NCBI GenBank assembly: GCA_043803405.1
Contig: JAZDKB010000023.1
Span: 1-64,000, forward strand
Length of the DNA stretch: 64,000 nt
Direction: 5' to 3'
Source of the DNA: Spirochaetota bacterium
GTDB lineage: Bacteria > Spirochaetota > UBA4802 > JAFGDQ01
Of this stretch, positions 1 through 64,000 are shown piece by piece. The translations under genes were made by a program, and so were the position numbers. The first letter of the stretch is position 1. Each line of letters opens with the position of its first letter. The notes beneath the pieces are model-generated. The model had not been told where the DNA came from. It made no database searches and saw only the letters and a program-made list of their open reading frames with translations.

Positions 1-11
1 AGATATTTATA

Positions 12-449
12 ATGTTGACTATGTGTTTGCTGGTTTCCGGCAGCAGCCTTTTTGCCGCAGGGAAGCTGCTCACTGTACCGGAAGGCGGCAAGGTAGTTTC
101 AGAGTCTTCGGATCTGGAAGTATATGTGTATGAAAATATGAAACTTGCCGATGTTGAGAATTTTTATAAAAATGTGTTTAAGGATTATCCGCATGCTTCA
201 AAACAAACAGTGGACGATCCTAAGACCATGCTGAAATTCAACGACTGGGGCAACAAACCCTGGCATGCTGTTACAGCTGTTGATAAAGGAAAAGACGGAC
301 TGGAAATATCTGTTATGAAAGACAGCTGGACATGGATAATAGGAACTCTCGTTATCCGGTTCGTGGGTGTGTTTATTGTTCTTGCCTGTCTAATGATAGT
401 AATGTATATTTCTGGAATTTTCTTTAAAGAAAAAAAACAGGCTGCTTGA
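12..449 (+). CDS. Exported/membrane protein with a C-terminal OadG-like TM segment; may start upstream of the window
   Basis: Signal-like N-terminus; C-terminal hydrophobic IRFVGVFIVLACL; frame is open to the window edge. Confidence 0.5.
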   Translation: MLTMCLLVSGSSLFAAGKLLTVPEGGKVVSESSDLEVYVYENMKLADVENFYKNVFKDYPHASKQTVDDPKTMLKFNDWGNKPWHAVTAVDKGKDGLEISVMKDSWTWIIGTLVIRFVGVFIVLACLMIVMYISGIFFKEKKQAA

Positions 450-479
450 AGTTAGGAAGCAACTACATAACTATATTAT

Positions 480-533
480 ATATTCCGGCCCCGGCATGCT
501 GAATAAAATTGACCGGGGCCGGAATATTTTTTT
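480..533 (+). terminator. Rho-independent terminator
   Basis: ATATTCCGGCCCCGG...CCGGGGCCGGAATAT stem followed by a T run. Confidence 0.75.
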
Positions 534-848
534 ATATTTTGAGAAACAACTCGTATTTATACTTTTTAAAACACCTTCCGACAAACTCCTGAGTAATAAC
601 AAGACGCACTTAATAAGCCAAAATTCATTATTCAGTATTTAATTCTGCATGTCTGTTTAAAATATTGTTTAAATCATTAAATTTAGCAGACATTTAGATG
701 CAGAATTAAAAAAAAGTATTTGTATTTTTGGGTTATTATTAAAAATTATGCTTTATTATTAAGAAAACACACTACAGAAATCTAACATAAAATGTGTAAG
801 TCGTTGCAATAGTGTGCAAAATTATTTTTATTGAGTTAAAGTAAATAT

Positions 849-1406
849 ATGCATAAAGGTCTGCTCTTAAAAAAGCTTCGTTCTGAGAGGAATTACACAT
901 TAGCGTATGTCGCTTCAAAAGTAAAAATAACAGCCAGCATGCTTTCACAGATTGAAAACGGGAAGGTCACTCCTTCCCTTAAATCACTTGAGGATCTGTT
1001 AAAATTTTATTCCGTCAGCCTTTCGCATTTTTTTAAGCAGGTGGAGCAGCAAAGGTATATTCTTGTGCGCAACAATGAAACTGAAACAATAGCTGACGAA
1101 GAGCGCGGATATACGCTGACGCTTCTTGCTTCAAAGCTGCAGAATAACGCGCTTGAGACATACCTTGTTTCACAGAATGCAAATGCTGAAATTGAAGTTG
1201 CAACCCTTAATGAAGAAATAAACGGAGAGAGGATCATTTACATTGTCAGCGGCAGGATGCAGATAACCCTTGATGGTTCCGAGTCTCACATCCTGACTCA
1301 CGGTGACTCGCTTAATTTCAAGGCTTATGTCAGCTGTAAAATAAAAAATCAGTCCGAAGATGAATCTTCGTTTTTAATATCCGGAATACCGCCAATTTTT
1401 CTTTAG
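849..1406 (+). CDS. XRE-family HTH regulator with cupin domain
   Basis: SMLSQIENGKVTPSL HTH motif; C-terminal cupin (IVSGRM...HGDSLNF). Confidence 0.9.
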   Translation: MHKGLLLKKLRSERNYTLAYVASKVKITASMLSQIENGKVTPSLKSLEDLLKFYSVSLSHFFKQVEQQRYILVRNNETETIADEERGYTLTLLASKLQNNALETYLVSQNANAEIEVATLNEEINGERIIYIVSGRMQITLDGSESHILTHGDSLNFKAYVSCKIKNQSEDESSFLISGIPPIFL

Positions 1407-1444
1407 TTTAAAAAAATTTGCTATGTATTTCAATTTCAGGTGCT

Positions 1445-1468
1445 ATTAACCGCTAGAAACGAATGTAA
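1445..1468 (+). repeat. Dispersed intergenic repeat, copy 1
   Basis: ATTAACCGCTAGAAACGAATGTAA; related copies at 7491, 11158 and 24589 (-). Confidence 0.7.
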
Positions 1469-1491
1469 TCAGATCACTGTAATTATTCAAT

Positions 1492-1523
1492 AAAAAAAGC
1501 CCCTTTTGCAAGGGGCTTTTTTT
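1492..1523. terminator. Bidirectional intrinsic terminator
   Basis: AAAAAAAGCCCCTT-ttgc-AAGGGGCTTTTTTT between convergent genes. Confidence 0.9.
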
Positions 1524-1573
1524 AAAAAGATTTTTAGCTGTATGTTTCTATGAGGTTTGTCGAAATAGCTAAA

Positions 1574-2698
1574 TTAGAATTTGATCTCCGATTTAATAAA
1601 AAATGTGCTGTTTTCCATATCGCTGGTCTTAACATCATTTGCTTTTTTCGAAAGAGTATCGACTTTATACATAGCTGCAAACTGAACATTGCTGTTGACC
1701 TGGTAGCCTGCGCCACCCCAGATTGCAGAACCTTCGTTTTTAAGTTTGTTTGTGCCTGTTCCCTTCTTTTCATATTCGCCCATTGCGTAACGGCCGATGA
1801 TGAGGATTGGCACATTTGTAATCTGCTGCAGGTTAACGTTTGCCCATACTTCCATTAAGCTGGATTCTTCTTTGATATCTGAAGCTTTTCCAGTATGCAT
1901 TGTGTATGCTGCGCCTATTTTAAAATACTTGTCGCTCCATGCTGCGCCGCCGCCAATGAAAGAAACGTAATTCTCCTTGCTTTTCATCGCGGTGTCGTGC
2001 CAGTGGTAATAACCGAAAATGTTAAGAGCGCTTATCGGAGTAACATTTACGACACCGTAATAGGCTTTTGTAACTGTATCCTGATCTGTTGCAGCTTTCT
2101 TATAACCATCACCATTACTGTACATACCTGAGATTGTGATCATCTTCATTACATTTAATTCAGCTTTTACTCCTGTGTCAGCGGAGCTTACGTCAATGCT
2201 TTTATCGGAAACGTCTGAAGCTTTATCAATATAGTTCTGATAAATCCAGCGTGATCCGTTAAGGCCGTCTATAAGGCCGATAATCGGGGTTCCAGTCATA
2301 CCGCCCTGTATTTTTAAACCTGCTACACCGAAATCATTGTTCATTTGAAAATATGCGTTCTTTACAAATTCAACGCTGGTTTTATTAGTATCAGAAGCAG
2401 CAAGAGTCCCGCCGTCCAGTGTTACCTTTGCACTCCATACATCATCAATCTTTTTGTTGAAATTTACATAAGCTCTGTTAAGGTTGAATGAATCGCGTTT
2501 TTTTAGGGTATTAGCATCATTCAGTTTATCCTTTGATTCCAGAATATATGAATAATCAAAGAACAGAACACCGCTAACGTCTATCGGTGTCTGTTTCGGT
2601 GCTTCTTTGGCAGCTTCCTGAGCGCTTAATGCGCCTGAGCATAATGCCGCAACTGCCACTGAGCATATAGTTGTGGTAAAGCTTTTCTTAAAATTCAT
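1574..2698 (-). CDS. Outer-membrane porin, probably phosphate-related
   Basis: Signal peptide, FNLNRAYVNF and VKNAYF porin-like strands, terminal Phe; directly downstream of pstS. Confidence 0.7.
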   Translation of the reverse strand: MNFKKSFTTTICSVAVAALCSGALSAQEAAKEAPKQTPIDVSGVLFFDYSYILESKDKLNDANTLKKRDSFNLNRAYVNFNKKIDDVWSAKVTLDGGTLAASDTNKTSVEFVKNAYFQMNNDFGVAGLKIQGGMTGTPIIGLIDGLNGSRWIYQNYIDKASDVSDKSIDVSSADTGVKAELNVMKMITISGMYSNGDGYKKAATDQDTVTKAYYGVVNVTPISALNIFGYYHWHDTAMKSKENYVSFIGGGAAWSDKYFKIGAAYTMHTGKASDIKEESSLMEVWANVNLQQITNVPILIIGRYAMGEYEKKGTGTNKLKNEGSAIWGGAGYQVNSNVQFAAMYKVDTLSKKANDVKTSDMENSTFFIKSEIKF

Positions 2699-2751
2699 TT
2701 TTATTTTCTCCTTAAAATTGAAATTTATTGATTTAAATTTTTATTAATATT

Positions 2752-3579
2752 TTATAAAGGAATGTATCCTTCTTCTTTTACAAGAGCCTGTCCTTTTTTG
2801 CCGAGTATAAAGTTAATAAAATCCTGCGTGTCTTTAGACATAGTATCCTTGTTAACATACATATACAGCTTTCTTGATACAGGATATTTGCCGGATTTTC
2901 CGTTTTCGATTGTTCCCTCTATTTTATTGACTGTTAATGGGTGAACGCTCTTGTTCAGGTATCCGTACCCTACATAGCCTATTGCTTTAGGATTCACGGA
3001 AACAGTTGATATAATTGCTCCGTTGGATGCCTGAAGCAAAGCTTTGTTGCTTACATCGGCTTTCTTCATTACTTTTTCGTGCCATACTTCGTATGTGCCC
3101 GAGCTTGTATCGCGGGAAACCACTACAATTTTCTGATCTTTTCCGCCAACTTCTTTCCAGTTTGTGACTGCACCGGTATAAATTGCCTTTAACTGGTCAA
3201 TAGAAAGATTTTTAACCGGATTGGAAGGATGAACTACCGGGACAATCATGTCGTAAGCGCACACGATCTCTTTTACATTGATGCCCTTCTTTTTTGCTGC
3301 TTCCAGTTCTTCTTTTTTCATTTCTCTTGAAGAATTCGCGATATCGCAGGTGCTGTCCAGAAGAGCCTTTATCCCGTTGCCCGAACCGCTTCCTTCAATG
3401 GAAATAGAAACACTGCTCATTTTTCTGTACTCTTCCGAAGCCTTCTGAGTTATCGGCAGTACAGTAGTGGAGCCTTTAATTACTATCCTTTTTCCGCTTT
3501 CAGACCACACATAAGGCGTAATAAAAAGACCCAACGTTGCTATAACTGCGAATAGTTTTGTTAAGATTTTTTCATGCAT
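2752..3579 (-). CDS. pstS: Phosphate ABC transporter substrate-binding protein
   Basis: GSTTV, GSGSGNG, DIANSSR and RDTSSGT motifs. Confidence 0.95.
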   Translation of the reverse strand: MHEKILTKLFAVIATLGLFITPYVWSESGKRIVIKGSTTVLPITQKASEEYRKMSSVSISIEGSGSGNGIKALLDSTCDIANSSREMKKEELEAAKKKGINVKEIVCAYDMIVPVVHPSNPVKNLSIDQLKAIYTGAVTNWKEVGGKDQKIVVVSRDTSSGTYEVWHEKVMKKADVSNKALLQASNGAIISTVSVNPKAIGYVGYGYLNKSVHPLTVNKIEGTIENGKSGKYPVSRKLYMYVNKDTMSKDTQDFINFILGKKGQALVKEEGYIPL

Positions 3580-3642
3580 GCATGAACCTCCTTAAAAATT
3601 ATTGTTAATTTTTTCTTTAGTGTAGTGTATATAAGCAGGAAA

Positions 3643-3681
3643 TGTGAAAAAATTATAAAGATAATCTTAAAATGATGTGAA
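3643..3681 (-). promoter_or_regulatory. Pho-box-like array upstream of pstS
   Basis: Minus-strand hexamers TTCACA/TTAAGA/TTTATA/TTCACA at 3676, 3665, 3654 and 3643 (11-bp period). Confidence 0.7.
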
Positions 3682-3720
3682 TTAAATAAGGGAACCTCTA
3701 ATAATTATACAGGCTTTGTT

Positions 3721-4752
3721 TTAAATTGCACTGAAAAAAAATGACATTCCCTTAAGCAGGTCAGCGACTGCGGGAATAACATTCACATTAATTTTCATTT
3801 CGCTGTGGGAAAGAAGCGGGCTAAGGATCAGCTTTGTCCTGACCTGCGTCCGCCGGAGTTCGTTGTACAGCCGTATTGACTCAAGCGCCGGGATTACCTT
3901 GTCGTTAACACCGTGCATTATTAAAATCGAGGCCGAAATTTTGTTAAAGGTAGTTTCGGAATTGACTTTATCAAGTATTTGCTCAAAATCCCTGTTTTTT
4001 TTAATTCTGTCCCAGTGGTATTGCCTGAAATACGGGTCATTCATCAGCCTTATAAAAATATCGTAATCCTTTAAAGGCATTGTATTCAAAAACCCGGGAA
4101 GATCGGGGAATTCCCTGCATAAAAAATTATCCGAAATGGCGATATCGAGTGCTTTATATATTTCGTCCGATACATTTATGGAATACTTTAAAAAATTTTT
4201 TAAAATAATGAGCCTGCCGTAGTCGTCGCTGTCCTGGTTGCTCAGTAAATAATAAATGGATTTTTCCATGCTGCTGAAACTGCCTATGAGGCAAATTGAG
4301 CTGATCTTTTGCGCTATGTTTTCATTGCACGAAGCGATGAGGGCAAGACCGCCTGCAAATGAAGCTGCAAAGACCGAAAGCCTGCCTTCGGGGCAAATAT
4401 ATTTATTGTCCGTGATTGTATTTATAATGGAGATTATTTGATCTATAGCAGAGGGGTCTATCTGTAAATTGCGTATTGATTCAATGTGCGGGGCTACCAC
4501 AATATAACCACATCCGGAAAGAGACTTACATGCACTTATGAATCTCGGATCGTCGGCTCCCAGGGGAGACATGCCGTGAATTGCAAGAATGGTTTTGCCG
4601 GATAATTTCGGATTGGCGATTTTTATTTCCGGTTCATATACTGTGAAATCAATATTATTCCCCGCTTCCTTGTACGTAAAACAAAAAACAGGGAAATGCT
4701 TTTTAAAATGCTGCTGTGCTAAAAATTTTGCCGAACTTGTTATGTTTGTCAT
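3721..4752 (-). CDS. Alpha/beta hydrolase
   Basis: IHGM, AASFAG nucleophile elbow, HGVNDKVIP, C-terminal His. Confidence 0.75.
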   Translation of the reverse strand: MTNITSSAKFLAQQHFKKHFPVFCFTYKEAGNNIDFTVYEPEIKIANPKLSGKTILAIHGMSPLGADDPRFISACKSLSGCGYIVVAPHIESIRNLQIDPSAIDQIISIINTITDNKYICPEGRLSVFAASFAGGLALIASCNENIAQKISSICLIGSFSSMEKSIYYLLSNQDSDDYGRLIILKNFLKYSINVSDEIYKALDIAISDNFLCREFPDLPGFLNTMPLKDYDIFIRLMNDPYFRQYHWDRIKKNRDFEQILDKVNSETTFNKISASILIMHGVNDKVIPALESIRLYNELRRTQVRTKLILSPLLSHSEMKINVNVIPAVADLLKGMSFFFSAI

Positions 4753-5159
4753 AAGAATATTGCGCTTCCGGTTAAATATTATACAAATAATCTCAATATC
4801 CGGTAATTAAAAGCAATATTATAAATTTAAAATAAATAAAAGATAAAAAATATGTTTTAAAGATATACCATCTTATCTCTGCTGTATTTTTCCACGCATC
4901 ATATTTATAATTATCACATATATGTTTTATAATAATTTCATTTTTATCTGACATTCAATATGCGAAAATCCGTATTAATTGATAGAATAGAAACGGTTTT
5001 ACGGACTGCGTTTCGCAGATCTGCTATCACTAACCCTCTGTCCTTCCCCCCAGAAGGCCGGGGGGTTAGTTTAATTCTGAAGCAATGAATCAACAGCAAT
5101 TGAACGCGTTTATATAAATTAATATAAAACAAAAAATTATATATTATGGAGGTTTTATT

Positions 5160-6008
5160 ATGGAAGGAAATTTAACTTATGACAGGCATGAGCGGCATTT
5201 TACTTTCGGATATACGGCAAAAGAATATTTTAACATTAAGGGCTTTAAACAAAAGATCGATATGTTCATTGAAAAGGAAAATTATATAATAAAAACCGCT
5301 TCCGGCACGGATGATGTTCTTAAAGCCATAAAGCTCCGCACCGAAGTTTTTTTAGAGGAACTTAATAATACAAATATTAATGATATTGATATTGATGAAT
5401 ACGATATATTATCCGACCATCTACTTCTGATTGACAGAAATAAAAATGAGGTTGTCGGTACTTACAGATTTAATTCAAACCTGTTTTCCAATTCGTTTTA
5501 TTCCGAAACGGAATTCGATATATTCAACATAATGACTGTGCCGGGCATTAAGCTTGAGCTAGGAAGGGCATGCATTAAAAAAGAGTACAGGGGCGGGCTT
5601 GCGCTGTCACTTTTATGGACAGGCCTGGTAGCTTATATAAAAAGAATAGACGCGGATTATCTTTTCGGATGTTCAAGCTTTCATGTCCCGGATAAACTTG
5701 AAGTTGCCAGGTTGTATAAACTATTTATTGAAAAACATTTTACGGATGAAAGTAAAATGGTTTTTCCGAGAGAAGAATTTAAAATAAAAGACCTGGATAT
5801 TTTTTTATTGCAGGTGGAAAACTCAGGAAAAAAAGAATATCTTTTGTCCCAGCGTTTTATTCCTGCTTTAGTCAAAGGCTATATTTCCGCAGGAGCAAAG
5901 ATATGCGGACAGCCTATTTACGACCCGGATTTTAACTGCTACGATTTTTTTACACTCCTGGATTTAAAGGACTTAAACCAGGAATATTTAAAAATGGTGA
6001 CAATGTAA
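5160..6008 (+). CDS. GNAT N-acyltransferase, OlsB (ornithine lipid)-like
   Basis: LRTEVF, DIDEYD, VVGTYR, FYSETEF, LELGRACI, YLFGCSS, DPDFNCYD motifs. Confidence 0.8.
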   Translation: MEGNLTYDRHERHFTFGYTAKEYFNIKGFKQKIDMFIEKENYIIKTASGTDDVLKAIKLRTEVFLEELNNTNINDIDIDEYDILSDHLLLIDRNKNEVVGTYRFNSNLFSNSFYSETEFDIFNIMTVPGIKLELGRACIKKEYRGGLALSLLWTGLVAYIKRIDADYLFGCSSFHVPDKLEVARLYKLFIEKHFTDESKMVFPREEFKIKDLDIFLLQVENSGKKEYLLSQRFIPALVKGYISAGAKICGQPIYDPDFNCYDFFTLLDLKDLNQEYLKMVTM

Positions 6009-6031
6009 CAAGCCCGGGACGAGGTCTTAAC

Positions 6032-7387
6032 TTAAAGAATTTTCTCAATATTCTGCACAGCCATTTGAACAGGATCCCACGGGCTGCTCAAAGGAGGAGT
6101 GTAGCTTAAATCGTAATTGCTGAATTCGCCTACCGTGAGTCCGTGATACAGGGCTACAGCAAAAATATCTATACGCTTCGACACTTCGGTTTTATGAGCG
6201 CCGAGAATCTGTGCTCCCAGAAGCCTTTTAGTTTTTTTGTCCGCAGTAACGCGTATGAATATTTTTTCAGCTCCGGGATAATATACCTTGTGATCCCATG
6301 TCTCAAGATCTGCGCTTACTGGCTGGAACCCTGCCTGCGCCGCTTCTTTCTCATTAAGTCCTGTCCTCGCGGCTATATGATCGAATATTTTAACAGATTG
6401 CGTTCCCAGCGAGCCGGCGAACTCCGCGTTCCCGCCTGCGGAATTTTCTCCGGCAATTCTGCCCTGCTTGTGTGCAGTGGTTCCCAGAGGCATATAAGTG
6501 TATTTCTGAAGCAAACGGTGCCATGTTTCAACGCAGTCACCCGCTGCGTAAATATCCGGAATATTCGTTTCCATTTTTAAATTAACTTTAAACGCTCCCT
6601 TTATGCCGGTATTTAAACCTGCAAACTGGCCAAGACCTGCATTCGGCGAACTGCCTGCGGATACAAGCACCATATCGGTCAGGATTTCAAAATTACGCGA
6701 TCCTTTTATAAAAAGATGGTTTTCATTTCTGTTAACAGTGATTGATTCAACGGAAATATTATTATAAATGCTTATGCCGTTTTTAATAAGCATATCGCGG
6801 ATCTTATTCCCTATATCCGCGTCTACAGACGGCAAAACCGATTCCAGAAATTCCACAACCGTTACTTTGATTCCGCGTTTTGCCAGGGCTTCGGACATTT
6901 CCATTCCTATGTAGCCTGCTCCGATTATAAGCGCACTTTTTGGATTGTTTTCAGTTATGTATTTATCGATAGCAATGCTTTCTGGCACCCATCGTAAAAA
7001 GAAAACTCCCGGATGATGGATGCCGGGAATGCTTGGCCTTAATGAAATGCCGCCTGTTGCTATTATAAGCTTATCGTAATCCATTGTAAGTATTTCGCCG
7101 TTCCTGCCTGCAATGGTTAACTGTTTTTGTCCGGTATTGACCGATTTCGCGTTATGTTCCGTAAGCAGATTTATTCCCTGGCTGCCTATTTCTTCTTTGG
7201 TCCTGTGAGCCAGGTTTTTCCAGTCTGTAACATCTTTGCTGATGTAATAGGGCAATCCGCAAATGCTGAAATTGGGAAAGCCTGAGGACTCGACAATGAC
7301 GGGCGTTATTTCCGGATTGATCTCTTTCGCTCTTAAAGCAGCGCTTATGCCAGCGTCGCTTGCTCCTATTATTATTATGTTTTTCAT
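6032..7387 (-). CDS. CoA-disulfide reductase/NADH oxidase family flavoprotein
   Basis: CGLPY active-site Cys, GAGYIG, AAGDC, DLSYTPPLS. Confidence 0.9.
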   Translation of the reverse strand: MKNIIIIGASDAGISAALRAKEINPEITPVIVESSGFPNFSICGLPYYISKDVTDWKNLAHRTKEEIGSQGINLLTEHNAKSVNTGQKQLTIAGRNGEILTMDYDKLIIATGGISLRPSIPGIHHPGVFFLRWVPESIAIDKYITENNPKSALIIGAGYIGMEMSEALAKRGIKVTVVEFLESVLPSVDADIGNKIRDMLIKNGISIYNNISVESITVNRNENHLFIKGSRNFEILTDMVLVSAGSSPNAGLGQFAGLNTGIKGAFKVNLKMETNIPDIYAAGDCVETWHRLLQKYTYMPLGTTAHKQGRIAGENSAGGNAEFAGSLGTQSVKIFDHIAARTGLNEKEAAQAGFQPVSADLETWDHKVYYPGAEKIFIRVTADKKTKRLLGAQILGAHKTEVSKRIDIFAVALYHGLTVGEFSNYDLSYTPPLSSPWDPVQMAVQNIEKIL

Positions 7388-7490
7388 AATTATTATCCCG
7401 ATATTGTATTATTGTTTTATAATTTGATTTTAGTTAAACATTGTGACGCGTTATCAAATACTTTTACATTTCAATTTTTAGCACTCATCA

Positions 7491-7516
7491 ATTAACCGCT
7501 AACCACGAATGTGACA
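7491..7516 (+). repeat. Dispersed intergenic repeat, copy 2
   Basis: ATTAACCGCTAACCACGAATGTGACA. Confidence 0.7.
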
Positions 7517-7590
7517 GTGTATTAGTATAAGCCCAAATAATTTTAATGTAAATTATTTTAAAAAAAGAATGAGCGGTTTTTTTAATTCAT

Positions 7591-9420
7591 TCAGTTCTTT
7601 TTAGGTGCGTAACGTCTTCTTTCAAAAATAAAACTGCTTTTACCCGACTGCCTGTTCCTGATTTTTACCTGCTTTTTTAACTTTGCTGCGATCTGTCCTA
7701 ATTGTCTCGGATGCGGCACTCTCTGAAAATTTTTTTCGGTAATTACGGCAATGCTCAGGGATATCAACGGTATTGCCGTCTTTTCACCTTTCCTGTCTAT
7801 AGCGTAATAATATCCGTGTTTTGCGTGACTGGGAGAAAAAAAATCGTTTCTGCGTTTATCGAAGATTATGCACAGCTTTTCCAGGTCATCTCTTGATATA
7901 AGGTTTTCGCAAAGAATAATGAAATCATCGCCTCCTATGTGGCCCAGCCTTGAGTCAGGAATATTTTCAATAAAATCCGAGAGAATTCTGGAGAAGATTT
8001 TTAATACTTCATCTCCCCTGGTAAATCCGTAAGTATCATTATATTCCTTAAAATGATCCAGGTCGCAATACAGCACCGAGAATTTATCCTTTTGCAGCAA
8101 TTCTTCCAGCCAGAAGCCGATGATCATATTTCCGGGAAGCTGGGTCAGCGGGTTCGCGCAGGTCGCGATTTTAATTTCAAGATCAAATGCCTTATTGATA
8201 ACCTGCTTCATTGTAACCGTTCCGATAAAAGAGCCTTTGCTGTCGACAACAATAACCGGATCATAAAGTTCCCGGAGTTTTCTGCTCATTGCCAGGTTGC
8301 TCACAGTACGCAAATCGGCCAGCTCGTCAATGCACAGAATATTGCGTTTTGCAACAGTATCGATTTTCTTTTTTTGATATATAGCGTATCCGTACCTGCC
8401 GCTAAGCAAAGAGTAAAAATACGGGCGCGTTATAATAGAAACTGGTTTTTCGCCTTCGGTAATTATGACATGGTCAATTTTACTGTTCCCGGAAAATTTA
8501 TTGTCAAGTTCGCCGCAGGTTGTCGTATTCACAGGCAAAGATAACGGTTTTATGACCATACTTGAGATGGAGATATCGAAAGAGAATCGGGTGCGTTTTT
8601 TTGCGTCCAGAAGTTTGTCTATTTTCTGCAGAACTTCCTGGGAAATATCGTGCGGATTGGCCGCAGGCATGGCTAAATAAAATCCCTGCCCATAGCGCAC
8701 ACCCAGACGGAATATTGTGCGCAATTCATCATAATTCTCAATCCCTTCAGCAATAAGAGAACTGTCGACATTTGAACTGAACGCGACAAAGGATTTAATA
8801 AGATTCTGCTTATATGAGTTGTTGTTTATGCCTGAAACAATAGCCCTGTCGATTTTCATGTAATGAGGGGTCATTGCCACCAGTGTAACCAGGCCGGAGT
8901 GTCCTGCTCCAAAATCGTCCAGTGCCACCTGGAAACCCTGGCTTACGTAATACTGGATAATCTCCAGAAATCTGCCGTAATCGTTAACGCTTGTAGTTTC
9001 AGTAATTTCTATTACGAAATTTTCCGGGTTAAGCTTAAGGAATTTTAGGTTTTGCTTTTCAATGCCGTGAATGAAACGCGGATCGCTGAATATATGCGGG
9101 CTTACATTCAGAAAAAATTTTTTATCCCTGTACCTGTCAGGGAGGCCTGATATTACTTTTAAAGCGGCGCTTCTGCATACATGCTCAAGTTCCCAGCTTA
9201 AGCCCCACTGTCTTGCCTTTTCGAACATAAAAGCCGGATTTTCGAATGGGGATGACGTTCTTGAAAGGATCTCATAAGCGTGAATTTCGCCTGTATAGAG
9301 ATCGACAATCGGTTGAAAATGAGGAATTATTTTTTCATTTTCTATGATATTTAAAAGAAATCCCCGTAAGAGTACGTCCTCTTCGGCCTTTTCGTCAAAT
9401 GAAAGGCGCATTGTTGCCAT
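7591..9420 (-). CDS. EAL-CBS-GGDEF c-di-GMP protein
   Basis: FQPIV/YEILSR/DDFGAG EAL domain; central CBS-like region; DLDHFKEYND and GGDDF. Confidence 0.9.
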   Translation of the reverse strand: MATMRLSFDEKAEEDVLLRGFLLNIIENEKIIPHFQPIVDLYTGEIHAYEILSRTSSPFENPAFMFEKARQWGLSWELEHVCRSAALKVISGLPDRYRDKKFFLNVSPHIFSDPRFIHGIEKQNLKFLKLNPENFVIEITETTSVNDYGRFLEIIQYYVSQGFQVALDDFGAGHSGLVTLVAMTPHYMKIDRAIVSGINNNSYKQNLIKSFVAFSSNVDSSLIAEGIENYDELRTIFRLGVRYGQGFYLAMPAANPHDISQEVLQKIDKLLDAKKRTRFSFDISISSMVIKPLSLPVNTTTCGELDNKFSGNSKIDHVIITEGEKPVSIITRPYFYSLLSGRYGYAIYQKKKIDTVAKRNILCIDELADLRTVSNLAMSRKLRELYDPVIVVDSKGSFIGTVTMKQVINKAFDLEIKIATCANPLTQLPGNMIIGFWLEELLQKDKFSVLYCDLDHFKEYNDTYGFTRGDEVLKIFSRILSDFIENIPDSRLGHIGGDDFIILCENLISRDDLEKLCIIFDKRRNDFFSPSHAKHGYYYAIDRKGEKTAIPLISLSIAVITEKNFQRVPHPRQLGQIAAKLKKQVKIRNRQSGKSSFIFERRRYAPKKN

Positions 9421-9788
9421 TTACTTTCCTTTAACTGAGTTAAATCATTAATAAGAACTCATCTTAAAAATATGCTTGTAAATAAATAGGTTATTTTAAA
9501 TTGAAATACATAACAAAATTTTTGAGGACGCCTTTCAGGCCTGAAGTAAAAGCCCTTAAAAACTTGAAAAATTTTCTTTGAAGGCCTGATTCCGCAGAAA
9601 ATTTTATTATGTATTTCAATTTATCGAATATAAAACTTAATTTTGAGATGGCTTGAAAGAAAATAAAATATATATTGAACCGAAAAAGAGCATTGCAGAT
9701 TGGATAAAAATCGTTCCTGTGCAACCATAATACTAAAGTTAAGGATAAGCTGTTAAGAATTGATAAAGAAATGTTAAAAAAATATTAT

Positions 9789-10382
9789 TTAATAGCAGAT
9801 AGCGGAAAAAGTAAGGAAAACAGAGTGCGAATTTGTACGTGTTTTTGTTCCGTCTTCTTCGAGCCTTGTTTTTGTAAACATGTAATTAATGTTTAAACCG
9901 TAATGTCCGGAAAATTCGTAGCCAGCTCCTGCATATAGACCATGGCCGTAATCAAGTTCCTGGCCTTTTTCAAATGGCGCGTAGAAGTGGGCAAACCCTG
10001 CTCCGAGACTCAGAAAAAACGAAGGGGATCCGTCATTGAAATAATATGAGATGCCGAGCGGGCCCATTGAATTTACGAATACCGCTTTTTCTCCGGATAA
10101 TTTTTTTGATGAGATCCATAATTCTTTATTATTATAATAAATCAGGAATTTATTTGTAAGGCCGTATCCGATCATTATGTCCAGAGCAAATGCTTTTGCG
10201 TATCTGGCGTTGGCAGTTTCTGTGTGCCTGTCCTTTGTGTCCCGGTCGTATCTCATTAGTCCGCCGCCTACAGCTCCGCCTAGTATGAACCCTTCCCTGA
10301 AGCCATTAAAGGCATAAGCAGACTGTGCTTTCAGGAAAAAAAGGGTGATAAAAAGTATCGTGATAATTTTATTTATAGGCAT
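9789..10382 (-). CDS. Outer-membrane beta-barrel protein
   Basis: Signal peptide; alternating aromatic beta strands (AGAGYEF). Confidence 0.7.
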   Translation of the reverse strand: MPINKIITILFITLFFLKAQSAYAFNGFREGFILGGAVGGGLMRYDRDTKDRHTETANARYAKAFALDIMIGYGLTNKFLIYYNNKELWISSKKLSGEKAVFVNSMGPLGISYYFNDGSPSFFLSLGAGFAHFYAPFEKGQELDYGHGLYAGAGYEFSGHYGLNINYMFTKTRLEEDGTKTRTNSHSVFLTFSAICY

Positions 10383-10429
10383 TGTTCATCCCCGGTGCCG
10401 GCTCATTATTAATTTTAATTATCCGGCTT

Positions 10430-10479
10430 TTTATAAAAAATTATTAAAAATATCATAAAAATCTTATAAAGAGTTAGTA
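10430..10479 (+). promoter_or_regulatory. 11-bp-period hexamer array (Pho-box-like) between divergent barrel genes
   Basis: TTTATA/TTATTA/ATCATA/CTTATA/TTAGTA at 10430, 10441, 10452, 10463 and 10474. Confidence 0.45.
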
Positions 10480-10564
10480 AGTTGCTTCCGATTTCCTGAC
10501 CGGTTTTAAGTGCCGTAAAGTATTAGTAATTCCACAACACTGTCTAGATATTGTTAAAACAAGT

Positions 10565-11146
10565 ATGCCCGGATTCATTAAACCATTATTATATTTTATA
10601 TTGATTTTGTTATTACTGTTTTCACTCGATCTTAAAGGTGAAGCAATACCGGCAAATTCACTTTCGGTTTACAACGGTTTTTTGACTCCAAAGGATGTGT
10701 CGGAAATGGTTTCAACTCCGCCTTCGTTTAAAAAGGAGTACTTCGCAGCTGCGGGGTTTATGCGGCGGCTGTTTTTATTAAGTGAAAGCATATCTGTTGA
10801 AGGCGAAGGCCAGGCTGTATTTCATTACGGTTCCCAATATTTTAAGGAGTATGTGATCGCTCCCTACGTCCGTTACACAAATATCGTAGATAATAAATTC
10901 GCTATAACCGGTGCCATAGGCGACGGTATTTCGTACACTGAAAAAATATTGAATCATGAACACAGAAGAGACAGAAAAAGCACGCGTTACATAAACTATC
11001 TCGGAATTGAAGCGACATTCGGAACTGTAAACTGCCCTCTTTCCTTGGTAATACGCCTGCATCACAGATCAAGCGCTTACGGGCTTATAATGAACGGAAA
11101 TACGGATTCGAATTTTATCTGTTTAGGAATAAGATATGCGTTTTAA
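10565..11146 (+). CDS. Small OM beta-barrel, PagL/acyloxyacyl-hydrolase-like
   Basis: RLHHRSS motif near the C-terminus; ends GIRYAF. Confidence 0.55.
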   Translation: MPGFIKPLLYFILILLLLFSLDLKGEAIPANSLSVYNGFLTPKDVSEMVSTPPSFKKEYFAAAGFMRRLFLLSESISVEGEGQAVFHYGSQYFKEYVIAPYVRYTNIVDNKFAITGAIGDGISYTEKILNHEHRRDRKSTRYINYLGIEATFGTVNCPLSLVIRLHHRSSAYGLIMNGNTDSNFICLGIRYAF

Positions 11147-11157
11147 TTTTTGGCACT

Positions 11158-11182
11158 ATTAACTGCTAAAAAAAATGTGACA
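11158..11182 (+). repeat. Dispersed intergenic repeat, copy 3
   Basis: ATTAACTGCTAAAAAAAATGTGACA. Confidence 0.6.
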
Positions 11183-11218
11183 GCATAGTAGCAGATTGAA
11201 ACAAAATGCCGCAAAATA

Positions 11219-12397
11219 TCAGCAATTTAAGGCTTCTATCGGCAGCATTCCGGATGCCTTACGTGCAGGGTAAAGCCCGAATATTATTCCTACCATTACG
11301 GAGAAAAAGAAAGATACCAGCGCATAAATATAAGAAAAGAAGAACGGCCAGTTAAGAAAATATACTATTATTACATTAATAATAATTCCTATTACAAGAC
11401 CTATTACTCCGCCAATCGCGCTTAGTATGGACGACTCGATTATGAATTGATTCATTATGTCCGCTTTTTTTGCGCCTACGGCAAGCCTTATGCCGATCTC
11501 CCTTGTCCTTTCCGTGACTGCTGCGTGCATTACATTCATAATGTTTATTCCACCGACTACCAGCGATATGACAGTAGCCAGCCCCAGCAGAAGTCCCAGA
11601 ATGCCGATAATTGCATCAGCTGTCTGCATCTGATCTTTGCTCGATGTTATTTTTATGTGTTTTAATTTATCGAAAGAATTGTTGTTAATATAACTGAAAT
11701 AATTGCGTATTGTCGAGATCGCCGGCGAAATGGATTCAGCTGTGGAAACCGAAAGAAGTATTTCCCTGAACGATGAACTGTTTGTAACTCTTTGTCTCAT
11801 TGTCGTATACGGGATAACTGCAATGTTGTCGAAGTCCCTTCCCGAAAGCGCTTTGCCTTTTGGTTCAAGCACGCCTATGACCCTGAACGGTATGCCGTTC
11901 AGGTGAACTATTTTTCCCACGGGGTCGGTATTGCCGAATAAAATGTTTCTCTGGCTGTTTCCTATAACAGTCACTTTCTGAAATGTATTTAATTCGAGTT
12001 CGGAAAAAATTCTTCCTTTTGCAATAGCCCAGTCCTGTATTAACAGGAAATCGGCTGTAGTTCCGAATACACGCGAAGCTATTTGCCTGTTAACATATTT
12101 AATCGAAACAGATCCATCAGGAAAAATTGGCGTAATTAAATTAATATTCTGTATATATGTTTTTAATTTATTGTAATCAAGCAGGGAAAAGTCTTTAGCT
12201 TCATTAAGGACGGATATTGCGTTTTTCCCGTATGTGTATATTTTGCTTTTAACCACATATTTGGCGCTTTGAATTAAGCCTATAATCGATATAAAGGAGG
12301 ATACGCCAATTATGACACCAAGCATTGTCAGTCCGCTTCTCATCTTATTCTTGCGGATTTCCTGAATAGCGTGTCTTAAAAAATAAAAAAATCGCAT
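11219..12397 (-). CDS. MacB/FtsX-family ABC permease
   Basis: LTMLGVIIG, GGINIMNVM, VTERTREIGIRLAVGA, GLYPARKA. Confidence 0.92.
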   Translation of the reverse strand: MRFFYFLRHAIQEIRKNKMRSGLTMLGVIIGVSSFISIIGLIQSAKYVVKSKIYTYGKNAISVLNEAKDFSLLDYNKLKTYIQNINLITPIFPDGSVSIKYVNRQIASRVFGTTADFLLIQDWAIAKGRIFSELELNTFQKVTVIGNSQRNILFGNTDPVGKIVHLNGIPFRVIGVLEPKGKALSGRDFDNIAVIPYTTMRQRVTNSSSFREILLSVSTAESISPAISTIRNYFSYINNNSFDKLKHIKITSSKDQMQTADAIIGILGLLLGLATVISLVVGGINIMNVMHAAVTERTREIGIRLAVGAKKADIMNQFIIESSILSAIGGVIGLVIGIIINVIIVYFLNWPFFFSYIYALVSFFFSVMVGIIFGLYPARKASGMLPIEALNC

Positions 12398-12422
12398 TGT
12401 TAATTTATCGAATCATTTCGAA

Positions 12423-13661
12423 TTACAGAGCCCGGATTTCCTCATAACTGGATTTGTATCGATCAGTCTGAAAGATTTTTTGCTTTGAAGCTATATCATC
12501 AAATATTTCCAGAAGATAATCTATGTGCCTGTCTTCGTGTGTCGACATAAAGCTGAGCCTTAAAAGCTGTTTACTGTGCGGCACTGCCGGGGAAATAATG
12601 GCGTTCACAAAAATTCCTTTTTCAAAAAGGGTTTTCCACAAACGGAAGGTCAATAAGTCGTCTCCTATTATTACTGGTATTATGGGTACTATTCCGTCTG
12701 GAACATTGTAGCCCATTTTCTTTAATTCGGTTCTGACTCTTTTTTGAACCGCGTAAAGTCTGTCCATGCGGTGGGGTTCTTCCCTGATTATTTCAAGCGT
12801 TTTTTTCACTGTGGCTGTCTGTGCGGGCGTCATGCTCGCGCTGAATATCAACGCAGGCGAATGATGCTTAATATATTCGATAACAGGTTTGCAGGCAGCT
12901 ATAAATCCGCCGAGCGATGCGAAACTTTTGCTGAATGTGCCCATAATCATATCCGCTTTGTCGTTCAGCCCGAATGATTGTGCTGTGCCCCGGCCGTTTC
13001 CGAGCACTCCAAGCCCGTGAGCGTCATCTATCATTATGCGCGCGTTGTATTTTGAAGCTATTCTCGCAAGGTCGGGCAGGTTTACGATGTCCCCCATCAT
13101 GCTGAAAACGCCGTCTGTTACGATCAGCTTTCCGTAATCTGCAGGAAGCTTAGAAAGCTTATTTTCGATATCCTTCATGTCGTTATGCCTGTATTTAACC
13201 ACAGCATCCCTGCCTATTGTCCCCTTAACTATAAGAGCGCCCTGGAATATACTGGAGTGATTTTCCTTGTCGCAAAGCAGAACATCCTTTCGTCCCATAA
13301 GCGGCGTTATGGCTCCCTGGTTTGTCTGAAAGCCTGTGCTGAAAAGCAACGCCGCTTCCTTGCCTAGGAAAGCCGCAAGCATTTCCTCAAGTTCAGTATG
13401 AATATCGTAACTCCCGTTTAAAAGCCTGGAGCCGGAACAGCCTGTACCGTATCTTGTTATTGCCTGCCTGGCTGCTTCCTTTACGCGCGCGTCGTCCGTA
13501 AGCCCCAGATAGTTATTTGAGCCTGCCATAATTACTTTTTTGCCGGCCATTGTCACCACCGGCCCCTGGTTCTCGGATATGCCGCAAAAATACGGGTAAC
13601 AGCCCATATCCCTTAATTCCTTGTGACGCGCGAAATCTATGCATTTATTAAATATATCCAT
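12423..13661 (-). CDS. spt: Serine palmitoyltransferase (AONS-family PLP enzyme)
   Basis: YPYF, GSNNYLGL, GSRLLNG, DDAHG, MGTFSKS (PLP Lys), RLSFMSTH; context of KDSR-like and bCerS-like genes. Confidence 0.85.
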   Translation of the reverse strand: MDIFNKCIDFARHKELRDMGCYPYFCGISENQGPVVTMAGKKVIMAGSNNYLGLTDDARVKEAARQAITRYGTGCSGSRLLNGSYDIHTELEEMLAAFLGKEAALLFSTGFQTNQGAITPLMGRKDVLLCDKENHSSIFQGALIVKGTIGRDAVVKYRHNDMKDIENKLSKLPADYGKLIVTDGVFSMMGDIVNLPDLARIASKYNARIMIDDAHGLGVLGNGRGTAQSFGLNDKADMIMGTFSKSFASLGGFIAACKPVIEYIKHHSPALIFSASMTPAQTATVKKTLEIIREEPHRMDRLYAVQKRVRTELKKMGYNVPDGIVPIIPVIIGDDLLTFRLWKTLFEKGIFVNAIISPAVPHSKQLLRLSFMSTHEDRHIDYLLEIFDDIASKQKIFQTDRYKSSYEEIRAL

Positions 13662-13741
13662 CGGATTTTACCTTGCTTTCTCGGCACAGAAGTCGAGTTA
13701 TTAAAAAATATTATGACAATCTGCCATATTTTACTTTCAGC

Positions 13742-14566
13742 TTAAGCTTTTTTTGATAATGATTTGTTGATTATATGATCCATTATTGGCGGCGTTAGCC
13801 GTTTAATAAGGTAAGAAAGTTTTACCTTAAATCCCGGCAGAATAATGAATTGATTTTTTTTAATGCCTTTAAGCAGCTTACGGGCAATATATTGAGGCTT
13901 TAAAGGTTTTATGTTGCCGGATATAAGCCTTGTTTCTTCAGGTTTCATTAAGTTCTCGGCATGAAAACCCGGCGTATCGGTATCGGGCGGGCATAGAACC
14001 GACACCCGTATGCCATACTGCTTTACTTCGCTTCTTAATGCTTCGGAAAATCCCATCATGGCGAATTTGGAAGCGCAGTAATCCGTGTAACCGAATAATC
14101 CAAGATATCCTCCCATAGATGACGTATTCACTATATGGCCGCCTTTTTTTTTCATAGCCGGGAGAAGAGCTGATATGATGTTCCATATCCCGAAAAAGTT
14201 CACTTTAAAGGTCTCTTCCAGTTGATGAAATGTAATATTCTCAAAATAATCGGGCAGGGCGCGCCCTGCGCAGTTTATCAGCAAATCAGGAGCCCCGAAT
14301 TTAGCTGTCGCCTTTTTCATTACTTTTTTTATCTGAGCGATATCGGTCACATCAAGCTGTATGGAAGATACGCGGTTGCTCACAGGGCTTTTCATCCTTC
14401 TAATTTCGTTTTCCGCATAAGTTAGCAAACTTTGATTTCTCGCAAAAATAATAACATCAGCTCCCTTCGATGCCAGCAGCATGGATGCTGCCAGGCCTAT
14501 TCCGCTTGAACCTCCTGTGACAAACGCCGTTTTTCCGATAAATGAATTCATATATTGATAAATCAA
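13742..14566 (-). CDS. 3-ketodihydrosphingosine reductase-like SDR (ATG start probably 14551)
   Basis: [8 protein letters not shown], YCASK, and [24 protein letters not shown] matching the KDSR/Tsc10 signature. Confidence 0.8.
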   Translation of the reverse strand: [274 protein letters not shown]

Positions 14567-14803
14567 TTAAGAACCTGTTTCGTTATTAATCCGCCTAAAC
14601 AGGTGCTTACTGATAGAACGCTAATTTAACGACTGATCTATTGATCAGGCTGTAAATAACCGGTTTTTTAATCGTAAAATATCATGGATGATGATAAAAT
14701 ATTTATTTGGGAATTATAAATATTATGTTTAATAATTAAATATGCTTTGGGTCGTAGTATTAATACGATTTCGCTATGGGTTAGACACAAGAGGATGGAT
14801 CAA

Positions 14804-15961
14804 TCAGCCTATTTTTTTCTCATATAATCTGTAAGTTTTGTATATTTCGCACTTTAAACGTTTTAACGCGTTTAATAATCTTGTATTGGTTTCAACGACC
14901 ATGCAGCAATCCGATGATTCATAACCCATTGTCGTTCCGGTCTCAATGGTTTTTAAATAAAATACGGTATCGATCATTTTTCTGCGATGTTCCGGTAAAA
15001 CTCCCATAATTATTGTGCGCAGCCTGTTTGTGGATTTTATCATTTTAAGGACTTTAGGCAGCTGCCATGGGTACATCCTTCCGTTTAAATATTTCATCGC
15101 CGGGCTTGTATCAGGTATGGACACTATAAAGCCGACTGTTTCCCCGTCCTTTTCGGCGAAAATAGTAAGCTCAGGGATGATGATCATTGATAATTCTTTA
15201 AAAAGTTCGTCAAACTGCCTGTCAGTTAAAGGCAGGTGCCCCCAGTTGCTTTCCCATGCCTTGTTGAATATTGTTTTTATATCCTGTGCCCGTGTTTTTA
15301 TCTCGCTTTTTTTTAATGTGGTAAAAGTAACATCTATCTTTTCCATAAGACTGTTCCGGACACGGTCAAGGAAGGGTTTGTAGTCTTCTATGTCTTTTAC
15401 CAGCACGCAATGCCAGTCCGCGCATTTAATGAACCCGCAGGCTGAAACAAAATCCTTGTAATAGGGAGCGTAATGACCCAGGCCTGTTACAGGAAGAACG
15501 TTTTCGCCGTGAACTTCGAATCCTATCTGGTCATATATGGAAAAGTTCTGCGGGCCGTTTATTTTGCTTTTCCCTCTGGATAACAGCCAGTCTTCAGCTG
15601 CGGTAAAAAGCGCTCGCGCAACATCAATATCATTAATTGATTCGAAAAATCCGAAAAAACCCGTTTCCTTGTCGTATTTTTCTTCGTATAATCTGTTGAT
15701 ATGCGCAGAAATTCTTCCTGATGGCTTTCCGTTTTTATAAGCAAGGAAATATACGGCTTCGCCGATTTCGAAAAAATATCCTTTCTTAGGATCGAGAAAT
15801 TTTTTCTGTTCTTTGATGATGGGCGGGACCCATGCAGGGTCATTTTCATAAAGACCGGCAGACCACGGCAGCATTATGAATTCTTTCAGCATCGATTTTG
15901 TGGTAACCTTCTTTACCGTTACGGTTCCCGTATTCCGGATTTTTAAATTATTCTCAAACAT
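14804..15961 (-). CDS. bcerS: GNAT-type bacterial ceramide synthase-like protein
   Basis: DPAWVPP, GRISAHIN, GFFGFFES, FNKAWESNWG, MGVLPEHR, KTYRLYEK; next to spt. Confidence 0.75.
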   Translation of the reverse strand: MFENNLKIRNTGTVTVKKVTTKSMLKEFIMLPWSAGLYENDPAWVPPIIKEQKKFLDPKKGYFFEIGEAVYFLAYKNGKPSGRISAHINRLYEEKYDKETGFFGFFESINDIDVARALFTAAEDWLLSRGKSKINGPQNFSIYDQIGFEVHGENVLPVTGLGHYAPYYKDFVSACGFIKCADWHCVLVKDIEDYKPFLDRVRNSLMEKIDVTFTTLKKSEIKTRAQDIKTIFNKAWESNWGHLPLTDRQFDELFKELSMIIIPELTIFAEKDGETVGFIVSIPDTSPAMKYLNGRMYPWQLPKVLKMIKSTNRLRTIIMGVLPEHRRKMIDTVFYLKTIETGTTMGYESSDCCMVVETNTRLLNALKRLKCEIYKTYRLYEKKIG

Positions 15962-16102
15962 ATTAATCCTTTTATTGTTTTTACTCTTAAATTATTATTT
16001 TCTGTAAAATTTCTTCTTTCATGTGGAGTGTTCGCACCGCGAAGCAGCCTTTTTTTCTTCCGGTTTTCAATTGTGCTGTGTATAAGTTTAACATGCATTC
16101 TT

Positions 16103-18013
16103 TTAGCGCGAGTCACCTCTGTTTTTGCCTGGCTGTATTTTAAATATTTGTACATCAAAATAGCCCAGTCCTATAGTTTTAAAAAGACTATCGGGATTAA
16201 AATATTGCTTATAATGAGTGAAAATATTTTTTTCAAAAGTAGTTCCCGGGCTTACTGCAAAATATACAGGCGCGTCATTTTTATATACGGATAGGCTGCC
16301 TTTTTTGTCCGCTGAAACAGGGATTTCTTTTCCGTGGATCAGGTCTTCAAGCAAAGAAGCATTGTATCTTAAATCCTTCTGAACTATAATGGCCGGGTTT
16401 TTGCTCTCAATGACGAGTCCGGCCGACCAGCTGCCTGCCACAACGGCATTGGGTTCAATCTCCATGCTCAGCTCTTTTGATATGTTTATCATTTTGTTCT
16501 CATGGAATAGCGCCCATTTGCCATATTGAAAAAGCTGTATTATCAAAATAAGTATAATGAGCGCATAAGGCAGCCTGCTGTAACTTAAAATTTTACGCAT
16601 GTATTTCTTTTTAAAAATTATATAAATAAGACATGCTGCTGAAATAAAAACGCAGCCGCATATAAGTATCAACAGGTAATCCGGGAAACCGGACTCCGCT
16701 TCCCTATATATCCAGTGCATTAATGCTTTTTTTGATTTGAATGGAACGACTTGAAATGCCAAAGTAATTATGACATACACAGACGCGAGTACTGATGTTG
16801 CCAGCTTGAAAATACCGAACAGCTTACCCTGTTTATTTAAAATAAAAAGTTTTAATTCATCGTCTTTTAAGCATGTAACTGACCGGCTGCACAGTATTAC
16901 GAGCGGTATGCTGATGAGCATATAATAACGGGAAGGATGATATTCCAGCAGGGTCAGCATCAGGAAGCCGAATATGAGCCACGAGGACAGTATAAAGTCC
17001 GTGTTTTTTATTTTTGGATCATTCAAATATTTTTGAAAGGAATAAATCGCATAAATAATTGCAGTAAAAAAAGTTAAAGGCTGCAGAAAGACAGCTTCAA
17101 TGAACAGGGCTTTGCCAATCATCAAATAAATAGGATCAAAATCAGGGAATATTTCAATGAGCGCACTTATAAAAGAGATCTTATTAAGTATTCCTTTATC
17201 GAATAATGAATCTACTAATTTGATATGGGCGAAAATAATATAAAATATCCCGAAAATAAGCAATATCCTGCTGAATTGTTTTTTCAGTTTTTTAGAACTG
17301 TAATGAAAATATTTATTTAAAAATATTATTATCAGGCAGGGTAAAACCGCTGCAACAGCCAGCAATACGGATTTTTTTATGAAAAAAGCTGAAGCCAGCG
17401 TCAGGGTTCCGGTTAAAATAAGAATTATTCTACGGAAAAGAATTTTATTTGTGAGGGATTTTTTTGAATCCGTATTATCCCTGAAATCTGCAAATGCTTC
17501 AGTGAATGCGAAGAGGGCAGCCATTAAATAAAAGTTAAGATGCGTTTCATAAAAACCAATCCTGTTGTACATTATTAGAAAATAATTCGCAGCATATAGA
17601 ACCGAAGATAAATTAGCGCAATCTTTACCATAATTTCTCTTAATAAAAAAGTACAACAGCAGAAGCGTAAACATGGAATAAATAACAGACAATATCCGTA
17701 TCGAAAAAAAATTTACACCAAGAAGTTTAAAAACAAGCGCGTATGTGTATACTGAAAGCGGGCTTTGATTCTTCCAGCCAGGATACTCGTCCAGGGGCGT
17801 CCATTTCCAGTCCCCAAAAAGTTCAAGGTTCCTTGGCTCGTAGATTTTAAATCCTTCGTCCGTATATAATGCTGCGGAAAAGCTCATGTCCCCAGGCGGA
17901 TCTGCATTGATAAAAGCGGTTCTCATCAATGCCGCGATTAAAATTATCGCGAAAATAATATAAATTTTTTTAAAATATATATTATTAAATATTTTTTCAT
18001 ATAAGGCAGGCAT
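16103..18013 (-). CDS. GT-C (ArnT/PMT-like) membrane glycosyltransferase
   Basis: DEG motif after TM1, SPL...RILS, many TM helices, SRYY. Confidence 0.75.
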   Translation of the reverse strand: MPALYEKIFNNIYFKKIYIIFAIILIAALMRTAFINADPPGDMSFSAALYTDEGFKIYEPRNLELFGDWKWTPLDEYPGWKNQSPLSVYTYALVFKLLGVNFFSIRILSVIYSMFTLLLLYFFIKRNYGKDCANLSSVLYAANYFLIMYNRIGFYETHLNFYLMAALFAFTEAFADFRDNTDSKKSLTNKILFRRIILILTGTLTLASAFFIKKSVLLAVAAVLPCLIIIFLNKYFHYSSKKLKKQFSRILLIFGIFYIIFAHIKLVDSLFDKGILNKISFISALIEIFPDFDPIYLMIGKALFIEAVFLQPLTFFTAIIYAIYSFQKYLNDPKIKNTDFILSSWLIFGFLMLTLLEYHPSRYYMLISIPLVILCSRSVTCLKDDELKLFILNKQGKLFGIFKLATSVLASVYVIITLAFQVVPFKSKKALMHWIYREAESGFPDYLLILICGCVFISAACLIYIIFKKKYMRKILSYSRLPYALIILILIIQLFQYGKWALFHENKMINISKELSMEIEPNAVVAGSWSAGLVIESKNPAIIVQKDLRYNASLLEDLIHGKEIPVSADKKGSLSVYKNDAPVYFAVSPGTTFEKNIFTHYKQYFNPDSLFKTIGLGYFDVQIFKIQPGKNRGDSR

Positions 18014-18072
18014 ATAGATTTTATCAGCTCTTTCAGGAATATTAATTGATTAACGATTTTATATTTGCCGGG

Positions 18073-19329
18073 TTATGCGCTTATTGAAAGAGCATCCGCT
18101 TCGGTTACATGCTCGCTTCGCAGATTTTTCTTTTCGGTATTTTCTTTGAAAACTTTTATATACTCTTTAACCATTTTGTCCCAGGAATAGTTATCGTTGG
18201 TGAATTTTTTTGCCTGCTCGCCGAACTTTCTGAACGAGACAGGGTCGGATAACGATTTGGTGATAAAGTTTATCCACGCATCTGCGTTGCCGGGCTCCAG
18301 CAGAAATCCGTTCCTGCCATTTACGATCGCGTCAGTTATACCTTCCAGTTTAGAAGCGGCAACAGGCAGACCGCATACTGCTGCTTCAAGTGCCACAAGC
18401 CCGAAACCCTCAGCGTCGCCGCTGACTTTTATGTTCGGCATAACAAACAAATCCGAGTGATGGAGAATCTGTATCATTGAATCAAAGCCCTGTATACCAA
18501 GAAAAAATACCCTTTTTTCGAGGTTTCTTCTTTTAATGGCATCGATTATTTTCGGCTTGTCTTCTTCAACAGCAAATAAAGATCTGATCTGCCGCGACAG
18601 GGATGGAGGTATATATTTCAGAATTGAATGAAGTTTTGAATTATTATGATTTTCAGCTCCTATTATCAGGTAAATAATTTCATCATCAAGCACAGTCATT
18701 ACATTTTCAACAAACCATGAAAAGCCTTTGCGGGTTACAGCCCTCCCTATTGAGACCAGTATTTTTTTTTCTTTAAGTGAGATGCCTAGCTGATTCTCCA
18801 GTTTTTTTCTGAAATCATCCTGCCTGGCAATATTACCTATATTGCCCTCAACGCCGTTGCGGATTGTGAATATTTTTTCAGGATCCATCCCTCTTTTTAT
18901 GCATTCGATCGCTGTGGAACTGCTCACAGGGATAAGGCCGTCAAAGTTTTTAAATTTGCTCACAATATATTTTTGAAAGAGTTTATTAGGGAAAACCACA
19001 TCAAGACCGTGCAAAGTTACGAATATGGGGATGTCGGTTATTTTCTTTAATAATAAACCCACTACAGCCATTAAACCGTCATTTAAATGTATAAAGGAGA
19101 TGCCGGGATTATCTCTTAATATTTTTTTTACGTTTGGTATTACGGAAAAAAAGAATTTTATCCTGCTTGTTCTTCCATCGTATATTATTCGTTTTACGTT
19201 ATATTCCTGCGATATTCCTTCTATCAGTTCATAGCTTTGTTTTTCCATTCCGCCTATTGAAGGCGGGTATTTATGAGTTATAAATAGTGGCTGCATTTGC
19301 GTAACCTTCGGATTCATTTTCTTTTTCAT
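18073..19329 (-). CDS. GT4 glycosyltransferase
   Basis: YPPSIGGME, GRAVTRKG, EGFGLVALEA. Confidence 0.9.
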   Translation of the reverse strand: MKKKMNPKVTQMQPLFITHKYPPSIGGMEKQSYELIEGISQEYNVKRIIYDGRTSRIKFFFSVIPNVKKILRDNPGISFIHLNDGLMAVVGLLLKKITDIPIFVTLHGLDVVFPNKLFQKYIVSKFKNFDGLIPVSSSTAIECIKRGMDPEKIFTIRNGVEGNIGNIARQDDFRKKLENQLGISLKEKKILVSIGRAVTRKGFSWFVENVMTVLDDEIIYLIIGAENHNNSKLHSILKYIPPSLSRQIRSLFAVEEDKPKIIDAIKRRNLEKRVFFLGIQGFDSMIQILHHSDLFVMPNIKVSGDAEGFGLVALEAAVCGLPVAASKLEGITDAIVNGRNGFLLEPGNADAWINFITKSLSDPVSFRKFGEQAKKFTNDNYSWDKMVKEYIKVFKENTEKKNLRSEHVTEADALSISA

Positions 19330-20365
19330 CTTTTATCTTTAAATTGTGTAACCTTGTAATCAGTATAAACGGTATCATCCCTAAAAGTATCCAGAATATC
19401 TGCCGCGCTCTTTTTATTATTGATACAACGACCCACGCGTATGGTTCGCTGATGTTCGCGAGCTGGAGCATAAGCTTGTTGGCGTATTCTTCTACGCCGA
19501 TCTGCCCGGGCACAAAAGAGCCAAGGCTTTTGAATACCATAACGCCGATTTCAATTCCTATGCATTCAATGAACGATATCCTGATCTTTATGAAATACAG
19601 GATCAGGTAAAATTCCGCTGCTCCCGCAATGCGGTGGAAAAGTGAAAGGAAATACGCTGCCCAGTATTTTGTTTTTTTTTCGTTGTAAAACGCGTTAAGG
19701 CATTCGTTTGCTTCGCAAAGTCTGGTATGCGCGTTTGTCATCCATGTCCATTTAAAACCGGAAATAAGCCTGCAAACCGGATACAGAATCCCTTTTTGAT
19801 TTTTGAAAAAATAGAACGATATAAGCATAAGTAAAATACTGATAACCGAAATCGCGGTTATAGTTATAAATGAAGGGAAAAAGTCGAAATATTCGAAAAA
19901 TATGACAAAAAAAATGACTATCAAATGCAGGCCGGAAATGATTATAAGGAACCTGGACATTGTTATTGAGCTCAGGCTTTCTGCCGTGGATAATCCGTGT
20001 TTTTTCAGGTAATAAAGCTTTAATGTGTCGCCTGCGAGCACATTTGCGGGATTTATCTGCGCAAAGCTTTCCCCGATTAGCCGTACAAAGAACAATTTAA
20101 ATACGCTTATTTTATGTTCCGATTCGTGCAGGCACAGTTTCCATGCTATTGAAGCCAGGAAGTAAGAAAATCCCGTAACGGCTATGATGAACGCGAAACG
20201 CCAGTTGATCCTCAGCATTTGTTTTGAGATATTTTCAAGCTCGGAATTGGCTATGAATAAGCAGACCATCAAAAGGCCGAAACCCAGAAATAATATCTTG
20301 AGCAGGCGGGAATTTTTAATTGTGAATATCGGAATTTTACTTTGTTTTTGCTTCATATTGTCCAT
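19271..20365 (-). CDS. UPF0104/lysylphosphatidylglycerol-synthase-TM flippase-like protein
   Basis: INPANVLAGD, VPGQIGVEE, ~8 TM helices. Confidence 0.8.
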   Translation of the reverse strand: MDNMKQKQSKIPIFTIKNSRLLKILFLGFGLLMVCLFIANSELENISKQMLRINWRFAFIIAVTGFSYFLASIAWKLCLHESEHKISVFKLFFVRLIGESFAQINPANVLAGDTLKLYYLKKHGLSTAESLSSITMSRFLIIISGLHLIVIFFVIFFEYFDFFPSFITITAISVISILLMLISFYFFKNQKGILYPVCRLISGFKWTWMTNAHTRLCEANECLNAFYNEKKTKYWAAYFLSLFHRIAGAAEFYLILYFIKIRISFIECIGIEIGVMVFKSLGSFVPGQIGVEEYANKLMLQLANISEPYAWVVVSIIKRARQIFWILLGMIPFILITRLHNLKIKDEKENESEGYANAATIYNS

Positions 20366-21572
20366 GCGTATAATTCCCGGTCAGCTTGCCGTAGTAGTTC
20401 AGCAAATCTTCGGACAGGAACTCCCATCTTTGTTTAAGAGCATATACCCTTGCATTTTTAACGATTTTCCTTGCGCGTTCCGGATTATTCAGCAGGTATA
20501 GTATTTTTGAACAGAAATCGGCGGCATTTTCCGGCTGAGCGAGCAAGCCTGTTTTCATGTTTTCTATTATCCCCAAAGGCCCGCCTTTGGCAGCTGCAAC
20601 GACAGGCAGGCCGGAAGACATTGCTTCAAGGACAACATTTCCGAAAGTCTCGGTAATGGAAGGGAAAACAAAAATATCGCTGGAAGCGTAAATCCTGGCA
20701 AGGTCGTCTTTGATGAGATTCCCGGTAAAAACAGCTCCGGGCATCTTCTTCTTCAGATAGTTTAGCTTCGGCCCGTCGCCTGTAACGACCAGTACGACAT
20801 CATTTCTTTCTTTCTTCAGGTAATTATTTATTTCGATAAGGGTTTTTAAGTCTTTTTCCATAACAATGCGGCTAACGAATAAAATACTTTTTTTATCTTT
20901 GCCGGTGATGCCTTCCATATATCCTGTATCCCGTTTTGCTGGATTATATAACGAGTAATCCACACCTCTTCCCCAGATAAAAAGACGCTTTTCATCAATA
21001 CCGGCGTCAACCATTTCATCTCTAATAGGACGCGTGGGCACTAGGGCGGCATCGCATTGATTATAAAACCACAAAATTATTTTCCATACAATAGTTTGAA
21101 TAAAAGCACTCAACATGAAAGAAAATCTGAAATAATATTTTATATATGCCGCAAAATGAGTGTGATATGTGCCTATGAGCGGGAGATTATTGAATTTCGC
21201 GTATTGTACCGCATACTTTCCGAGAAACGACGGCGTTGTAAAATGGATTAAATCCGGGCTGAAATTATCGATTTCCTGCTTCAGCGTTTTCGATATTTGC
21301 GGCAGGCCAAGACGGTATGTCTTGTTCAAAGGAAAAGTGATATAAGGACACTGTAAAACTTTATATCCGAATGAATTCTCCGGCGGATACGGAGTAATAA
21401 AAAGAAATTCATAATTACTTCCTTTAATATGTCTAAGGAAGTTAAATATGGTATTGCTTACACCGTCAATGTTTTCTTTCAGCACATCGGTAAACATTGC
21501 GACTTTAATTTTTTTGTTCTTTGTGTTACTTGTTTTTATAGAGTCAATATTTAATATATTTCTGATAAACAT
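20337..21572 (-). CDS. GT4 glycosyltransferase (glycolipid synthase-like)
   Basis: IDGVSNT, YHTHF, WGRGVD, ETFGNVVLEAMSSGLP. Confidence 0.92.
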   Translation of the reverse strand: MFIRNILNIDSIKTSNTKNKKIKVAMFTDVLKENIDGVSNTIFNFLRHIKGSNYEFLFITPYPPENSFGYKVLQCPYITFPLNKTYRLGLPQISKTLKQEIDNFSPDLIHFTTPSFLGKYAVQYAKFNNLPLIGTYHTHFAAYIKYYFRFSFMLSAFIQTIVWKIILWFYNQCDAALVPTRPIRDEMVDAGIDEKRLFIWGRGVDYSLYNPAKRDTGYMEGITGKDKKSILFVSRIVMEKDLKTLIEINNYLKKERNDVVLVVTGDGPKLNYLKKKMPGAVFTGNLIKDDLARIYASSDIFVFPSITETFGNVVLEAMSSGLPVVAAAKGGPLGIIENMKTGLLAQPENAADFCSKILYLLNNPERARKIVKNARVYALKQRWEFLSEDLLNYYGKLTGNYTHGQYEAKTK

Positions 21573-21929
21573 TATTTGCCCGTGATATTTTGTCAGTTAT
21601 AAATGCCCAACATTATGCCGCCGGTATTGACGGTATTTTTGCGCTGCGGAACTTCCTCAAAGAATGTTGTTATTTATATTTAGCGTTTTATGTACAGATG
21701 GTGAGCTAATACTTTCCAGGTTAAGAAAATGTGTTGTTTTTATTAATTTTGTAAAAATAATTTAAGACAGCTTGTAAAAAGATTTATTTTTATTAAATAT
21801 AATACTTATTTAAAATTTATCGGGAATGATTAACTGAATTTCACAGCGGAATGAAAGGACACCGGATGTACGTTAAAACGCGCATATCAGATTTACGGCA
21901 ACTCTATTGTAAACCGGCTGTAAAATTCA

Positions 21930-23618
21930 ATGAAAAAAAAATTAAAATATATAATATTGGTTTTGCCTTTTCTTTTTATTGCGACAGGTCTGGTTTTAAA
22001 TTTAATTATTGATTTGCAAACTTATGACGGGTTCCCGCCCGAGAGATTTTCGGTAAAATATGATGATAACGATGTTCCGGTAATCGGGAATATTTTTAAA
22101 CCGAAAAATAAATATGATAAAAAATACCCTGTAATTATTTATTTTTCCGGTTTTATGGCTCAAAAGGATATTGATCCCAGAATACCTGTTGAATTCTGCA
22201 GAAGAGGCTTCCTTGTCCTGACAATAGATATACACGGGCATGGGGAAATGGACGGCTCTTTCGGCAGTTCAATTATTACGGATGTGAAAAATGCGATACG
22301 ATATGTAAAGACGAATTTAAAGGAAATTGCGGATGTAAACAGGATATGCATTCTGGGGCATTCGGCAGGCGGGTACGCAGCGCTGGGAGCGGGAACATCC
22401 TCCGTTGCGGCTGCGGCAGTGTGGGCCGCGCCTTCATATTATGATGAGAAAATCATTTATAAAATGAACAGGCCCCTTAAGCTTTATAACCCGTCAGCCT
22501 CAGTGGAATACCTGAAAGAGCTGAATAAAAGCGCCCCGTATTATTCTTTAAGCAAAAATAATTCAGACAATCTGTTAATTATTCATCATGAATCCGATCC
22601 TGTTGTTTCCATTAAACAGGCGGAATCCATACAGCGTAAAACCGGCGCCAGGCTAATAAAGATCGGCAATGAAAAGCGGGCAGGTATATTTGCTTTTATT
22701 AATGCTCCATTGCTTAATCATTATTTGATTCACGATTCGGTTTTAATCGATACGATAAACTGGTTCGAGACAAAACTGGATTTAAAACGCGTGAAGGTTG
22801 ATGAAAATTATCATTTTTTATATCTTTGCAAGTTTTACTTTATAATAATTTTTTTTACCGGATCATTTCTCAGCGTATTCAGCCTGATTTATATTTTAAG
22901 CAATAAAAAAATCGCAGAGTCTGTTACAATAGAATCGGATAATATAAATAAATCAACCGGATACAAATACCAGTTTTTATCACTTTTCTCTCCTTTAATA
23001 TTATTCGGCAGCCTGTTTATGTCTCACCAGTATGTCAGGTCGCTTGAAAAAATAAGATTTAATGAATATTTTCTTGTTCCCAGTGCGATCCTTTTAGTAT
23101 TTATGATTCTTTATCTCGTTTTAAATAAAATTAATATCATAAGTATTTTAGATCTGGAAGATATCGGTAAGTCTTTGACAATAGGCCTTTATTTTATAAT
23201 AATTAATTTTCTTTTTGTATGGAATTTTAAATTCTTTGTATTATATCCCCATAAATTTTTTTATTATTTAGTATCGTTTATTATCACTTTCCCCTGGTTT
23301 TTTTTAAGCGGACAGATTATTTTTCAATTTTCCGGCAATCGCATGCTGGAATTTGTCACAGGGAAAACAGGGATCAATCCGAACAGATTTTTAGTTTTAG
23401 GAAATGTAATTCCTGTTGTAACAGGCATAATATATTATTTAATTTTCCTTTTAATAATGCCCAAGGTAATTGCTGTTATTATAGTTGTTTTTATTCTTCT
23501 AATTCTTTTCCTGTATTCCAGTTACATGATTTACAGACGCTATTCGATAACAGGCACGGCTGTTACGAACAGTATAATAGCATCGTTCTTTTACGGGACA
23601 TGTTACTGGTTTTTTTAA
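21930..23618 (+). CDS. Alpha/beta hydrolase with C-terminal multi-TM region
   Basis: DIHGHG, GHSAGG, SDPVV; hydrophobic C-terminus. Confidence 0.8.
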   Translation: MKKKLKYIILVLPFLFIATGLVLNLIIDLQTYDGFPPERFSVKYDDNDVPVIGNIFKPKNKYDKKYPVIIYFSGFMAQKDIDPRIPVEFCRRGFLVLTIDIHGHGEMDGSFGSSIITDVKNAIRYVKTNLKEIADVNRICILGHSAGGYAALGAGTSSVAAAAVWAAPSYYDEKIIYKMNRPLKLYNPSASVEYLKELNKSAPYYSLSKNNSDNLLIIHHESDPVVSIKQAESIQRKTGARLIKIGNEKRAGIFAFINAPLLNHYLIHDSVLIDTINWFETKLDLKRVKVDENYHFLYLCKFYFIIIFFTGSFLSVFSLIYILSNKKIAESVTIESDNINKSTGYKYQFLSLFSPLILFGSLFMSHQYVRSLEKIRFNEYFLVPSAILLVFMILYLVLNKINIISILDLEDIGKSLTIGLYFIIINFLFVWNFKFFVLYPHKFFYYLVSFIITFPWFFLSGQIIFQFSGNRMLEFVTGKTGINPNRFLVLGNVIPVVTGIIYYLIFLLIMPKVIAVIIVVFILLILFLYSSYMIYRRYSITGTAVTNSIIASFFYGTCYWFF

Positions 23619-23656
23619 TTTGACAGCCTGACAGTATTTTTGCAGAAAAAGTTAAA

Positions 23657-24154
23657 ATGATTAAAAAAATACATACATTGCTTATTTTTGTTTTATTTTT
23701 TCAGGCCGGACATTTGTACGCGGAAAAGACAGTGGATGTTTTTGTTATCCGCAGCAATGTGATTAAAAGCTGGATACAATATTCAATTAAGCTGACCGGT
23801 GATTTTAACTTTATCGGTAATGAACCTGTATTCGGATTCAGAAAAAGGCCGGGCGGGAGCAGGCGCGAGTTGAGTTATTTTGAAAGCCGATATTATGGAA
23901 TTGAATCCCAGAGAATAATAAATGACTCGACGATTGAACTGGGATTAAAAGCTTTTCCTTCAAGGAAGGTAATCATTGAAATTAAAAACAGAACGGTTAT
24001 TTCATATATAGACATAAACGGAAAGAAATGCGTTTTTATTGAAGCCATGATATATGCTAAAAAAGGATTGCTTACAAGTTACACCGGATACGCAGATATT
24101 ATCGGCATGGATATTGAATCAAAAACAAAAGTATACGAGCGAATTAATAAATAA
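23657..24154 (+). CDS. Exported DUF4833-like protein
   Basis: Signal peptide; ELSYFESRYYGI, YIDINGKK, GMDIESKTKVYERI resemble DUF4833 (from memory). Confidence 0.55.
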   Translation: MIKKIHTLLIFVLFFQAGHLYAEKTVDVFVIRSNVIKSWIQYSIKLTGDFNFIGNEPVFGFRKRPGGSRRELSYFESRYYGIESQRIINDSTIELGLKAFPSRKVIIEIKNRTVISYIDINGKKCVFIEAMIYAKKGLLTSYTGYADIIGMDIESKTKVYERINK

Positions 24155-24171
24155 TAATAATTATTTCAAGT

Positions 24172-24387
24172 TTATTCAGTGAATTCGTATCCTTTGAATT
24201 CCGTTGTTTTACCCAGGCTTAATTCGTATAAATAATGTTCCAGCTTAACAATTGACAGCATGTATTTATAGATGAGCCTGGCATATTTTTTTTTGATATT
24301 GTTGCGGACGTGCCTGAACAATAATGAATCGAATAAAAATGCTGAAACGGATTTTACGGCATTATACATTTCTTTGATAAATACCAT
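24172..24387 (-). CDS. Small hypothetical protein
   Basis: ATG preceded by AAGGTGA RBS; intergenic location. Confidence 0.45.
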   Translation of the reverse strand: MVFIKEMYNAVKSVSAFLFDSLLFRHVRNNIKKKYARLIYKYMLSIVKLEHYLYELSLGKTTEFKGYEFTE

Positions 24388-24588
24388 TAAAAATCACCTT
24401 TGAATTATATCGTCTGAACGATATATTAATTTATTAATTGCTTAGTATGTGAAAATTTATTCAGAAGAAAAGTAAATGAATAATAAAGAAAAAATTAAAT
24501 TATAATGAATTTATGAATCTGTATTAAACTGTTCTGCTTGTCTTAATTAAGCTGTCTAGAAAATTTTAATCGCCTTCTGCCGGTACAT

Positions 24589-24615
24589 TGTCACATTCGT
24601 TTTTTTGCGGTTAAT
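24589..24615 (-). repeat. Dispersed intergenic repeat, copy 4
   Basis: Reverse complement reads ATTAACCGCAAAAAAACGAATGTGACA. Confidence 0.7.
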
Positions 24616-24713
24616 TGCACCAAAATTGGAATACATAATAAAAACATAATATTTTTATCCAAAATTAATACCGGATGAATATATTATTTATTAGTTAAAT
24701 TATTTTTAAGGTT

Positions 24714-25994
24714 ATGCCGGGTGATTTTATGCAGAATATTATGTTTAGGGAAGAGGCGACTGATGGCATTTTAGAAATAATGACCGGGCAAAATGCTGAT
24801 GATACTGATCTAAACAGAAGCCGGATTAATATCAAGAAACCGTGCAAGCTGTTTGGGCAAGTAATCGGGAAAATCGCAAGCAGCCATTATTATACCGGCG
24901 GCGACGTAAAGGTTGAAGATATTCTTTCACAATTAAACAACGATGAATCTGTTTCTTCACTCGGAGTGGTTGATGGCAGTGGCGCTATAATAGGAATCGT
25001 CACCCGAAATATGTTTTTTGATATTTTGGGCAGGCCATTCGGATGGGACTTGCATAAAAACAAGAAGATCAGCACCATTGTTATTGACGCGCGGCGTTAT
25101 GAATATACGACAAATATATTTTCGATTGCAGATGCTATTACCGGCGATTTAATGTCAAAAAGCGACATACATTACATTCTGACCGATGAAAATGATCGTT
25201 TTTTTGGAATTTTTAATAACAGAGACCTCCTGATGTATCTTTCATACATTACGCAGCGCGATATCGGCTTCGCGAAAAATGTTCAGTCAAGTATAATAAA
25301 TGAAGAGACCATGTATCAAAACAAATACTGCGAAATTCTTGCCGGCACACGAATGGCCAAGGATGTCGGCGGCGATCATTATATAATTAAAAAGCACAAT
25401 GATACCAACTGGTTCATTTCAGTATGCGATGTTGCCGGGAAGGGAATATCAGCATCACTGGTGTCGGTTTTACTTAGCGGAATGAATTATATGTATGATT
25501 TTAGCCTGGGGATTAAACAATTCGTTTTACGTTTAAATTCTTTCGTCTACTCCTCGTTTAAATCGGAAAAGTTCATTACCGGTATATTTGCAGATTTTAA
25601 CGAAAAAAGCGGCAAAATAACGGTATTTGATGCGGGTCATTCCCATTGTTTCCTGATTAGAAATAAAAAGTGCATACCTTTAAAATCGGTTTCCGAAAAC
25701 ATTCCAATCGGAGTGTCGTCCGAATACAGTCCGGCAGGATACAGCTTTACAATGAAAGCGGAAGATATGCTTGTATTTTTGACTGATGGGATTGAAGAGC
25801 AGACTAATCCCGAAGGCGACAGGTACGGACAGGAAGCGCTGATCGGCCACATATTGAAACAGCGGTCAGCTGAATTAAAAGACCTGAAGAATTTCATATT
25901 CAGCGACATACGCGCATTCAGAAAACACCAGACTCAGGATGATGACATGACACTCCTTATGCTGAAATACACTGGTGGGATTCTTCATGCTTAG
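24714..25994 (+). CDS. CBS + SpoIIE/PP2C phosphatase
   Basis: VGGDHY, DVAGKG, LTDGIEE, DDDMT; N-terminal CBS-like region. Confidence 0.9.
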   Translation: MPGDFMQNIMFREEATDGILEIMTGQNADDTDLNRSRINIKKPCKLFGQVIGKIASSHYYTGGDVKVEDILSQLNNDESVSSLGVVDGSGAIIGIVTRNMFFDILGRPFGWDLHKNKKISTIVIDARRYEYTTNIFSIADAITGDLMSKSDIHYILTDENDRFFGIFNNRDLLMYLSYITQRDIGFAKNVQSSIINEETMYQNKYCEILAGTRMAKDVGGDHYIIKKHNDTNWFISVCDVAGKGISASLVSVLLSGMNYMYDFSLGIKQFVLRLNSFVYSSFKSEKFITGIFADFNEKSGKITVFDAGHSHCFLIRNKKCIPLKSVSENIPIGVSSEYSPAGYSFTMKAEDMLVFLTDGIEEQTNPEGDRYGQEALIGHILKQRSAELKDLKNFIFSDIRAFRKHQTQDDDMTLLMLKYTGGILHA

Positions 25995-26158
25995 AAGCGA
26001 TTTGCTTTAGTTCCCCGAACCGGCTGCATTCTCCCGGATTATTAAATATTTATTTATTATATCTTTATATATTTCTAACAAGACCCGCTTATTTCTACCT
26101 TAATAGTTCAATTAATTAAATTTTTGTCAAATTTTTGTAAATCCGGGAGATATTTGAA

Positions 26159-27220
26159 ATGATTAATTTTGCGCTTGTAGGATGCGGCAGGATTGGAAAG
26201 CGCCATGTAGATCTGCTGGGGAACAATCAGATAAAAAACGCGCGCCTTGCCGCTGTTTGCGACGTAGTGGAAGAACGCGCAAAAGATTTCGGTTCCAGGT
26301 ACAATGTGCCTTATTATACCGATATGGACCGCATGATGGAAACCGAAAAAAGCATAGATGCCGTTTCGATCCTGACGCCAAGCGGCCTGCACGCAGGCAA
26401 TGTTATAAATCTCACAAAATATAAAAAGCATATTCTTGTTGAAAAACCGATGGCTCTCACCTTAGACGATGCCGATGCCATGATCGCGCAATGTGCGGAA
26501 AACAACATTAAGCTGTTTGTCGTAAAGCAAAATCGTTTTAATGTTCCGGTAAGGATGCTGCGGAACGCGCTTACTGAAGGGCGTTTCGGCAAACTGATAT
26601 TCGGGACAGTAAGGGTGCGCTGGTGCAGAAGGCAGGACTATTACGATCAGGACTCCTGGCGCGGCACCTGGGCTTATGACGGAGGCGTATTCGCAAACCA
26701 GGCAAGCCATCATATTGATCTGCTTGAATGGATGATGGGCGAGGTGGATTCCGTGTTCGCGAAAAGCACTACTGCTCTTGTTAATATTGAAACCGAGGAC
26801 ACAGGCGTAGTAATCCTCAGGTTCAGAAACGGCGCCCTGGGAGTTATTGAAGCTACTACAGCCGCGCGTCCGAAAGACCTTGAAGGTTCCATATCCATAC
26901 TGGGTGAATACGGTACAGTGGAGATCGGAGGTTTTGCTGTAAACGAAATGAAGGTATGGACATTCGTTCCTGAGAGGCCCGAGGATAAGGAAATTTTAAC
27001 AAAATATTCGGTGAATCCTCCCAATGTATACGGCTTTGGGCATAAAGAATATTACGATGATGTCGTAGACAGCATAATCAATAATACGAAAGCTCTTGTG
27101 GACGGCCTTGAAGGAAGAAAAAGCCTTGAGCTGATTTCGGCAATATATGAATCCGTTGAAACCGGCCGCGAAGTATATCTCAGGTTTAAACCTCAGAGAT
27201 GCAAGCTGGGTATATTATGA
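26159..27220 (+). CDS. Gfo/Idh/MocA UDP-sugar 3-dehydrogenase (WlbA/WbpB/GnnA-like)
   Basis: [29 protein letters not shown]. Confidence 0.88.
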
Positions 27221-27810
27221 TAGCATCGACAGCCTTAGTTTATCCGGATGTAAAGCTGGGGGAGAACTGCATCATCGAAGATTATTGTATAATAGGAGTG
27301 CCTGTTGCAGGGCATAAAAAAGTGGAAACTATCATAGGGGATAATGCCGTTATCCGTTCACATACTGTAATATATGCCGGGAATATTATAGGAAACAATT
27401 TTATGACCGGTAATAAGGCGAATATCAGGGAGCTCAATGAAATCGGCAATAATGTAAGCATTGGCACCATGAGCGTAATAGAATATAATACGAAGATATC
27501 CGATAATGTAAGGATTCATTCCCATGCTTTTATTCCCGAGTTCACGGTTCTGGGACGCGGTTGCTGGATCGGGCCAAATGTTGTAATTACTAACGATCGT
27601 TATCCCAAATCTCCTGCAGATAAAAAGAAGCTTCAGGCAGTTAATGTAAACGAAAATGCGAAGATAGGTGCAAACGTAACGATTTTACCGGGAGTTATTA
27701 TCGGTAAAAATTCGCTTGTTGGCGCAGGAAGCGTTGTGACCCATAATGTAAAAGAAAATTCAATTTACTCAGGCAATCCCGCCAGGTTTTTTCGCAATAT
27801 TCATTATTAA
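27217..27810 (+). CDS. Hexapeptide N-acetyltransferase (WlbB/WbpD-like)
   Basis: Hexapeptide repeats, TNDRYP, GNPAR; ATG at 27217 overlaps the upstream stop. Confidence 0.88.
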
Positions 27811-27939
27811 TAATCAGTCTTAAGTTTGATCTGAAGCGGGTTATGCGCGGAGTTACCGTAGTATTCTAATTTAAATATTATAATTACGCAGCCGGATTTC
27901 ATTGTAAATAAGAATAATATAGAATTTAGAGGATAAGAA

Positions 27940-29040
27940 ATGATACCGTTCGTTGATTTAAACAGGCAATATAATGAGATAAAGAACGAAGTGCAAAGTA
28001 AGATTGGCGAAGTGCTTGCTTCAAAGGCGTTTGTCCAGGGGAAGCATGCGAATCTGTTTGAAAAAGAATACGCGAAAGCGCATAAGCTCCCGTATTTTTT
28101 CGGATGTTCAAGCGGGAGCTGCGCTTTGCTTATCGCAGCCACTGCGCTGGGTTTATCCGAAGGTGATGAAGTAATTACAACGCCGCACACATTCATTGCA
28201 ACTGCAGAGCCGATTTATCATCTTAAAGCCAAACCTGTGTTTGCGGATATTGATCCTGTAACATATAACATAGACCCGGCGAAAATTGAAAAAGCGATCA
28301 CAAAAAAAACCAAAGCCATTCTGCCGGTGCATCTTTACGGAAATCCGGCGGACATGGACGCGATTATGGAGATAGCCCGCGAGCATAATTTGCTTGTGCT
28401 GGAAGACTGCGCTCATGCACACTTCGCAGTTTATAAAGACCGCTATGTGGGAACATTCGGGGACATAAGCGCTTTCAGTTTTAATCCTGGCAAAAACATG
28501 GGCGCGTACGGTGACGCGGGCGGAGTGGCGTCCACGCGCGAAGATCTGATAAAAAGGGCGCAAAAAATATTCGATCACGGCCGCCTTGATAATTACCTGC
28601 ACGACATGATAGGATATAATTTTCGTCTGGATGGGATACAGGGCGCAGTGTTGTCAGTGAAACTTAAATATATTCCGGAATGGACAAAGAAACGCGTGGA
28701 AAATGCAGAGCTGTATAATAATTTATTTAAAGATCATACGAACATTATTACGCCCAGGGCAATGGAAGGCTGCGGGCATGTTTATCATTTATACGTTATA
28801 CAGGTGAAAAACAGGGATCTCGTTATAAAACATCTGAAAGATAAAGGCATTGATGTCCGCAATCATTATCCTGTGCCGCTGCATCTTCAGCCGGCTTTTA
28901 ATTATCTCGGATACGGAAAAGGGGATTTCCCTGTTACCGAAGAAGTAGCGAACAGGGTTGTCAGCCTTCCGATTTTTCCGGAACTGACGGGTGATGAGAT
29001 TTCTTTTATTGCAAACGAAGTGATTAGTGTTGCTGAATAA
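27940..29040 (+). CDS. DegT/DnrJ aminotransferase (WlbC/WbpE/GnnB-like)
   Basis: PVHLYG, EDCAH, SFNPGKNMGAYGDAG, HYPVPLH. Confidence 0.92.
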   Translation: MIPFVDLNRQYNEIKNEVQSKIGEVLASKAFVQGKHANLFEKEYAKAHKLPYFFGCSSGSCALLIAATALGLSEGDEVITTPHTFIATAEPIYHLKAKPVFADIDPVTYNIDPAKIEKAITKKTKAILPVHLYGNPADMDAIMEIAREHNLLVLEDCAHAHFAVYKDRYVGTFGDISAFSFNPGKNMGAYGDAGGVASTREDLIKRAQKIFDHGRLDNYLHDMIGYNFRLDGIQGAVLSVKLKYIPEWTKKRVENAELYNNLFKDHTNIITPRAMEGCGHVYHLYVIQVKNRDLVIKHLKDKGIDVRNHYPVPLHLQPAFNYLGYGKGDFPVTEEVANRVVSLPIFPELTGDEISFIANEVISVAE

Positions 29041-29060
29041 TATAATGAAGAGATATTTTT

Positions 29061-30017
29061 ATGTACAGAAAGAAGAAGATATCGCTGGTAATTCCTGCGT
29101 ACAATGAAGCAAAACTGATAAAGCCTACGCTTGATGGAGTGCCGAAGCTGGTAGACCGCATTTATGTTGTCGACGATAAAAGCACGGACAACCAGAATAA
29201 AGTTATCCTGGATTGCGCGAAAAAAGACAAAAGAATAGTGCTGCTTAAACACGATGTTAATACAGGCTGCGGGGGCGCAATTATTACAGGATATCTCAGG
29301 TCCAGCATGGATGGCTACGACATTATTCTTGTAGTCGGGGGCGATAATCAAATGCCTCTTGCCGAGGCGGCCAATCTTCTTGACCCGCTTATAGACGGGA
29401 AAGCCGATTACGCCAAGGGCAACCGTTTTATGCTTTCTCAGTTTAAAAAAACAGTTTCTAAAATGCCACGTCTCAGGTTTTTCGCGAACTGGATTTTAAC
29501 CGCTCTTACCAAGATATGCTCTGGATACTACAAAACATCTGATGTTGTGGACGGATATACTGCAATAAGTAAAAAAGCAATTGATACTATCAATTGGTCG
29601 AAAGCGTGGAAAGCGTACGGTTACCCGATAGATTTCCTGACCCGTTTAAACGCGTACGGTTTTAAGGTGATTGATGTGCCCCGTACGGCAATTTACCTTG
29701 ATGGCCAGGTGCAGTCCCAGATTAAAGGCCTGAACTATTTTATTAAAGTTTCGCCGATGATACTTCGCAATTTTTTCTGGCGCCTTAATTTTAAATATCT
29801 GTATCTTGACTTTCATCCTCTCGTATTTTTCTATTATTTTTCCATTATTTTAATACCCTTAGGCCTTGCGCTCGGCATTTATCTGGTGCTGGATAAATTC
29901 TTCCTGGGAGATACTCATGTAACGCCATCAATGAGCATTCTCACTGCCCTCCTTCTTGTGAGCGGATTTCAGTTTCTGCTGTTCGCGATGTTTTTCGATA
30001 TGCAGGAAGGAGTGTAG
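29061..30017 (+). CDS. GT2 polyprenyl-phosphate glycosyltransferase (DPM/ArnC-like)
   Basis: VIPAYNE, VDDKSTD, KGNRF; two C-terminal TM helices. Confidence 0.88.
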   Translation: MYRKKKISLVIPAYNEAKLIKPTLDGVPKLVDRIYVVDDKSTDNQNKVILDCAKKDKRIVLLKHDVNTGCGGAIITGYLRSSMDGYDIILVVGGDNQMPLAEAANLLDPLIDGKADYAKGNRFMLSQFKKTVSKMPRLRFFANWILTALTKICSGYYKTSDVVDGYTAISKKAIDTINWSKAWKAYGYPIDFLTRLNAYGFKVIDVPRTAIYLDGQVQSQIKGLNYFIKVSPMILRNFFWRLNFKYLYLDFHPLVFFYYFSIILIPLGLALGIYLVLDKFFLGDTHVTPSMSILTALLLVSGFQFLLFAMFFDMQEGV

Positions 30018-30034
30018 TTCTGGCAGGGTTAACA

Positions 30035-31045
30035 ATGCGTATTCCCGCGAATCTGGGTGAACATTGCCGTATAATAACGGAAGAAGCAATAGATATTGAC
30101 AGATGCTTCAGGGATTTTTCCGTTGCCGCAGGAGAAAAGCTTCTCAGGTATTATATGGCTCCGGTTTTAAAATATATGCCTACAGGCCTGCGGTATGCAG
30201 TAACTGATATTGCCAAGCGCTTACGCAATCCTTCGCGAAAGGTTAACTTGAATTATCCGATGGATTTTATTGAAAACAGAAAAATCGTCAGAAGATTAAA
30301 AAATGATCTCAGGCCATGGTGGGGTAAAAAAGCCGTAGTCTCTATTTCTCACGATGTGGACAACGACAGGGGCTATGCCTTTGTCTCAAGAATGGCGGAA
30401 ATGGACCATAAAGCAGGGATCATGTCCGCGTTTAATTTTCTTACGCATGATAATTATGTTCCGGATAAAAGCGTGCTTGAGCATCTTAAAGGCATGGGGA
30501 TGGAAATAGGACTTCACGGATATACGCATGACCAGGGATTTGCTTTTCGCAGCCGCGTGAATATGGCAAAGCAGCTCGCTGCCGCGCTTTCGGCCCTTGA
30601 AGGATTGGGTATAACCGGCATAAGAACTCCGGCATTGTCGAAGAGCCGGGCATACTTCGCTGCAATACGGGAAGCAGGATTAAAATATGATTCTTCAATG
30701 CAGATAGGGTCCGGCATATATCAGGGCGTAAGGCTGCCTTACCCGTATTATTTTGAAGAGTTCGGTATATGGGAGATACCGCTAATGATACAGGATGATA
30801 ATTATCTCAGGGATTCAGCCACAAACGAGAAAGACATGCTTTCATCTATCATACGTTTTATTGAAGAGACCATTGCACTTAACGGCGTTATGGTGCTGAA
30901 CATGCATCCTCACCTGATGTGCGACAGAAGCAGCCTGTATCTTAAGGTTCTTGACGCTCTTTCGGACTACAAAAAAGAAGTCAGCTTTACAGCAACAGGC
31001 ATGATTTATGAATACGCGGAACAGCAAAGAAAAGAGAATGTTTAA
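30035..31045 (+). CDS. Polysaccharide deacetylase (CE4)
   Basis: SHDVD, GLHGYTHD, RTP, YDSS, NMHP. Confidence 0.85.
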   Translation: MRIPANLGEHCRIITEEAIDIDRCFRDFSVAAGEKLLRYYMAPVLKYMPTGLRYAVTDIAKRLRNPSRKVNLNYPMDFIENRKIVRRLKNDLRPWWGKKAVVSISHDVDNDRGYAFVSRMAEMDHKAGIMSAFNFLTHDNYVPDKSVLEHLKGMGMEIGLHGYTHDQGFAFRSRVNMAKQLAAALSALEGLGITGIRTPALSKSRAYFAAIREAGLKYDSSMQIGSGIYQGVRLPYPYYFEEFGIWEIPLMIQDDNYLRDSATNEKDMLSSIIRFIEETIALNGVMVLNMHPHLMCDRSSLYLKVLDALSDYKKEVSFTATGMIYEYAEQQRKENV

Positions 31046-32760
31046 TGAATAAACATCATAAAAATACCGGATATCCGGTAATATATAAATATATTGCTTT
31101 ATGTATAATTATTGCTTCCGTCGCTTACGCTGTTCATTATTTTAATTACATGGCGACACCTACTGAAGATTTTATATCCAATTTTCGCCAGAAAGTCCTG
31201 GATATTCACGCGGGTAAATATCCGGGCGCAAGTTATAATATTATGCCTGTGTTTCCCATTGTCCTCGCATTTTTAACGAAGATAAATCCGTTTCATTTTA
31301 CGCACGACTCAATCTACGATACCGCAATTCTCCTTAATATTCTGCTTTTTATACCGTATATGTTTCTTGTATACGATATATTCCGGAGATTCCTTGAACC
31401 CCGGTTAAGCCTTGCGGCATTGCTTTTGCTTTCTGTCAATATAAATACTGCATACACCGCGGTAAATGCCGAGCTTGAAATGCTTATGACGCTTTTAATA
31501 GTATTTGCGATATGGCTGTCAGTCAGGGATTCGAAGTTTGCATACATCCCGGCATTTTTTGCGTCAGGAATAAAATATGATTCAGTGTTTATTATTCCGG
31601 CTGTCATGTTCCGTGATTTTTTTTTAAAGCGGCAAAGGATAATAACGCTTGTGCTGGGGGCTTTGTCTTCTGCAGGGGTTTGCCTCTGGCTGTTTCTTTC
31701 CGTAAAATACGGCAATTCATACGTTTCCGAAATTGCCAGCCGCGGCCCGAATATTTACATGTTCCCGATAGACTGCATTCTGACCGCTGCCGGTTTTGTG
31801 CCATGGACGGCAATGCATGGGTACGAATCTTCCGAACATTATTTTAAGATACCGCTTTATGCGGTTTCAGCGATATTCACATTGTTTGTGCTTGTCATCC
31901 TGGTCAGAGGCGTCATATTTTTATTCAGGCAGAAACGGAAAGAAGCTGTTTCCATACTGGTGTTCTTTTCCGGATTTGTTCTGATTCACATGATATACCA
32001 GAATACGAAAACAAGGTACGTGCTGCCCATACTTTGCTTTATGTACCTGTTCATGTTTTACGGCCTTCCGGGTGTGTCGTCTTTGCTGCGCCGGCTGCCG
32101 GTAGTGAAAATATCCGCTGAAACTTCGCGGATGATTACGCGGATATTTGCTTTCATTGCCGGAGCCGCATTTATCGCAGGTACGGTCGTAATACTCTTTA
32201 ATTTACCGGCCACGCTTGTTATTTTTAGTTTTGTATTTACTGCGCTTCTTAGCATAATAATATTCGCTGACGGGAATAAGGAAAGGAAACGTAATAAAAT
32301 AATGCTCGCTCTTTGCGGCTGTGTAATAATTAATCTGTCGCTTTTTTACGGCGTCAGGACAATGGATCATTACAGTTACAGGCGCGTGGAGTTTAAAGAG
32401 GCTGCCTTATGGTATTCTGCTCATTCCGCTAACAGCGACCGCATGCTCATAAGCATCACAGATATGCCGATGTATTACACTGGCCTTCCGGCAAAGAGGT
32501 TTATCGGCGCAACGCAATTGAGAAGCACAACACTTGACGATCTTATCAAGGAACTTCACGATGAAAAAGTGACCCATGTATTTGTTGATGATTTTTACAT
32601 ACGTCGTTACAGGATAAAAGATCCGAATTCCATTGAGAAAAAAGCATGGCTTTTTAAGGATATAAGGGATAAAGGCGAGGCAACGAAGCGCTTTAAGCAG
32701 GTTGCGGCATTCGAGCCCAGGGCCGGAATTAAAAGCTATATGTACAGATTCATTCCGTGA
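31045..32760 (+). CDS. GT-C-like multi-TM glycosyltransferase
   Basis: MPVFP loop, >10 TM helices, RYVLP. Confidence 0.65.
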   Translation: MNKHHKNTGYPVIYKYIALCIIIASVAYAVHYFNYMATPTEDFISNFRQKVLDIHAGKYPGASYNIMPVFPIVLAFLTKINPFHFTHDSIYDTAILLNILLFIPYMFLVYDIFRRFLEPRLSLAALLLLSVNINTAYTAVNAELEMLMTLLIVFAIWLSVRDSKFAYIPAFFASGIKYDSVFIIPAVMFRDFFLKRQRIITLVLGALSSAGVCLWLFLSVKYGNSYVSEIASRGPNIYMFPIDCILTAAGFVPWTAMHGYESSEHYFKIPLYAVSAIFTLFVLVILVRGVIFLFRQKRKEAVSILVFFSGFVLIHMIYQNTKTRYVLPILCFMYLFMFYGLPGVSSLLRRLPVVKISAETSRMITRIFAFIAGAAFIAGTVVILFNLPATLVIFSFVFTALLSIIIFADGNKERKRNKIMLALCGCVIINLSLFYGVRTMDHYSYRRVEFKEAALWYSAHSANSDRMLISITDMPMYYTGLPAKRFIGATQLRSTTLDDLIKELHDEKVTHVFVDDFYIRRYRIKDPNSIEKKAWLFKDIRDKGEATKRFKQVAAFEPRAGIKSYMYRFIP

Positions 32761-32897
32761 GCAGGTTTCCGTCTCCGGAAACTGCGTTAGAACCTTTATT
32801 GTTATATAATGTATTTCATCAGGAAATTGTGAGACTAAAGTTCATTGGTTTTGGGATGCCCTCTTAATATATATTAAAAAAAATTATGAGTTAAGGT

Positions 32898-33944
32898 ATG
32901 GAAAAAAGGAATAAATCAGGCAATCCTGAAGCTGTCAAAACCCGGAAAAAAAGCGAAATTCTGACTATTCGTTCATTTGTTATGCTGGCGTTTTCGATTG
33001 CGCTGGCAGTATTTCTTTTTCATCAGATTAATATAACAGAAACACTGCGCGCATTCAGCAGCGCGGATCTGGTTCCGGTTACAGCTGCCTGCTGCATATA
33101 TTTTATTTCGAACTATTTCAAATCAATACGCTATAACGCGATCCTGAAAAAGTATTCAATCGGAGCTTTCAATATATTCGCGATTACTGCTTATCAGAAT
33201 TTTTTTAATCAGTTGTTACCCGCGCGCGCAGGCGAGTTAACATTGATTTATTACATGAAGAAAATTGCGGGGGCAGATGTTTCCAGCGGGTTCCATGTCC
33301 TTTTAGTGACCAGAATATATGATTTTATAGTTGTAGCCGCTTTTTTTATTATTTCACTGGTAATTTATAGCGGTCACAATATGCCATATTTCCTTATGAT
33401 CGGGACAGGGTTATTTGTCGTCTCCATAATATTTTTATTCAGCATAAAGCGGATCGTCCATATTGCGCAGGCGCTTTATAACCGGGCAATCGTTCGTTTT
33501 GGATTACTAGAAAAACCGGCAGCCATGAAACTAAAAAGCGGACTGGAAAAACTTGATACGGAATTTTCGGATTATGATATAGCACGACAGGCTCCTGTTC
33601 TGGTGCTTACCAGTATTTTTGTATGGATAACGCAGTATCTTCTGGCGTACCTGGTTATTATCTCATTTGGAGTGAATCTAGGTATAGCTCAGTCAGTCGC
33701 AGGTTCAACAGGCCAGGTAATTGCCAATGTGCTGCCTGTGAACAGTTTCGGAAGTTTCGGCACACTTGAAGCCGGCTGGACAGGGGGCTATGTGCTCGCC
33801 GGAATGAGTGCTCAGGACGCGATAACAACCGGCCTGGCATATCATTTCATAACACTGGCTGCGGCCATAATGCTTGCTTTCGTCTGTTATGGAAGCAGAA
33901 AAATCATCGAAAGCAGGCGATCCGCTTTAACGTTTCGTTCATAA
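32898..33944 (+). CDS. UPF0104 flippase-like membrane protein
   Basis: NQLLPARAGE, RIYD, LPVNSFGSFGTLE. Confidence 0.85.
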   Translation: MEKRNKSGNPEAVKTRKKSEILTIRSFVMLAFSIALAVFLFHQINITETLRAFSSADLVPVTAACCIYFISNYFKSIRYNAILKKYSIGAFNIFAITAYQNFFNQLLPARAGELTLIYYMKKIAGADVSSGFHVLLVTRIYDFIVVAAFFIISLVIYSGHNMPYFLMIGTGLFVVSIIFLFSIKRIVHIAQALYNRAIVRFGLLEKPAAMKLKSGLEKLDTEFSDYDIARQAPVLVLTSIFVWITQYLLAYLVIISFGVNLGIAQSVAGSTGQVIANVLPVNSFGSFGTLEAGWTGGYVLAGMSAQDAITTGLAYHFITLAAAIMLAFVCYGSRKIIESRRSALTFRS

Positions 33945-34138
33945 CAAATTCAATTTATTTCCCTTCGGCGCTTATCTTAACAAATAAATTATAATTCATT
34001 AACCGGAATTTATATAATTATAATTATTTATTTATGAAAATATATTTATTATGTCACTTGGATTTCACTCCTGCATCTTATTCGTGTTTTGTGTTTATTA
34101 TTTAAAGAACAAATTTATTTTAAAGGACTATTGTCTCC

Positions 34139-35203
34139 ATGTTGCGGGTAAAATATATATTCAGAGTATTGTTTTCGATCTGCATTTACGGCGGCTTTGC
34201 TTTCAGTGCACTGGCAGATGAAGCTCCGAAAACAGGGACGCTTAAGTTTAAAACGGACGGTACTTTTAAAATAGTTCAGTTTACAGATATCCATAACGAT
34301 AAAAACACGGATCGCAGAACGGCCGCTCTTATTGAATCTGTATGCGATGATCAACAGCCCGATGTCGTAATACTGACCGGCGATAATATTACAGGTAAAA
34401 TAAGCAGCGCAGGCAGCGTGAAAAAAGCTATAAACGGTTTCGCCAGCCTCATTAACTCGCGTAAAATACCGTGGTTTATAGCATTCGGCAATCACGATGA
34501 CGACCACGCGTCCGTTACAGGCATGACTAAGGATGCCCAGCTTGAGTATTATATGTCGTTCAGTCATAACATCAACATAGACATAGAGGATAACATAACG
34601 GGCGCCGGCAATATGTTTATCAATGTATATCATTCGGATGGATATCAGACAATAGTAAAGGACGAGCCAGCGTTTATTTTATGGGCGCTCGATTCCGGGA
34701 CTTATGCTCATAAGGTTATATCCGGCCAGCCGACTGAGGGATTGCCGAAATGGGACTGGATTCGTTATGACCAGATCGAATGGTATGTTAAAAATTCAAA
34801 ATCCATTGAAGCGAAATACGGAAAAGTGCCTGGGTTTATGTTTTTTCATATTCCGATATTTGAATTTTCCCTGATGTGGGATCAAAAGGAAAAGCATGGG
34901 GTCACGGGAGAGAAAAATGAAAATATCAGCTGCGGTCCTTTTAACGGAGGCCTGTTCTCGGCAATTCTTGAACGTGGCGACATTAAAGGCGTATTTTGTG
35001 GGCACGATCATGTTAATAATTACATCGGAAATTATTATGGCGTATACCTGGGGTACGCGGCCAGCGCCGGTTTCGGGCCTTATGGCCTTGGCGGAAGCGG
35101 CAGGAACAGGCTTAGAGGCGCCCGCGTATTCATTTTAAATGAGAACAATCCGGAAAACTTCGAGAGCTATATGGTTTATGCTCATGATTACGGGATCCGG
35201 TAA
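34139..35203 (+). CDS. Secreted metallophosphoesterase (Dcr2-like)
   Basis: FTDIH, TGD, GNHD, FHIP, GHDHVN. Confidence 0.9.
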   Translation: MLRVKYIFRVLFSICIYGGFAFSALADEAPKTGTLKFKTDGTFKIVQFTDIHNDKNTDRRTAALIESVCDDQQPDVVILTGDNITGKISSAGSVKKAINGFASLINSRKIPWFIAFGNHDDDHASVTGMTKDAQLEYYMSFSHNINIDIEDNITGAGNMFINVYHSDGYQTIVKDEPAFILWALDSGTYAHKVISGQPTEGLPKWDWIRYDQIEWYVKNSKSIEAKYGKVPGFMFFHIPIFEFSLMWDQKEKHGVTGEKNENISCGPFNGGLFSAILERGDIKGVFCGHDHVNNYIGNYYGVYLGYAASAGFGPYGLGGSGRNRLRGARVFILNENNPENFESYMVYAHDYGIR

Positions 35204-35236
35204 CAATTAAAATTTTTATACTTATATAAAAAAAAT

Positions 35237-35686
35237 ATGAGACGTATATGCTCCATATTCTTTATAGCCCTATTTTTTGTAATTATAAACTGTAATACAA
35301 ATGCAAATGAATACTTTGTTGCCGAGCTGGAAGAGCTGTGCGCACTAAGACAAAAAAATAATGAAAAAGAAAAAGAATTAAAATATCAATATCACAAATT
35401 TAATCCATCAGCAGATTTTTTTAATGATAATAAATTATTCTGCAGTACTGACATTATTCCGAAAGACTACGAGGTGGAAACTCTTTTTAAATCCGGCAAT
35501 CCGCTTAATCAAAAATTGGCAAAATGGATGCTTCTCTACAGAGATGAGAATGTAAGGTCAGTTATACGGACGTGGTACGTTATTAAATCCGCGTTATCTT
35601 TCAATAAAAACCAATGCTCGATAAGATTCGATTATGAACAGGAATGCCTGCAATTACAGGCCGAGCTTTTACTGGAATTTAAATAA
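35237..35686 (+). CDS. Hypothetical exported/lipoprotein
   Basis: Hydrophobic N-terminus followed by Cys; no recognised motif. Confidence 0.55.
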   Translation: MRRICSIFFIALFFVIINCNTNANEYFVAELEELCALRQKNNEKEKELKYQYHKFNPSADFFNDNKLFCSTDIIPKDYEVETLFKSGNPLNQKLAKWMLLYRDENVRSVIRTWYVIKSALSFNKNQCSIRFDYEQECLQLQAELLLEFK

Positions 35687-35721
35687 GAGAATTATTAAAT
35701 TTACCGGAAATAACTTTTATC

Positions 35722-37059
35722 ATGAGTAATTTATTCAATAGTATAGTTTTACTTTTATTGATTTATTACGGTTGTGATAAAAGTAATTATAATTTATTAA
35801 ACAAGACATTAATAGAAAATGTGAATTCAAATTCACTGTTCAGCATTTCTTCCGAAAGATTTTCCGGCGGAAGAATGGAGAATGAAATAAGCGCTGATAA
35901 ATTGGCACACTACTGGGCGCCTGTTCATTACCAGGCATTTGAAGAAGCGGGAAGCGATTGCGCAAGACCGGATTTTATAACCCGGATCGACAGGGATTTG
36001 CCGGGCCGTTCCGGAGGGCTGTGGGATTTAGCTGAAAACTGGGATAAAGGTTTATCTTATCCATTAAGAGCTTATGTATATTATTCGGTAGTCGTATCGG
36101 AATCACATTTTTTTATAACTTACAGTTTTTATCATCCATGGGATACCGAGGTCCTGGGTTTTAACGAAACAGGATCGGGTATATTTCTCAGGGCAAGAGT
36201 TGACTGGAACAGGAACGATATGGAAGGGGTCTTGTTCGTCGTCAAAAGAAACGGAAGTTACGGCACCCTGGATTGTGTTTTTACGCAGGGGCACGGATAT
36301 TTGCACACATATTTCCCAATGGGTTCTCAGGACTTTTTTTTCGCAAAAGGAGAAGGCTCAAGAAGAAGGCGCCCTTTCCCTTTGCAGTTTATTGATATCG
36401 GTGATGGAATACCAAGAGTTAAAACAAGCCAGGAAGCCGGTGGGCACGGCGCCGGATGCCTGCCGGACTGGGGATCGCCGTCGCCTGGCAGGCCAGACTA
36501 CAACATATATAAGCAAGGCCGGCCGACGGCCGGAACAGGTAAATACATTGTTTATTATCCGGGCAAAAAACCTGCGGAAGAACCGGATATAAAAAGTAAA
36601 CGAATATGCAGATATAATCTGATAGACATATTTGATCCCGAACATGGTCTCTGGAAGCAGCGAGGCAATGTGAAAATTTTTGAAGAACATTCAGCCTCCT
36701 TCATTGGCGATCATTCTTGCGCTCCATGGTCGTGGCGAGGCGATAAGGAAACCGTCAATGAAAGCGATATTCCGGGATTTTTAAAGCATTTCAATAAATT
36801 GTGTAATACATGTACTGGAATGACGCTTATTGAAATTGCAAATAACGGAGCAGGCAGACTAAACCTTGTTTATGCTGAAAAGAATATGGTTGTAAAAGAT
36901 AAACAGCCCTGGACACACCGGCCTGCGGATCTGTGCAGGGTATATATCCGGAATTTAAATCCAGGCATGGAACCGGTTTCTTATTTTTCAAATAAATATT
37001 CAGTAAATAAATACCTTGCAGATGATATAAAAATCTGTATTAGGAAGGATAAAAATTAA
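35722..37059 (+). CDS. Putative lipoprotein with NPP1/Vps62-like core
   Basis: Lipobox-like YGC; WAPVHYQ, VYYSV, FYHPWD, NDMEG, GHG. Confidence 0.45.
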   Translation: MSNLFNSIVLLLLIYYGCDKSNYNLLNKTLIENVNSNSLFSISSERFSGGRMENEISADKLAHYWAPVHYQAFEEAGSDCARPDFITRIDRDLPGRSGGLWDLAENWDKGLSYPLRAYVYYSVVVSESHFFITYSFYHPWDTEVLGFNETGSGIFLRARVDWNRNDMEGVLFVVKRNGSYGTLDCVFTQGHGYLHTYFPMGSQDFFFAKGEGSRRRRPFPLQFIDIGDGIPRVKTSQEAGGHGAGCLPDWGSPSPGRPDYNIYKQGRPTAGTGKYIVYYPGKKPAEEPDIKSKRICRYNLIDIFDPEHGLWKQRGNVKIFEEHSASFIGDHSCAPWSWRGDKETVNESDIPGFLKHFNKLCNTCTGMTLIEIANNGAGRLNLVYAEKNMVVKDKQPWTHRPADLCRVYIRNLNPGMEPVSYFSNKYSVNKYLADDIKICIRKDKN

Positions 37060-38195
37060 TCCGAATTGTTTTCTTTGTCTTTGGTTCGTTTTTGTCTGTA
37101 CAGAATTCCTGCAACAAGTACGGTAAAAGGCGCCACTGTAATTACTCCGAAACTGCCTACAAGAATATTCAGCACCTCTGCCGCGACAAATGGAGCGTTA
37201 AGCAGGTTTTCCGCAGGCAATCCCTTTCCGAGGAAAATCATGAACATTGTTATGTGGCTGCCAGAATAAGCAAGAAGCAGGGTGGTGGTCATTGTACCGG
37301 TAACCGCCCTGCCGACGCGCAAGCCGGATTTCATGTGCTCAACAAAACCGATATCGGGATTCTGTAATTTCAGCTCGTGCATTGTAGCGGCAATATCCAT
37401 GGACAGGTCCATTATGGCTCCCGAGCATGCGATGAACACGCTAGCAATAAAAATATCGGTTAAATTCAGCTCGTAAAAGCCTGAGTAAAGCAGCATCTCG
37501 GCGAACGGCCGCACCGCACCGTGCATGTGGAACATGCTGTTAAACCACGCGGCTAGCCCGCACGTAACAACTACTCCCAGCATGGAACCGATAAATGTTA
37601 TAAGTCCGCGTTTATTAAGCCCGCCTACCGAAAAGCAGATCACAGCCATAAGAATTGCTACAATTCCAAGTCCTGCCGGTATTGGCGAATAACCCTGTAG
37701 CAGCAGGGGAAAGTACAGTTTCCATAAAATCATGGCTGAAAATATGAACGAGAGAGCGGCTTTTAGTCCGGTTACACCGGCCACTGCGAAAAGAAGCAAA
37801 GTAAAAAGACATATAAGTACAAATTGCAGCCTGAGTCGGTAATAACCCCGCGCAATCGCATTATATGGTTTTCCGTCGCGTATATTATATTCAACAAGAA
37901 TGGTACCGCCTTTTTCGTAAAACTCGTCCAGTTCGAGTTTGCCTGTAAGCATATTAACGACCTGAATATATTCTCCTTCGTGCGGACCATTCAGAAGATT
38001 TACCGTAAGGAACTGTGCATTCGTTTTTATTATCAGGTTTATTCTGACACGGCTGTTGTCCACATCCGTAATCAGAGCGCGGCATCGAACGCCGCTCCGG
38101 GCAGGCGGTATTTCCCCCAGATCGATAAATGCGAGCGCAATGCACAGACATATAATTATAAAAGAAAAAAGCCATTCGCGGCGAATATTTATCAT
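37056..38195 (-). CDS. YibE/F-family membrane protein
   Basis: GAIMDLSMDI, GTMTTTLLLAYSG; follows alkaline phosphatase. Confidence 0.88.
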   Translation of the reverse strand: MINIRREWLFSFIIICLCIALAFIDLGEIPPARSGVRCRALITDVDNSRVRINLIIKTNAQFLTVNLLNGPHEGEYIQVVNMLTGKLELDEFYEKGGTILVEYNIRDGKPYNAIARGYYRLRLQFVLICLFTLLLFAVAGVTGLKAALSFIFSAMILWKLYFPLLLQGYSPIPAGLGIVAILMAVICFSVGGLNKRGLITFIGSMLGVVVTCGLAAWFNSMFHMHGAVRPFAEMLLYSGFYELNLTDIFIASVFIACSGAIMDLSMDIAATMHELKLQNPDIGFVEHMKSGLRVGRAVTGTMTTTLLLAYSGSHITMFMIFLGKGLPAENLLNAPFVAAEVLNILVGSFGVITVAPFTVLVAGILYRQKRTKDKENNSD

Positions 38196-38292
38196 TGCAG
38201 ACCCTTGCTGTAGTTAAATGTTTTACTTGTAAAATCAAATGCGGAAAACGAAATAAAGAAGCGCCGGATTTTAATTAGAACCGGATTAACGT

Positions 38293-38327
38293 AAGCCTGC
38301 GCCGATGATAAGGTTCGGCGCAGGCTT
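38293..38327. terminator. Hairpin downstream of phoA
   Basis: AAGCCTGCGCCGA...TCGGCGCAGGCTT, 13-bp stem. Confidence 0.7.
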
Positions 38328-38363
38328 GTTTATATTTCCGATGTCAGTTTGCCTTAAAAATTT

Positions 38364-39893
38364 TTATTTTTCAACAGGCAGTGAGAACCAGATATTCATT
38401 GATTTTGCCAGTTTTTTTGCGATATCCGTATTGTCGTAAAATCCATTAAACAGTTTTGAATCCGTGCCTATTGAATATACAGGCACAGGCACTCCCGTAT
38501 GCGAATACGTTGTCCATCCTATACTGGCCCTTTCGTTCAGAATATGCGTAATTGTCACTATTATCGGTTCATAGGTTCCATACAGAAGCGCGTTCTCCGA
38601 AGAGCTGTTGCTGTTCGATCCGCACATGGATTTATCGTACGCGTCTTCCAGTTTCTTTTTCTGATAATCGTTAAGAGTAGTATAATCAAGGCCGAAAAGG
38701 TCGTTCATAAGAGCGGTCATTTCAGGGTTTGTTGCCAGGTTATCGGATTGAGTGTAATTATAGCCTGAACTGTAATTGTATTTGTGCTCTTTCCACTGGT
38801 TTGCCGCGAAGTACTGGAAACTGCATTTCTGGTTGAGCAGCCGGTCGTAATATGCACTATAAGCAGTAGTGGCGTGTCCAATTGTCATGCCGCCTGTTTC
38901 ATGGTCACCTGTAATAACGATGAGAGTTTCGTGAGGGTGCTTTTTATAAAACTCGAGAGCTGCACCGATCGCGTTATCGAAGTCCAGCATATCGCCAATT
39001 GTAGCCATTGCGTCGTTCGCGTGGCATGCCCAGTCAATTTTCCCGCCTTCAACCATCAGGAAGAAACCCTGCTTGCCTTTGCACCTGGAGTTGTAAAGAG
39101 ACGCGATTGCAACTTCGGTCATTTCCTTTAAAGAAAGATTGGTGTCCGGACGGTCGATCTCGTACGGCATCGCGGCCGAATCCTGTAGCCATGGATTGAT
39201 GCAGACGACCTTGTTCTTCGGACTCTTCTTCAGAGCCATTATGGAAGCGCGGTCGTTTAATACAGTATAACCTTTCTGGTTCAGCAAATTCCAGATGTTA
39301 TTGCTTGTGTCGCCTGTACGGGCAGGTCCCGTGGGAGAAGCAAATCCGCCGCCGCCAAAGAACTCGTAACCAGTTTCGGTCAGTTGTGTGGCTATGTTGT
39401 TCATGTAGCCCCTGTTTGCCACGCTTGCGTAATACGAAGCTGGTGTCGCGTGGTCAAGCGAAACGCTGGTGATTATTCCGACTTTCATGCCTCTTTCGGA
39501 TGCCAGCTCCGCGATACTCTTGTATTTTCTTGTTGCGGTTTCGTCCATGCCGATAACTCCGCTCATGGTTTTAGTGCCGCAGGCGAACGCTGTTCCGGCA
39601 GATGCAGAATCCGTCATCAGCGCGTGCGCATCATAGGTTGTCTGCATTCCCTGAACCGGCAGTTTTGACATGTTAAGACGGTTTTTCTGCTTCAGAAGAT
39701 CGGAAGCTAAAGTTGCCGACCCGCCGTTCATGGTAGTTAAATATGCCTCAGTAGCCTGGATTTGCGCGCTAGCCATACCGTCGCCCAGGAAAAAGAAAAC
39801 ATACTTCGGCACCCCGCCCGCAACAGCCATCCCGGCCGAGAAGACGATTAAAACGCTCACAACGAAAAGCCTGAACAGGATTTTTCGTTTCAT
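38364..39893 (-). CDS. phoA: Alkaline phosphatase
   Basis: GDGM, TDSASAGT, HATPA, EGGKIDWACHAND, GDHETGG, HTG. Confidence 0.95.
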   Translation of the reverse strand: MKRKILFRLFVVSVLIVFSAGMAVAGGVPKYVFFFLGDGMASAQIQATEAYLTTMNGGSATLASDLLKQKNRLNMSKLPVQGMQTTYDAHALMTDSASAGTAFACGTKTMSGVIGMDETATRKYKSIAELASERGMKVGIITSVSLDHATPASYYASVANRGYMNNIATQLTETGYEFFGGGGFASPTGPARTGDTSNNIWNLLNQKGYTVLNDRASIMALKKSPKNKVVCINPWLQDSAAMPYEIDRPDTNLSLKEMTEVAIASLYNSRCKGKQGFFLMVEGGKIDWACHANDAMATIGDMLDFDNAIGAALEFYKKHPHETLIVITGDHETGGMTIGHATTAYSAYYDRLLNQKCSFQYFAANQWKEHKYNYSSGYNYTQSDNLATNPEMTALMNDLFGLDYTTLNDYQKKKLEDAYDKSMCGSNSNSSSENALLYGTYEPIIVTITHILNERASIGWTTYSHTGVPVPVYSIGTDSKLFNGFYDNTDIAKKLAKSMNIWFSLPVEK

Positions 39894-40043
39894 TTTATTT
39901 TACCTCCCTTTAATTTGTGATTATTGTGAGTAATCAAGGCAGGCTGAAATGAAATAATTATAAAAATAATATATTTTTAATGAAAATATTATGACTCATC
40001 TCAAAATTAAGTTTTATATTCGATAAAAAAAGGGAGGTTTAAC

Positions 40044-41681
40044 TCAGAATTTTTTTATCAGCAGCACCTGGTTGCCGGTATCATTGTATTTAATTTCGTT
40101 AAAGATATCTTTTGACATTAAAATGCCTCTTCCATGCTGGCTGTCGTTTGCATTTTCAAGAGATACTTCCTTGTTTAACGCGCTTTTGTGATCAAATCCG
40201 TTTCCCTGATCGGCAATTTTGAATACAGCTTTATCCGGATCAATCTGGTATTCGATTACGACTTTTTTATTCGCGATTACGGGATCGTTTCTCCGGTCTT
40301 CAATTAATTTGCGGTATGTATCGTTTATCAATGCTTCGCTTTTTTCCTCATACGTTATGCCAAGGTTCCCGTGCTCTATTGCGTTTAAAATCATTTCACG
40401 CAGTCCGAGACGTAAAAGCTGTATTTCCTGCGGCTCCATATATTTTTTTAAATGCTTTATCATGTTATAGGTTACATCATCCACCAGGGTTAAATAATTT
40501 TCGATCTCAAATTTTTGCTTTTCCGAAATAAAATATTTTGACAGCGTATCTTCAATAAGGGGAGAGATGATGCCGTGGATTTCGTTTCTTCCTTCTATTT
40601 CAATAAATTCCATTTTTACGTTCATTTCCCTGGGTTCTGATGCAAAGGATGATGTAAACTGTGCAATAAAATTTACTGGCTTCATTTCTCTTAAGAAGTT
40701 TTCGAGTTTTTCTTTTATTAATAAATTGGAAGATGTCCTGCCGTTGGACCCCATGTTCAATAAACTTAAGAAGTTCAGCGATTTGACCTTCTCCTGGCTT
40801 ATTTTTAAATGAGTGCGTATGGCTTTGTTTACAGTGATGAAATTCCAGTCTTCACTTAAGGAAAAAATAATATCATTCGAATTTTCTACTAAAAGCCTGT
40901 ATTTTTTTTCCGAAAGGCTGATCTGTATATTTGCTTCATTAAGCAATTCCTCTGCCTTTATTCTTTCCAGAATTTCCGTTTTTAAATCCGAGTTGGCCTT
41001 TGTTAATTCGCTTGTCCTTTCCTGTATGCGTTTTTCCAGTTCCTTGTGAATCATTAATATTCTTTTTGCAAGGTAAGCTCCCATTAATATTACAGATAAT
41101 GAAATTAAAATTAAAGAGAACAGAACAAGTGTAAAATACCGGTTATTTATGTATTTTATTTTATCTCCGGCCGCGTTTTCTATTTTAATTACCAGTTCAT
41201 CCATTTGCGAAAGGGCTGAATCGTTTTTTCCTTTGGATATCGACAGAACTTCCCGCTTATTTTTAAAATTCGAATCAACCAGCTTTTCAGTAAGAATCAG
41301 ATATTCTAATGTAATTTCTTTATGCCGTGACCGAAATGTGTCTATATCGCCGGGTATGGACTGGAAATCGCTGCATAAAAGTTTAAGATTAAATAAAGCA
41401 TCCTGCACTTTATCCGCAAAAACAGTAAAGGAATGATAATTCTTTTTGTATTCCGGGAAATCTTCACCCTGAAGCACCATAATAGTCCATAAATGAAACT
41501 GGTTTTGAAAATATATTTGCGACTCGCGTGCCAGGTTAACCGCTTCGATGTAATATGAAGTCTGTTTATAGGAATTTTTAAGAGTATAAAGTCCTGAAAG
41601 ACCGCTTACGAGAAGCAGCAGCAGGAATACCGAAATGCCGGTAATTAATAATTTCGTCGTTAGTTTAGTTTTTGTTTCCAT
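40044..41681 (-). CDS. Membrane sensor-PAS-HATPase (RsbW/SpoIIAB-like Ser kinase)
   Basis: Two TM helices, PAS, EMILNAIEHGN, DQGNGF, GRGI; no HisKA H-box. Confidence 0.8.
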   Translation of the reverse strand: METKTKLTTKLLITGISVFLLLLLVSGLSGLYTLKNSYKQTSYYIEAVNLARESQIYFQNQFHLWTIMVLQGEDFPEYKKNYHSFTVFADKVQDALFNLKLLCSDFQSIPGDIDTFRSRHKEITLEYLILTEKLVDSNFKNKREVLSISKGKNDSALSQMDELVIKIENAAGDKIKYINNRYFTLVLFSLILISLSVILMGAYLAKRILMIHKELEKRIQERTSELTKANSDLKTEILERIKAEELLNEANIQISLSEKKYRLLVENSNDIIFSLSEDWNFITVNKAIRTHLKISQEKVKSLNFLSLLNMGSNGRTSSNLLIKEKLENFLREMKPVNFIAQFTSSFASEPREMNVKMEFIEIEGRNEIHGIISPLIEDTLSKYFISEKQKFEIENYLTLVDDVTYNMIKHLKKYMEPQEIQLLRLGLREMILNAIEHGNLGITYEEKSEALINDTYRKLIEDRRNDPVIANKKVVIEYQIDPDKAVFKIADQGNGFDHKSALNKEVSLENANDSQHGRGILMSKDIFNEIKYNDTGNQVLLIKKF

Positions 41682-41789
41682 TCTAGTTCGATGCTAATCG
41701 CTAATTACAAAAAAATTTTACAGGTAATAATATCCATATAAGGTGATATAGAAAGGGGAATGAATTATGAGAGGATATTCTTATAAAAA

Positions 41790-41828
41790 TATGAAGATTT
41801 TTTATTCAAAAAGTTAAAAAGATATGAA
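41790..41828 (-). promoter_or_regulatory. Pho-box-like array
   Basis: Plus-strand TATGAA/TTTATT/AGTTAA/TATGAA at 41790, 41801, 41812 and 41823. Confidence 0.45.
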
Positions 41829-41903
41829 TTTATATTTTTTGGGTGAGTTGCAGTACACCGGCACATTTGTTTTTTTTGTTAATAGTGCCCAAAATTTTCT
41901 GCC

Positions 41904-44165
41904 TTATTTTAAATGCCGGTTTAAAAGTTCGGAGAGTTCGCTTTTTCTGAACGGCTTGGTTATGCTGTCTGTAAATCCGTATTCCACAGGTTGCGACATT
42001 ACCGGATCTTCCGAATATCCGCTTGTCGCAAATACAGGCATCTCCGCGCCATTGCTGCGGAGTACGGCTATTGTTTCCAGTCCTCCCATTCCAGCGCTGT
42101 TTGTAAGATCAAGAAGCATTGCTTTTATATGTATATTATTTTTAACTGATGATAAATACTGATCCAGTGTTTCATTCCCATTACTCGTTTTTATAACCAT
42201 ATATCCCATTTCTTTAAGCATTTCTTCAGTGACATCGCGCATGTTGTCTTTATCGTCCATAATAATTAGTGTGCCGCTACCGCTGTGAACTGATCTGCTC
42301 CGCGATATAGAATCCGCCAGATTTCCGGCGGAAGCCGGAAGAAATATATGGAATGTTGTTCCATGCCCGGGTTCGGATTCAACCCGGATGAAACCTTCGT
42401 GTTTTTGGATGATGGAATAGGACGTTGCAAGGCCAAGCCCTGTGCCTTCTTTTTTAGTAGTAAAAAACGGATCAAATATTTTTGGCAATATGTCGGCGGG
42501 TATACCTGTGCCGGTATCCGCAATTGATATTTTTATAAATCTGCAGTTATTGGTGTTGCTGCTTTTTTGCATCCGGATGAGTTCGTTTCTTTCAGTGTTT
42601 TTTGCAGTAATAGTAATTTTCCCCCTGCCGGGCATTGCCTGCTTTGCATTTATAAGTAAGTTATTTATAACCTGGCCCAGTTGATTTTCGTCAAAATCGC
42701 ATAGCCACAGATCTTCAGAAATATTTAGATCGCAGGAAACATTCGCGCCGCTTAAAGCGAATTTAGAACATTCCATAAGAATGGATTTTAACTCGCCTGT
42801 TTTACGCACAGGTAATCCGCCTTTAGCAAATGTTAAAAGCTGATGCGTAAGGTCTTTTGCTTTATTAAAACTCTGGAGGGCAGTCTCGAGATATTCCTTA
42901 TAATCTGCATCGCCAGGGCCGGCATCCTTTGAAAGTTCTATATAACCATAAATAACGCTCAGGAGGTTATTAAAGTCATGAGCTATGCCTCCGGCAAGTA
43001 TACCGAGCGACTCCAGTTTGTCTGCTCGTTGCAGGTTTTCCTTTATAGCCTGCTTTTCAGTGATATCACTGAAAACAAGCACTACGCCGATTGTTTTACT
43101 GTTCTTATCATTTATGGGCGCGCCGCTTTCAGTAATTACTTTTTCCGATCCGTCGCGCGATATCAGAAGTGTGTGGTTTGATAGTTCAATAACATTGCCT
43201 GTGGAAAGAACGCGTTCTACCGGGTTCTGACCTGGTTTGCGGGTTAATTCATTTATAATGCGGAAAATATCAGCCAGGTCTTTGCCTTTTGCCTCGTTCA
43301 ATGTCCATCCCGTCAGCTTTTCCGCGACTTTATTCATTATCATTATTTTGCCTAAAAGGTCTGTCGTAATAACTCCGTCGCCTATACTTCGGAGGGTAAC
43401 AGCAAGAAGTTCCTTTTCCCCGGCAAGATTTTCCTCTGTCTTTATCCTTTCTGAAATTTCTTTTTTTAAATCCGCATTGGCCTTTGTTAATTCATTTGTT
43501 CTTTCTTTTATGCGGATTTCCAGTTGATCCTGTATCGTCAATATTTTCTTTGCAAAATATAAGCCCAATAGAATAGCGTATACAGAAAGAATTATAAGCA
43601 TGGTAAGCGTCAGCGAAAAATAAAAATTATTAATGCGTTCTATTTCCTTATCAGCTGCGTCTTCTATTTTTGCAACTATGTAATCCATTTCCGAGACTGC
43701 AATTTCGTCTTTTCCTTTTGATAACCCGATAATTTCTTTTTTTGTTTTAAAATTGGATTCAACAAGTTTTTCGATAAGGGACATATAGTCCATGGTGATT
43801 TGTTTATGCGTAAGGCGCAATTCCGCTATCTCATCCGGTATATCTTTAAAATTACTGCACAATAGCTTAAGATTAAACAGTGTATCCTGAACTTTATCCG
43901 AAAATCGTGTAAACGAATGATAATTAGCCTGGTATTCTGAAAAATTTTCTCCCTGGAAAATAATATTATTCCATGAATATAATTGATTTTGGAAATATAC
44001 CTGGGATTCCCGCGCGAGATTGACAGCTTGAATGTAATGAACTGTTTCCGTATACGAATTTTTTATTATGTAAAGCCCTATAAAACCGCTTAGTAAAATA
44101 AGAATTAAAAAAGTCGAAATTACAGAAATTAATAATTTTTTAGTACGTTTGGTTATCGGTCTCAT
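41904..44165 (-). CDS. Hybrid histidine kinase (sensor-PAS-HisKA-HATPase-REC)
   Basis: [29 protein letters not shown] with MDD, LLDL and KPF. Confidence 0.93.
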
Positions 44166-44225
44166 GTTTTAATTTTTTTATAATGAATTATTCACCGGCA
44201 GCTAATTATGCAGAATATTAAAAGA

Positions 44226-44259
44226 AACTGCCCGGCTGACGCGGTGTCTCCGGGCAGTT
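44226..44259 (-). terminator. Hairpin downstream of the MCP gene
   Basis: AACTGCCCGG...CCGGGCAGTT. Confidence 0.6.
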
Positions 44260-44360
44260 GGTGGTAACTAGTGAGGTTACAAAAGAAATATTCTCATATC
44301 GAATATAGGAAAAAGATATTGGGATAATTTGTGAAAATTATAAATTAAATATAAATCGTT

Positions 44361-46076
44361 TTAAAATTTAAAATAATTTACTTCGTTATTAAGATTAACG
44401 GCCATTTCTTTTAACGAATCGATATTCCCGGTAATTTCTTCAATGCCTGCGGCGCTCTCCTGCAGCAATATATTAATATTATTGATCGCGGAAGCTATTT
44501 CGTTAATTGCATTTTCCTGTTCTTTAATAGAGATTTTTATTTCATTGTCGCTGGCTATTACCTGTTCAGTTGCTTTATTAACCGTTTCATTTATCTGCGA
44601 TTGCTGGTGCATTGATTCGGATACTGCCTTCATCATTGATCCGATTTTCTCGACACTCGATATGATTTTTTTTATTCTGTCGGTTGTTTCATTGACGTTT
44701 TTTATGCCTTTGGCTGTTTCATTTACATTATTGTTTATCAGGTTGTTAATTCCCTTTACGCTGTTTGCGGTTTCATCCGCCAGTTTGGTTATTTCGTCAG
44801 CTACAACGGCAAATCCCCTGCCGGATTCGCCCGCGCGCGCAGCTTCGATGGCCGCATTTAAAGCTAGAAGGTTTATCTTATCCGAAATATCGTTTATTAT
44901 TTTTATAATGTTTGTGATCTCATTTGAGCTTTCCCCGATGCTCAGCATGCTTCTGTTCATATTAGTGAGAAGCGCTTCGCCTTGTTTTGCTTCCTTCGAA
45001 ATGAGGCTGCTTTCCTCAACAGATTCAATTACCTGCTGATTCATTTCAGTTATTAAATACGACATTTTATTTATTATTTCGAGTAATGACGAAAGACATT
45101 TCGACTGGTTTTCGGCAGATGCGACAATCTTTACCATGCCTGCAACAATATTCTCTGTTATTGCATTTATTTCTTCTGCGGATGAAGCCTGGTTTTGAAT
45201 ATTTATATTAAAGGAATTAATAACATCGCTCATTCCTGCGGATGACCCTGACAGCTGGTTTGCCTGCATTTTAACATCCTTAATTATTGTTTGAATTTTA
45301 CCTAAAAAATCATTAAAGTGAAATGAAAGCACACTGTATTCATCCTTTGTTATAATGTTGAGCCGCGTTGACAGATCTCCGCCGGAAATATTATTTAATG
45401 CAATTTTATACAGCTTCATATTTGCCAGCATTGATCGGATGATCCCCATAATTAAAAAAATTATTACACCGATGATAAGCAGGCTGCCTGCCGCTTCCGT
45501 AATTGTTAAAGTCCTGGTATATTTATTATATTTATCAGTTTTTATTTTTAAAATATTATTATTCAGTTCAATAAAACCGGATAAAAGAGAACTCATTTCT
45601 TTGAGATTATTTTTCGTTACCTGGTTATATATATTGATTTTTTCTGCCTGTGATTCATCGTACATCATCCTGGCAGAGTTATAAAGATTAAGATTAACCG
45701 GCCCCATGTTATCGAATATTTTTCTTCTTTTGTCATCCATATCCCAGTATTCCTTTGTCCCGGAAAATGAATAATACCATTTCGCAAAATCGGTCTCATT
45801 ATGATTCAGTTGCCCGGCAAATGCTTTATTCGTAGCGATTGATTCCAGGAGGCCTACGCTCCAAGTCAAATGATCCGAGTACTTTTCCCTTAAAAACTGA
45901 TTATTGCTGTTGATAATATTCAATTCCTTTAAGACGTATCCCCTTTTTATATCGATTATGATAGTAAAAAGATTTTGAGCAAATACCATGATGATTATCG
46001 TAATAAGCGAGATCTGTAACTTTTTCTCCTTAATCCAAGCGGAGCTTAATTTAATTTTCATTTCAATGTGCGCCAT
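44361..46076 (-). CDS. Methyl-accepting chemotaxis protein with CZB-like sensor
   Basis: [34 protein letters not shown]...FAKWYY. Confidence 0.93.
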
Positions 46077-46138
46077 ACCTTCTAAATTTATCTTTTTGAT
46101 TGAACCGGTGTAATATTATAAAAATAATATTTATTAAT

Positions 46139-46238
46139 TGTAAGATGTATTTAAAGATATTATGAATTTTGTCTTCCCTCCTGTTTTACTTTTTTTTAAT
46201 TTTTTACAAATTCACACAAACTTAATAATATATTAACC
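46139..46238. promoter_or_regulatory. Divergent Pho-box-like arrays
   Basis: Minus: TTCATA/TTTAAA/CTTACA (46161, 46150, 46139); plus: TTCACA/TTAATA/TTAACC (46211, 46222, 46233). Confidence 0.55.
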
Positions 46239-46283
46239 CTTTATTCCTATATTGGTTGCAAAATTGGCAGGGAGGAAAAGTTT

Positions 46284-46598
46284 ATGGAATACAAAATATC
46301 AAAAATTACCGATTCTATAGTAATTAAAGTGATGGGGCCTTTTAATAAAAATGCGGTTCACTCGGTAAGCACTTTTCTTAAGCCGTTCCTGAACGGGAAT
46401 TCAACCGACATAACGCTGGATATTGATAATCTTGAAGATGAAAGAGAAATTGTGTTTCATATAGGGCTTGTAAATGCTTTTAAAAAAGCGATAGAACAGG
46501 TCGGCGGCAAACTGAGCGTAAGGGCCGAGCGTTCTTCCGTAAGAAAATATCTGAGCAATACCGGGATCGACAGGATATTTTATTTAATAAATTCGTAA
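46284..46598 (+). CDS. STAS-domain (anti-sigma antagonist-like) protein
   Basis: 104 aa; ITLDIDNL, GGKL, VRKYLSNTGIDRIF; GGAGG RBS. Confidence 0.7.
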   Translation: MEYKISKITDSIVIKVMGPFNKNAVHSVSTFLKPFLNGNSTDITLDIDNLEDEREIVFHIGLVNAFKKAIEQVGGKLSVRAERSSVRKYLSNTGIDRIFYLINS

Positions 46599-46608
46599 AT
46601 GGTTTATT

Positions 46609-47346
46609 GTGAATAAAGAGAAAATAACTGAGGTTCAGAATAATATATTCCTGATAGCCGGAACAGGCAACAGCAGCCACAGCTATGTAATAAAAGGCGA
46701 CAGGCTTAATTTGCTTATCGATTCCGGGCTTGACGCAAATTTTCCGCTACTACAGGAAAGTCTTTTAAAAACAGGATTAAAAGTAAGGGATATTGATATT
46801 GTAATAAACACGCACGAGCACTTCGATCATATAGGAGCCAACAGGTATTTTCAGGAACATACCATCATTGCTGCCCATCGTTTTGCTGCGACAAAAATTT
46901 CAATGAACGACAGGTATGTGACGCTTTATAAATCCGGAGATTCGAATGAGCTTTCGCAGTATGTGCATGTCTGGCTGGAGAGCAAAAGCAGGTTCGATCT
47001 CGGAAATTATACTCTCGATGTTATACACACTCCAGGGCATACTTCGGGTTCAATATGCATATACGAGCCTGTTAAAAAATTTCTTTTTACAGGTGATATG
47101 CTTTTTGCCGGGGGCACGCTTTCGTACATTGCTGAATCCGGAAGCGTAGGGGATTATATAAATTCAATCATGTCGTTAAATACCAGGCAAATTCAGGAAA
47201 TATATCCGGGCCACGGCGAAATATCCGTAAATCCGGACGAAGACATGAAAGCCGCAGTGGAGAACGCGAAACAATTTTTAAGCAGCAATAATGAAGTGAA
47301 AATATCATACGAAAACGGGATGACAGGTAAGGAAACCGGGATTTGA
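46609..47346 (+). CDS. MBL-fold metallo-hydrolase
   Basis: THEHFDHIG, TPGHT, TGD, PGHG. Confidence 0.92.
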   Translation: MNKEKITEVQNNIFLIAGTGNSSHSYVIKGDRLNLLIDSGLDANFPLLQESLLKTGLKVRDIDIVINTHEHFDHIGANRYFQEHTIIAAHRFAATKISMNDRYVTLYKSGDSNELSQYVHVWLESKSRFDLGNYTLDVIHTPGHTSGSICIYEPVKKFLFTGDMLFAGGTLSYIAESGSVGDYINSIMSLNTRQIQEIYPGHGEISVNPDEDMKAAVENAKQFLSSNNEVKISYENGMTGKETGI

Positions 47347-47454
47347 AATATTTTTTCTTATGATATTTAAATTTATTGCAATAATCATAAAAATATAATA
47401 GGTCTATATCCTTATAGTTATAAATATCCCGATCCATCGGTTCTGAAAAAGAAA

Positions 47455-47967
47455 ATGCCGTTACAAAAGAACAGCAGGAATATTAAAAAGCTTGCCCCTC
47501 AATTAGTTAAACTTGCTGTTTTAATGCTGGCAGGCATGACTTTATATGAGGTTTCTAAACAGATTGTTCATCCGGATATCACAATCTGGCAGTCGCATAT
47601 AATTACAATAATATTTGCTACTTTATGCGCAACTGTTGCCGGATATTTTTTTTTACGAAAACATCTTGAATTAAATGAAACCCTGATTGCAAAAAACACA
47701 GAAAGCGAGAATTTGCACAAAGAGCTAAAAAAAACAGTTAAAGAATTAAAACTGGCGCTTTCCGAGGTAAAAACATTAAGCGGCTTGCTGCCTATATGCT
47801 CTTCATGTAAAAAAATAAGAGATGATAAAGGAAACTGGACTCAAATTGAGAAATATATTCAGGAACATTCTGATGCCGATTTTACTCATAGTTTGTGCAG
47901 CGAATGCATAAAAAAATTATATCCTGATTATTATGAAAAAATGAATTCAGAAAAGAAGAAATCATAA
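47455..47967 (+). CDS. Two-TM protein with C-terminal four-Cys signalling-associated domain
   Basis: LLPICSSCKKIRDD...FTHSLCSEC. Confidence 0.75.
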   Translation: MPLQKNSRNIKKLAPQLVKLAVLMLAGMTLYEVSKQIVHPDITIWQSHIITIIFATLCATVAGYFFLRKHLELNETLIAKNTESENLHKELKKTVKELKLALSEVKTLSGLLPICSSCKKIRDDKGNWTQIEKYIQEHSDADFTHSLCSECIKKLYPDYYEKMNSEKKKS

Positions 47968-49569
47968 CTCGCCGATTTTCTCTATTATTGTTGCTTCGAA
48001 CGGGTACAGCTTATAATGAAGATGGGTGAAATGTTCGCGTGAAGAACGGTGCGTTGAAAATACAACCTTCCATTGTCCTTTGTGTCCTGCGTTTAATGAG
48101 ACGGATTTTCGCGTGAAATTCAACGCTATGCAAAGGGTCTCTTTTTTATATTCGCGTATATATGCGAATATTCCATGCATCCCTTTTGAAGCTATTCTTG
48201 ATGTTCCGTGCGTAAGCGCTTTCTTTTTTTTCCTTATATTTATCAGCTTTCTGTAAAAATTCAATAATGAATATTCATCCTTTGACTGGATTTCTACATT
48301 TTTGTTTTTGTAATCCATGTCCACAGGAAGCCAAAGCCTGCCTTTGCTGAACCCTGCATTTGTTTCGGGCGACCATTGCATGGGAGTGCGGCTGCAGTCC
48401 CGGCCGGTGTATATTGGCCAGAATTTTTTGCCGGCCGGGTCCGCCAGTTTGGCGCGCGGTATTCTGAAATTTTTCATGCCGATCTCTTCTCCGTAATACA
48501 TAAACGGAGTGCCGCGCAGAGTGAGCAGCATTACCGCAGCGACCCTTGCGCGTTTTTCCGAATCCGCATTATTGTTAAACCTGTTATAATTTCTCGGCTG
48601 GTCGTGATTGGAAAGAACATTACACGGCCACCCTTTATCCGGAATGTGCGAATACCAGTGCTTAATGCAATGATAAAATTTTCTGGCATCCCACGGCCTA
48701 TACATCATGGAAAAATCGAAAGATAAATGAAGCTCGTCTTCTCCGTTCCCCAGATAGCTTGCTGAAAGCTGCGGATCACCGGGCGGGTAGCTGAACACCT
48801 CTCCCACAAGCATCCGGTCATCGTATTCATTTACAAGTCCGCGCATCTCTTTTACAATCGCGTGCGTCTCCGGCCTGTTGCGGTTGTATTTTTCAACCTG
48901 ATTGGTCAGAGGTTTAAGTGAAAAAGGATTTCTGCGGAAGCGGCTGTCTTTAATGAACCAGTTGATCACATCGAGCCTGAAGCCGTCTATTCCGCGGTCC
49001 AGCCAGAAGCGGAGCTCGCCGAACATCGCTTTTTTTAACTCAGGATTTCTCCAGTTTACGTCCGGCTGTTCCCTTAAAAACGAATGCAGGTAAAACTCCC
49101 CGGTAGCTTCGTGCCATTCCCATGCGCTGCCCAGAAAAGCTGAGCGCCAGTTATTCGGAGGCCTCCCGTTTTTGCCGTCGTGCCAGATGTACCAGTCGCG
49201 TTTTTCGTTATTGCGCGAACTGGCTGATTCAATAAACCAGGGATGAAGATACGATGTATGATTCAGGGCAAGATCCATTATTATTCTGATGTTTCTTTTA
49301 TGCGCCTCATGGATAAAATTCTCGAAATCCCTGAATGTTCCGAAAACAGGATCAATGCCGCGATAGTCGCGTATATCGTATCCGAAGTCGTGCATTGGCG
49401 ATGTATTGACAGGCGAGAGCCACACAGCGTCGATGCCAAGTCCGGATAAATAATCCAGCTTATGAATTATGCCCGGGATATCGCCGACGCCGTCTCCGTT
49501 GGAATCATAAAAACTGCGCGGATATATCTGGTATATAACGCCGTGTTTCCACCATGTGAATTTGCTCAT
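47962..49569 (-). CDS. GH13 alpha-glucosidase
   Basis: YQIYPRSF, NHTS, GFRLDV, VGE, SNHD, YYGEEIGM. Confidence 0.95.
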   Translation of the reverse strand: MSKFTWWKHGVIYQIYPRSFYDSNGDGVGDIPGIIHKLDYLSGLGIDAVWLSPVNTSPMHDFGYDIRDYRGIDPVFGTFRDFENFIHEAHKRNIRIIMDLALNHTSYLHPWFIESASSRNNEKRDWYIWHDGKNGRPPNNWRSAFLGSAWEWHEATGEFYLHSFLREQPDVNWRNPELKKAMFGELRFWLDRGIDGFRLDVINWFIKDSRFRRNPFSLKPLTNQVEKYNRNRPETHAIVKEMRGLVNEYDDRMLVGEVFSYPPGDPQLSASYLGNGEDELHLSFDFSMMYRPWDARKFYHCIKHWYSHIPDKGWPCNVLSNHDQPRNYNRFNNNADSEKRARVAAVMLLTLRGTPFMYYGEEIGMKNFRIPRAKLADPAGKKFWPIYTGRDCSRTPMQWSPETNAGFSKGRLWLPVDMDYKNKNVEIQSKDEYSLLNFYRKLINIRKKKKALTHGTSRIASKGMHGIFAYIREYKKETLCIALNFTRKSVSLNAGHKGQWKVVFSTHRSSREHFTHLHYKLYPFEATIIEKIGEL

Positions 49570-52217
49570 GCAGCACTGCTTAGGTCGTGCATAAAGCGCG
49601 ATATTATTTTTCCCGGGTCGTAGTCTCTGGCGCGTTTAAGGGATTCGTTTTTAAATCTAAGGCGGAGTTTTTTATTGCCCAGAAACTCGATAATCCTTTC
49701 AGCCATTTCCGTCCTGTTTTTTACAAGATATCCGTTTAGTCCGTCAATAATAATATCCTTCGGGCCTTTTGTATTGTAAGCAATAACAGGCAGTCCGCAT
49801 GAAAGCGCTTCGAGCACAACGCAGCCGAATGTATCGAACTTGGAAGGAAGTATAAGCATGTCCGCTGCCGAATAAATTTCCGGCAGTTTGTCGTGATCCA
49901 CCCATCCGAGGTAAATGCCGTCCGGCATTGCCGCTTTAAGATCTTTTTCTTTTGGGCCCATACCTGCAAAGGCTATTTTAACATCCGGAAATGAAGCCCG
50001 CAATTTTTCCATTATATGAGGTATTTCCATAACGCCTTTTTCATCGGAAATACGTCCTGCAAAGAGGATCACCGGTTCATTGCCGGAAACGCCGAATATT
50101 CTTTTTTTATCTGCTGTTCTGGGGGAGAAACCGTCATCCGCCCAGTGTGCTGTGAGAAATACTTTTATCGGATCGAAACCCATGTCTTTTCCTGTGAGCC
50201 ATTTTTGCTGATCTTTGTTTAGCACAAACAGGCCGTCGAATTGCCTATAAAAAGCCCTGAGCAAACGGCGCAGCCTGCTTTTATTATGCTCTTCCAGATG
50301 CAGTACCTTGTCGCTGAACATCATCCAGTCCGTATGAACGTAAAAATACGCAGGAACAGAATAGGCGTACTTCAGATACACAGCAGCGAGACCCATTGGT
50401 CCCTCGGTTGAGCAGATAATTCTGCTGTATTCGCCTTCTTTAAACAGCTTGTGTAATTCCAGCATATTGGGAATCCGTATTGGCTGCTGTTCGTAAAACG
50501 GCAGTTTGAATTCCGCAGCAGGTTTTACGGCTATAAAGTGATCGCCGGATTTGAGCGTATTGCTTGCAGCAAGAATATCGATCGGAAGATCTCTTCTTCG
50601 TATTTCGCTCAACATCGATTTTAGCACCATCGCCACACCGTTCGAATCTTCAAACGTGTCCGTTATCCATAAAGTGCGTTCGGGATGTTTCAGGGTTCCA
50701 TAAGTTTCCGCAAACTCATTGAGCAGGCGGCGCGATTTATACATTACCCTTGCGCTTGTGTAAAAAGCAGCAAGTATAACGGCTGATGCAAGGAAAGGGA
50801 AAGAAAGCCCGTCCAGAAATCCGGACAGGTTAAATGATTTAATGCCTTTATTTTTTGAAGCATAATTATTGTCAAAGAATGCCCGGAAGTGGCCGGGCAG
50901 TTCAATGCTGCTGATTATATCTTCAACATTGATAGAGGATAGATCATGTTCACGGTTCAGCATTTCGAGTTTTTTTTCTGTTCTTGATATAAGCAGCCTG
51001 CAAAGTATTTCGTATATTTTAGAAATCGAGTTATCGAATCCTGCCATAGATTTTTCCGGATCGTCGCGTTTAATTGCCGCCATATTTGAAGCGAGGCTGA
51101 AGACTTCCTTATAAGCTTTTGGTATAATAAAACGTCTGGAGCGCCCCGGAACTTTTCCCGCGAAACAATCCTTGAAAACCTTAAGGAAATTGAATGTTGT
51201 TTTATGGCGCTTAAGCTCCATGAAACCGTTGGCAGCTGCATACGCAAGGATTTTATCCTTTGTTTCCCCCTTGTGAAGAAGTATCCTTAAAAGGCCGGGG
51301 TCCTTCATGTTTATTCCAATCTGGCAGAAATAATCCATGAACGTGACTGCCATTTTTTCAGTGTCATTATGAGAACCGAACGGAGCCATCCTTCCTTTTT
51401 TTATGGCTTCAAGTGCAAGCCCGGAATTCTTTTTCCCGCTAATGTTGTTTAATCCCGGGATGTAAAGTTTTGTGCCCGTAAGGCCGGTGAATATACCCAT
51501 GTGGCTGTCAGAACCGCCGGACATTGCTTTCAGATAAGGATCGCGGACATACCTTTCAGTAGAGATTTTAAATTTTCTGCCGATCTGGTCTATCTTTTCC
51601 TTTTTAAGCGATTCAATCCATGTCCTGACAAGCATGTTTTGCCAGGAATCTCTCTGTCCGTTAACAACTTCGAATCGTTCGAAAAGAAGCGACATTTTTT
51701 CAAAAAATTCCATAGGCGGCAGGCCGTTGGATTTATAGTGATATAGCGGGTGCGCCCATATCGTAGGTATATCGTTGTCCTTTGTGTATTCCTGGAATTT
51801 GTAAATATCGTTTCTTAATTTATTGAGTTTCTTTTCCTGCTCAGGAGTAAAGCCGTAAGTAAGAACATGAATTCCTGTTTTGTAATCCGGGACCATGCAG
51901 CTCCATTCCGCTCCAACCAGAATGTCCTTGCCTTTTTCTATAAGGTCCCAGCACGATCTGGCGTTGTTGTGATTTGTTATTGTAAAGGAGTCACAGCCGC
52001 GTGATTTCAGTATGTTTAAAAGTTCTTCGCTATCAAGCCAAGTTTCGGGCATATTCAGCATTCGCGCAAGCAGTTCGTCAGGCACATCGCTGTTGCGGTC
52101 GTGGCAATGAAGGTCAATCGTGAGTATTTCATCCTGCGGAAAGCGAAGCTCCTGTTCCTTTAGAAATGAATCCAGTATTCCGGCAACTTCGTTATTAAAG
52201 GTCTTTGACTCATTCAT
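49566..52217 (-). CDS. PHP-domain + GT4 glycosyltransferase fusion
   Basis: DLHCH, TNHN, AHP, GGSDSH; C-terminal DTFGCVVLEALSCGLP. Confidence 0.88.
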   Translation of the reverse strand: MNESKTFNNEVAGILDSFLKEQELRFPQDEILTIDLHCHDRNSDVPDELLARMLNMPETWLDSEELLNILKSRGCDSFTITNHNNARSCWDLIEKGKDILVGAEWSCMVPDYKTGIHVLTYGFTPEQEKKLNKLRNDIYKFQEYTKDNDIPTIWAHPLYHYKSNGLPPMEFFEKMSLLFERFEVVNGQRDSWQNMLVRTWIESLKKEKIDQIGRKFKISTERYVRDPYLKAMSGGSDSHMGIFTGLTGTKLYIPGLNNISGKKNSGLALEAIKKGRMAPFGSHNDTEKMAVTFMDYFCQIGINMKDPGLLRILLHKGETKDKILAYAAANGFMELKRHKTTFNFLKVFKDCFAGKVPGRSRRFIIPKAYKEVFSLASNMAAIKRDDPEKSMAGFDNSISKIYEILCRLLISRTEKKLEMLNREHDLSSINVEDIISSIELPGHFRAFFDNNYASKNKGIKSFNLSGFLDGLSFPFLASAVILAAFYTSARVMYKSRRLLNEFAETYGTLKHPERTLWITDTFEDSNGVAMVLKSMLSEIRRRDLPIDILAASNTLKSGDHFIAVKPAAEFKLPFYEQQPIRIPNMLELHKLFKEGEYSRIICSTEGPMGLAAVYLKYAYSVPAYFYVHTDWMMFSDKVLHLEEHNKSRLRRLLRAFYRQFDGLFVLNKDQQKWLTGKDMGFDPIKVFLTAHWADDGFSPRTADKKRIFGVSGNEPVILFAGRISDEKGVMEIPHIMEKLRASFPDVKIAFAGMGPKEKDLKAAMPDGIYLGWVDHDKLPEIYSAADMLILPSKFDTFGCVVLEALSCGLPVIAYNTKGPKDIIIDGLNGYLVKNRTEMAERIIEFLGNKKLRLRFKNESLKRARDYDPGKIISRFMHDLSSAA

Positions 52218-52285
52218 ATTATCTTCCGTGCATATTTAATTCGAATTAAAAATTATTTCTTTTCATAACTAATGTGATAATGTTG

Positions 52286-52324
52286 TATTAATTCTGTATG
52301 AAGTTTTAATGAATTTATTATGAA
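52286..52324 (-). promoter_or_regulatory. Pho-box-like array upstream of PHP-GT4
   Basis: Minus-strand TTCATA/TTCATT/TTCATA/TTAATA at 52319, 52308, 52297 and 52286. Confidence 0.65.
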
Positions 52325-52512
52325 GAAAAGCTTATTGGAATTACTGCAAATCTGCTGTGGTATTTAAATAGAATTGAGAATTCTAATAAGAATTAAGAGT
52401 TTTTATTCCGCAACGTTCCTTGAAATGACTATTTTGCAACAAGTCAATTGTTGATTCGCATTCAGGAATAAAATCAGGATAAAGAATATATATATGTTGA
52501 TTTAATTCAGAC

Positions 52513-52546
52513 TTGACGGCAGTAAATTATTTTAGTACAATTGTAC
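52513..52546 (+). promoter_or_regulatory. Sigma70 promoter with palindromic TA operator
   Basis: TTGACG (52513)-17 bp-TACAAT (52536); GTACAATTGTAC palindrome at 52535-52546. Confidence 0.75.
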
Positions 52547-52548
52547 AC

Positions 52549-52938
52549 ATGAAGATTGTAGCAGATACAAATATATTTCTGGCTGTTGTTTTAAATGCGC
52601 CTGAAAAAGAATGGATTATCAGGATTACGGAAGGGCATAATTTAGCTGCGCCTGATGTTTTACCCTTTGAAATAGGTAATGCCCTGACAGCAATGATGAG
52701 AAAACGGATACTTAATGCAGATAATCTTACAAAGGTCTGGGATATTGTGCAAAAAATACCTGTTGAATTGCGATCAATTGATATACGTGCGTCTATTGAG
52801 AAGGCTTCCAGATTAAATATTTATGCTTATGATGCTTATTTTATAGAGTGTGCTTTAAACCTTCGCTCTCCTTTAATAACGCTTGATCAGCGGTTGAAAA
52901 AGATAGCTGGTAATGAAGGCATATCAATTTTGGAGTGA
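52549..52938 (+). CDS. PIN-domain VapC toxin
   Basis: MKIVADTN, EIGNAL, YAYDAYF, TLD; ATG at 52549. Confidence 0.9.
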   Translation: MKIVADTNIFLAVVLNAPEKEWIIRITEGHNLAAPDVLPFEIGNALTAMMRKRILNADNLTKVWDIVQKIPVELRSIDIRASIEKASRLNIYAYDAYFIECALNLRSPLITLDQRLKKIAGNEGISILE

Positions 52939-52942
52939 ATTT

Positions 52943-53167
52943 ATGAAAGTATATACATATTCAGAAGCGCGACAGAGACTTTCTGAAGTGCTTGATATTG
53001 CTCTTAAAGAAGAAGTAATAGTTAAAAGAAGAGGTGGTGAAACATTCTCCATTGTTTATAAAAAAAATAAAAAATCAGCTTTAGATGTGCCGGGAATTAA
53101 TTTAAATGTCAGCACAAAAGACATTCTTGATGCGGTTAAGGAATCAAGATCAGAAGAAAACGTTTAA
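52943..53167 (+). CDS. Phd/YefM antitoxin
   Basis: MKVYTYSEARQRLSEVLD...EVIVKRRG. Confidence 0.85.
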   Translation: MKVYTYSEARQRLSEVLDIALKEEVIVKRRGGETFSIVYKKNKKSALDVPGINLNVSTKDILDAVKESRSEENV

Positions 53168-53249
53168 ATAATTACTGCTTACCGCTAAACAAAATCCGCT
53201 AACAATTCTTTTATAAAACCTGTAGATTCAACTCTTAATATAAAAAAAA

Positions 53250-53288
53250 TTAACAAAATCTTTACATTTATGTTATAATTACTTTAAA
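53250..53288 (+). promoter_or_regulatory. Pho box upstream of the pst/pho operon
   Basis: TTAACA/TTTACA/GTTATA/TTTAAA at 53250, 53261, 53272 and 53283. Confidence 0.75.
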
Positions 53289-53430
53289 ATATTATTATCA
53301 TTTGCAAACAAAGTATAATAAATAAGATCGGTTTTATTATTTTAAGGCAAATAACCGGGTTTTCTGCCCGCAGACAGCAATGTAAAACCGGTTTTAACAA
53401 TTATAGAATAATTAACCGGCTGGACAGAAA

Positions 53431-54186
53431 ATGAACGGCAAACTTGAAATCAACAATCTTAGTTTTTTTTACGGGGATAATGTTGCAGTAAAAAACGTTA
53501 CTATTGCAGTTAAGGAAAACTCGGTGCTTGCGCTTATAGGGCCTTCGGGCTGCGGAAAGTCGACGCTGCTCCGCTGTATTAACAGGATGAACGATATAAT
53601 ACCTGGGGCAAGAACGGAAGGGGACATTGTTCTTGACGGTGAGTCGATTTATAACAATAAATATGATGTTACCGACCTTCGAAGAAGAGTGGGCATGGTG
53701 TTTCAGAAGTCGAACCCTTTTCCTAAAACCATATTCGAAAACATTGCTTACGGCCTGAAGATAAACGGAATAAAAAACAGGTACGATATTGAAACGAAGG
53801 TGGAAAAATCACTAAAGGGATCGGCACTGTGGGATGAGGTCAAAGACAGGCTGGACGATTCAGCCCTTAGCCTTTCAGGCGGCCAGCAGCAGAGGCTGTG
53901 CATCGCAAGAACGATAGCCATTGAGCCGGAAGTAATTCTGATGGACGAACCGGCATCCGCGCTTGATCCGATCTCGACGCAGAAGATCGAAGAGCTTATT
54001 CAGGATTTGAAATCGAAATATACAATAGTGATCGTAACACATAACATGCAGCAGGCAGCACGCATAAGCGATTTTACTGCGTTTATGTATATGGGGAACC
54101 TGATCGAAATAAATAACACAGAAGCCATATTCACGAAACCTGAACTTGAAATGACGGAAAATTATATAACAGGCAAATTCGGTTAG
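53431..54186 (+). CDS. pstB: Phosphate ABC transporter ATPase
   Basis: [41 protein letters not shown]. Confidence 0.97.
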
Positions 54187-54309
54187 AGCTTTGCCACCGA
54201 GGAACATTGAGCATGGGAAGATAAATATCAGTAAAATATTTTTTATTTCCTTATGTGATCTTTGCTTCTTCTCCGTGACTCTGTGGTTAATATTAAGTAG
54301 AGGCAAAAC

Positions 54310-54966
54310 ATGAAAACACATCTTGAGCAGGAACTTGAAAACACAAGGGCTAAGATATTCGAAATGGCAGACCTTGTAATTGAATCTGTAATTAAGGCTG
54401 TCGAATCCCTGAGAAATTCAGATTCCATTCTTGCGCAAAAAGTAATTGATGAAGATTCAAAGCTGGATGAGCTTGAAAATATTATAGATGAAATGTGCGT
54501 TAAAATATTAGTCACAAAACAGCCTGCGGCTGTGCATCTGCGGCTTGTTCTCGCGATGCTGAAGATAAACACTGATCTTGAAAGAATTGGCGATCTTGCA
54601 TCGAATATTGCCAAAGAAGCAAAGAAATTCGAAGGCAGGACATTGTTTAAAAATCCTATTGATATTTTAAGAATGACATCAATCGCGATTGAGATGATTA
54701 AAGGATCTTTTCTTTCCATAAGCGGGAAGAACGCGGACATTGCAAAGAATATAATTGAAAGAGATAATGAAATCGATGATCTGAATATGCAGGTTTACAG
54801 GGAGCTTTATTCATATATGGCAGAAAATCCGAAAATTATTTCCGACGCTTTAAGTATGATAATGGTAGCCAAGGCGCTTGAAAGAATAGGCGACCATGCG
54901 ACAAATATTGCCGAAAGGGCTATTTATTATATTCAGGGAGTAGATGTCAGGCACACTGATGTATAA
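54310..54966 (+). CDS. phoU: Phosphate signalling protein PhoU
   Basis: Two LERIGD repeats. Confidence 0.96.
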   Translation: MKTHLEQELENTRAKIFEMADLVIESVIKAVESLRNSDSILAQKVIDEDSKLDELENIIDEMCVKILVTKQPAAVHLRLVLAMLKINTDLERIGDLASNIAKEAKKFEGRTLFKNPIDILRMTSIAIEMIKGSFLSISGKNADIAKNIIERDNEIDDLNMQVYRELYSYMAENPKIISDALSMIMVAKALERIGDHATNIAERAIYYIQGVDVRHTDV

Positions 54967-55017
54967 CAAAATGTTTGCTCAGGTCATGTATTTATAAGCT
55001 TTACGGACAAATGCATT

Positions 55018-55704
55018 ATGAAGAAAAAGATTTTTGTCATAGATGATGAAAAGGACTTGCAGGAGATTTTGCAGGTAAATTTCGTTAAGGAAGGATATGA
55101 TGTCAGGACTTTCTCTTCGGCAGAGGAAGCTCTGGAGGCAATTGAGAGCGACAGGCCGGATCTGATACTGCTCGATATAATGATGCAGGGAATGGACGGT
55201 TATGACTTCTGCAAAAAGATACGTACATCTGCCGATTGTAAAACAATCCCGATCATTTTTCTTTCGGCAAAGTCCGAGGAGTTCGACAAGGTTCTGGGCC
55301 TGGAACTCGGAGGCGATGATTATGTGACCAAGCCTTTCGGGCTGAAAGAGCTTATGTCGAGGGTCAAGGCAGTATTTAGGCGCAGTGAAGCACATCCCGA
55401 AAATACGGACATTTCTGTTTTAAAATATGAAGGGATAGAACTTTATCCAGAGAAATATCTTCTCAGGGTTGACGGTAAAAATATTAAGGTTACTAAAACA
55501 GAATTCAATCTGCTTTACCTTTTCATGAAGCATCCGGGAAAGGTGTTCACAAGGGACAATATTATAAACAGCGTAAAAGGCGAGGATATTTACGTGATCG
55601 ACAGAACAATAGATGTTCATATTATGAACCTAAGAAAAAAGCTGGGCAAGTATAAGAATCTTATTTCGACTTTTTCCGGGGTCGGTTACGGGTTAAAGGC
55701 ATAA
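55018..55704 (+). CDS. phoB: OmpR-family response regulator PhoB/PhoP
   Basis: REC + winged helix (RTIDVHI); located in the pst operon. Confidence 0.88.
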   Translation: MKKKIFVIDDEKDLQEILQVNFVKEGYDVRTFSSAEEALEAIESDRPDLILLDIMMQGMDGYDFCKKIRTSADCKTIPIIFLSAKSEEFDKVLGLELGGDDYVTKPFGLKELMSRVKAVFRRSEAHPENTDISVLKYEGIELYPEKYLLRVDGKNIKVTKTEFNLLYLFMKHPGKVFTRDNIINSVKGEDIYVIDRTIDVHIMNLRKKLGKYKNLISTFSGVGYGLKA

Positions 55705-55709
55705 GTACA

Positions 55710-56600
55710 ATGAAACATTTAACCAGAAAAAATCTGTATGATTTAATATTGAGTAAGTTTTTCCTTATCGTAGGTTTGTCATGTCTTTTTATATTATTCC
55801 TGATAATGCTTTTTCTGTTTATGGAAGGCATTCCTGTCTTAATGGATGTAAATGTAATCGACTTTATTTTCGGTACAAGCTGGTACCCTACAAGCGATCA
55901 CCCCCGCTTCGGAATATTCCCTCTTATCGTTGCTTCCGTTGCAGTGACAATTCTGGCTTCGCTTATTGCTGTGCCGTTCAGCCTTGCCATTGCCGTGTAT
56001 CTTTCCGAACTGGCTCACTCTGTTGTAAGAGAAATTATAAAGCCGGTAGTTGAAATTATTGCCTCCATACCTTCGGTCATCATCGGTTTTTTCGGGATGG
56101 TTGTGGCAGCTCCGTTTCTTCAGAACACGTTTGATCTTGACACAGGGCTCAATCTTTTTAACGCGGCTCTTATGCTTGCCTTTATGGCTGTGCCCACGAT
56201 CGCGAGTATATGCGAGGACGCGATTTCTTCAGTTCCTTCGTCGCTTAAAGAAGCGTCATACGCGCTCGGAGCAAACAGGTGGCAGACTATTTATCATATT
56301 ACAATACCTGCAGCGCTCTCAGGCATCTGGACTGCGATCATACTCGGCATATCAAGGGTCATAGGGGAAACCATGGTTGTGCTGATGGTGGCAGGCGGAG
56401 CGGCAATTATACCCGAATCGCTTTTCGATCCGGTGAGGCCGCTTACATCGAACATAGCTGCGGAAATGGCAGAGGCGCCGGTTGGCAGTGTTCATTATCA
56501 TGCATTGTTTGCAATAGGCATAATACTTTTTATTATAACATTTGTTTTTAACATTATAGCCGACTATTTGTCGGGAAAATATAAGTTTAAGGAAGGGTAA
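55710..56600 (+). CDS. pstC: Phosphate ABC permease PstC
   Basis: IPSVIIGFFG, EASYALGA, GETMVV. Confidence 0.95.
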   Translation: MKHLTRKNLYDLILSKFFLIVGLSCLFILFLIMLFLFMEGIPVLMDVNVIDFIFGTSWYPTSDHPRFGIFPLIVASVAVTILASLIAVPFSLAIAVYLSELAHSVVREIIKPVVEIIASIPSVIIGFFGMVVAAPFLQNTFDLDTGLNLFNAALMLAFMAVPTIASICEDAISSVPSSLKEASYALGANRWQTIYHITIPAALSGIWTAIILGISRVIGETMVVLMVAGGAAIIPESLFDPVRPLTSNIAAEMAEAPVGSVHYHALFAIGIILFIITFVFNIIADYLSGKYKFKEG

Positions 56601-56651
56601 ACAAAATCAACTTCAAATCTTTCTCTGTAAAGGATAAGGCTGCATTATACA

Positions 56652-56752
56652 GCCCCCTAAATCCCCCTAGAGGGGGACTTAAAAACGGAAAAAGTATTAA
56701 CCTTTCTCTTTGGAAAAAGCTAAAAGTCCCCCTCTAGGGGGATTTAGGGGGC
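56652..56752. repeat. REP-like perfect 29-bp inverted repeat
   Basis: GCCCCCTAAATCCCCCTAGAGGGGGACTT (56652-56680) and its exact reverse complement (56724-56752). Confidence 0.9.
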
Positions 56753-56872
56753 CGGGAGTAGAAAAGCTAGGTATTATTATTTATATACTTTTAGCATGAG
56801 ACAGTCCCTTGCTTTGAGAAGAACTTAAGGGAGATTATTCAGGATCAGGAGGATAAGTTAAAAAATACTACC

Positions 56873-57733
56873 ATGAAAACAAAGCCGGATTTTATTCAAA
56901 ACATAGTTTTTATTGTAATAAGAGTGCTGTCTTATAGCGTCATAATTTTTCTTTTCTTTATGCTCGGCTATATTATTAAAATGGGCGCAGAAGCGTTATC
57001 GTGGGAATTTATATCTGCGTTCCCCGAAGACAGCATGACCAAAGGCGGAATAATGCCTGCCTTAGTAGGCACACTTTATCTTATTCTGGGGTCCTCGGTA
57101 GTCTCAATACCAGTCGGTATTGCAACAGCAGTTTATCTGACTGAATATGCATCAAGCGATAAAATGGTTCGTATAATCAGGCTCGGAGTCAGCAATCTTG
57201 CCGGTGTACCCTCGGTCGTTTTCGGACTTTTCGGTTTAAGTTTGTTTGTAATATTTTTGAATTTCGGGACATCGGTCCTGGCAGGCTCCCTTACCCTGGG
57301 AGTTCTGAACCTTCCGGTAATTATACGTTCCACTGAAGAAGCTTTAATGACTGTACCGAAAACATTCAGGGAAGCTTCCCTGTCCCTGGGGGCAACGCGC
57401 TGGCAGACTATTTACAGGATAGTGCTCCCAGGCGCGCTTCCCGGAATACTTACCGGCATTATGCTTTCGCTCGGAAGAGCTGCTGGCGAGACCGCGCCGA
57501 TAATGTTCACGGCAGCAGCTTTCTTTACCCCGGATCTGCCGACATCGCCCTTCCACCAGGTTATGGCTCTTCCTTATCATATCTATGTTCTCGCAACAGC
57601 CGGAACACGCATACAGGAGACAAGACACCTTCAATACGGTACAGCCATTATACTGATATTCCTTGTGCTCCTGCTTAACATGGCCGGACTTGTTTTCAGG
57701 TACAGGTTTAGGAAAAAGCTAAGAGGGAGATAA
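56873..57733 (+). CDS. pstA: Phosphate ABC permease PstA
   Basis: GVPSVVFGLFG, GRAAGETAP. Confidence 0.95.
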   Translation: MKTKPDFIQNIVFIVIRVLSYSVIIFLFFMLGYIIKMGAEALSWEFISAFPEDSMTKGGIMPALVGTLYLILGSSVVSIPVGIATAVYLTEYASSDKMVRIIRLGVSNLAGVPSVVFGLFGLSLFVIFLNFGTSVLAGSLTLGVLNLPVIIRSTEEALMTVPKTFREASLSLGATRWQTIYRIVLPGALPGILTGIMLSLGRAAGETAPIMFTAAAFFTPDLPTSPFHQVMALPYHIYVLATAGTRIQETRHLQYGTAIILIFLVLLLNMAGLVFRYRFRKKLRGR

Positions 57734-59466
57734 TGAAAAAGATCCGCAATAAAATACTGGTGCCGATTGCCTTCCTCATGATCCTTCTGATCTCGGTCCT
57801 GGGCATTTTTTTTAATTCTCTGTTAAAAGAGACCTACCTTAATATTATCAAGCAGGAAATGAAAGAAAAAATAGAGTTTATTAATATTATAATCAGGGAT
57901 ACTCCGGGATTATATACAGGAAGGGTAACTGAATTTTTTTCAGGAAAGATTAAAAGCATTTCATCTGTCATTAATATGAGAATAACGGTAGTCGACCATA
58001 CCGGAAAGGTAATTGCCGATACCGATCATGATCCAGCCGGTATGGATAATCACAAATACAGGATCGAGATCAAGGACTCCATTGAAAAAAAGACAGGCGA
58101 AAGCATACGCTACAGTAATACGCTGAACACGGATATGTTGTATTATGCAATAAGTTATAATAATTATATAATAAGACTGGCCAAACCCTTGCTTGTAATT
58201 GACGCCGCATTAACCAAGCTTACTAAAACAATATTTCTGGCCGGCCTCACAGTAGTTATTGCGGCAGTAGTTATTATTTTATTAATATCAAATAAAATAA
58301 CCATTCCAATACGTGAAACAAGGGATTTTGCAATATCATTCTCCGGTGGGGATTATACCAGGAGGATACAGGATTTTAGCGGTGATGAAATAGGCATTCT
58401 CCAAAGAACGCTTAACAGGATGGCGGAAAGTATTGTGTATGAGATGAACCTGCTGGAACTGGAGCAGAATAAATTAAAAGTGACGCTTAACAGCATTAGC
58501 GACGGCATAGCTGTTGTAGATAATAATAAAAACATAGTAATTGCCAACAGGGCCTTTTTCTCTTTTCTTGGAATTCAGAATGAAATGCTCAATAAAATTT
58601 ATTATGAAGTAATAAGGGGCAGTTCGTTTAATAAAAAAATAGAATATTCATTATCGCACGGGGAAGCAGCTGATTTCCGGGAAAAATTTTATCCGGACAG
58701 ATTATGCGAGATTTCAATTATTCCCATTAAGGAAAAAACGGAAATCGAGGGAATATTAATTGTAATGCACGATGTTACCGAAAAAGTGAAAATGGATCAG
58801 CTTAAGACCGATCTTGTCGGCAATCTTTCACACGAACTTAAAACTCCAGTGGCTATACTGAAAGGCTATCTCGAAACAATTCAGGATAATTTAACCGATA
58901 TAAACTTATGCTCGGATTTTATTAAAAAGGCTATTTTAAATCTGAACAGGCAGGATTCTATAATTAATGACATGCTTAAGCTGAACATGCTGGAGACAAT
59001 GACCGGCATTCCCTTTGAACCTATTAATCTGAAAGAAATAATTAATAACAGTATTGAAATATTAAACATAAAAGCGAATGCAAAGGAAATTGAAATAAAT
59101 TCCGATATTGACATACTGAACAGAAATATTCAGGGGAATAAGTTTTTAGCTGAAGAAATATTTTTTAATATTATAATTAACGCGATTAATTATACAAATC
59201 CTAAAGGCAGCATTAATGTAAAAGCATTCGAGGATAACGGTAAAACAGTTATATCAATAGCCGATTCCGGCATAGGTATCCCCGAAGAATCTCTCGGCAG
59301 AATATTCGAGAGGTTTTACCGTGTCGATAAAAGCCGCTCGCGTGCCACCGGCGGCACAGGGCTGGGACTCTCCATAGTAAAGCATGCTGTCGAAATACTG
59401 AACTGGGAGATCGGCGTTGAGTCCGGCGGAAACGGCACTGTTTTTTTTATTAATATTAATAGTTAG
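57733..59466 (+). CDS. phoR: Sensor histidine kinase PhoR
   Basis: HAMP, PAS, SHELKTP, FYRVDKSRSR, GGTGLGL. Confidence 0.92.
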   Translation: MKKIRNKILVPIAFLMILLISVLGIFFNSLLKETYLNIIKQEMKEKIEFINIIIRDTPGLYTGRVTEFFSGKIKSISSVINMRITVVDHTGKVIADTDHDPAGMDNHKYRIEIKDSIEKKTGESIRYSNTLNTDMLYYAISYNNYIIRLAKPLLVIDAALTKLTKTIFLAGLTVVIAAVVIILLISNKITIPIRETRDFAISFSGGDYTRRIQDFSGDEIGILQRTLNRMAESIVYEMNLLELEQNKLKVTLNSISDGIAVVDNNKNIVIANRAFFSFLGIQNEMLNKIYYEVIRGSSFNKKIEYSLSHGEAADFREKFYPDRLCEISIIPIKEKTEIEGILIVMHDVTEKVKMDQLKTDLVGNLSHELKTPVAILKGYLETIQDNLTDINLCSDFIKKAILNLNRQDSIINDMLKLNMLETMTGIPFEPINLKEIINNSIEILNIKANAKEIEINSDIDILNRNIQGNKFLAEEIFFNIIINAINYTNPKGSINVKAFEDNGKTVISIADSGIGIPEESLGRIFERFYRVDKSRSRATGGTGLGLSIVKHAVEILNWEIGVESGGNGTVFFININS

Positions 59467-59596
59467 AATTCATTCCAGTATTTTTGAAATATATTTTGGG
59501 ACACATCAGTAATTAATAAAGTTTTCCTTTGGACAAAAGACAAACAGCTTTCAATTATATATTTCGAAATAATTACAAATAAAAATATTTTTTAAA

Positions 59597-59695
59597 ATGC
59601 AATTTATCGGCGTTCTGCCGGAAAGTGAAATTGTTGACGCTCAAAGAGAAGTTTGCAGTATCATCGGTAAACTTATAGAGGAGGATGTGATTTAA
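59597..59695 (+). pseudogene. 32-aa fragment resembling the FliG C-terminal helices
   Basis: MQFIGVLPESEIVDAQREVCSIIGKLIEEDVI*. Confidence 0.45.
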
Positions 59696-59905
59696 TCTTC
59701 TGGTCTTGTGCTGGCATATTGTATGTCAGCCCACACTGCTTTGATGCTGTCTGACAAATTATTAAATTATTTCAACTCCATTATTCATTATCTTTGAGGG
59801 TATTAAATACGCTTTTTGATATTTGTTGCTATGTTAGGTTCCTGTTTCATAACATACAGTCGAATAATATGTTAGGATCGAAAAATTTACTTGATTTTTA
59901 TTTCA

Positions 59906-59937
59906 TTGACGTATTTATTTAACATAAATATACGTCA
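59906..59937 (+). promoter_or_regulatory. TA promoter/operator inverted repeat
   Basis: TGACGTAT...ATACGTCA overlapping a TTGACG -35 box. Confidence 0.7.
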
Positions 59938-59947
59938 GGAGTTACAA

Positions 59948-60193
59948 ATGAATACTAAATTAACTTTAAGATTAAGCAATGAATTAATTAATGAGGCAAA
60001 GAATTATGCTAAAAAAGAAGGCAAATCTTTATCTCAACTTGTTAGCGACTTTTTTGTTGCAATAAGTTCGAAAAAAGTTTCTACTCAAAAACCTTATTTA
60101 AAGCCAAAAACTTCTAAATTATATGGATCACTAAAAGGTAAATTAGTTTCGAAAGAAGACTACAATAAGCATATTGAGAAAAAATATCTATGA
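59948..60193 (+). CDS. RHH-type antitoxin (DUF6364-like)
   Basis: MNTKLTLRL...AKNYAKKEGKSLSQLV; AGGAG RBS; ATG at 59948. Confidence 0.85.
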   Translation: MNTKLTLRLSNELINEAKNYAKKEGKSLSQLVSDFFVAISSKKVSTQKPYLKPKTSKLYGSLKGKLVSKEDYNKHIEKKYL

Positions 60194-60612
60194 TGAATAT
60201 CCTTTTTGATATCAATGTCATTCTAGATTCTTTATTAGACAGAAAACCTTATGGACATATTGCTGCATTATTAATTAATGCAGTTGAGGAATCAATAATA
60301 AATGGTTTTTTATCTGCTGATTCAGTTACTACTCTTTTTTATTTAATTCAAAAAGTAAAGAATAAGAACCAGGCTAAAGAAACAATTAAATTATTATTAG
60401 ATATTTTCGAAATTTCTCCAGTCAATCGTAATATTCTGCAAGAAGCTATTAACATAGATTTCAATGATTTTGAAGATGCAGTTGTTTATCAATCTGCTTT
60501 TTTAAGCAATTGCAATGGAATCGTAACAAGTAATACTAAAGATTTTAAAAAATCAAAAATTCACATTTACAATCCAAAAGAATTATTAAACGCAATAACA
60601 TATAAAAGTTAA
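60190..60612 (+). CDS. PIN-domain toxin
   Basis: LFDINVILD, DFEDAV, IVTSNTKDF. Confidence 0.9.
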   Translation: MMNILFDINVILDSLLDRKPYGHIAALLINAVEESIINGFLSADSVTTLFYLIQKVKNKNQAKETIKLLLDIFEISPVNRNILQEAINIDFNDFEDAVVYQSAFLSNCNGIVTSNTKDFKKSKIHIYNPKELLNAITYKS

Positions 60613-60638
60613 TTCAATTATACTTATTAAACAAGAAT

Positions 60639-61029
60639 CAAACTTACAATTAAGTGTGCTTCTCCACGCCGTTTTTTTGCAGCAGTTTGATTTGGCAGTC
60701 GAGATGTATTCGGTTTGTTGACAGAGTCGGCGTCGCGGGTCGAATATTACAAAATATTCTGTTGATATTAACAAGCAAAGCAAATCCGATTATCAATTAA
60801 ACAAGCACACGAATATTTTAAAGCCGCAGAACATGTAACTGTTGCTACAAAACCTCTTTTAATCCTGATATAATTTCTGCATTTGCTTTCCTGTGGCACA
60901 CATTTACTAAAGTTAAAGAACAGTAAAAGCTGAGTAATTTTATAAATTATTCTTGAAATACTGGAGATAAGATTTCCTATATAGGAAAAACATTTCTGAC
61001 TGCGTATGCAGTCTAATAATATGTTAGGC
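60639..61029 (+). repeat. ~390-bp inter-cassette repeat, copy 1 (attC-like end)
   Basis: Collinear with 61809-62200; ends GACTGCGTATGCAGTCTAATAATATGTTAGGC. Confidence 0.9.
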
Positions 61030-61091
61030 AATGAAAGTTACAGTAAAAAAACATTCTTTACATCAATTTCACTACTACAAAGACATCTTCA

Positions 61092-61673
61092 ATGCTATTC
61101 AATGAATATATAAATTTAATTGGTGATACTTCAATTTCTGGATGGACTATAACAATTGCATATTTTTCTACGGCATTCCTATGTTTGAGTGTCATTCAAA
61201 TCGAGAAAAAATTTTTTTTGGGTATCAAAGATATAAAGAGTTATTATATATGGCTAGCATTGTTCATCATGATGTTTCTCCTTGGGTTAAACAAGCAGCT
61301 GGATTTTCAAACATTATTTAGACTTATTATCCGTTATGTAGTAAAAATTGATTCCTCGTATATAATATGGCGTTGGTTTTTCCAGAAACTAGTTGCCGGA
61401 TTGGCTGGGCTATTCGGATTGTGTAGTATAGTAGGATTACTGTGGTGGTTAAGAGGGAGAGTTAAGGAATTTAAACTGGTAATTCTTGGTCTGGTATTTT
61501 TATTTACGTTTCTGGTGATTCGTATTGTTTCCATTAATCATGTTGGCCATCTTCTAGGCAACTGGAAGATAAACTACCCTTTCTGGATAAATCATATTGT
61601 TGAGCTAGGAGGAATTGTGCTGATCGGAGCAGAAGCGGTAATTCGTTTAAACTCCATGAGGCAAAAAACCTGA
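61092..61673 (+). CDS. Multi-TM hypothetical protein (cassette gene)
   Basis: About 5 TM helices; LGLNKQLDFQT. Confidence 0.8.
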   Translation: MLFNEYINLIGDTSISGWTITIAYFSTAFLCLSVIQIEKKFFLGIKDIKSYYIWLALFIMMFLLGLNKQLDFQTLFRLIIRYVVKIDSSYIIWRWFFQKLVAGLAGLFGLCSIVGLLWWLRGRVKEFKLVILGLVFLFTFLVIRIVSINHVGHLLGNWKINYPFWINHIVELGGIVLIGAEAVIRLNSMRQKT

Positions 61674-61808
61674 GATATACCTTTTATCTATTGGTGTTAG
61701 ATGAGATAAGTGGATGACAGAATACTAATGAATAAACTATAAAGAAAAATACAGCATGCGTTGTTTAGTAGTTCGTAAAATGCTACTAAACGAGCGCCTA
61801 ATAAGTGC

Positions 61809-62200
61809 CAAACTTACAATTAAGTCTGCTGCTCCCCGCCGTATTTGTGGCAATTTAATTTGGCAGTCGAGATTTAATTGATTTGCTAAAAGAGTCTGCA
61901 TCGTGGGTCGAATATTTCAAAATATTCTGTTGATATTAACAAACAAGCAAAGCAAATCCGATTATCAATTAAACAAGCACACGAATATTTTAAAGCCGCA
62001 GAACATGTAACTGCTGCTATAAAACCTCTTTTAATCCTGATACAATTTTTGCATTTGCCTTTCTGTGGCACTGTTCATTAAAGTTAAGGAATAGTAAAGG
62101 CTGAATAATTTCATAAATTATTCTTGAAATACTGGAGATAAGATTTTTTATATAGGAAAAACATATCTGACTGCGTATGCAGTCTAATAATATGTTAGGT
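61809..62200 (+). repeat. ~390-bp inter-cassette repeat, copy 2
   Basis: Preceded by GCCTAAT (61796); ends GTTAGGT. Confidence 0.9.
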
Positions 62201-62322
62201 ATTATATAGACTGGCGAGAATCATTTTGCATATTGATATATTTTGGAAATGTATGGCATGATCCTTAGTGAACGCTATAAAAACATAAAAAAATAAATTT
62301 ATTTCTCCACGAAATTAATTCA

Positions 62323-63099
62323 ATGATGACATTATTTTTTTTCCATGGTTACGCCTTATTCATAAGCAATGCCATTGAACCGGATTTCCATCAGCATCAT
62401 CTGATGGAACTGTTTATTTCACTTGATAAACCTTTAACAATAAAAATGAGTAAGGAATTTTATAAAGCAAAGAATTTTATTATTGAGTCTGACGAACTAC
62501 ACCGAATAGAAAGCAACAGTACTGCCTATGCAGTAATTCTATTGGATAGTGAGTCAAAAATTGCCCAGCAATTCAGGAAAATATTTCTTTATAAAAAGGA
62601 AATCTCCATTCTTTCGGATTCTTTGTTGTCATTATACCTGGAAGATATTAAGATGCTGTTCAACAATGATTGCAAAATAGAAAGAGCAAAAATTATCTGT
62701 GATAATATTATAGCCCATATTATTGGTGAAGAATCTATTGAAATAAGTATTATTGATCATAGAATTGAAAAAATTCTTAACATGTTCACTTTGTTTCCTG
62801 ATAAAAAAGTTAAAATAAAAGAGCTTTCCGAAAGAGTTGATTTATCTGAAAGCCGTTTAATTCATCTCTTTACCAAACAAGTCGGAATACCTATCCGCCA
62901 TTATCTGCTTTGGCTTAGACTAATAGATGCAATAAAGCTGATCGTAAAAGGCAGCTCTTTTACTGATGCGGCATATGAAGCTGGATTCTCTGATTCTGCA
63001 CATTTAAGCAGGACTTTTAAAAAAATGTTTGGATTAAAATTGCTGGAAGTATTTAAAAATTATAAAGATAGCGGATTCGTTCAAGTCATAACAGAATAG
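62323..63099 (+). CDS. AraC-family regulator
   Basis: LSESRLIHLF, AGFSDSAHLSRTFKKMFG. Confidence 0.92.
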   Translation: MMTLFFFHGYALFISNAIEPDFHQHHLMELFISLDKPLTIKMSKEFYKAKNFIIESDELHRIESNSTAYAVILLDSESKIAQQFRKIFLYKKEISILSDSLLSLYLEDIKMLFNNDCKIERAKIICDNIIAHIIGEESIEISIIDHRIEKILNMFTLFPDKKVKIKELSERVDLSESRLIHLFTKQVGIPIRHYLLWLRLIDAIKLIVKGSSFTDAAYEAGFSDSAHLSRTFKKMFGLKLLEVFKNYKDSGFVQVITE

Positions 63100-63139
63100 T
63101 TTTATTATAATTATCCTGTATAGAGACAGGAGGAAATAT

Positions 63140-63748
63140 ATGAAGCTTAATCTGTTCGAATACTGTATGATGAATAATCCCTTGAGAGCATTTATTCAAA
63201 CAAAATATGAATTCCCGATACTGCAAAGAATGGTACAAACTAAAAATCTGAAAAAAGTATTGGAAATCGGATGCGGGAATGGCCATGGAACGACTTTAAT
63301 AAAAAAACTTTTTAATCCTGAACACATTGTTGCAATTGATTTAGATGAAAGGATGATTAATAAAGCAGTAAAAAGAGAATTGTCTAATGTAACTTTTAAA
63401 GTTATGGATGCTTCAAAACTCGATTTTGAAGATAATGAATTTGATGCTGTTTTTGATTTTGGAATCATCCATCATATCCCTAATTGGAAAGATTGTATCT
63501 TTGAATTGAAAAGGGTATTAAAAAATAATAGTGAAATAATTCTTGAAGATTTATCAAAGGATACTTTTAATACTATTTTTGGCAAATTTTTGAAGGTTAT
63601 TTCCGATCATCCTTATGCCGACATGTACTCAACAGATGAATTTATACATTGTTTAAAACGATCTGGTTTCAAGCTTTTGCATTACAAGGAGTCATATCCA
63701 TTAAAAACAATTAAATTTTTTTCCTTGAGTGCGGTTGCGAATAAATGA
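63140..63748 (+). CDS. Class I SAM-dependent methyltransferase
   Basis: VLEIGCGNG, FDAVF, RVLK; AGGAGG RBS. Confidence 0.92.
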   Translation: MKLNLFEYCMMNNPLRAFIQTKYEFPILQRMVQTKNLKKVLEIGCGNGHGTTLIKKLFNPEHIVAIDLDERMINKAVKRELSNVTFKVMDASKLDFEDNEFDAVFDFGIIHHIPNWKDCIFELKRVLKNNSEIILEDLSKDTFNTIFGKFLKVISDHPYADMYSTDEFIHCLKRSGFKLLHYKESYPLKTIKFFSLSAVANK

Positions 63749-63791
63749 TATAAATATTTTTTGTTCTTGAAAGAAAGTGCTGCTAAAAAGT

Positions 63792-64000
63792 GCCTAATAT
63801 TCTGTTGATATTTACAAACAAGCAAAGCAAATTCGATTATCAATTAAACAAAGCACAAGAATATTTTAAAGCCGCAGAACATGTAACTGCTGCTACAAAA
63901 CCTCTTTTAATCCTGATACAATTTCTGCATTTGCCTTTCTGTGGCACACATTCATTAAAGTTAAAAACTAGAAAAGGCTGAATAATTTCATAAATTATTC
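63792..64000 (+). repeat. Inter-cassette repeat, copy 3 (internally deleted; runs off the window)
   Basis: GCCTAAT joined directly to the AATATTCTGTTGATA... portion of the repeat. Confidence 0.85.

Follow-up and report, generated by a model that had tools for sequence, protein, structure and literature searches.

A KDSR-family reductase encoded between bCerS and SPT genes in a probable sphingolipid operon of a Spirochaetota bacterium

In the window, i.e., the whole stretch of 64,000 nucleotides of Spirochaetota DNA that was analyzed, three consecutive genes encode a bCerS/YghO-family N-acyltransferase, a KDSR/Tsc10-family SDR and a serine palmitoyltransferase (SPT)-clade enzyme, and they form the core of an eight-gene run which, judged from its sequence, is probably a (glyco)sphingolipid operon. 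The best reading of this arrangement, to which we give a probability of roughly 55%, is a cytoplasmic route that leads from SPT via an NADPH-dependent KDSR-family SDR and bCerS to glycosylation. What this reading says about the individual steps, their sequence, the substrates and the functions of the flanking genes is inferred from the gene identities, the clade placement, the synteny, the recurrent linkage of such genes, and the fact that no CerR was found.

Organization and conservation of the gene cluster

The three core ORFs (15961-14804, 14566-13742 and 13661-12423, all on the minus strand) lie, according to the ORF reading, within a cluster of eight co-oriented minus-strand genes that extends from 21572 to 11219, as follows.

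20337..21572, minus strand: GT4 glycosyltransferase, 411 aa; opens the run and is a candidate enzyme for glycosylating ceramide or diacylglycerol
19271..20365, minus strand: LPG_synthase_TM (flippase-like) membrane protein, 364 aa (PF03706 and TIGR00374)
18073..19329, minus strand: second GT4 glycosyltransferase, 418 aa (PF00534/PF13692)
16103..18013, minus strand: polytopic GT-C (PMT_2 family) membrane glycosyltransferase, 636 aa (PF13231)
14804..15961, minus strand: bCerS/YghO-family N-acyltransferase, 385 aa; ceramide synthase activity presumed from YghO homology
13742..14551, minus strand: KDSR/Tsc10-family classical SDR, 269 aa; predicted NADPH-dependent 3-keto-sphingoid reductase, soluble
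12423..13661, minus strand: SPT-clade alpha-oxoamine synthase (AOS), 412 aa, assigned by SPT profiles and tree
11219..12397, minus strand: MacB/FtsX-family ABC permease, 392 aa (PF12704/PF02687); possible lipid exporter subunit

The original prediction had placed a three-gene module at 12423..15961; the three genes stand, but this range is too narrow, the module being the core of the eight-gene run. The order of the core genes is kept, at 60–74% identity, in a genome from another genus of the same family (G002), which indicates that the three-gene arrangement is more than chance. The five further co-oriented genes (those for the two GT4s, the flippase-like protein, the GT-C enzyme and the MacB-type permease) were syntenic in this one relative. 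Co-transcription across the bCerS-SDR junction is presumptive, because the intergenic gap amounts to 252 bp. Scans for promoters (40 vs. 37) and terminators (12 vs. 11) came out at chance level. The GC content of the genes (36–46%, against 39% for the genome) gave no clear signal of a recent foreign origin.

With regard to the flanking genes, the first GT4 carries PF00534/PF13439, and its top NCBIfam matches, all under cut-off, are glycolipid synthases. It is 63% identical to the G002 copy and 49–51% identical to copies in spt operons of family f5, and a 34% homologue adjoins a CerR-like gene in a Bacteroidota locus (L150). The second GT4 reaches 64% with G002 and 53% with the spt operons of two further genomes (G033 and G034). 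Between them, the LPG_synthase_TM protein (PF03706 at 107 bits; TIGR00374 above cut-off) is encoded by an ORF that overlaps those on both sides and is conserved in G002, G033 and G034. The GT-C protein has about 10 hydrophobic segments and its gene lies directly upstream of spt in four f5/g19 genomes; at locus L223, a different PMT_2/ArnT-type gene precedes cerR-spt-bCerS. The permease gene lies 25 bp after spt, holds the corresponding place in G002 (58% identity), and has three paralogues elsewhere in the genome; no such permease was seen beside spt in the other loci of the class that were read.

Within the GT4 family, Bacteroides fragilis AgcT is an alpha-galactosylceramide synthase, and related GT4s glycosylate diacylglycerol instead (bioRxiv 2023.05.23.541633). 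The enzymes of the window resemble AgcT as GT4-family glycosyltransferases tied to ceramide synthesis, a likeness at the level of the family, and since AgcT-related enzymes also use diacylglycerol, their sugar acceptor could be either ceramide or diacylglycerol.

The core enzymes and the search for CerR

The PLP enzyme scored 502 bits on the SPT model NF047600, compared to 358 on BioF and 340 on Kbl, and among PDB entries it matched the SPT 3a2b with 398 bits and the cysteate acyltransferase 28eh with 186. It stays under the SPT equivalog cut-offs (NF047600, 502/640; NF047599, 362/500; NF047603, 285/670). In the tree, it is sister to CerR-adjacent SPTs of Bacteroidota (100/99) and, together with E. 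coli Spt, sits inside a clade supported at 100/96, with Kbl and BioF falling outside; HemA, absent from this tree, gave a profile score of 235 bits vs. 502 for SPT. An identity as BioF or Kbl, which the original prediction of an SPT-type enzyme had itself set as a refutation test, is thus ruled out by profile scores, PDB matches and tree. A separate BioF-like gene, flanked by what appear by eye to be bioA-like and bioD-like ORFs, was noticed on contig C24.

The expectation of a bCerS-type GNAT likewise held. The protein aligned with E. coli BL21 YghO (ECD_02850) at 33% identity over 368 aa (E = 5e-63), as the only match in the genome, the reference for full-length homology being E. coli YghO. 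Identity to the bCerS proteins of three cerR-spt-bCerS operons (L221-L223) was 26–33%; the PF00583 match was weak, and no match was obtained in PDB or NCBIfam. Since it is homologous over its full length to the bCerS/aca product of a cluster already described, the protein is presumed to be a ceramide synthase. A Phocaeicola record also yielded a bCerS homologue, but no CerR that could serve as a reference.

The SDR gene can start at a TTG at 14566 (274 aa) or at an ATG at 14551 (269 aa), the latter giving the length of the database protein P0001. In the alignment with eukaryotic sequences, the GxxxGxG glycines (G13, G17 and G19), R38, N118, S145, Y158 and K162 are conserved; a basic residue after beta-2, here R38, reads in SDRs as a preference for NADPH. 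The protein is 43% identical to mammalian KDSR, and the 24-residue segment on which the original prediction had relied was indeed present, at residues 188–211 of the 269-aa form. The near-identity to human KDSR claimed for it amounts, by eye, to 18/24 and 19/24 matching residues in the mammalian KDSRs P0409 and P0410, which were compared in place of the human sequence. However, this motif alone does not reveal the substrate, since it is common in bacterial homologues, many of them without an adjacent SPT. The C-terminal half has its best match in TSC10 (8JAT), with the post-beta-6 motif common to KDSR/Tsc10, and no hydrophobic segment rose above threshold. The alignment-based fold reached a pLDDT of 96, compared to 51 for the single-sequence fold; the Foldseek search with the SDR model, led by HSD17B13 (TM 0.83) and 11-beta-HSD1 and without 8JAT among the matches listed, did not discriminate.

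Searches with E. coli and Bacteroidota queries and a CerR profile recovered no CerR from the window, in agreement with the original prediction, nor from the 94%-complete genome. The best genome ORF scored 86 bits on this profile, compared to 211–399 bits for four held-out CerRs, and all 14 extended-SDR ORFs of the genome, most of which look like nucleotide-sugar enzymes by eye, lay far below CerR scores. The one HpnA-like ORF (C35:25790) was rejected as a hidden CerR at 64 bits. The extended SDR that stands beside most homologues of the window SDR is probably not a true CerR (150 bits vs. 211–399), being related to CerR and unplaced in it; this partner had no tblastn match at E 1e-10 in the genome. 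As a positive control, CerR was located directly upstream of spt in the Desulfobacterota operons L221-L223, which is the slot of the SDR in the window. The operon contains no dedicated ACP or acyl-ACP synthetase, in line with the lack of an ACP gene noted originally; in the genome, the best AasR matches showed 21–25% identity and AcpR-like matches were weak (E>=2e-5) and located on other contigs only. Neither the CerR of the canonical Spt-bCerS-CerR pathway nor the linked ACP and synthetase of the rhodobacterial tripartite AasR-AcpR-Spt system was found here.

Reaction order and competing readings

In the preferred route, the first product would be 3-ketosphinganine, which SPT would form from serine and a long-chain acyl thioester; the latter is probably acyl-CoA, as neither a dedicated ACP nor a ligase is linked. 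The SDR would then use NADPH to reduce the ketone at C3 in the cytoplasm, yielding sphinganine in the eukaryotic order and taking the role of CerR in other bacteria, and the bCerS/YghO GNAT would N-acylate sphinganine to dihydroceramide, a reaction also proposed for CerS homologues of B. thetaiotaomicron (PMC9278070; bioRxiv 2023.05.23.541633). On the cytoplasmic side, the two GT4 enzymes would attach sugars; flipping of the lipid may be aided by the LPG_synthase_TM protein, and the GT-C enzyme may decorate the lipid on the periplasmic side.

KDSR-family genes became linked to SPT or AOS genes at least four separate times according to the tree: in the window operon (G000 and G002), in kdsr-spt tandems of all three family-f30 genomes, in family f7, where kdsr and FAAL-ACP-AOS clusters stand head-to-head, as kdsr-AOS in genome G019, and in the AOS-KDSR fusion protein P0266. 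A search for the coding DNA of the fusion led to 6 loci of distant relatives (30–38%); the fusion thus rests on one ENA protein and may be an assembly or gene-calling artefact. The AOS of the f7 clusters, G019 and P0266 lie outside the supported SPT clade, and these linkages are therefore weaker evidence. The f30 genomes gave no bCerS match and no CerR-level match, and their tandems point to an SDR substrate that would be unacylated; the family includes G861 and G803, single-contig genomes that are 99–100% complete. A KDSR-family gene and SPT occurred within 5 kb in 17 of 25 tabulated genomes. In the class, the SDR was present in 25/26 genomes with this SPT vs. 39/96 without it, and in 50/56 with bCerS vs. 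14/66 without, kin not being independent in either comparison. Against the preferred route, the nearest SDR homologues mostly belong to another module: among the 30 best SDR loci of the class, 2 were spt-adjacent and 22 adjoined an OleD/3-beta-HSD-like extended SDR; spt was found within 1.5 kb of the SDR homologue in none of 30 Desulfobacterota loci and none of four Bacteroidota loci. In Desulfobacterota, an SPT-level match (E<1e-125) was obtained in 2/24 SDR-positive vs. 5/20 SDR-negative genomes.

In a competing reading, bCerS would acylate 3-ketosphinganine first and the SDR, as a cytoplasmic CerR replacement, would reduce 3-keto-dihydroceramide, or both orders would run in parallel. The SDR does sit in the CerR slot, and SDRs of this kind may accept several substrates, as with yeast Tsc10, which acts on a 3-ketocapnine analogue as well. 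Deletion of cerR in Caulobacter and B. fragilis builds up oxidised ceramide, so that bCerS in these bacteria prefers or accepts the keto base, with acylation of 3-ketosphinganine coming first. Nevertheless, we regard this order as rather unlikely in view of the three f30 genomes with kdsr-spt tandems and no bCerS match, the AOS fusion P0266, and the activity of characterised KDSR/Tsc10 enzymes on 3-ketosphinganine (PMC9278070). It is improbable, given the at least four separate linkages to SPT/AOS genes and the place between bCerS and spt that is kept in another genus at ~60% identity, that the SDR is a passenger or acts on another lipid or steroid as part of a widespread extended-SDR/KDSR-like/membrane-protein module, with the operon making 3-keto-ceramides or another reductase acting. 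For most close homologues the partner, whether adjacent or fused, is indeed an extended SDR and not SPT, no SPT co-occurrence is seen in Desulfobacterota, the same glycosyltransferase-spt operon occurs in f5/g19 without the SDR, whose gene is found at another place in the genome, and the structural neighbours of the predicted model appear to be hydroxysteroid dehydrogenases; however, this genome gave neither the partner extended SDR nor CerR, so that no better reductase candidate was found.

Substrate choice in the AOS family is not reliably legible from sequence, and the PLP enzyme might take alanine, glycine or cysteate, leading to 1-deoxysphingolipids or capnine-type sulfonolipids with the pathway logic intact. 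Its scores under the curated SPT cut-off and the reduction of 3-ketocapnine by SDRs would be compatible with this. Its far higher score on the solved SPT than on cysteate acyltransferase, its sister position to CerR-adjacent SPTs and the co-located glycosyltransferases, which would need a C1 hydroxyl missing in deoxy or sulfonate bases, make such a choice very improbable. For the reduce-first route, the reaction order is directly testable in one heterologous experiment, because the three genes are short and soluble, the SDR lies between bCerS and spt, and no CerR was found.

Relation to described pathways and to eukaryotic KDSR

The window shares the clustering of an Spt-clade enzyme with a bCerS/YghO homologue with the Caulobacter crescentus/E. 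coli BL21(DE3) pathway (AasR, AcpR, Spt, bCerS YghO/aca and CerR epi; PMC9386255, PMC11087976); BL21(DE3) has the genes aasR-epi-acpR-spt and yghO. It differs in that no CerR was found and no AcpR or AasR is linked, in an SPT of a Bacteroidota-like branch, and in the reductase, a classical KDSR-family SDR that lacks a hydrophobic segment at its N-terminus; Caulobacter CerR, by contrast, belongs to the extended SDRs and is reported to be periplasmic. With the eukaryotic route (SPT, KDSR/Tsc10/FVT1 and LAG1-type CerS), it has in common the clade of the reductase, the catalytic residues, the cofactor arginine and the post-beta-6 motif. In contrast to eukaryotic KDSR, the window SDR has no N-terminal membrane anchor, a shorter C-terminus and no eukaryotic descent; the N-acyltransferase is a bacterial GNAT instead of a LAG1-type enzyme, and the SPT is a single-gene bacterial one.

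The B. thetaiotaomicron route (PMC9278070; NF049977) is similar in that a bacterial SDR, BT_0972, reduces 3-ketosphinganine before a CerS homologue acts, in a proposed hybrid order. BT_0972 is one of seven partial homologues with about 16–30% identity to eukaryotic KDSR (PMC9278070); this distant, apparently essential SDR, not clustered with spt, represents the only bacterial KDSR activity that we found described in the literature. By contrast, the window SDR sits in an operon and, with 111 bits on NF049977 against a cut-off of 400, is ruled out as a BT_0972-type KdsR. The sulfonolipid (capnine) pathway with CFAT and 3-ketocapnine reductase (PMC11211663) also proceeds from an AOS through SDR reduction to N-acylation, but the PLP enzyme of the window is far nearer to SPT, and the capnine reductases are 21–27% identical to Tsc10 and unclustered. 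Of the hybrid pathway that the original prediction had proposed, the KDSR-clade SDR instead of CerR stands, while a reduce-first order with a CerS homologue had already been proposed for B. thetaiotaomicron (PMC9278070; bioRxiv 2023.05.23.541633). The literature search found no sphingolipid report for Spirochaetota, in agreement with the suggestion of a lineage not known to make them; the primary Caulobacter pathway paper or the Black Sea supplement may list Spirochaetota matches. The operon would extend sphingolipid synthesis to Spirochaetota, and its pathway would explain spt-positive genomes without a nearby CerR, remarked on as a gap in the Black Sea study.

The SDR and the 12 eukaryotic KDSRs included in the tree fell into a common clade (99/95) relative to 10 outgroup SDRs, and the KDSR clade was recovered in a second sampling (SH-aLRT 97) against 23, these outgroups being a sample and not all SDR families. 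A position outside this clade was another refutation test set beforehand, and the clade assignment was confirmed. The epithet "eukaryote-like" did not survive: eukaryotic KDSRs are nested in a widespread bacterial family, as sister to a cyanobacteria/Chloroflexota group (99/94), and a clade of the window SDR plus eukaryotes was rejected (AU test, p=0.0014), which rules out a recent transfer from a eukaryote. Tentatively, and at somewhat less than even odds, the bacterial KDSR-family clade that includes the window SDR would comprise true 3-ketosphinganine reductases in Spirochaetota spt operons, and eukaryotes would have inherited KDSR/Tsc10 from this family. If so, the window SDR would bear on the origin of eukaryotic KDSR and point to a bacterial source; SPT and KDSR, the first two steps of eukaryotic sphingolipid synthesis, would both have arisen in bacteria, which had already coupled them and even fused them; and some spirochaetes would make sphinganine-based glycolipids fully in the cytoplasm without CerR, some of them without bCerS. 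The window SDR itself nests among homologues not linked to SPT (96/89), and it may therefore be a late recruit.

Organization of the operon in its host genome

Reading of the open reading frames bore out the coordinates of three minus-strand genes that the original prediction had placed at 12423..15961:

15961-14804, minus strand: GNAT (bCerS/YghO-type N-acyltransferase), 385 aa
14566-13742, minus strand: SDR (KDSR/Tsc10-family reductase), 274 aa, or 269 aa if started at the ATG at 14551
13661-12423, minus strand: PLP enzyme (SPT clade), 412 aa

This bCerS-SDR-SPT trio is the core of a run of eight co-oriented genes, in the order GT4, LPG_synthase_TM, GT4, PMT_2-type GT-C, GNAT, SDR, PLP enzyme and MacB-type permease, with successive intergenic gaps of -29, -59, 59, 141, 252, 80 and 25 bp. 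The operon is real and conserved, and all eight genes are kept in identical order, at 51-74% identity, in G002, a genome from another genus of the same family. In two further genomes (90% and 93% complete) of the genus of G000, the source genome, no match to any of the three core genes was obtained at the thresholds used.

G000 (3.98 Mb, 94% complete) belongs to a class of 122 genomes listed as one order. Its taxonomic assignment, which the original prediction had left to be made, came out as Spirochaetota, based on three FlaA matches (0/14 control genomes had any) and on the Spirochaetota label of the best named SDR homologue. Since LpxC is encoded in G000, the operon lipid would not replace lipid A outright.

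Divergent from the operon start, 21930-24154 holds two genes, one for a DUF4833 protein and one for an alpha/beta-hydrolase whose C-terminal half is hydrophobic; at least the hydrolase is not kept at the corresponding place in G002. Just beyond the operon end (9789-11146) lie genes for a small outer-membrane beta-barrel (weak PF13505) and a 193-aa protein without a Pfam match, and G002 has an ORF of similar length at the matching place. An OlsB-like amino-lipid N-acyltransferase gene 5 kb from the operon (5160-6008; NF052554, 131 bits, cut-off 350) is a possible ornithine-lipid gene, and a second glycosylation cluster (26159-33944) includes a GT2 and a further LPG_synthase_TM protein along with two proteins that have no annotation.

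Identity of the core enzymes and search for CerR

The GNAT, the sole match in G000 to E. coli BL21 YghO, was 33% identical to it over 368 aa (E 5e-63), so that its predicted bCerS type held with YghO as the reference; the available text of PMC9386255 lists YghO (ECD_02850) as a homologue of the Caulobacter acyltransferase. The PLP enzyme best matched the Bacteroidota-type SPT model among NCBIfam models (502 bits, cut-off 640; BioF 358, Kbl 340) and SPT 3a2b in the PDB (398 bits; cysteate acyltransferase 28eh, 186). In maximum-likelihood trees it was sister to Bacteroidota SPTs adjoining CerR-like genes (100/99) and was joined by E. coli Spt in a 100/96 clade, with the Kbl and BioF rows outside, in agreement with the SPT type claimed for it; the second tree omits eight rows of the first, including four long branches. 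A second alpha-oxoamine synthase (AOS), forming its own subfamily, is present in G000 (C33:22254-28462), at L134:5974-13306, and in G002 and G003; downstream of it lie a GNAT-like gene, which in L134 is FemAB-like, and genes for two related proteins of 550 aa. Elsewhere, L132:6598-9837 and L133:3863-7105 encode proteins of 1080 aa that end in an AOS domain, after an N-terminal part of no recognised kind.

The SDR carries the classical SDR residues together with R38. A residue of this type denotes NADPH preference by established SDR rules, which indicates that the enzyme would be NADPH-dependent. No hydrophobic segment above threshold was detected in it. It shares 43% identity over 227 aa with mammalian KDSR (E 6e-55), and 18-19 of the 24 positions of the motif singled out originally are identical in mammalian KDSRs. 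The description "eukaryote-like KDSR" stood as regards the KDSR-like clade (99/95 in a 70-row tree), but not as regards eukaryotic affinity: in this tree the 12 eukaryotic KDSR rows formed one clade (96/86) nested among bacteria, with a cyanobacteria/Chloroflexota group as its sister (99/94), the SDR was placed elsewhere in the family, and grouping it with eukaryotic KDSRs was rejected (p-AU 0.0014). A captured eukaryotic gene is thereby ruled out, and the SDR belongs to a broad bacterial family in which the eukaryotic enzymes are included. In both trees, no bacterial proteins lay nearer to eukaryotic KDSR than the cyanobacterial and Chloroflexota proteins P0347, P0353, P0372, P0376, P0389 and P0400. 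Many SDR homologues already bear the automatic JGI label '3-dehydrosphinganine reductase'. Assignment to the type of BT_0972, the B. thetaiotaomicron SDR with KDSR activity, was rejected (111 bits, cut-off 400).

Among PDB structures, TSC10 (8JAT) ranked first with the C-terminal half of the SDR, fourth overall and best single-domain chain with the family profile, and sixth with the full single sequence. Foldseek on a confident SDR model placed HSD17B13 and 11-beta-HSD1 on top, and 8JAT was not among the matches listed.

In line with the original prediction, which saw no CerR-like gene in the window, no match was found in G000 with E. coli and Bacteroidota CerR-like queries, a Desulfobacterota CerR-like query reached E 2e-8 at best, and a profile built from 12 Bacteroidota CerR sequences gave a best ORF of 86 bits, compared with 211-399 for four held-out CerRs. 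Across the class, the best match to E. coli CerR had E 2e-20. The reference CerRs are putative, identified as homologues of the E. coli epi gene and, in most cases, through adjacency to spt as well. As a positive control, cerR, spt and bCerS were consecutive in three Desulfobacterota loci (L221:100-4397, L222:5665-9813, L223:4891-10326), with cerR immediately upstream of spt, the slot taken by the SDR in the window. A PAP2_3 membrane enzyme, possibly a head-group transferase, adjoins two of these operons, and a PMT_2/ArnT-type glycosyltransferase adjoins one.

Genomic linkage of KDSR-family and SPT genes

Five settings tie KDSR-family genes to SPT or SPT-like genes.

Settings linking KDSR-family genes to SPT or AOS genes
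i: eight-gene operon; G000, G002
ii: kdsr-spt two-gene tandems; 3/3 genomes of family f30, outside the class (G861, L206:7059-9104; G975, L207:5414-7558; G803, L233:6980-9025)
iii: kdsr head-to-head with fatty acyl-AMP ligase (FAAL), ACP and AOS, bCerS next in some; family f7
iv: kdsr immediately ahead of a divergent AOS; G019
v: AOS fused to a KDSR-family domain; P0266

Starred branches of the SDR tree force at least four label changes for this linkage. The two genes lie no more than 5 kb apart in 17 of 25 tabulated genomes, namely the 24 outside families f1, f5 and f6 with both matches plus G047 (DNA read for 10/17). Within the class, the SDR is carried by 25/26 genomes with an operon-type SPT and 39/96 without it, and by 50/56 with bCerS and 14/66 without; these counts are given without a p-value because kin genomes are not independent. 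The PMT gene leads directly into spt in four f5/g19 genomes; G033 and G034, the two of these read over a longer stretch, have the complete GT4-LPG_synthase_TM-GT4-PMT block in that position. This connects the upstream glycosyltransferase block with the SPT product on evidence from outside the window.

The f30 tandem genomes gave no bCerS match, and the best CerR-like ORFs of G861 and G803 scored only 105-132 bits on the CerR profile; these tandems may make free sphinganine or rely on another N-acyltransferase. The f7 loci (L076-L078, L127-L129, L235-L237) have a divergent AOS, then a second bCerS in some, while L130, L131 and L138 hold the FAAL-ACP-AOS block without an adjacent SDR. P0266, a single ENA protein of 744 aa, comprises an AOS (residues 1-400), with near-equal scores on BioF and SPT models, and a KDSR-family SDR (470-729). 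In G940 and G900 (L238:5092-11893, L239:5004-11808), a cluster encodes an adenylating ligase, an ACP and proteins of 804 and 799 aa; the 804-aa protein has a C-terminal SPT-like domain and a 400-aa N-terminus of no recognised kind, and the KDSR-family copies of this genome family count among the nearest to the eukaryotic clade.

Other observations point away from a fixed association. Among the 30 best class SDR loci, two were spt-adjacent, 22 had an OleD/3-beta-HSD-like extended SDR as a neighbour and 18 a 134-aa membrane protein; adjacency to spt within 1.5 kb was found at 0/30 Desulfobacterota and 0/4 Bacteroidota SDR loci. The SDR occurred in 24/301 Desulfobacterota and 4/351 Bacteroidota genomes sampled, and SPT-level matches (E<1e-125, a threshold chosen here) in 2/24 SDR-positive versus 5/20 SDR-negative Desulfobacterota genomes; three named SDR-carrying genomes from these phyla gave no AOS match at 1e-60. 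The window SDR is nested among homologues not linked to spt (96/89), and the AOS of settings iii-v lie outside the supported SPT clade. A widespread module combines the extended SDR with the KDSR-family SDR and the 134-aa protein, which has no Pfam match, and in some cases with a second SDR (L090:7403-10482, L093:8183-10443, L216, L217); fusions of the extended and KDSR-family SDRs also occur (P0205, P0404-P0408).

Proposed pathway and its alternatives

The operon falls outside the canonical Spt-bCerS-CerR system, and its gene content predicts that it works like a bacterial ceramide pathway in which a KDSR/Tsc10-family member replaces CerR. SPT would condense serine with an acyl thioester to 3-ketosphinganine, the SDR would reduce this with NADPH in the cytoplasm, and bCerS would N-acylate the reduced base to dihydroceramide. 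The GT4 enzymes would then add sugars, the flippase-like LPG_synthase_TM protein would carry the lipid over the inner membrane, with possible extension by the GT-C enzyme.

We give this reduce-first order a probability of roughly 0.55, preferring it because the free keto base is the substrate of characterised family members and because spt tandems are found in genomes with no bCerS match. Acylation before reduction, in which the SDR would stand in for CerR in the cytoplasm, agrees with Caulobacter and B. fragilis bCerS, which acylate the keto base, but seems unlikely here. Given the non-spt neighbourhoods, the AOS placement and the Foldseek ranking, family membership alone does not settle the SDR substrate, and the argument for its role rests on operon position and the absence of a detected CerR. 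That the SDR is merely a passenger is nevertheless rather improbable: the partner extended SDR had no tblastn match in G000 at E 1e-10, making the operon SDR the strongest candidate for the reductase. Least probable is a non-serine substrate for the PLP enzyme, set beside its position in the SPT clade and its higher score to SPT than to cysteate acyltransferase. The reduce-first order is not new, having a precedent in Bacteroides: the available text of bioRxiv 2023.05.23.541633 proposes it for B. thetaiotaomicron and identifies the GT4 AgcT, and that of PMC9278070 describes BT_0972.

Our literature search, mostly without subscription journals, brought up neither a bacterial spt operon containing a KDSR-clade gene nor sphingolipid synthesis in spirochaetes, the latter in keeping with the suggestion of a lineage not known to make sphingolipids. 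What makes the operon valuable is that its reductase is closely related to KDSR, recurrently linked to spt, and can be tested easily. In its available text, PMC11087976 states that, of the eukaryotic enzymes, only SPT has homologues in bacteria, locates CerR in the periplasm and treats the step order as disputed. According to the accessible part of PMC11334938, 38 phyla contain Spt-like genes, and a lack of CerR may reflect non-homologous replacement; spirochaetes go unmentioned in its main text, and its supplement may list them. Distant SDRs and Tsc10 reduce a ketocapnine analogue, according to the available text of PMC11211663.
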